DNA from: Candidatus Omnitrophota bacterium
GTDB taxonomy: Bacteria > Omnitrophota > Omnitrophia > Omnitrophales > Aquincolibacteriaceae
Assembly: GCA_043803685.1 (NCBI GenBank)
Contig: JAZDJU010000006.1
Coordinates: 1 to 26,293, forward strand
Direction: 5' to 3'
Length of the DNA: 26,293 nt
The number at the start of each line of letters is the position of its first letter. The stretch's first letter is position 1. The notes under the pieces were generated by a model. That model was not told where the DNA came from. It did no database searches and saw only the letters and a list, made by a program, of their open reading frames with translations. This document shows positions 1 through 26,293 of this stretch, in pieces. The translations under genes were made by a program, and so were the position numbers.

Positions 1-568
1 TGCCTGCAACTTCCTCTGTTTGGCCCGACAAGGTCACGTAAAATTCCAGTTGTGGATTGATCGAAAGCCCCACTTTCATCATCTTGTATCCTTCCGTCAA
101 GGAATCCGCGGTCGGTTTCAGGACGAGCACCCATTTATCCAGAAGAGAAATCGCCCGCTCAAAATGAAAGAGATGGCGATACTCGAAATCCAGAAAAATG
201 TCCCGGTTTTGAAGCATTCCGGACACTCGAGGGGCCGAGGGCCCGCTAACGAGATCACGCAACTCGTCCCAATAAAGACTGTACCGCTCCATGTGTTCCC
301 CGAGAGATTCTCGCGCAGAACCCTCCGCGCCTAAAAAGCTCCGGTTCGTTCGTGATAAGAGGCTCAAAAGCGAACACGCCCTCCCAGGCGAGGCGATCTG
401 CGACGCGAAGAACGTGTTCAGGAGAAGCGAATCCCCATCACAATCGGGAGTCGAAACGCCTAGCACCTGGATCTCCGGAGAACGGCGCGCCGGGAGATCC
501 ACGGAGGCGTCTCCAAAAAGAGGCGAAATATCCTTCAAGCCGCGCACAAGCTTGCGAGAGTCATCCAT
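1..568 (-). CDS. Degenerate MinD/FlhG/ParA-fold protein (probable pseudo-ATPase), 3'-truncated by window edge; not in the ORF track
   Basis: Manual translation from ATG at 568-566 (overlapping the upstream TAA as TAATG) is open for 189 codons to the edge: MDDSRKLVRGLKDISPLF...IQVLGVSTPDCDGDSLLLNTFFASQIA...RDIFLDFE...LLDKWVLVLKPTADSLTEGYKMMK...; the last segment resembles the FlhG/MinD 'ADEVLVVTTPEPTSITDAYALIK' segment. Confidence 0.8.
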   Translation of the reverse strand, partial: MDDSRKLVRGLKDISPLFGDASVDLPARRSPEIQVLGVSTPDCDGDSLLLNTFFASQIASPGRACSLLSLLSRTNRSFLGAEGSARESLGEHMERYSLYWDELRDLVSGPSAPRVSGMLQNRDIFLDFEYRHLFHFERAISLLDKWVLVLKPTADSLTEGYKMMKVGLSINPQLEFYVTLSGQTEEVAG

Positions 569-1665
569 TAGGCGAACTCCATATAAGAATCAACTCCACC
601 ATACGCATTTTCTTTTTGAACGGGCTGATGGGGATCCACTTGCCACTCCCCGTCTACGATGAATTTATACCGGAAGTTCTTGAGCTCCACCGAAACGACC
701 TTTTGCCAGAGCCCGTCCTGGTCACGGCGGACAAGCGCCTCCGGGATCCAGTGGTTAAAATCTCCGGCGATTTCCACCGAGGAGGCCGTTTTGCTTGAAA
801 ATTGAAAGAGGATCCCATCCGAGATCTGGCGCGGGCCAAAATGATTCTTAAAAACCTGTTCCCAGCCCAGCTCTTTCTCGGGAAGCCGCCGGTTCCAGTC
901 CCTTTCCAGATACTCCACAGCGAGATTCAGATAGTCTTGAAAAGCCTGCGATTGAGGCGCGTACTGATCGATGCTCTGTCCTGCGGCCGCCGCTTCCTTA
1001 AGACTGATGTGCTCGTGAATGATCGTTGTGAAAAGCCGGTCCTGAAAATGAGCTTTGACCTCGTCATAAATCTCCTGAGAAAAATTCACCTGGGAATTAA
1101 AGATCGTGAGAAGCGCATGAACCGCAAGAGGCGTTTCCCGGCTTCGGTTCACGACCTGAAAAGTCTCTGAGATCTTGGCGAGACCGTGGAGCGAGAAAAA
1201 AGACGGTTCCACTGGAACCACAACCTCATCCGCCGCGCTAAGCGCATTCCAGGTCAGCATGCCGAGATTCGGGGGACAATCCAGGACCACGAAATCGTAA
1301 TGGCACTGATCGTCGATCCGGGTCAGAAGCTCGCGAAGCTTGAGGTGATAGTTGGGCATGAATCCAAATTCTTCCTCCAAAGCATTCAGACTGCCGTTGC
1401 ACGGGATCAAGTCGAGATCCGTCCTTAACGGCTGGATCACTTCGGAAAAAGATGCGGCAACACGCTGAAGAGGGCTTAAGAGATCGTAAAGAGTACGCAT
1501 CCCCTTTTGCGTCTTAACCCCCCATCCGATCGTCGAATGGCCTTGGGGATCAAGATCGATGATGAGGACTTTTTTTTGAAGAAAATTGAGACAGGCAGAG
1601 AAATTAATACTGGTCGTTGTTTTTCCACACCCGCCTTTTTGATTCGCGATGGCAATCACTCTCAA
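568..1665 (-). CDS. ParA/Soj-family ATPase with C-terminal CBM48/AMPK-beta-like glycogen-binding domain
   Basis: Deviant Walker A ANQKGGCGKTT, A' IDLDPQG, Walker B LDCPP; C-terminal ~85 aa VEIAGDFNHW...GLW...FRYKFIVDGEWQVDP...NAYGG matches the CBM48 pattern; TTG start with AAGGAG at 1679-1674 (8-nt spacing). Confidence 0.93.
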   Translation of the reverse strand: MRVIAIANQKGGCGKTTTSINFSACLNFLQKKVLIIDLDPQGHSTIGWGVKTQKGMRTLYDLLSPLQRVAASFSEVIQPLRTDLDLIPCNGSLNALEEEFGFMPNYHLKLRELLTRIDDQCHYDFVVLDCPPNLGMLTWNALSAADEVVVPVEPSFFSLHGLAKISETFQVVNRSRETPLAVHALLTIFNSQVNFSQEIYDEVKAHFQDRLFTTIIHEHISLKEAAAAGQSIDQYAPQSQAFQDYLNLAVEYLERDWNRRLPEKELGWEQVFKNHFGPRQISDGILFQFSSKTASSVEIAGDFNHWIPEALVRRDQDGLWQKVVSVELKNFRYKFIVDGEWQVDPHQPVQKENAYGGVDSYMEFA

Positions 1666-1861
1666 GAATCCATCTCCTTGAATTAAATGTAACTGGTACT
1701 AATGTAACGGCTTAGCTTAGTAAACCTTTATAGTAATGAGCTTCCCAAGGAGAGAATTCGCGGCGAAAAAGTGAAATCACAAAAAGAGTTTAAAAATGAA
1801 GAACGCTTTAATAAGATCGATGGGGAGGAAAGTCTTATCGGACGCTGGAAACAGCTAGGTT

Positions 1862-2815
1862 TCAGCTCTTTTCAAATATGAGAAGCCGCTCAACCGGGAC
1901 CACACCCTTGAGGTCTCCGGCGCGATCGGTCACAACGGCATACGACTGGCGTTTCTTCTGCAGGGTTAGAAATGCTTTTGCGAGAGAGGTGTCTTCCGGG
2001 ATAAAAATGGGAGCCCGAAGAAAGTCATGCAAGCCTTGCGCGTTCTCCGCCTCCCATAGAATATCGAAAACATAGACCATCCCCATGATAAGGGACGGGA
2101 TTTCTTCATAGACGAGCATCATACGAGCGTTCGTTTCCCGCGCGATCCTTTTGACATCCTCGATCTTGCTATGGATATCCACCATCGGGACTTCCCCCGC
2201 CGGCACCATCACCGAGGAAACATGGATCCGTTCAAAATCAAGAATGGTGTGGATCAACTTTTCTTCTTGCGGCCCCACAATGCCTTTTTGGGTGCTCTCA
2301 TCGATCAAGGAGCGGAATTCTTCTTCATTCACGAAAATATCCTGCGCCGCGCCCTGATGGAGGGAGGATCCCAAAAAGCTCAACATCTTGAAAAAAAGAA
2401 TGATCGGTCCGTACAGAACCGCCTTGAGACATTTCAGAGCCAGGATCTGTCCCATCAAAAACGGTACGGCATTCAGCCGGCAGTAATCTTTAGGGACCAT
2501 TTCCGCAAAGATGATCAGTAACGGCGCCACCACTAACATCACGGCCCACTCGCTATTCCAACCGAAACACTCCTTAAAAAAAAGGGTTGCGATAGAGATC
2601 GCCATCACATTGACAACATTGTTCCCGATCAGGATCGCGGTTAGAAAATAATTGGGATGCCGCTGAAGCTCCATAATGAACCGGGCCTTGGGGTCCCCAG
2701 CATCCGCCATCTCGCGAAGTTTCAGCTTATTGGCCGAAACAAAAGCCATTTCAGCCCCCGAAAAGAACGCGGAAGCGACCATGGCGAGCAAGAACAACGT
2801 CAGCAACCCGATCAC
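1862..2815 (-). CDS. CNNM (DUF21) + CBS domain membrane protein, lacking the CorC C-terminal domain
   Basis: SAFFSGAEMAF, ILIGNNVVN, IFAEMVPK motifs; CBS region VMVP...PIFIPE; GTGA overlap with upstream paralog. Confidence 0.9.
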   Translation of the reverse strand: MIGLLTLFLLAMVASAFFSGAEMAFVSANKLKLREMADAGDPKARFIMELQRHPNYFLTAILIGNNVVNVMAISIATLFFKECFGWNSEWAVMLVVAPLLIIFAEMVPKDYCRLNAVPFLMGQILALKCLKAVLYGPIILFFKMLSFLGSSLHQGAAQDIFVNEEEFRSLIDESTQKGIVGPQEEKLIHTILDFERIHVSSVMVPAGEVPMVDIHSKIEDVKRIARETNARMMLVYEEIPSLIMGMVYVFDILWEAENAQGLHDFLRAPIFIPEDTSLAKAFLTLQKKRQSYAVVTDRAGDLKGVVPVERLLIFEKS

Positions 2816-4047
2816 GACTTCCTCCTGACCGTGACCTGATGGATACGTTGACGAACCATGTCCTGGATCACAAAATCGAATTGTTCCGTCTGCAGGGTCG
2901 CCCCTTTCGCGGGAACAACCCCCATTTTTTCAAATAAATAGCCCCCCATCGTCGAAGCTTCCTCCGCCACGAGATGTGCGGAAAAAAAATCATTGAATTC
3001 CGATAGACCGACCTTCCCCTCCACCAAATAGAAATCTTCACCTAGCCGCCGGATAGGGTTTTCGACCTTGGCATATTCATCGTAGAACTCCCCGAATATC
3101 TCCTCGAGAATATCCTCCTGCGTCACCACGCCGGCCGGTCCGCCGAATTCATCCACACAAACAGCAAAGCGCTCATTCTTGCTCCGGAATGTCTCCAGAA
3201 GATCATCGATCCGCTTGCTCTCCGGGATAAAAAGAGGCTCCTGCATCACACGTTTCACGTCGGGAAGAGGCTCCTGCAAAAGATAGTTCTGAGATTCAAC
3301 GACTCCCAGGATGTGATCCATCGAACCCTGAAAAACAGGAAGCCTCGTAAAGTGGCACTTCCGGATCAGCGCCTCATGTTTTTCAGGCAAGTCTTCGATA
3401 TCGAGCCCCATCAGGTCCGTTCGCGGTGTCATAATGTCCTTGACTGGCCGCTCGCCAAGGTCCAGCAGTTTCTGGATCATATGACGCTCCTGACCTCCCA
3501 AAACTCCCTCTTCCTCGCCGATCTTCACCAGGACCTTTAATTCCTTTTCCGAGATCATATCCGATTGATCGATCCTTTCATGAACAAGAAAAGAAAGAAC
3601 ACGGTCTGTTACAAAACGCATCAAGACCCTAAAGGGAGTGAAGATCATCGCGAAGAACTTCAACGGAAGGGACACGCACAGCGCCACTTTGGCTCGCGCC
3701 CTGACCGCAAGGATCTTGGGGAACATTTCGCAAAAAACGATCAGGAAAAGAGTAAATACCACCATCCACGAACCTAGATGCGCGTTTCCGAAAAGCCTGA
3801 GGATCACAAGGGCTACAATCGCCGTCGCCAAAGAATTCACCGCCAAATTGCCGATCAGGACGGTACTGAGGGTTTTTCGCGGCTTTTGCAGATGCTCAAA
3901 GATCCATTTCGACAAATGCGGGTGCTGTTCCTTGAGTTTTCGTTTATCCAGTTTGGATAGCGAGAAAAGGGCCGTTTCGGACGCGGAAAAGAAAAAAGAA
4001 AGAAGGAACAGGATCCCCAACACAACCCAATGCATGATCATTCCCAC
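2812..4047 (-). CDS. Hemolysin-family/CorB-type CNNM + CBS + CorC_HlyC protein (putative Mg2+/Co2+ transporter)
   Basis: FFSASETALFSL, LIGNLAVN, IMTPR, FTRLPV, VDEFGG..GVVTQEDILEEIFGEF, C-terminal CorC domain STMGGYL; exact start uncertain (GTG 4047 or ATG 4041/4035). Confidence 0.92.
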   Translation of the reverse strand: MGMIMHWVVLGILFLLSFFFSASETALFSLSKLDKRKLKEQHPHLSKWIFEHLQKPRKTLSTVLIGNLAVNSLATAIVALVILRLFGNAHLGSWMVVFTLFLIVFCEMFPKILAVRARAKVALCVSLPLKFFAMIFTPFRVLMRFVTDRVLSFLVHERIDQSDMISEKELKVLVKIGEEEGVLGGQERHMIQKLLDLGERPVKDIMTPRTDLMGLDIEDLPEKHEALIRKCHFTRLPVFQGSMDHILGVVESQNYLLQEPLPDVKRVMQEPLFIPESKRIDDLLETFRSKNERFAVCVDEFGGPAGVVTQEDILEEIFGEFYDEYAKVENPIRRLGEDFYLVEGKVGLSEFNDFFSAHLVAEEASTMGGYLFEKMGVVPAKGATLQTEQFDFVIQDMVRQRIHQVTVRRKS

Positions 4048-4050
4048 ATC

Positions 4051-4629
4051 CTAACTTTTCTGGTAAAGCGCGTGCACGCGAATGTAATGAAGCACCTCGG
4101 GCGACACATCATCGTCCACATTCTTACCGCATTTGATAGCTTCACGGATCGCCGAAGAAGCGATCGAACAAGGAGGCATCTGGATCCACTCGGCACGAAT
4201 ATCTTGGGGCTCACGCATTTGATGATCGCCCCGTCTTGCGATCAGAAACTGTACTTTTCTCTTAAGCTCGTCTGCGCGATGCCAAGTATTGATCCCCTCA
4301 AAGGCGTCCCCTCCAAGGATCAAACAAAGTGTGTCGTGAGGATATTTCTTTTCAAATTCGCAAACCGTGTCGAAGGTATAAGAGACCCCCTTCCGAAGGA
4401 TCTCGCAATCGGAAAATTCCAGGAAGGGCTTGCCTTGAATGGCCAAACGGACCATTTCACAGCGATCTTTGGCGGATGTGAATAAAGCGGCATCTTGCTT
4501 ATGGGGCGGTTGTAGGGCTGGAACGAAGATTATCTTATCGAGCGAAAACTGAGCCAAAGCATTCTGGGCGAGCTCTAAATGCCCCAGGTGGACCGGATCG
4601 AAGGTCCCTCCAAAAATACCGATCTTCAT
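4051..4629 (-). CDS. nadD: Nicotinate-nucleotide adenylyltransferase
   Basis: GIFGGTFDPVHLGH, PPHK, SYTFDT, GGDAF, SSAIR motifs; usual position after proA. Confidence 0.96.
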   Translation of the reverse strand: MKIGIFGGTFDPVHLGHLELAQNALAQFSLDKIIFVPALQPPHKQDAALFTSAKDRCEMVRLAIQGKPFLEFSDCEILRKGVSYTFDTVCEFEKKYPHDTLCLILGGDAFEGINTWHRADELKRKVQFLIARRGDHQMREPQDIRAEWIQMPPCSIASSAIREAIKCGKNVDDDVSPEVLHYIRVHALYQKS

Positions 4630-4644
4630 GCGGAAAAACCGCTT

Positions 4645-5901
4645 TTAAGAACGTATATGGCCATTCCCTTCCACGATATATTTATACGAGGTGAGACCTT
4701 CAAGCCCCATCGGCCCCCGCGCATGGATCTTATCGGTCGAAATACCGATCTCGGCACCGAATCCATATTCAAAACCGTCGGAAAAACGGGTCGAGGCATT
4801 GACCATCACGGAGGATGAATCCACCTTCGCCTTGAAGATCTTTGCCGCAGCCTTGTCCTCCGTAACGATAGCATCCGTATGATGAGAGCCAAAGGTCTCA
4901 ATATGACGGATCGCTTCCTCGATATCGTCGACGACTCGCACCGCAAGGATCTTTTCCAGGAATTCGCACCCGTAATCACTCGCTTTAGAACGCTTCGCCC
5001 ACGGGATGATGCGACAAGTCCCGCTATCGCCCCGGATCTCGCACCCGCCCTTTTTGAGGAGCTCCCCCGCCGCCATCAGAAATCGTTTGGCAATGCCCCG
5101 ATGGACGAGGAGCGTTTCCATCGCATTACAGACCCCGGGACGCTGCAATTTGGCGTTCAGCGTGATCGAGATAGCTTTCTTTATGTCAGCTTTTTTATCG
5201 ACATACACATGACAGATCCCCTGGTAGTGCTTGACCACCGGGATACGCGATTTTTTTACGACCCGACGGATCAGTTTTTCTCCGCCGCGCGGGATCACGA
5301 GATCGATCCTACCTTCTTGTCCTAAAAGAAAATCGAGAGCGGCATAATCCGTCGTGGTCACAAGATTCACGTGAAAAGGCGAAAGCCCGTGCCGTTTGAG
5401 GGATTCTTTAAAGATCGAAACCAACGCGCGATTGGAAGCCATCGCCTCGCGGCCGCCACGAAGGATCGCAACATTGGAACTTTTAAGGCAAAGCGCGGCA
5501 CATTCGACTGTCACGTTTGGACGGGACTCATAAATCATCAACACCACTCCTAGCGGAACAGTCACTTTTTGGAGCTTCAGGCCATTCGGTCTTGCCCACT
5601 TCGCCAACACTTGACCAATCGGGTCCTCGAGCCGGGCCACGGCCCGAACACCTTCCGCCATGCCCCGAACACGCTCTTCCGTAAGCGTCAACCGATCGAT
5701 CATGGCCGCCGAAAGTCCGTCAGCATGAGCGGAGCTGAGATCTTTGCGGTTCTCAGCAACAAGCCATTTCGTTTTCTTTTCAAGCCTGGCCGCAATATCA
5801 CATAAAAGTTTCTTCTTGAACGCCGGAGATTCCTGCCCGGCACAAGACGCCGCCTTCCGAGCCCCCACGAGCACCTTCTCGAGCTCTTGTTTCCAGCTCA
5901 T
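4645..5901 (-). CDS. proA: Glutamate-5-semialdehyde dehydrogenase
   Basis: VPLGV..IYESRPNVT, PGVCNAMETLL, VNASTRFSDG.EYGFGAEIGISTDKIHARGPMGL. Confidence 0.97.
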   Translation of the reverse strand: MSWKQELEKVLVGARKAASCAGQESPAFKKKLLCDIAARLEKKTKWLVAENRKDLSSAHADGLSAAMIDRLTLTEERVRGMAEGVRAVARLEDPIGQVLAKWARPNGLKLQKVTVPLGVVLMIYESRPNVTVECAALCLKSSNVAILRGGREAMASNRALVSIFKESLKRHGLSPFHVNLVTTTDYAALDFLLGQEGRIDLVIPRGGEKLIRRVVKKSRIPVVKHYQGICHVYVDKKADIKKAISITLNAKLQRPGVCNAMETLLVHRGIAKRFLMAAGELLKKGGCEIRGDSGTCRIIPWAKRSKASDYGCEFLEKILAVRVVDDIEEAIRHIETFGSHHTDAIVTEDKAAAKIFKAKVDSSSVMVNASTRFSDGFEYGFGAEIGISTDKIHARGPMGLEGLTSYKYIVEGNGHIRS

Positions 5902-7013
5902 CGTTCGCTCCAGATCACGAGATCATTTCGATGAACAACTTCATCACAGGAATTTTTCCCTAAAATAGATTCGGCCTCACGAGTACGCTTTCCCGCGATA
6001 CGCCCAAGATCACGACTGTTGTAGCGCACCACCCCGCGGCCCAGGATCTTCCCGGTGAGGGCTTCCAGTTCCACAACCTGCCCCGCATTGAAACTTCCCT
6101 GGACCTTGACGATCCCTCCAGACAATAAGCTCTTTTTCGCTAGAAGCGCCTGACAGGCTCCGTCATCGACCACGATACCACCGCTCCGGGGCGCTGAAAA
6201 GGCTATCCATTTACGTCTCAGGTCCTTCTTGGGACCGGAAGCAATGAACAAAGTCCCGACATCTTTCCCATCAACGATATCTTGCAAAATCTTGGGATTA
6301 TGGCCATTCACGATCATAAAAGGGATCCCGAGGCGCATCGCTACCTGCGCGGCCTTGAGCTTGGCGCGCATGCCACCCACAGTTTCCTCTCTCTTTTTAT
6401 CCGCCAAATGCGCCATGAGCTTATTGTCGATCTCATCCTCGGAAGTCACTTCCCGCACACGCGTTCCGTCCTTCAGCAAGAACCCTTCGGCATCCGAAAG
6501 ATTGATAAGAAGATCGGCACCCACCAAATGCGCCACATGAACCGAGAGGATATCATTGTCCCCAAACGCGATCTCTTCGACCGCGATGGTATCGTTTTCG
6601 TTGACGATCGGAAGAATGCTGAGCTTGAGAAGTGTTTCGAGGGTGTTACGGGCGCAGAGGAATCGCTTCCGGTCTTCAAGCCCGTCACGCGTCAGGAGAA
6701 GCTGGGCGGTGTGCACTTTTTTTTTGGCAAAAAAGGTCTCGTAGGCATGCATGAGCTTGCCCTGACCGATAGCGGCGCAAGCTTGAAGCTCGGCCATTGC
6801 TTTCGGCCGCTTTTTGAAGCCACAACTTTTCATCCCAAGCGCGATCGCCCCGGAGCTCACCAGGACCGGCCTCCGACCCTTCCGGATAAGCGTGAAAATC
6901 TCCTGACAGACCCGCGCGTGCTCTTTATGGGAAAAACTTTCCCCATGCGTCTTCAGGATACTCGTACCGATCTTGATGACGATCTTTTGGGCGTGACACA
7001 CTCGATCAGACAT
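5898..7013 (-). CDS. proB: Glutamate 5-kinase with PUA domain
   Basis: IVIKIGTS, VSSGAI, QACAAIGQ, NENDT...FGDND, GGM.AKL, C-terminal PUA (EVVHRNDL); start taken at ATG 7013 (overlaps obg stop), alternatives 7022/7037. Confidence 0.95.
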   Translation of the reverse strand: MSDRVCHAQKIVIKIGTSILKTHGESFSHKEHARVCQEIFTLIRKGRRPVLVSSGAIALGMKSCGFKKRPKAMAELQACAAIGQGKLMHAYETFFAKKKVHTAQLLLTRDGLEDRKRFLCARNTLETLLKLSILPIVNENDTIAVEEIAFGDNDILSVHVAHLVGADLLINLSDAEGFLLKDGTRVREVTSEDEIDNKLMAHLADKKREETVGGMRAKLKAAQVAMRLGIPFMIVNGHNPKILQDIVDGKDVGTLFIASGPKKDLRRKWIAFSAPRSGGIVVDDGACQALLAKKSLLSGGIVKVQGSFNAGQVVELEALTGKILGRGVVRYNSRDLGRIAGKRTREAESILGKNSCDEVVHRNDLVIWSER

Positions 7014-7977
7014 TGCGATCATTCTCGATTTTTTCATGAATGAACTTGACGAGAGATTCTACCCCTTCCCCCGTGGTCACTGAAATCAAAAAATAGATCT
7101 GTCCGGAACTTTTCAACTCCTCCTGAATCTTTTCGATGTCATGCCCCAGATCGATCTTGTTGACCACCACAATACTCGGGATCTGCCTGTAAGCGGCATC
7201 GTGTTCATAAACGATCCTCTGCAGAGCACTCAGTCCTTCAATGGTCGTGCGGGCAAATTTCAAAGTCGCGTCGATCATGAACAGGATCAACTTGGCGCGT
7301 GCCAAATGTCTCAAAAAATCAGTTCCTAATCCCCGTCCGTCCGTGGAACCTTCAAAAATGGACGGCAACTCGCAAATATTGATCTGTTTATAGTCGTCAT
7401 AAGGATGAACCCCCAACACCGGACTTCGCGTCGCGAAAGGATAATCTTTTCCCTCAACAGGCGCGCGGGTCAGATGATGCAGGAGTGAGGATTTTCCGGA
7501 ACTGGGAAGTCCCACGAGGAAAACGTCTGCCATAATGCGAAACTCGACATCCACCTCGAGCTTTTCTCCTTCCTCCCCGGAAGTTGACGTTTTGTCGCCG
7601 ATATTGCCGGATCCCCCACGCCCCCCCCGTGCCACGATCACCTCCTCACCTTCCAGATAAAGATCACGGATCGCAAGATGGTTCTCACGACGAAAGATCG
7701 AGGTTCCGAGCGGGACCAATACGATCAGGTCCGCCCCCTTGCGACCCCGTCTATTGTCACTACTGCCGTGCTCGCCGGATTCCGCATCCAAATGCTGTTT
7801 AAGTCTGAGACGGTCAAGCCCCGGGGCATTATGCGAAGCGCGGAAGATCACGTTCCCGCCATCGCCGCCATCGGCGCCATTCGGAACTTTCTTATGGTCC
7901 TTACGATGGTTGTAACTTTCACAACCTTTACCGCCCTGTCCGCCCTTGATCTTTAAATGTATTTTATCGACGAGCAT
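7006..7977 (-). CDS. obgE: Obg/CgtA-family GTPase, short form with non-canonical G3 motif
   Basis: Gly-rich Obg fold (GGQGGKGC...GADGGDGGNV...VPLGT...ARGGRGG.GN), ADVFLVGLPSSGKSS, YPFAT, GRGLGTDFLRHL, NKID; synteny rplU-rpmA-obg-proB; SD AAGGA at 7987-7983. Confidence 0.9.
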   Translation of the reverse strand: MLVDKIHLKIKGGQGGKGCESYNHRKDHKKVPNGADGGDGGNVIFRASHNAPGLDRLRLKQHLDAESGEHGSSDNRRGRKGADLIVLVPLGTSIFRRENHLAIRDLYLEGEEVIVARGGRGGSGNIGDKTSTSGEEGEKLEVDVEFRIMADVFLVGLPSSGKSSLLHHLTRAPVEGKDYPFATRSPVLGVHPYDDYKQINICELPSIFEGSTDGRGLGTDFLRHLARAKLILFMIDATLKFARTTIEGLSALQRIVYEHDAAYRQIPSIVVVNKIDLGHDIEKIQEELKSSGQIYFLISVTTGEGVESLVKFIHEKIENDRNV

Positions 7978-7987
7978 AGATGTCCTT

Positions 7988-8032
7988 AAAAAGAAAAAAG
8001 GCCAAAAAGCGCGGGATCGCTTTTTAGCCTTT
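7988..8032 (-). terminator. Intrinsic terminator after rpmA
   Basis: Minus strand AAAGGCTAAAAAGCG-ATCCCG-CGCTTTTTGGCCTTT followed by TTTCTTTTT. Confidence 0.8.
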
Positions 8033-8052
8033 CAAACTTGGTTGGAATTGGA

Positions 8053-8295
8053 TTAACTCGGAATAATATGGACAGATCGATTTGCCCGAAACTCCACGAT
8101 CCCGGCACGCTTTGCGAAAAGGGTGTAATCGGTGCCGATCCCGACAAAATTCCCGGGATGATACCGCGTTCCGCGCTGGCGGACAATAATACCCCCAGCG
8201 GGAATCTTCTGCCCGCCATAGACTTTGACGCCCAAGCGTTTGGAATTTGAGTCTCTTCCGTTAGTTGTACTACCCTGACTTTTTGTATGTGCCAT
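8053..8295 (-). CDS. rpmA: 50S ribosomal protein L27
   Basis: [24 protein letters not shown]...IIVRQRGT...G.DYTLFA. Confidence 0.98.
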
Positions 8296-8316
8296 GTTTT
8301 CCTCTGAAAAGTATGA

Positions 8317-8640
8317 TTAACCGACTTGGATTTCTTTGACGAGCAAACGAAGGAGATCCTGACGATGCCCCTGCTTGCGCCGGGACGACTTACGCCGCCG
8401 CATCCGGTAATGGATCAATTTGGGACCGCGCATTTCCCCAAGATTCTCGCAAACGATCTTGGCCCGCGCCACCAAAGGGGTCCCGACCTTCACCTGCCCG
8501 CCATTCTGCACGAGCATCACTTGATCAAGGATCACTTCCTTTTGTCCCTCGGGAATATCGAGCAACTCCACCTCGATCACTTGCTTGGGTTCAACCCAAT
8601 ACTGCTTCGAACCCGTTTCAACAATTGCGTATTTTTCCAT
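8317..8640 (-). CDS. rplU: 50S ribosomal protein L21
   Basis: YAIVETGSKQY.V, VGTP.V, RRK...GHRQ; SD AAGGAG at 8653-8648. Confidence 0.97.
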   Translation of the reverse strand: MEKYAIVETGSKQYWVEPKQVIEVELLDIPEGQKEVILDQVMLVQNGGQVKVGTPLVARAKIVCENLGEMRGPKLIHYRMRRRKSSRRKQGHRQDLLRLLVKEIQVG

Positions 8641-8672
8641 GAAATGACTCCTTTGACTTTATGAGAGCGCAT

Positions 8673-8701
8673 ATACTATGAGAATTCATTTAGACTGTCA
8701 A
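8673..8701 (-). promoter_or_regulatory. Sigma70-type promoter of rplU-rpmA
   Basis: TTGACA (8701-8696), 17 nt, TAGTAT (8678-8673). Confidence 0.75.
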
Positions 8702-8783
8702 TGATTTTAAAAAACCGCAACTCCTTCGGACAAAAAGGGTTAGGTTCTGAGAATGGCGTTCGGACCAGGTGCGCCCCCGAGCC

Positions 8784-9602
8784 TCACCTTTTCCAATCGT
8801 TCAACTCCCAATCAAAAGGAAGATAATCGATCTTGTATTGCGCTTCCTGCAGATACTCGTCCTTAGCCTCATCTTCAAGATAATACGCCAGGAACGACAC
8901 CACAGCGTTCTCCCCTGCAGACAATTTACCGCGGGACTCAAGGGTCCCAAAATCCAATTTAAAATCATCAGCGTACCACTTAAAGATCCTTGAAAGCATG
9001 ATCTTCTTCCGACCCGGGACGACATCGACGCATCGAGGATCCGCTACGAATTTCCTCGTAAGAAGAAAAAGCTGTCCTTCAACCTTGGGTCCCGTAAAAG
9101 CCTCGGCCATCAGCACAGGACCGCTCTTGGCAGCCATGGAAAGCGCAAGATGGATCTTCTCGTCGCGATAAACGCTGATCAGGCATCGCACCCGAATATC
9201 ATTGAGACTAAATTGCTTTTGCCTCTTTAATATTTTGCCAATTCGAAACGCTGTCAAATCCCAAAAACCGGGGATCTTCTGGACCGAAGCCACAGGATAA
9301 TGCTCAACAATAAGCTTCATCATCGAAGCTTGATACGCATTCAACCAGAACGCTAGCACTTCTTCCCGGGGCCATGCCTTCATATCGGACCCGCCGGCCT
9401 GCGTCAAACTCTCGATGAAATCATTGAGCTCTTTAGGGTCATTTTTAATCGACCGATAATCGACCTCACCCTTCTCATTCACGTTCTTTTTCAAAAAAGC
9501 ATCCCACGAAGAATAGTCAAAAGCTGTTGCGGCGTGAAGCCCTGCGGGAAGAACGCAGAAGAAGAAAGAGAATGAGAGAAATAGTTTTTTAAGAAGCGTC
9601 AT
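8784..9602 (-). CDS. Exported DUF547-domain protein
   Basis: Signal peptide ending LHA-A; WDAFL...G.VDY, LAFWLNAYQ, SLNDI, DEKIHLAL, LSRIFKWY..DF, FDWELND; the usual C-x-x-x-x-C pair appears replaced (SMAAKSGP). Confidence 0.85.
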   Translation of the reverse strand: MTLLKKLFLSFSFFFCVLPAGLHAATAFDYSSWDAFLKKNVNEKGEVDYRSIKNDPKELNDFIESLTQAGGSDMKAWPREEVLAFWLNAYQASMMKLIVEHYPVASVQKIPGFWDLTAFRIGKILKRQKQFSLNDIRVRCLISVYRDEKIHLALSMAAKSGPVLMAEAFTGPKVEGQLFLLTRKFVADPRCVDVVPGRKKIMLSRIFKWYADDFKLDFGTLESRGKLSAGENAVVSFLAYYLEDEAKDEYLQEAQYKIDYLPFDWELNDWKR

Positions 9603-9614
9603 AGATCCATCATC

Positions 9615-9929
9615 CTAAAAACGGATTCCGTGCTGCTTCAAAAAGACTTGGTCATCATCGTTAAGCTCGCACTTGAGATCCTCTGTCCTGAAGTGTTCTC
9701 GCATGGCGCCCTCTTCGAACAGGCATTCGATCTCGTCAAATTCCTCGGGAGAAAGCGGCGCCATATTCAAGAAAAAGATGTTCACGTCCGGGCTCTTGTC
9801 CTTCATATCTTTTAAGAACCTCATCATCTCCGAGGGGCTTTTACCGTCCATCGATTGCTGGCTCATGATCTTTTTGAGAAGGTGCATCAACTGTTTCATG
9901 TTTTGATCAAACTCTTTATCAAAGTTCAT
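9615..9929 (-). CDS. Hypothetical acidic 104-aa protein
   Basis: ATG with AAGGGGA SD, fills the gap between trxB and DUF547 on the operon strand. Confidence 0.75.
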   Translation of the reverse strand: MNFDKEFDQNMKQLMHLLKKIMSQQSMDGKSPSEMMRFLKDMKDKSPDVNIFFLNMAPLSPEEFDEIECLFEEGAMREHFRTEDLKCELNDDDQVFLKQHGIRF

Positions 9930-9964
9930 GGGAAATCCCCTTATGTATAATAAGAATGTTCGCC

Positions 9965-10891
9965 CTAACGATGGCTATCCAAAAATTCTTGCGCCGCCAA
10001 AGCCGCGGCACAACCCTCACCGCAAGCCGCCACTAGCTGCCGCACCGCCCCTTTTCGCACTTCCCCGGCCGCAAAAACCCCGGGGACTGAAGCTGCGAGG
10101 GAAGCCTCCGTAACAATATATCCTTTTTCATCCCGCGCCACAAACCCCTTAGCCAGATCGCTGTTTGGGTCATGTCCGATAAAAACAAAAACACCGTCGG
10201 TTGGCACCTTTTGAATCACACCGGTCTTCACATTCTTTAAAAGAACGGCTTCGACTTTCCGATCGCCTTCGATTCTATCAACAATAGCATCCCAAACAAA
10301 GTCAATCTTAGCATTGGCTTTGGCGCGTTCCTGAAGAATCGGGCTTGCGCGCAACTTATCACGACGGTGAACGATCGTAACCCTCTCGGCGAACCGAGTT
10401 AAAAAGATCCCTTCCTGAAGCGCGGAATCTCCGCCACCGACCGCGATCACCTTTTTACCCTTAAAAAAAGCACCGTCGCAGGTCGCGCAGTAAGAAACAC
10501 CTTTCCCTGTGAACTCCTTTTCATTGGGTACCCCCATCGTCCGGTAGGAAGCTCCCATTGCGAGGATCACCGCCCGCCCGGCATAGGTCGCTTCAGTACC
10601 CACGGCCTCGAAAACAGTCCCGTTCAAAGAAAGACTTTTAATTTCTTCGCTGGCAATTTGTGTGCCGTAACGCACAGCCTGGGCTTCCATCTTTTGGGCG
10701 ATTTCGGATCCCAGAATACCTTCCGTAAAACCAGGATAATTCTCCACAAGATCGGTGGAAGCGATCTGGCCCCCGGGGACAAGTTTCTCAAAAAGGATCG
10801 TGGAAAGATTCGCGCGGGAAGTATAAAGAGCGGCGGTCAGCCCTGCTCCCCCGCCCCCAATGATCATGACATCGTAGATTTTCTTTGCCAC
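9965..10891 (-). CDS. trxB: Thioredoxin-disulfide reductase
   Basis: IIGGGGAGLTAA, GGQ...VENYPG, GVSYCATCDG, VGGGDSA, VHRRD.LRA, PGVFAAG. Confidence 0.96.
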   Translation of the reverse strand: MAKKIYDVMIIGGGGAGLTAALYTSRANLSTILFEKLVPGGQIASTDLVENYPGFTEGILGSEIAQKMEAQAVRYGTQIASEEIKSLSLNGTVFEAVGTEATYAGRAVILAMGASYRTMGVPNEKEFTGKGVSYCATCDGAFFKGKKVIAVGGGDSALQEGIFLTRFAERVTIVHRRDKLRASPILQERAKANAKIDFVWDAIVDRIEGDRKVEAVLLKNVKTGVIQKVPTDGVFVFIGHDPNSDLAKGFVARDEKGYIVTEASLAASVPGVFAAGEVRKGAVRQLVAACGEGCAAALAAQEFLDSHR

Positions 10892-10894
10892 GTC

Positions 10895-11299
10895 TTAGAC
10901 CTCGTAAACACTCGCCGCTTTTAATATCTCTGCTGCGGCAAAGACCGGCACCTGTGCACGCAAAGCAATGGCGACGCTATCGGAAGGGCGGGAATCGATC
11001 ACCACTTCTTGGCCATCGTTTCGTTGGATGTACAATTTGGCATGAAACGTATTATTTTCCAGTTTATCGATCACGACCTTCTCAAGCTTGCCACCCAGTT
11101 CCTGAACAATCTTAAGCATGAGATCATGAGTCATCGGCCTGGGCGGCTTCACATTCCCGAGTTTAAGCTTGATCGCATGGATTTCCGGAAGTCCGATCAC
11201 CACAGGAAGGAATCGGTTCCCGTCCTTTTCCCGGAAAACGACAAGCTGCTCATGGCGATTCTCATCGACCTTGATCTTGCTCAACACCATTTCAATCAT
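10895..11299 (-). CDS. Bifunctional nuclease family protein (DUF151)
   Basis: RFLPVVIG..E, RPMTHDL, FHAKL, IDSRPSDSVAIAL; start re-set to ATG 11299 (GAGG SD, overlaps upstream stop). Confidence 0.92.
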   Translation of the reverse strand: MIEMVLSKIKVDENRHEQLVVFREKDGNRFLPVVIGLPEIHAIKLKLGNVKPPRPMTHDLMLKIVQELGGKLEKVVIDKLENNTFHAKLYIQRNDGQEVVIDSRPSDSVAIALRAQVPVFAAAEILKAASVYEV

Positions 11300-12863
11300 C
11301 AACGACCTCGGGACGAACGTGGGATGCATGAACTGACGCGGCCGCTGAAGAAGACGCGCGTTTCCGCGGCTCCGTCACAACCCCCTCGTGCTTCGCCTTC
11401 TCAGCAAGATGCCGTTGGGCCTGCCTCATCTCGATCACTTCCCGTTCGGTCGTTTCCTGCTCCGCTAAAAGTTTCCGCATATCCTCCTCGCGGTCACGGA
11501 TCTCAGACTCGATCTTTTCCTGTTGTTTGACGATCTGCTTCAGACGCGCTTCATGGGTCACCAGTTGCTCATGGAACTGGGCCTTTTTTTGAATCGTTTC
11601 CCGCTGATCTAACTCGTCATGAAGTTGGCGAATCTCTTTGCGGGCATTTTCAAGGTCCATCTCCCGGGCCTCAAGCTGCGCCAAGCGCACCTGCCAGGAC
11701 TTTTGCTGATCTTCAAAAGCCCCTCGCATCTGCCGGATCTCCTTCTCGGATTCGGAGGACCTCTGCTCCCAACGTTTGGCCTGTTGCGCCTGAAGCTCTA
11801 GCTCCTGAATCAACCGGGTTTCGCTCGACTGAACGATCCGCTTACCCTCCTCAAGATTCTTGATCTTCGCTTGAAGGCCGTCGACCACGGTCTTCTGGCT
11901 ATCCAATTCCCTCTGGAACTGAGACGCCTGACTTTCCCATTCACGACGCGCCTGTTCCTGTTCGTCCCGGGCGCGTTGAAGATCATTTTTTACGGAATGG
12001 AAACTTTTGAGAAGCGCTTGTTTCTCCTGAAGCATCTCTTTATGGTTAAGATCCCGCTCTTCGATCTGCTTCAACAGTTCTTCGCACTTCCGATCTTCAG
12101 CGCTCAACTTCTCCTCAAAATATTGCCGCGTTTGACGGAACTCTTCCCGGAGAAGCTCGTATTTTTCCTCTGCATGGTTCATCGAGTTCTGCAACTCCTG
12201 AACTTCCTTTTCTCTGTGCCGAGATTCGGCTTCGCTGGCTTTTGCCGCCTTTTCTTTTTCCGAAACTTCCGCTTGCGCCTTATCCAACGCCTTCCGGAGC
12301 TGACTCTCACTTTCCTTCAGACCCACACTTTCCTTTAAGAGAGTCTCACGTTCTTCCTCGAGAATGCTCCGAAAATGGCGCCCATTCGGATTCGCCATGC
12401 CGTTTTTCAGCGGTGCACGATCCCCACGCTCCTGAGAAACACTCTCGGTCTGGACCCACGACCGGATCTCCTGGATCGCTTCGCTGTGCTCAATTTTTTC
12501 GGTTTTATTTTTTGGCGGAGTCTCGGCTACAGCATCCACCTGATGAAGAAAAGCGAGACTCGGCGGTGTGGGCCATACGGTCCGATAACATCGTCTTTTC
12601 AAGAGGCCATCACTACTGACAACAATGTCCGCCTGAGAGTTCCGGAAGTGCTGCTTTAGCTGTAGGGCTGTCGCATAGAGAAGGTTATCCATCAGGATAA
12701 TGGGAGTGTTTTGAACGAGATCAAAAGCTTCATCTTCCGGAAGGCGAAATGCCTTAGCGATCTCGCGGGCGATCTTGTTACGCTCGAGCTCACTCTTGAG
12801 CGGATTGAGGACCACGAACCAATCCTGCCCGCCTGGTTGGACCTTTTTAGTACCCGTAAGCAT
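11292..12863 (-). CDS. Long coiled-coil protein with N-terminal ribosomal L7/L12 C-terminal-domain-like module
   Basis: About 330 aa of E/K/Q/R-rich heptad sequence; residues ~14-84 resemble L12 CTD (EAFDLVQNTPIIL...ALQLKQHF..SQADIVV). Confidence 0.8.
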   Translation of the reverse strand: MLTGTKKVQPGGQDWFVVLNPLKSELERNKIAREIAKAFRLPEDEAFDLVQNTPIILMDNLLYATALQLKQHFRNSQADIVVSSDGLLKRRCYRTVWPTPPSLAFLHQVDAVAETPPKNKTEKIEHSEAIQEIRSWVQTESVSQERGDRAPLKNGMANPNGRHFRSILEEERETLLKESVGLKESESQLRKALDKAQAEVSEKEKAAKASEAESRHREKEVQELQNSMNHAEEKYELLREEFRQTRQYFEEKLSAEDRKCEELLKQIEERDLNHKEMLQEKQALLKSFHSVKNDLQRARDEQEQARREWESQASQFQRELDSQKTVVDGLQAKIKNLEEGKRIVQSSETRLIQELELQAQQAKRWEQRSSESEKEIRQMRGAFEDQQKSWQVRLAQLEAREMDLENARKEIRQLHDELDQRETIQKKAQFHEQLVTHEARLKQIVKQQEKIESEIRDREEDMRKLLAEQETTEREVIEMRQAQRHLAEKAKHEGVVTEPRKRASSSAAASVHASHVRPEVVDD

Positions 12864-12936
12864 ACGGACCTTTGGAAATTTTTAGTTTGAAACGACAAGG
12901 CTGAAGCGCAAGAAGAATCAAGAATTCCCAGCCGTC

Positions 12937-13278
12937 TTAGAAAGTGATGCGTCCGGCGATCTCATGGACCACTGGAATCTCCCACCGCTCCCCCATCAGG
13001 ACTTTCACGATCCCGACAAGCGAAAGGATCCCGAGCACCACGAATGAAAGCGTAAACACCAAGTCCCCAAAGACGGGAACAACTTTCAGGATCGCTGCGG
13101 CCAATTCCAGGATAAAAAGAACCAAAGCCTGTTTTCCGTGAAAAAGTGCGAATTTATTCTCTTTCTTTAGCATCAGTGGCACAAAACAAAGAAAACTCAT
13201 GTAGCCGATCGCCGCAAAGAACTGCGCATCCCGGATATCTGCGTCCTTAGCCACTCCAACCTTTTCATTCGTTGTCAT
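12937..13278 (-). CDS. DUF4870/Tic20-like small membrane protein
   Basis: AAIGY...VPL..K..N.FA.FHGKQALVL, three hydrophobic segments, G..W.IP tail; SD AAGGAG. Confidence 0.85.
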   Translation of the reverse strand: MTTNEKVGVAKDADIRDAQFFAAIGYMSFLCFVPLMLKKENKFALFHGKQALVLFILELAAAILKVVPVFGDLVFTLSFVVLGILSLVGIVKVLMGERWEIPVVHEIAGRITF

Positions 13279-13306
13279 TATTTCTCCTTCATTCAGAATC
13301 GCCGGT

Positions 13307-13336
13307 ATTATAGAGACGCCTGAGGATCAGCGTCAA
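13307..13336 (-). promoter_or_regulatory. Sigma70-type promoter of DUF4870-like gene and downstream trxB cluster
   Basis: TTGACG (13336-13331), 18 nt, TATAAT (13312-13307). Confidence 0.7.
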
Positions 13337-13390
13337 TCAACAAACCGAACATCACACGAAAAGCCCTACTTGCGCGAGCGTTACGTTCGA

Positions 13391-13741
13391 TCACGCGATC
13401 GCAGGCTTTGCTTCATGGCAAACCCGAGGGATCGTCCGCTCCGCCGGGATAAAAAAACTTCCCACTTCGCATACACCGATCAACATCCGCCTCATCATAT
13501 AAACGGTGCCCATCCCCAACCCCGGGAAAAAGCCAGAACCACCTCGGTCTTTCATGTCGGAGCGGATCGTGCAAGGGATCTCAGCAAAACTGGTCACAAT
13601 ATTTTCGAAACCACGGCCAAACTGGTTCCCGGCCCCATACATGTAATCGCCAAACGTTCCCTCGGCCAACACCGACCCGACCGGGATCATCACCAGAACG
13701 ATCAAAAAAATCCATCCTTTGAAACTTTTAGACGATCGCAT
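13391..13741 (-). CDS. TIGR04073-like (exosortase system-associated family) small exported/membrane protein
   Basis: Signal peptide (VLA-E), GRGFENIVTSFAEIP, G...G.G....RR...GVCEV.SF.IP pattern; ATG at 13741, 2 nt after mlaD stop. Confidence 0.7.
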   Translation of the reverse strand: MRSSKSFKGWIFLIVLVMIPVGSVLAEGTFGDYMYGAGNQFGRGFENIVTSFAEIPCTIRSDMKDRGGSGFFPGLGMGTVYMMRRMLIGVCEVGSFFIPAERTIPRVCHEAKPAIA

Positions 13742-13743
13742 GC

Positions 13744-14376
13744 TCAGCCCTTCCGGATCAAACGCCACGGATGCAATTTAAGTTCGGCAGTCATATCCCG
13801 AAGATTCGCCGAAACCTCATGCAGATTGCCAAGGCTCTTGGAAATCTCCTCTTTGTTCCCTCCAATGACATCATTCACGTTCTTGAGCAAAGGGTTCAGA
13901 CTTTCGGTCATATTTGAAACCTCATCAGCTAAAAGATTCATCTTGCGAATCAAAACATGCATCGGGATCGGATCCACACCCTCGATGACTTTTCCGGTCT
14001 CCATGGGAGGGGCATCGTTTGAACCGATGGATATCTCAATAAACTTTTCGCCCATCATCCCGAGCGTATCGATATAGGCCACACTATCCTTGCGGACATA
14101 GGCATCCTTGGAAACCTTGATCGTCACTAAGACCGGCCTCGTTTGTCCGGGGAGGATCTGGATACTATCGACTTTGCCGACTTCACGACCCGCATAATAA
14201 ACAGGCGCGCTATCGCTCAAGCCGCTCAGATACCCAAACTGGACCTTCCATTCGTTGGCCCCTTTCTTGAAGTAGCCCCCCACCACGAACGTGAGCACCA
14301 AAAGCAGCACGAGAGAGACCAGCACAAAAAAACCGGACTTGATCTCGGATGACGAATAAGCATTAGATGAATCCAT
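13744..14376 (-). CDS. mlaD: MlaD/MCE-domain protein
   Basis: EIKSG.FV + TM helix, SGL...APV.YAG.EVGKV, I.TLGMMGEKFIEI, helical tail ending PWRLI. Confidence 0.9.
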   Translation of the reverse strand: MDSSNAYSSSEIKSGFFVLVSLVLLLVLTFVVGGYFKKGANEWKVQFGYLSGLSDSAPVYYAGREVGKVDSIQILPGQTRPVLVTIKVSKDAYVRKDSVAYIDTLGMMGEKFIEISIGSNDAPPMETGKVIEGVDPIPMHVLIRKMNLLADEVSNMTESLNPLLKNVNDVIGGNKEEISKSLGNLHEVSANLRDMTAELKLHPWRLIRKG

Positions 14377-14401
14377 TTTTCCCTCCTTCAGGAACGACCG
14401 C

Positions 14402-15208
14402 TTAAGTGGAAAGAAGCCCTTTTAAATAAGCTTCACTCGTTTGTTTGAACGGAATAACACCTTCAGACTCTCCGTGAATGAACTGCTGGACATACGAATC
14501 TTTCGAATTTTTGACCTCTTCGGCCGTACCGATCTGCAGTACCTTGCCTTTATGAAGGATGATGATCTTGTCCGCAATGCGAAACGCGCTTTTCATTTCA
14601 TGAGAGACCACGACCGAAGTGATATTAAGCTTCTTGCTGAGATCCAAAATCAGGCGATCAATCATGCTTGCCGTGATCGGATCCAGCCCCGCGCCGGGTT
14701 CATCATAGAAAACGATCTTCGGATCCAGCGCGATCGCGCGCGCGAGCGCCACACGCTTTTTCATCCCGCCTGAGATCTGATGGGGCATGAAATCCTCAAA
14801 ACCCGTCAACCCCACAAGCTCCAGTTTCACCCGAACGATGATACGAATAATCTCCGGAGAAAGCTCCGTGTGTTCCTTGAGCGGCACCGCGACATTCTCT
14901 CCAACGGTCATGGAATTAAAAAGTGCCGACCCCTGGAAAAGCATGCCGTACTTGCGCCGCACATCGTTCATGTCCTTTTCCTTGAGTCCCACGATGTTCT
15001 TGCCATCCACGAGGATCTGGCCAGAAGTCGGTTGATGCAAAGCGATCAGATGACGCAAAAGGGTCGTCTTGCCGCACCCCGAACCGCCCATAATGACCGT
15101 GATCTTGCCGCGTGGGATCGTGACGTTGATACCGTCCAAGACCGTAAGATCCCCGAAACGCTTGATCAGGTTCTTGACTTCAATCACGGATTCTTCGGAT
15201 TCGCTCAT
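14402..15208 (-). CDS. mlaF: MlaF/Mkl-type ABC ATPase
   Basis: GGSGCGKT, GMLFQGSALFNSMTV.ENVA, ISGGMKKRVALARA, YDEP.AGLDP, VSHE; start re-set to ATG 15208 (GAGG SD). Confidence 0.93.
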   Translation of the reverse strand: MSESEESVIEVKNLIKRFGDLTVLDGINVTIPRGKITVIMGGSGCGKTTLLRHLIALHQPTSGQILVDGKNIVGLKEKDMNDVRRKYGMLFQGSALFNSMTVGENVAVPLKEHTELSPEIIRIIVRVKLELVGLTGFEDFMPHQISGGMKKRVALARAIALDPKIVFYDEPGAGLDPITASMIDRLILDLSKKLNITSVVVSHEMKSAFRIADKIIILHKGKVLQIGTAEEVKNSKDSYVQQFIHGESEGVIPFKQTSEAYLKGLLST

Positions 15209-15215
15209 AAATTCC

Positions 15216-16016
15216 TCACGTGGGCAAAGCGTAATAAATAACCGCAGTCGCCAAACAATCCACCACAATGATCAACACGATCGAGATCACGACGGCCTGC
15301 GTCGTGGCTTTTCCGACCGCGTCCGCGCCGCCAGAAACAGAAAGCCCCTGATGACAACTCACGAGCGCGATTAAAATACTGAAGATGAAACTCTTAAGAA
15401 GACCGGTATAGATGTCTTTGAGACAAAGAGCCTCAATACTCTTGGCGATATAAAGATTGGAATTGATCCCGAGCCCCGTCGTCCCGATCGCCCACCCGCC
15501 GATCATCCCCATGACATCCACAATGACCGCCAAACACGGCAGCATCAAGGCTAGCGCAAGAACACGAGGCACAACAAGATAACGGATCGGATTAATGCCC
15601 ATGGTGGTAAGAGCGTCCACTTCTTCCTGAACCATCATGGTCCCGATCTCTGCGGCCATTCGGGCGCCAATACGGCCGGAGATCACGATGGAAGCGATCA
15701 AAGGTCCCAGTTCACGGGCCATTGCAACGCACACAAGACTGCCCGTGTACATAATGGCTCCAAACGTCTTCAAGGAATAGGCGGCCTGCAGGGCTAGCAC
15801 AGTGCCGACGGAAGCACCCACAAGGGAAACGATCGCCGTAGAATCGATGCCGATCAAGACCATCTGGCGAAACAGAACTTCTCGAGGAATAACCTTCTTC
15901 TTGAAAAAAGAAAGGAACGTATAACCGGCTACCGCGGAGCCAAGCTCCCACAAACGAGCCACGCCCGCCAAGACAAATAGAAGCGCTTGCCCGATCTTTC
16001 CCGAAAATTCCATCAT
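15216..16016 (-). CDS. mlaE: MlaE-family ABC permease
   Basis: RELGP...GRIGA..AAEIGTM.V.EEVDAL..MGINP..YLVVPR, GGADAVGKATT.AVV. Confidence 0.95.
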   Translation of the reverse strand: MMEFSGKIGQALLFVLAGVARLWELGSAVAGYTFLSFFKKKVIPREVLFRQMVLIGIDSTAIVSLVGASVGTVLALQAAYSLKTFGAIMYTGSLVCVAMARELGPLIASIVISGRIGARMAAEIGTMMVQEEVDALTTMGINPIRYLVVPRVLALALMLPCLAVIVDVMGMIGGWAIGTTGLGINSNLYIAKSIEALCLKDIYTGLLKSFIFSILIALVSCHQGLSVSGGADAVGKATTQAVVISIVLIIVVDCLATAVIYYALPT

Positions 16017-16047
16017 ATAAAAATATCCCTTAAAGGTCCGCTCAGGT

Positions 16048-16386
16048 TTAAGAGCCTAAACACTTTTCCGCTTCTGCGACAGTCGAAGCAATCTCGAAAA
16101 TACTGTCGAGTTTGGCGATCTCAAAAACACCTCGTACCGTCGGCGTCAGCGCCGCAAGAATAAGACGGCCCTGATAGCGCTTTGCCTTCTGAAATGCCTC
16201 GACGAAGGTCGCAATACCGGAGCTGTCCATATAGTCCACGCCGCCCAGATTCACGAGGATCTTGGGAGCTTGCTTCGAAGTCAATTCCGTCAACTTCTCA
16301 CGAAGTTCGGGCGACGAATGATAATCGAGTTCTCCTGAAAGTTCCAGCACCTGGATGTCCCCTTGACTCGTTAATTGTACTTTCAT
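16048..16386 (-). CDS. STAS-domain protein, SpoIIAA/RsbV-type anti-sigma factor antagonist (possible MlaB role)
   Basis: LSGELD, VDYMDSSGI with the phospho-acceptor Ser, VFEIAKLD. Confidence 0.92.
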   Translation of the reverse strand: MKVQLTSQGDIQVLELSGELDYHSSPELREKLTELTSKQAPKILVNLGGVDYMDSSGIATFVEAFQKAKRYQGRLILAALTPTVRGVFEIAKLDSIFEIASTVAEAEKCLGS

Positions 16387-16402
16387 GGATCACCTGCCTT
16401 TT

Positions 16403-16807
16403 CTAAATTTTGGTCTTGTGCTTGATTAAGCGAAGCCGGTTTCCCGCCGGCCCCTGATCGTCATAGATCATTTGGTCCATGATGGATCGGATAAAATGAA
16501 CTCCAAGGCCTCCCGGTTTATGACGCGGGAGCTCTGGCGGCGGCACTTGCGTCGGATCAAATTTCTTGCCGCGATCTTCCAGGACGATATCTATCTTGTC
16601 TTCAGCCGCAGTAACGGAAACCGATATTTTCCCGGCACCGCCCTGGTAGGCATGACGGATAATATTTGTTAAAGCCTCATCAACGGCCAGAAGGATCTCT
16701 TCAGTAGCCTTTTTTTCCCATCCCGTCTGGCCCAGGATCTCGCGAAGTTCTTTCCGGAAAGGCGAAAGGACCTCCGAAGATGCATTCAGTTCAAATCTTT
16801 TTTCCAC
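16403..16807 (-). CDS. RsbW/SpoIIAB-like serine kinase (HATPase_c_2)
   Basis: LAVDEALTNIIRHAY (N box), EDRGK.FDP (G1), GGLG..FI..IMD (G2); start re-set to GTG 16807 (G-rich SD), overlapping the end of ribE. Confidence 0.9.
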   Translation of the reverse strand: MEKRFELNASSEVLSPFRKELREILGQTGWEKKATEEILLAVDEALTNIIRHAYQGGAGKISVSVTAAEDKIDIVLEDRGKKFDPTQVPPPELPRHKPGGLGVHFIRSIMDQMIYDDQGPAGNRLRLIKHKTKI

Positions 16808-17457
16808 TCGCCCCCCCGCTGAAGAAGTTCCCGAAGGATCGTTCGAGACGAAAAAACCTTCCGGGATCGCTCTTTGGCAAAGCACATTTGGAGATAGCGC
16901 GCGACGATATCGATCTCCAGATTCACTTCCGAACCCACCCGTTTAAGACCCAAGGTCGTGACCTTGAGCGTATGCGGGATCACCGCGATCTGAAATGTCT
17001 TCCCGCGAACTTTCTGCACCGTCAAGCTGATCCCATCACAAGCAACAGACCCTTTATCCGCGAGAAGCTGAATTATATCCTTGGAAGCGGTCAAGAACAA
17101 GGTCGTATTCCTGCCTCGCTTCTCGATCTTCACGATCGTGCCACGGCCATCGATATGCGCGGTCACAAAGTGCCCGCCCAGTCCAGACCCGATCGTGAGC
17201 GACCTCTCAAGGTTCACTCGTCCACCGTGTTCTAACGATCCCAACGTGGTCGCCTCCAGGGTTTGGCGCACCACATCCACTTCAAATCCGCTTGGCTGAA
17301 CACGCACCGCGGTGAGACACACTCCAGACACCGCAATGCTGTCGCCGATCTTCAGACCTTTCTCTTTTCTCCAGAACCGGAACCCGAACCGTACCTGGCC
17401 GCCGCGTTCCTCTTTCTTTACAACGATCCCCTGATTCTCAACAATCCCTGTGAACAT
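16786..17457 (-). CDS. ribE: Riboflavin synthase (alpha chain)
   Basis: MFTGIVE, GDSIAVSGVCLT, VNLER, GGHFV.AHIDG, KGS..DGISLT, IPHT, VNLE.D. Confidence 0.96.
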   Translation of the reverse strand: MFTGIVENQGIVVKKEERGGQVRFGFRFWRKEKGLKIGDSIAVSGVCLTAVRVQPSGFEVDVVRQTLEATTLGSLEHGGRVNLERSLTIGSGLGGHFVTAHIDGRGTIVKIEKRGRNTTLFLTASKDIIQLLADKGSVACDGISLTVQKVRGKTFQIAVIPHTLKVTTLGLKRVGSEVNLEIDIVARYLQMCFAKERSRKVFSSRTILRELLQRGGEWKKDLN

Positions 17458-17468
17458 AGTCCCTTCCC

Positions 17469-18584
17469 TTATTTTTTGTGAATAGTCCCTTCAAAGATCC
17501 AGTCGTCCCCTGATTGCGTCACGCCGGACGTTTTAAAAGAAAAGGCTTCGTGCGGAGCCCCCACGCCCAGACCTTCCACGGATGTCTTGGCGCGCCGTCC
17601 TCCGAATATCTTCGGCGACAGGATCCAAAAAGCACGATCCACACATCCAGCCGCCAAAAATGACCAAGCCCATTCTCCTCCGCCTTCCACCAAAAGTTTT
17701 GTCACCCCTAGCGCCGCGAGTTTTCTCAAAAGTTCGCGAACGCCAACCCGGCCCTGCTTTTCCATGACAGGCAAAAGCATCAACGTTCCCTTTTGATTCT
17801 CGGACCTTCTGACGATCGTCTTGAGGTCCTTCTCCGGAAATACAAGAATCGTAAGTCGATCATCTTCAAAGATACGTGCTTTCGAAGACCAACCTTTCGC
17901 AGAAACCACGACGATCTTCCAAGGCTTCCCGGCCGCTAGCGAACGTGAGCCCCTCGGAACCGTCAGCCGGGGATCATCCTGGTAGAATGTATTCTTCCCT
18001 ACCAGGACCGCCTCGTGCTCCGCCCGAAGTTTATGAACAAATTCCCGTGAGGGCGGCGAGGAGATCCATCGGGAAAGCCCTTGGCGCGTCGCGATCTTGC
18101 CATCCAGCGTCTGCGCCATTTTAAGCGTCACGAACGGACGCTTTTGGGTCATATATTTGAAAAACCCCTCATTCTGCCGGCGAACTTCGTTTTCTAAAAC
18201 GCCGACCGTAACGGTTATCCCCTGCTGCCGCAAAAAACGGACGCCCTTGCCGCGATTCATAGGATTGGGATCGAGACAACCGATCACCACCCTTTTGATC
18301 CCGTTTTCTTTGATTTTCGTAACACAAGGCGGAGTCTTTTGCCATGTCGCACATGGTTCTAAGGTCACGTAAAGCGTGGCGCCCCGAGCTTTTTTTCCGG
18401 CCCTGGCGAGTGCGTTCGGCTCCGCATGCGCCTCCCCGAATTTTTCATGAAAACCATAACCCACAAGTTTCCCTCCAAAAACAACGCACGCTCCGACCAT
18501 AGGATTGGGACTGACGTAAAAACGCCCCTTCTCCGCCAATGAGAGCGCTCGCCTCATCCACGATTCATCCGGCGGAAGGGTCAT
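17469..18584 (-). CDS. ribD: Bifunctional pyrimidine deaminase/reductase
   Basis: PNPMVGA, HAE, TLEPC...TPPC, K.AQTLDGKIA, DDPRLT, LLVEGG; start re-set to ATG 18584 overlapping the nusB end. Confidence 0.95.
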   Translation of the reverse strand: MTLPPDESWMRRALSLAEKGRFYVSPNPMVGACVVFGGKLVGYGFHEKFGEAHAEPNALARAGKKARGATLYVTLEPCATWQKTPPCVTKIKENGIKRVVIGCLDPNPMNRGKGVRFLRQQGITVTVGVLENEVRRQNEGFFKYMTQKRPFVTLKMAQTLDGKIATRQGLSRWISSPPSREFVHKLRAEHEAVLVGKNTFYQDDPRLTVPRGSRSLAAGKPWKIVVVSAKGWSSKARIFEDDRLTILVFPEKDLKTIVRRSENQKGTLMLLPVMEKQGRVGVRELLRKLAALGVTKLLVEGGGEWAWSFLAAGCVDRAFWILSPKIFGGRRAKTSVEGLGVGAPHEAFSFKTSGVTQSGDDWIFEGTIHKK

Positions 18585-19014
18585 GATCCTTGGGGGCCTT
18601 GGGTTTTTCGGTGTGGCTGATCTTGTCCAGAACGCCATTGACGAATTTTCCGGATTCTTCCTGAGAAAATTTTTTGGCCAAATTCACCGCTTCATTCAGG
18701 GTCACCTTCGGCGGAACATCGGCAAGGTAAAGAAGTTCGTAGGTTGCCAAACGCATGATGTTACGATCGATCATGGCCATCCTGGAAATTTCCCAGTTGT
18801 CCGCATAACGCTCAATGACCTTATCGATCTCCGGAAAATTCTCGACCGTTCCGGCCGCAAGCTTCCCCGCAAAACTGCGGACGTCTTCGGCAAAGGCTTC
18901 ATCCTGCTGCGTCCAGAATTTCCCAAGAATCTCAGGGATCGGTTCCGGATTCATCTCGTACTGATAGAGGATCTGAAGCGCGCACTCCCGGGACTGTGTT
19001 CTTTTGCGAAGCAT
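18565..19014 (-). CDS. nusB: Transcription antitermination factor NusB
   Basis: R..SRE.ALQ.LY, W...RM..IDRNI.RLA.YEL, P.KV.LNEAV.LAK.F, FVNGVLD. Confidence 0.96.
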   Translation of the reverse strand: MLRKRTQSRECALQILYQYEMNPEPIPEILGKFWTQQDEAFAEDVRSFAGKLAAGTVENFPEIDKVIERYADNWEISRMAMIDRNIMRLATYELLYLADVPPKVTLNEAVNLAKKFSQEESGKFVNGVLDKISHTEKPKAPKDHDPSAG

Positions 19015-19048
19015 GGAGTTTCCTTTGTGCCCACCCCGAAATCGAAAG

Positions 19049-19546
19049 CTATTTCTTTCTCTTCAGGGCTTTGGGACTTTTGACGGATAACTGATCGTTA
19101 AGACTGGCGATCTCGAGCGCGGCTAGCGCTGCCTGCTCGCCCTTATTACCATGTTTGAGTCCAGCGCGATCGATCGCCTGCTCCAGATTATCGACCGTGA
19201 TTACGCCAGTCGCGATCGGGGTCCCCGTCTCAAGCGCCACCTGATCGATCCCACGCGTCAATTCATTCGACACACATTCAAAATGGTAGGTCCCGCCACG
19301 AATCACGCAACTGAGCGCGATCACGACATCGCAATGCTTCTGAGTTTTTATTTTTTTGCAAAAGAAAGGGACTTCGAGGCCGCCGGGAACCCAAACAACC
19401 TTGATATTCCTCTCCGGCACCCCAGCCTTGCGTAAGGTGGTGAGAGCTCCCGCCAGCAATCGATCGGTAATGTATTGATTGAACCGGGAAACGATGATGC
19501 CAAATTTTCTGTTCCCCGCAATGATAGATCCGTGATAAGCGTTCAT
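19049..19546 (-). CDS. ribH: 6,7-dimethyl-8-ribityllumazine synthase
   Basis: SRFN..IT..L..GA, VPG..E.P, VIRG.T.HF, QA.DRAG...GNKG. Confidence 0.96.
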   Translation of the reverse strand: MNAYHGSIIAGNRKFGIIVSRFNQYITDRLLAGALTTLRKAGVPERNIKVVWVPGGLEVPFFCKKIKTQKHCDVVIALSCVIRGGTYHFECVSNELTRGIDQVALETGTPIATGVITVDNLEQAIDRAGLKHGNKGEQAALAALEIASLNDQLSVKSPKALKRKK

Positions 19547-20757
19547 GATCCAGACCCCGGACCAAAGAGATGCCCCAGCTTGTCTTTCTTGGTTTGCATA
19601 TATTTTGCGCTCACTGGATTGTGTGGCATGACAATGGGAAGGCGCTCAACCACCTGTAATCCATAGCCCTCCAACCCCACGATCTTCCGGGGATTATTCG
19701 TCATGAGACGCAGTTTCGAAAGACCAAGGTCGTGAAGGATCTGGGCCCCGATCCCGTAATCCCGAAGATCCGGTTTAAAACCAAGGGCTTCATTCGCCTG
19801 GACCGTATCCAATCCGTGCTTGTCCTGCAATTCGTATGCTTTGATCTTATTCGCCAGACCGATCCCTCGGCCTTCCTGACGCATATAGAGAATGACGCCC
19901 GCACCTTCCTGCTGGATCATCTTCATGGCGGAAACCAACTGCTCCTGGCAATCACAACGCAAGGAACTCAAAACCTCCCCCGTAAAACATTCTGAGTGTA
20001 CGCGCACAAGCGCCGGCTTGTCGCCGATCTCTCCCTGGATTAGTGCGACATGTTGCGCCCCATCAACGAGCGACTCGTAGATCCGGATGGTCCAGCTCCC
20101 GAATTTTGTCGGAAGATTCGCCTCGCTCACTTTTTTGACAAGCTTGTCCCTCTGTGTACGATAGGCGATCAGATCCCGAATTGTCCCGATCTTGAGTCCA
20201 TGGGTCTCGGCAAACGACAAAAGATCAGAAAGACGCGCCATTTTACCGTCATCATTAATGATCTCGCAGATCACGGCGGCCGGAGGAAGTCCAGCGGCCT
20301 GCACCAGATCCACGGCAGCTTCCGTATGACCGGCCCGGCACAACACACCTCCGCGCTTTGCCAGCAACGGAAAAATATGCCCCGGGATCACGAGATCTTC
20401 GCGCCGCGTCTTGGCGTCCGATAAAAGCTCGATCGTTCGATTGCGGTCGTATGCCGAGATCCCGGTCGTGACACCGATCTTCGCATCCACCGATACCGTG
20501 AAAGCTGTTTTCATCGGATCCTCCGGCGCAGGGTTCATCTGATCGAGCCCGAGCGCCTGAATGCGGTCTGCCGCCATGGGAACACAGATCAACCCGCGCG
20601 CAAATTTCATCATGAAATTGACCATCTCGGGAGTCGTCTTAGATGCCGCAAACACAATATCCCCCTCATTTTCGCGAATCTCGTCATCGGTCACGATGAC
20701 CATACGTCCATCGCGAAGATCCTGGAGGATCTCATCGGTCGAATTAAGTGATTTCAT
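19543..20757 (-). CDS. ribBA: Bifunctional DHBP synthase / GTP cyclohydrolase II
   Basis: DDE.RENEGD, TAFTVS, RAGHTEA, VRVHSEC.TG......[32 protein letters not shown] 20757 (GGAG SD) or GTG 20763. Confidence 0.97.
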
Positions 20758-20791
20758 ACTCACTCCGAAGTTAAATTAAAAAACTTGGGAC

Positions 20792-20820
20792 ATGCTAACA
20801 ACAACGACTTTCATTGTCAA
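20792..20820 (-). promoter_or_regulatory. Sigma70-type promoter of the rib operon
   Basis: TTGACA (20820-20815), 17 nt, TAGCAT (20797-20792) with extended TGn. Confidence 0.75.
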
Positions 20821-20863
20821 AACCTGTTTTCCTAACCCCTTCATGACATTAAAGTTAGGCCCC

Positions 20864-20892
20864 TTGACAGAAAGCACTGCGGCGGTTAGGGT
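20864..20892 (+). promoter_or_regulatory. Divergent sigma70-type promoter with no downstream plus-strand gene
   Basis: TTGACA (20864-20869), 17 nt, TAGGGT (20887-20892). Confidence 0.5.
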
Positions 20893-20898
20893 TGTTCT

Positions 20899-21097
20899 GG
20901 GAGGCATTATAGATTATTTCTTTGACAATGTGGAACGGTTGGAAGGACAAGACACTGTTCCCTTCGAAAGCTAAAGCCCTAGCGTGAGCAAAATAGCCAC
21001 AGCCTGAAGGGTTTCGCCTGACGAGCAATAAGCTCTTTCATTTAATAATGTTGCTAGATAAAGCGGAATCCTCGAACTCACCGCTAGGGCTTTTTTT
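20899..21097 (+). ncRNA. Candidate structured non-coding RNA or orphan leader (class unknown)
   Basis: Promoter upstream; nested complementarity 20973-20988/21077-21093, 21008-21017/21063-21072, 21024-21030/21049-21055; T7 tract at 21091-21097. Confidence 0.45.
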
Positions 21098-21110
21098 ATT
21101 CACCCGTCTT

Positions 21111-21977
21111 TCAAGCCGACTTGCCAGCTTTAAGTTTCAAAGAAGAGCCTAGCTGATCCACAGCATCCATGATATTGATAGGCACGGCCAACACCACCGT
21201 GTTGGAAGCCGTAGGCCCTAAGCCATCGATCGTCTGGAGAGTTCTGAGCTGCATGGCTCCAGGACTTTCAGCCATGGTCTTGGCCGCTAAAGCGAGGTTC
21301 GCTGCGGCATCGCGATCCCCTTCCGCCTTCGTGATCGTTGCGCGCTTTTCGCGTTCCGCGGAAGCTTGGCGAGACATCATCTTCTTGAGCTCCTCCGGCA
21401 TATCGATGTCCTGAATACGAATCCCAGTCACCTCAAGCCCCCAGGCTTCCGTATCCTTCTCCACATTCGCCTCGATCTTCTTGCCGATCTCTTCGCGTTC
21501 GGTCAGCAGTTGGTCGAGCGTCATCTGCCCGATCACATCCCGAAGTGAAGTTTGGGCATACTGCGATATCGCATAGCGATAGTCCTGAACCTTGATGATG
21601 GCGTTCGACGGATCATCCACCTTAAAGAAAATCACGCCGTTGATCTTCACCGGAACATTGTCCCTAGTAATGACCTGTTGGGCAGGAATGTCCATGGTCA
21701 GAACACGCATATCGATCTTCCGAGCCTCTTCGATGATGGGGATCACAAAGAAAAGCCCAGGTCCTGAAATGCGGCTGAATTTCCCAAGTTGAAAAATGAC
21801 CCCTTTTTCCCATTGAGCCGCCATCTGAACGCCTGAGGCAATAACCATGGAAATGAAGAACCAGATCATGCCGAGGAAAGCCCCTAGGCCCTGGTTCGCC
21901 ATAAATAGAGGCGCGCCCAAAAGAAAGCCAACGATGAGCAACACGAAAAAAATAAGCGCTGAGATAGGATTGTTCAT
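21111..21977 (-). CDS. SPFH/band 7 (stomatin/slipin-like) membrane protein
   Basis: WEKGVIFQLG, GPGL...P, IDMR......Q.VITRDNV, AQTSLRD.IG, WG.EV..I.I.D, QA.AERE.RA, AMQLR.LQT; ATG 21977 with GGAGG (alternative GTG 22088). Confidence 0.93.
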   Translation of the reverse strand: MNNPISALIFFVLLIVGFLLGAPLFMANQGLGAFLGMIWFFISMVIASGVQMAAQWEKGVIFQLGKFSRISGPGLFFVIPIIEEARKIDMRVLTMDIPAQQVITRDNVPVKINGVIFFKVDDPSNAIIKVQDYRYAISQYAQTSLRDVIGQMTLDQLLTEREEIGKKIEANVEKDTEAWGLEVTGIRIQDIDMPEELKKMMSRQASAEREKRATITKAEGDRDAAANLALAAKTMAESPGAMQLRTLQTIDGLGPTASNTVVLAVPINIMDAVDQLGSSLKLKAGKSA

Positions 21978-22128
21978 GGAAGTCCTCCGGGTTGGAGTTG
22001 CAAAATCCCTGCGGCCCGCTGATCGAAGCGAAGAGTTGGCTGTCTTCAGGGTTTCAAAAATATCGTTCAGGTTAGGTTCGTTTTCCACAACAGGAACACT
22101 CCGCTTTGATATAAAAAAGATCGAGCGG

Positions 22129-22157
22129 ATTCTAACCCAGCGAAAATTTTATTGCAA
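22129..22157 (-). promoter_or_regulatory. Sigma70-type promoter of the SPFH gene, overlapping the stop of the giant gene
   Basis: TTGCAA (22157-22152), 17 nt, TAGAAT (22134-22129). Confidence 0.6.
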
Positions 22158-25100
22158 GCCACCAATCTCCAGAAGAAGATTACCGGAAGTACCGCTCAAT
22201 ACGGAGTACTGGTCCACGCCAAATTTGATCGATTTCACCTTGCTGAGATCGACCTTCGCAGCCGCGAGAGCTGTCAGGAATTTGTAATAACCCGACCCGA
22301 CAATATCTGTATTGGATGTGCGATAGGTATTCCCCTGCGCATCCTGGATTTCAATATTGATGTTCGTCGCTGTGGCTGAATTGATCCCGAAGATCAGCTG
22401 TGAGACTGCAGAGAGGTCGGCACTGCTCCCATTATTACTGGGATCGAAATTCAGCTTGATCTCCGCAAAGGCGTTCGCCGCCGTCAGATCAAAATGAAGG
22501 TTGAAAAGGTTCGTACCCGCCGTGTGCTGAAGCGTACTACCTGCGGAGGAACTCACGAGTTGCGCGACACCGCTTACAGAAGCGCTGTTGGCTGGCAGCA
22601 CCGTCACCGCCGGTGAACCTGCCTCCGCCGTAAAAGCCACTACAGGCGCGGACGGCACATGCTGGAAATTCATGGCGTGAAGGGTGAAGTCCGCGGTCGC
22701 GTCTCCCCCCTCCTGCGCATCGGCAACAAGATCGATCTCACGAACATTCGCGAGGATCGCATCGTCCGGAAGATCGATCACAAGGCGCGCAAACTCCGCT
22801 CCCTGTTGGAGAGCTACAGTTGTCTGATAAAGCAATGTTCCCGAGCCATCCTTGAGCTCAAGACGCACAAGCTGCGGCGAATCCACCGCGGAGTACTGGA
22901 GGATCAGTTGGTTCGCCTGAGCATTATAGTTCTGATCCAACATCCAAAAATGTCCGCCATCCACTCCCAGAAGGTTGGTGTAAGCGAGACGCACTCCATA
23001 ATTCTGCGTCGTCGCCGCCTGGAAATGGTTGATCGTGCCTTCGGAGCTTAAGTTTGAGAAAACCGCCATCGAGCGGTCCGGGAACTCGGGAGCACTCGGA
23101 AGATCCGAAGTGGTCCGGCTGACATTCAGCTGTCGACTCGTACTGTCATAAAGAGTGTTGTATGCGTTTTCAAGCCCACGGTTCCGAAGATAGGCCGTGA
23201 AGTCGGCCGGACCATTCCCCGAAAGACCCAGGATCGTCGACGCCACGTCAATGCCGAGAAAACGATTGCTGACCTCGGTGCTGGACCGGGCGCCATCGTA
23301 AAGCCCGTAGCTCCCCGTCGTCCCAACAAGGTTATCGATGGCATACAGCCATCCTAAGACCGCGTTATGATCAATCGCCCTCGCGGACGCCAACGCGTAT
23401 GTGGAACCCACATCGCCCAAGATCGTATTCGTGGAGGAGGGCACCATATTGGCTTCGGCGATCTCCGGAATACCCGCCCCTCCGGCATAACTCCCCTCAG
23501 GGGTCATACTCGCCGACAGAATACCGGGAATGCGGTTCTGATAGGCATAGTCCAACTGGGTCGCGAGCATATTGTAAAGCGAATTCCTGAAACCGATATA
23601 ACTGCTCTCATCATTGCGAAGTGCGGGCCAAAAAGTCTGGAAGGCCCCGCCATCCCACGGAGCCAGATTCTCGATCACAACCCCGTTCCTGTCAGTGTAA
23701 GCGTCATTAGTACTAGTAGCCAGATTGCTCCAAACGGAATTAGGGACTCCCGCGTAATAGACCGCAAGGAACGCGACCGCACCGCGAAATTCATTCGCAA
23801 GACGATCGATATAACCAGAATAAGCCCCGTCAGAAACGTCATAGGCAGCACGGAAAATACCAAAAGTGCCATCGACGAAAGACGCGTACCCCGCAGCCTG
23901 GTTATTGAGATATTGATCCGCTTGAGTCGCGGCCTGCTGAGCAGAAGTGAGCTCAGCGCCAGTCAGTCCCGCTGATTCAAGCGCTCCTACCATCACAGCG
24001 ATACTCTGAGACAGGTTGGCATTGTCCCCCAAAGCGATTGTATCGCCACTCGCCGCCGTGGGATTCAGATTAAGCCACGGGATCATTCCATTCCAACCAT
24101 AAGTGGTTTGAGCGCTACGTAGATTCGTCATGACCGTATTGATCTCGGTCAAAGCCTCACTCCGCGTCATCCCGTTGCTGATCTTCCCAGACACGACATC
24201 ACCCAGGATCTGCAAATAGAAACCAATAAGCGTAGGCTGGGTGTAACGACCCGGAGTAGCCCCCGCAGTGCCCAAATTATCGTAGGGAAAATGCGTCGTC
24301 GAATCGACTCCCACACCGATATCAAAATAATCGAGGCCCTCCTGGACCAAAGCGGCCTTCGTCGCTTCAAAAACAGCGACGGGTGTCGGCGCAGCATAGG
24401 AAAGCCCCGGCGTCTGAACCCTGACGAAGTCGTTCATGCGGGGAGATCCGATCGTATGATCCTGGACGAACACGATTTCCTTGATCTGTGCATAGTTCAC
24501 TCCCGCAGGAATATTGAGAGTGAAATTCTGGAACGAAGAGGTCAACTGGATCACAAAAGTGGCCTTATTATTGCTCGCATCCGTGATCTCGATCTTTGTT
24601 CGCTCCCCATCCGATCCACGAGCCGCGAAAACATACTGCGCACTTGGAAGACTGTAAGCCACTCCACCCAACGTAAGCGCATTGAAGGCAAAACAGGTCG
24701 GACTCGGAGAAAGATCATATTCGTATTCGAATTCATTGGCCGAATTCTGCGTCATTCTGAGCACCGCCGCCGGCTCACCGGAGGTGATGTTGCCGGAACC
24801 TGCGGCAATAACGGGGTTGGAAGCCGCGAGAGAAGTCAACCCAGCATAATTGTAAGTCGACCCGGTCACCGCCGAAACATATTTCAAGCCCTTCGTTTCC
24901 ACGGTGTAATCCGTCGTCCCAACCTCATCGCTCACGAAATTGATCGCCGCCATCGTCGTGGTGAACCCCGTCAGATCAAAAGTGAAGTTCTGCTGCGCCG
25001 CGGCGAGCGTCACTAAAAACTCTTTCTTGACGCCTAGCGTGTTCAAAAACTCAATTTTAACCTTTTTCCCGACGGTACCATTTAAGGCCAGGATCACACT

Positions 25101-26293
25101 CGTCCCAAGACTCCCGCCCGTCCCCTGGAACACATTGGACGCATTGAAATAGCCCCAGCTAATGCTCGAGAACGTGAAATCCCCAGAGTCAGGAACTACA
25201 CTCGTCACGCCATACGTGGTGCTACTCGTCTGCGTCGTCGTGATCGTCGCGTTATCTGTCGCCGTCGTCGTCCCATGCGCGCTGTTCACCACCGGAGTCC
25301 CCGGTAATGTGCTCAGCGCAGCCTGGCTGTACGTATCACCCGCCACCACCGGAATGGTGGAGACTGTCTTTACAGCAAATACATACTGGTTCGGCCCAAC
25401 CTCGTCGCCCACGAAATTGATCGCGGCGATCGGTCCCGTAAACCCAGTCAGATCAAATGTGTAATTTGCACCGGCCACCGGGGCCGCCACCGTGAACACT
25501 TTTTTCACGTTCGCAGTGTTCACGAACTCCACCTTCAAAGAACTCGCCATCACTCCCATCGCCAGCGTCACGCTCGTCCCCAAATTCGCACCCGCCCCCT
25601 GGAACACATTCGACGCGTCAAAATAACCCCAACTGATGCTCGAAAACGTGAAATTCCCGCGAGTCGGGACATTGCTCGTCACGTTATAGCCCACGACATC
25701 TGCTCCCGCCACTGACGGTCCCGTCAACGTAATGCTCGAACCGTCCGTCACCCCAGCCACAGAACCGTGCGCGCTATACACCGAAAAATTATTCGGCATC
25801 GGAGTCAGCACTGTCAGATCCATCGTCGCAGGCGCCACCACCGGATAAGCCGATAATTTCTTTGCGGACACAACATAATCCGTCGTCCCAAGCTCGTCGC
25901 TCACCAGATTGATCGCAGCCATCGCGGTCGTGAAGCCTGTAAGGTCAAACGTGAAGTTCTGTTGCGTCGCGCTGAGCGTCACTAAAAACTCTTTCTTCAC
26001 GCCCGAAGTGTTCAAAAACTCAACTTTAAGCTTCTTCCCAGCAGTGCCGCTGAGAGCCAACGTCGTGCTACTCCCCAAACTCGCGCCCGTCCCCACGAAT
26101 ACATTCGAAGCGTTGAAATAACCCCAGCCCATCGTCGAGAACGTGAAGTTCCCTTGTGTCGGGACCGTGCTCGAAACACTATAATTCCGCACATCCCCCT
26201 GCGTCGGCTGTTGCGTCACCGTAATACTGGATCCGTCCGTCACACCTGCCACAGACCCGTGAGCCCCACTCATCGAAAAACTCTCAGGCAAGC
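22149..26293 (-). CDS. C-terminal >1380 aa of a very large, probably extracellular protein: tandem beta-rich CBM-like repeats + glycoamylase/beta-1,2-glucanase-like (alpha/alpha)6 domain + two CBM-like modules; 5'-truncated
   Basis: Frame is open to the window edge (TTG at 26291 corresponds to an internal repeat position); T/S/G/A/V-rich repeats; central domain motifs TQPTLIG, GDNANL, DRLANEFR, PWDGGAFQ..WP, GILSAS, YGLYDG. Confidence 0.88.
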   Translation of the reverse strand, partial: LPESFSMSGAHGSVAGVTDGSSITVTQQPTQGDVRNYSVSSTVPTQGNFTFSTMGWGYFNASNVFVGTGASLGSSTTLALSGTAGKKLKVEFLNTSGVKKEFLVTLSATQQNFTFDLTGFTTAMAAINLVSDELGTTDYVVSAKKLSAYPVVAPATMDLTVLTPMPNNFSVYSAHGSVAGVTDGSSITLTGPSVAGADVVGYNVTSNVPTRGNFTFSSISWGYFDASNVFQGAGANLGTSVTLAMGVMASSLKVEFVNTANVKKVFTVAAPVAGANYTFDLTGFTGPIAAINFVGDEVGPNQYVFAVKTVSTIPVVAGDTYSQAALSTLPGTPVVNSAHGTTTATDNATITTTQTSSTTYGVTSVVPDSGDFTFSSISWGYFNASNVFQGTGGSLGTSVILALNGTVGKKVKIEFLNTLGVKKEFLVTLAAAQQNFTFDLTGFTTTMAAINFVSDEVGTTDYTVETKGLKYVSAVTGSTYNYAGLTSLAASNPVIAAGSGNITSGEPAAVLRMTQNSANEFEYEYDLSPSPTCFAFNALTLGGVAYSLPSAQYVFAARGSDGERTKIEITDASNNKATFVIQLTSSFQNFTLNIPAGVNYAQIKEIVFVQDHTIGSPRMNDFVRVQTPGLSYAAPTPVAVFEATKAALVQEGLDYFDIGVGVDSTTHFPYDNLGTAGATPGRYTQPTLIGFYLQILGDVVSGKISNGMTRSEALTEINTVMTNLRSAQTTYGWNGMIPWLNLNPTAASGDTIALGDNANLSQSIAVMVGALESAGLTGAELTSAQQAATQADQYLNNQAAGYASFVDGTFGIFRAAYDVSDGAYSGYIDRLANEFRGAVAFLAVYYAGVPNSVWSNLATSTNDAYTDRNGVVIENLAPWDGGAFQTFWPALRNDESSYIGFRNSLYNMLATQLDYAYQNRIPGILSASMTPEGSYAGGAGIPEIAEANMVPSSTNTILGDVGSTYALASARAIDHNAVLGWLYAIDNLVGTTGSYGLYDGARSSTEVSNRFLGIDVASTILGLSGNGPADFTAYLRNRGLENAYNTLYDSTSRQLNVSRTTSDLPSAPEFPDRSMAVFSNLSSEGTINHFQAATTQNYGVRLAYTNLLGVDGGHFWMLDQNYNAQANQLILQYSAVDSPQLVRLELKDGSGTLLYQTTVALQQGAEFARLVIDLPDDAILANVREIDLVADAQEGGDATADFTLHAMNFQHVPSAPVVAFTAEAGSPAVTVLPANSASVSGVAQLVSSSAGSTLQHTAGTNLFNLHFDLTAANAFAEIKLNFDPSNNGSSADLSAVSQLIFGINSATATNINIEIQDAQGNTYRTSNTDIVGSGYYKFLTALAAAKVDLSKVKSIKFGVDQYSVLSGTSGNLLLEIGGLQ
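24390..26291 (-). repeat. Intragenic tandem repeats, period 492 bp (164 aa), three close copies plus one diverged copy
   Basis: Unit starts at 26291, 25799, 25307 and ~24830; shared motifs SAHG, FTFS..(S/G)WGYF.ASNVF.G.G, K(V/I)EF.NT, N(F/Y)TFDLTGFT..AAIN. Confidence 0.9.

Follow-up and report, generated by a model that had tools for sequence, protein, structure and literature searches.

A ParA/Soj-type ATPase fused to a CBM48 module in Omnitrophota, and its possible role in positioning glycogen granules

Bacteria use ATPases of the ParA/MinD type as all-round positioning machinery, and in all studied systems that we know of, a separate adaptor reaches the cargo and the nucleoid or the membrane serves as the surface. 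What might such an ATPase do when a carbohydrate-binding module is built into its own C terminus? The question is raised by a gene on contig JAZDJU010000006.1 of assembly GCA_043803685.1, from a Candidatus Omnitrophota bacterium (positions 1 to 26,293, hereafter the window). Our answer, to which we give a probability of roughly 0.4, is that this protein, named ParA-CBM48 here, acts as a housekeeping ATP switch of the ParA/MinD type that grips alpha-glucan (glycogen) granules and, with an activator of its own, positions or partitions them. It would then be the first ParA known to recognise a storage polymer directly, as cargo or as matrix, via a built-in polysaccharide module, and would offer a way into the question of whether bacteria govern where their glycogen lies and how it is inherited, and if so by what means. 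We know of no such glycogen-positioning system in E. coli, where glycogen condensates reportedly distort division in recent work.

Gene, domains and family

The features of the locus that are used below are as follows.

568..1665, minus strand: ParA-CBM48 gene, 365 codons plus TAA (ORF list; Pfam AAA_31, AMPK1_CBM and CBM_48; AF2 model)
1674..1679, minus strand: Shine-Dalgarno-like AAGGAG, 8 nt 5' of the TTG start (read from the sequence)
901..1665, minus strand: Soj/ParA-type ATPase domain, residues 1-255, with KGGCGKTT (nt 1615-1638), DLDPQG and DCPP (PDB search, Foldseek)
817..900, minus strand: linker, residues 256-283, predicted to be flexible, the fastest-evolving part (pLDDT and identity)
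571..816, minus strand: CBM48/AMPK-beta-type carbohydrate-binding module, residues 284-365 (Pfam, family profile)
2..568, minus strand: 5' part (189 codons) of the partner gene, which runs past the window end; its product has a degenerate ParA/MinD fold lacking the P-loop lysines (hhalign)
512..553, minus strand: conserved N-terminal peptide of the partner, residues 6-19, KLVRGLKDISPLFG (38-sequence alignment)

The ORF list assigns 365 aa and a TTG start to the minus-strand ORF at 568..1665, and a second gene caller sets the start two codons later (363 aa; P0001). A preliminary description of this DNA had proposed a ParA/Soj ATPase fused to a CBM48 domain, and this was borne out. AAA_31 matched residues 1-178 (E = 9e-49, 166.2 bits), AMPK1_CBM residues 292-358 (E = 2.1e-10, 41.1 bits versus a cut-off of 26.8) and CBM_48 residues 276-341 (30.2 bits versus 22.4), all above the Pfam cut-offs; the HMMER-type check that had been suggested for AAA_31 and AMPK1_CBM, run here with Pfam, therefore returned both, and their E-values rule out a chance origin of the domain calls. 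The motifs named earlier were all located (KGGCGKTT at residues 10-17, DLDPQG at 37-42, DCPP at 129-132, GDFNHW at 301-306 and YKFIVDGEW at 333-341), and YGGVDS occupies residues 355-360. In the AF2 model (mean pLDDT 88.4), the strands of the module cover approximately residues 279-363 (nt 577-831), which agrees with its earlier placement at about nt 571-834, and linker residues 264-274 have a pLDDT below 50. Within window positions 1-2200, no promoter-like sites were found and terminator-like sites numbered 3 versus 2.8 expected; scans of the window gave 0 Rfam matches and 0 tRNA genes. The name given to the protein by some sources is "chromosome partitioning protein".

The deviant Walker A motif with its signature lysine, the Walker A' aspartates and the Walker B aspartate are all present, and K10, K15, D37, D39 and D129 are each invariant in the 70 family sequences. 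A PDB sequence search with the ATPase domain retrieved the ParA 8ray (E = 5.5e-46) and T. thermophilus Soj (E = 6e-41), and Foldseek gave TM-scores of 0.88-0.93 versus Soj/ParA, the best of them (0.92-0.93) over about 255 columns. Among solved structures, its nearest kin are chromosomal ParA/Soj proteins (33-37% identity), and the domain has a Soj/MinD-type fold with intact ParA/MinD motifs. ParA-CBM48 shares its fold and Walker motifs with the ParA/Soj proteins of ParABS systems (1wcv/2bek from T. thermophilus, 8ray from M. xanthus and 6iub from H. pylori) but differs from them by the C-terminal CBM48. MinD structures are more distant (Foldseek TM 0.77-0.85). At the level of NCBIfam equivalogs, ParA-CBM48 falls below the cut-off of ParA_partition (107 bits versus 180) and far below those of minD (42 bits versus 213, and 34 versus 508). 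The nsDNA-binding arginines of ParA are given in the accessible text of PMC7229837 as CcParA R195 and R224; the window protein differs from canonical ParA in carrying Q192 and S221 at the equivalent positions. Position 192 is R/K in 55 and position 221 is K/R in 31 of the 70 family sequences, and both are lost in 15, the window protein among them. Since this protein lacks both nucleoid-binding arginines, a plain model in which a nucleoid ParA moves glycogen does not transfer to it directly.

A genome scan yielded 587 relatives of ParA-CBM48, and the module is retained in 67 of the best 80 loci. The relatives are found in Omnitrophota and several other phyla, mostly uncultured, and ParA-CBM48 is a family rather than a one-off. 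Phylum labels cluster on its tree (15 changes versus a shuffled mean of 27.5, with a value as low in 0 of 200 shuffles). A word search with the CBM region, a method that reaches close relatives only, returned ParA-CBM fusions in 82 of 82 matches. When the CBM profile was run against 1.84 billion representatives, 21,499 matches were obtained at E ≤0.001, a count that is uninformative on the fusion because the best 150 were all multi-repeat proteins, each matched in 2-19 stretches. The preliminary description had regarded the fusion as uncharacterised, which holds insofar as it is known only from computational work; the fusion itself is not new, however, having been described in October 2026 in a computational preprint by Li, Burroughs and Aravind (bioRxiv 10.64898/2026.10.19.760177), whose accessible text presents a "CBM-containing ParA system" in the ConB5 branch. 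The window corresponds to the second variant given there, namely ParA-CBM plus inactive ParA plus inactive REase, with the third gene taken from close relatives. Beyond the preprint, none of the papers listed by our literature searches dealt with a ParA/MinD ATPase bearing a glycogen-binding module.

The putative glycogen-binding module

When the family profile of the module was compared with solved structures, the CBM of AMPK beta1 ranked first (E = 5.1e-15, aligned end to end), followed by pullulanase, LSF1/SEX4 and GlgB, and all solved proteins matched at E ≤1e-6 bind or act on alpha-glucans. In the profile alignment to 1z0n, W306, K334, W341 and G356 correspond to W100, K126, W133 and G147 of AMPK beta1, and they are kept almost without exception in the family (W306, K/R334 and G356 in 70 of 70 members, W341 in 69 of 70). 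Across all AMPK-beta glycogen-binding positions, conservation ranges from 58 to 70 of the 70 members. The pocket is not identical to that of AMPK beta1, since F/Y355 and D/N359 replace what we take to be its residues L146 and N150. According to the accessible text of PMC6274970, mutating W100, K126, W133 and G147 of AMPK beta1 abolishes or weakens glycogen binding. In the AMPK/SNF1 beta subunit and, by prediction, in ParA-CBM48, the role of the module is to hold an enzyme under nucleotide control on glycogen, although AMPK is a eukaryotic kinase scaffold whereas the module here is bacterial and sits on a ParA ATPase.

Mean pairwise identity among the 70 sequences is 46.7% for the ATPase, 42.6% for the CBM and 16.6% for the linker. 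Only dN was compared, because dS was saturated and dN/dS mostly not computable, and in 9 of 10 close pairs the CBM had a lower dN than the ATPase. Judged from these sequence comparisons, the module is under purifying selection and about as conserved as the ATPase.

The partner gene and the genomic neighbourhood

ParA-CBM48 is not the orphan ParA that it was taken for, as it is adjoined by a conserved ORF (2..568, minus strand) that the first reading of the DNA overlooked and that is probably co-translated with it. The ATG of this partner overlaps the ParA-CBM48 stop codon by one base (TAATG) and is preceded by GGAG 8 nt upstream, an arrangement that indicates translational coupling; the partner lies directly downstream of ParA-CBM48 in 39 of 81 loci. 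No Pfam family matched ORF 2..568 itself. In an hhalign comparison, the partner family aligned with the ParA-CBM48 family over 163 columns (probability 92.7%, E = 4.4e-7), and distant partner members pass the Pfam cut-offs for CbiA/ParA/AAA_31. By these profile relationships the partner is an inactive ParA-like fold that has lost its P-loop. It evolves fast, with a dN 2-3 times that of ParA-CBM48 and a mean column identity of 23-26%. We also considered that the ORF might be spurious and rejected this, as it is conserved, co-oriented and begins within the ParA-CBM48 stop codon. In an Atlas look-up of the partner, Omnitrophota clusters came first, followed at 0.90-0.91 by clusters named MinD/ParA, which serve as leads only.

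The N terminus of the partner carries a near-invariant peptide with the consensus KLxRGLxDxSxLF. The 38-sequence alignment shows no exception at G10 or F18, while R9, L11 and S15 are present in at least 90% of sequences, and this same peptide precedes three different C-terminal domains. We propose it as a candidate ATPase-activating motif; to us its consensus resembles the ParA-activating motif of ParB. A profile of the 38 partner N-termini against PDB chains returned no ParB and a single match to an unrelated protein (E = 0.26), and tblastn of one partner peptide against plasmids gave no match. Because neither search recovered a ParB and the accessible text of PMC12462528 describes the short, basic/hydrophobic N-terminal ParA-activating peptide of ParB in words only, the likeness stays tentative. 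What the partner has in common with ParB is a short N-terminal basic/hydrophobic peptide; the protein behind it is a dead ParA-like fold instead of a CTPase ParB.

Complex prediction with two ATPase domains, two ATP and the partner fragment scored 0.58, versus 0.00 for the best of three controls, with a contact agreement of at least 45% and a partner pLDDT of at least 62 across runs. Of 157 solved complexes 116 attained the pass mark, as did 2 of 215 mismatched pairs, and passes scoring ≤0.60 comprised just 18 of the 157 solved complexes plus both passing mismatches. As the partner is itself ParA-like, the pass may mirror solved ParA dimers. The prediction gives weak support to docking of the partner on the ATPase dimer. 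A third gene, seen in close relatives only (it lies past the window end), best matches the REase-fold nucleases NucS/EndoMS, PaqCI and YaeQ, and these structural matches are weak (E = 0.03, none ≤0.001).

In the window clade, CNNM transporter genes lie upstream of the cassette in 15 of the 18 loci that have at least 3 kb of room, and a gene for a CT398-like coiled-coil protein, followed by mraZ-rsmH-ftsL-ftsI, lies directly downstream (mraZ in all 14 loci that extend at least 3 kb on that side). This order is fixed across members 41-90% identical to the window protein, and the cassette of this clade resides in stable housekeeping synteny, not in a variable island. The dcw neighbourhood was absent from the loci examined in the sister clade and other phyla. 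In 8 loci of the sister clade, a same-strand GH57 glucan-enzyme gene is found 0.6-1.7 kb upstream, and 6 further loci have a GH57 branching enzyme, GlgC or GH77 within 10 kb. A clear alpha-glucan gene occurs within 10 kb in just 14 of 80 loci, clustered in few lineages, and no glycogen genes were found among the ORFs scanned in the window itself. The conserved binding positions, together with the nearby GH57 and other glucan genes, strengthen a putative link of ParA-CBM48 to glycogen, which has gained support in this analysis.

As to known partners of such ATPases, the earlier statement that no parB is adjacent within the window holds, there being no ParB family in the 25 large minus-strand window ORFs. 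A ParB box II motif occurred a single time in 1.08 Mb of sequence flanking 80 loci, in a 184-aa ORF, and neither parS nor parB was seen with ParA-CBM48. No FtsZ-like, MinC or MinE partner was seen. PADLOC returned nothing significant for 10 cassette proteins (best E-values of 0.00019-0.0059, below 19 bits, in 3 of them), and no defence genes were seen among the neighbour clusters scanned. Locus L070 has gidA 1.6 kb downstream of ParA-CBM48.

Proposed mechanism and alternatives

The glycogen-positioning reading can be laid out as a cycle. With ATP bound, the Soj-like domain, given its intact motifs and fold, would form the usual sandwich dimer. As each subunit bears one CBM48, attached by some 30 flexible linker residues, the ATP dimer would be bivalent for glycogen and could grip the granule surface by avidity. 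The partner, with its dead ParA-like fold and basic/hydrophobic N-terminal peptide, may then dock and trigger ATP hydrolysis, after which the dimer would split and the single CBMs would release glycogen. In relatives that retain the DNA-binding arginines of Soj, the dimer could bridge granule and nucleoid in the style of a classical ParA tether, whereas in the window subclade (Q192, S221) contact with DNA, if any, would fall to the partner and the REase-fold third protein. Overall, ATP would drive glycogen granules, or a complex anchored on them, to spread out or be partitioned when the cell divides.

A bolder form of this proposal, which we put forward as speculative and think unlikely to be right in full, is a "reversed" Par system in which the granule is the working surface. 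The ATPase would be anchored to its cargo by a pair of CBM48 modules that hold fast in the ATP dimer alone, the activating peptide would be carried by a dead-ParA/dead-nuclease adaptor contacting DNA or the divisome, and the cycle would spread glycogen evenly and couple the carbon store to division. Polar glycogen pile-up and skewed division, as in E. coli, would thereby be prevented. The accessible text of PMC11042326 reports that unpositioned glycogen in E. coli accumulates at the old pole and skews or shifts division, and that of PMC8542988 lists most Ace Lake Omnitrophota MAGs with glycogen synthesis.

The preprint interprets the same family quite differently, as an immune ("conflict") sensor whose CBM detects a carbohydrate sign of infection, be it a glycosylated virion, fragments of cell wall or the depletion of a polysaccharide, and whose ParA multimerises to block the invader, with the inactive ParA and inactive REase as extra sensors. 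We consider this unlikely, but it has points in its favor: the preprint describes exactly this three-gene variant, the partner diverges fast as stated there, a dead nuclease fold, to which the third gene bears a weak resemblance, is more typical of conflict systems, and the family is present in several phyla. Its argument for immunity rests on a "rapidly diverging" CBM and sporadic spread (bioRxiv 10.64898/2026.10.19.760177). However, across the 70 sequences and 80 loci considered here the module is not rapidly diverging and its glycan-binding positions are nearly invariant; moreover, the window-clade cassette sits in fixed housekeeping synteny, GH57 is a neighbour of the cassette in the sister clade, and neither a PADLOC family match nor defence genes in the scanned neighbour clusters were obtained. 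Two incompatible readings of the family, immunity and housekeeping positioning, now exist, and simple experiments could separate them. A division-site or cell-cycle regulator comparable to MipZ, PomZ or MinD is somewhat less probable still. Glycogen bodies, which the nucleoid excludes and which are mostly found toward the poles, could act as a spatial or metabolic cue for the placement or timing of the divisome. The position of the cassette upstream of the CT398-like and mraZ-rsmH-ftsL-ftsI genes in 14/14 window-clade loci with enough downstream sequence favors this idea, as do the shift of the E. coli division site upon glycogen accumulation (PMC11042326, accessible text) and the lost DNA-binding arginines, which fit a matrix other than the nucleoid; but adjacency by itself is weak evidence, the dcw neighbourhood is missing outside the window clade in the sister clade and other phyla, and no FtsZ- or MinC-like partner was seen.

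Two further explanations appear very improbable. If the CBM48-like domain had lost sugar binding and become a protein-protein or dimerisation module, the changes at F/Y355 and D/N359 could be accounted for, but not readily the fact that 69-70 of 70 members retain the two tryptophans, the Lys/Arg and the Gly known from the AMPK site, nor a profile whose solved matches at E ≤1e-6 are all alpha-glucan-binding or -acting. To the idea that ParA-CBM48 is no more than the ParA by which these bacteria segregate their chromosome, docked to glycogen by an accessory CBM, we give the least credence. Its kinship to solved chromosomal ParA/Soj proteins, the "chromosome partitioning" label and the gidA gene in L070 speak for it; the score below the ParA_partition cut-off, the window without a ParB family, the single ParB box II occurrence in the flanks, a conserved partner that is not a ParB and the replacement of both nsDNA-binding arginines in the window protein speak against it.

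The glycogen-positioning reading has counterparts among better-known systems. The C-terminal helix of MinD binds the membrane in the dimer only, and the logic proposed for ParA-CBM48 would be shared with MinD-MinE, namely a C-terminal surface-binding element active only in the ATP dimer and reset by an activator peptide. The element differs, being an amphipathic membrane helix in MinD and a beta-sandwich CBM at the C terminus of ParA-CBM48, and the MinD cut-offs are missed by far, with no MinC or MinE seen. McdA belongs to the ParA family too and arranges a cytoplasmic body other than DNA, the carboxysome, as is proposed here for glycogen; it is a more distant match, ranking 11th versus the ParA-CBM48 ATPase in Foldseek (TM 0.85) and giving E = 4.4e-12 in the PDB search. 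Contact of McdA with its cargo is made by the adaptor McdB, and the nucleoid is its matrix, whereas in ParA-CBM48 the module that would bind the cargo is part of the ATPase protein. In the case of PHB, PhaM/PhaF tether the granule to the nucleoid for inheritance by the daughter cells without an ATPase cycle, and these proteins are a functional analogue that is unrelated to ParA-CBM48 and handles a different polymer.

Architecture and spread of ParA-CBM48

The ParA ATPase fused to a CBM48 module proposed in the preliminary description was confirmed by Pfam and by an AlphaFold2 model (input of 70 family members, mean pLDDT 88.4), and every motif quoted there was found in the sequence of this protein, referred to here as ParA-CBM48. 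An AAGGAG was read 8 nt upstream of its start codon.

568..1665 (-): ParA-CBM48, ORF of 365 aa with TTG as start codon (ORF list)
Residues 1-178: AAA_31 (Pfam, E 9e-49)
Residues 292-358: AMPK1_CBM (Pfam, 41.1 bits; cut-off 26.8)
Residues 276-341: CBM_48 (Pfam, 30.2 bits; cut-off 22.4)
Residues 1-260: Soj-like alpha/beta domain (AlphaFold2 model)
Residues 264-274: low-confidence linker (pLDDT <50)
Residues 279-363: C-terminal beta-sandwich (AlphaFold2 model)

Foldseek placed the ATPase part closest to Soj/ParA structures (TM 0.92-0.93), with lower scores for McdA, BcsQ and MinD, and the closest solved relatives by sequence were M. xanthus ParA (8ray, E 5.5e-46) and T. thermophilus Soj (E 6e-41).

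ParA-CBM48 is a family. All of the best 120 matches in a set of 5.8 billion proteins carried both PF13614 and PF16561; those with names were Candidatus Omnitrophota proteins called 'AAA family ATPase' or 'chromosome partitioning protein'. When one genome per GTDB species was scanned, at least 587 coding stretches for relatives were detected, and the best 80 of these (loci with L handles, up to 10 kb of flank on each side) were used for family analysis. The match extended through the CBM in 65 of the 80, and the module was found by Pfam in two further loci with longer linkers (67 in total); it was absent in 12, and one locus was truncated by a contig end. Carriers among these best 80 of at least 587 were labelled Omnitrophota, Planctomycetota, Acidobacteriota, Thermodesulfobacteriota, Eisenbacteria, Zixibacteria and Pseudomonadota. 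Phylum labels were far more clustered than expected by chance on a quick maximum-likelihood tree of 80 rows (15 changes, compared with 27.5 on average after shuffling; none of 200 shuffles gave so few). Two Omnitrophota clades were seen, the window's clade and a sister clade; the closest relative of the window protein in this set, L001, shares 90% identity with it.

A profile of 59 CBM segments from the family matched the AMPK beta1 CBM over the full domain (E 5.1e-15), with weaker matches to pullulanase, the starch phosphatases LSF1/SEX4 and GlgB. In the profile alignment, W306, K334, W341 and G356 correspond to AMPK beta1 W100, K126, W133 and G147; glycogen binding is lost in the mutants W100G and K126Q and weakened in W133L and G147R (PMC6274970). 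Across 70 family members these positions are W306 in 70, K/R334 in 70, W341 in 69 and G356 in 70. The module keeps these residues of the AMPK beta1 glycogen site, and glycogen binding is predicted.

Canonical ParA proteins bind DNA through two arginines, R195 and R224 in CcParA (PMC7229837), whose equivalents lie in 'DSR' and 'PRNVR' according to alignments to 8ray and Soj. The first position is R/K in 55 of 70 family members and the second K/R in 31 of 70; both are lost in the window protein (Q192, S221) and 14 relatives. Some DNA affinity may remain, since position 223 (K223) is kept as K or R in 67 of 70 members.

The downstream partner and the third gene

The preliminary description overlooked a conserved ORF directly downstream of ParA-CBM48, here called the partner.

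2..568 (-): partner gene; its ATG overlaps the ParA-CBM48 stop (TAATG), with GGAG 8 nt upstream; 189 codons up to the window end

Full-length relatives are mostly about 260-330 aa. By iterated HMM search of the 80 loci and the window, the partner was directly downstream in 39 of 81; in 73 of the 81 the available sequence extends 600 nt or more downstream. No Pfam family was found for the window partner and its near relatives; three of ten scanned partners, all distant (in loci L040, L060 and L057), exceeded the Pfam cut-offs of CbiA, ParA or AAA_31. Because the partner family matched the ParA-CBM48 family in profile-profile comparison (probability 92.7%, E 4.4e-7, 163 columns), with non-lysine residues opposite the Walker A lysines, the partner is a degenerate ParA fold in which the P-loop has been lost.

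Its N-terminal peptide, KLxRGLxD[IV]SxLF, is near-invariant (G and F in 38 of 38 sequences; R, L and S in at least 90%), and the same peptide also begins two other kinds of downstream protein, one Cys-rich (Desulfobacterales) and a third type (Acidobacteria). Its presence on different downstream proteins points to a constant functional element. Peptides of the form LGRGLxDxSxxF occur at L037:11082-11645, L066:6084-6734 and in relatives of these loci, where the C-terminal domains are unrelated, and in L035 and L049 they lie beside ParAs without a CBM. The partner peptide presumably resembles ParB's ParA-activating motif; this likeness was not confirmed by a peptide profile search against PDB or by tblastn against plasmids. 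The ParB motif has a central Arg/Lys amid aliphatic and positively charged residues, and a peptide of this motif is enough to stimulate ParA (PMC12462528).

Complex prediction with two ATPase domains, two ATP and the window partner fragment gave 'weak support' (score 0.58, reported without any interface; best of three controls 0.00). Of 157 solved complexes, 116 reached this mark, as did 2 of 215 mismatches; only 18 of the 157, plus both passing mismatches, did so at 0.60 or below. Contact agreement between runs was at least 45% and partner pLDDT at least 62. The pass may reflect resemblance to solved ParA dimers, because the partner is itself ParA-like.

In close relatives (loci L002, L003, L005 and others), a third gene lies behind the partner and encodes about 180-210 aa. 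No Pfam family was found for its proteins; the best matches of a model (pLDDT 76) were the REase-fold nucleases NucS/EndoMS, PaqCI, YaeQ and SfsA, all weak (E 0.03, none at or below 0.001). In addition to this weakly REase-like core, the proteins (L002:3977-4513 and relatives) share a helix at the C-terminus in which an LSxEE..L motif is conserved; one Glu is invariant (13/13).

Genomic setting and possible function

No glycogen genes were found by Pfam among the window ORFs. The gene order in the sister clade is GH57 enzyme, 192-aa membrane protein, ParA-CBM48; in eight loci GH57 precedes ParA-CBM48 by 0.6-1.7 kb on the same strand. In L023, L040 and L057 a GH57 whose C-terminal domain is of the branching-enzyme type is found within 10 kb, as are GlgC in L055 and L070 and GH77 in L078; altogether, 14 of 80 loci, phylogenetically non-independent, have an alpha-glucan gene nearby. 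A different cassette was observed at L044:7853-11834 and in about 8-14 sister-clade loci: GH57, the 192-aa single-pass membrane protein, ParA-CBM48, a 109-aa membrane protein and a 132-aa protein whose N-terminal tail is rich in lysine and which gave a weak EF-Tu-domain-2-like match. None of these loci yielded an RGL-type peptide. Glycogen synthesis is listed for most Ace Lake Omnitrophota genera (PMC8542988, table). In E. coli, unpositioned glycogen condensates collect at the old pole and skew division (PMC11042326), which provides a rationale for a positioning system.

A CBM-containing ParA system has already been described by Li, Burroughs and Aravind (bioRxiv, 22 October 2026; 10.64898/2026.10.19.760177), in one variant with an upstream single-pass membrane protein bearing a periplasmic CBM and in another with an inactive REase and a second ParA that is inactive and evolves rapidly. 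The window cassette is the second variant as outlined in that preprint. Its authors, whose work is computational, infer an immune function, citing rapid CBM divergence. The partner indeed evolves fast, as they state, with dN 2-3 times higher among five close relatives. However, the CBM does not in the sequences examined here: across 70 sequences, pairwise identity averaged 42.6% in the CBM, compared with 46.7% in the ATPase and 16.6% in the linker, and dN was lower for the CBM than for the ATPase in 9 of 10 pairs among the five relatives, a comparison in which dS was mostly saturated. PADLOC gave no significant match for ten cassette proteins. Neighbours in the window's clade are fixed housekeeping genes, with proB-proA-nadD-CNNM-CNNM upstream (CNNM in 15 of the 18 loci that have 3 kb or more of upstream room) and a CT398-like coiled-coil gene and mraZ-rsmH-ftsL-ftsI downstream (mraZ in 14 of the 14 that have 3 kb or more of downstream room); this conserved order, among proteins with 41-90% identity to that of the window, is unlike variable defence islands. 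We consider an immune sensor unlikely.

We tentatively favour, at a probability of about 40%, a housekeeping ATP switch on glycogen granules with a bivalent grip as a dimer. The dimer state would bind the granule bivalently, the partner's peptide would release it, and in the window's subclade any contact with DNA or the divisome would be delegated to partner proteins. The ancestral protein probably bridged granule and nucleoid. We give rather little credence to a division regulator that reads glycogen, and it is improbable that the CBM has lost sugar binding. A plain chromosomal ParA seems very improbable, given an NCBIfam score of 107 against a cut-off of 180 bits, a partner that is not ParB and the loss of the DNA-binding arginines.

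Other genes of the window and its relatives

Several further genes were observed.

1862-4047 (-): two tandem CNNM/CorC-type genes with a 4-nt overlap, directly upstream of ParA-CBM48; CNNM and CBS in both, CorC_HlyC also in the second
11292-12863 (-): 523-aa ORF with only a weak coiled-coil-type match
12937-13278 (-): 113-aa ORF with a sub-threshold DUF4870 match
13744-16885 (-): Mla-like transporter genes (MlaD, ABC ATPase, MlaE), then a STAS protein and a HATPase_c_2 protein
16786-20763 (-): riboflavin operon (ribBA, ribH, ribD, ribE-like) with nusB embedded
22149-26291 (-): ORF of at least 1380 aa running past the window end

The STAS and HATPase_c_2 genes look like a partner-switching pair. 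A tRNA scan of the window found no tRNA genes, and there were no Rfam matches at gathering scores, FMN riboswitch included. For the ORF at 22149-26291, Pfam gave no family down to a cut-off as loose as E 0.01; giant genes have been reported for Omnitrophota in a preprint. The window ends before the region seen at L003:12400-17300 and in 13 other loci of the window's clade, where the cassette is followed by the CT398-like gene (coiled coil plus zinc ribbon) and, after it, by mraZ-rsmH-ftsL-ftsI.
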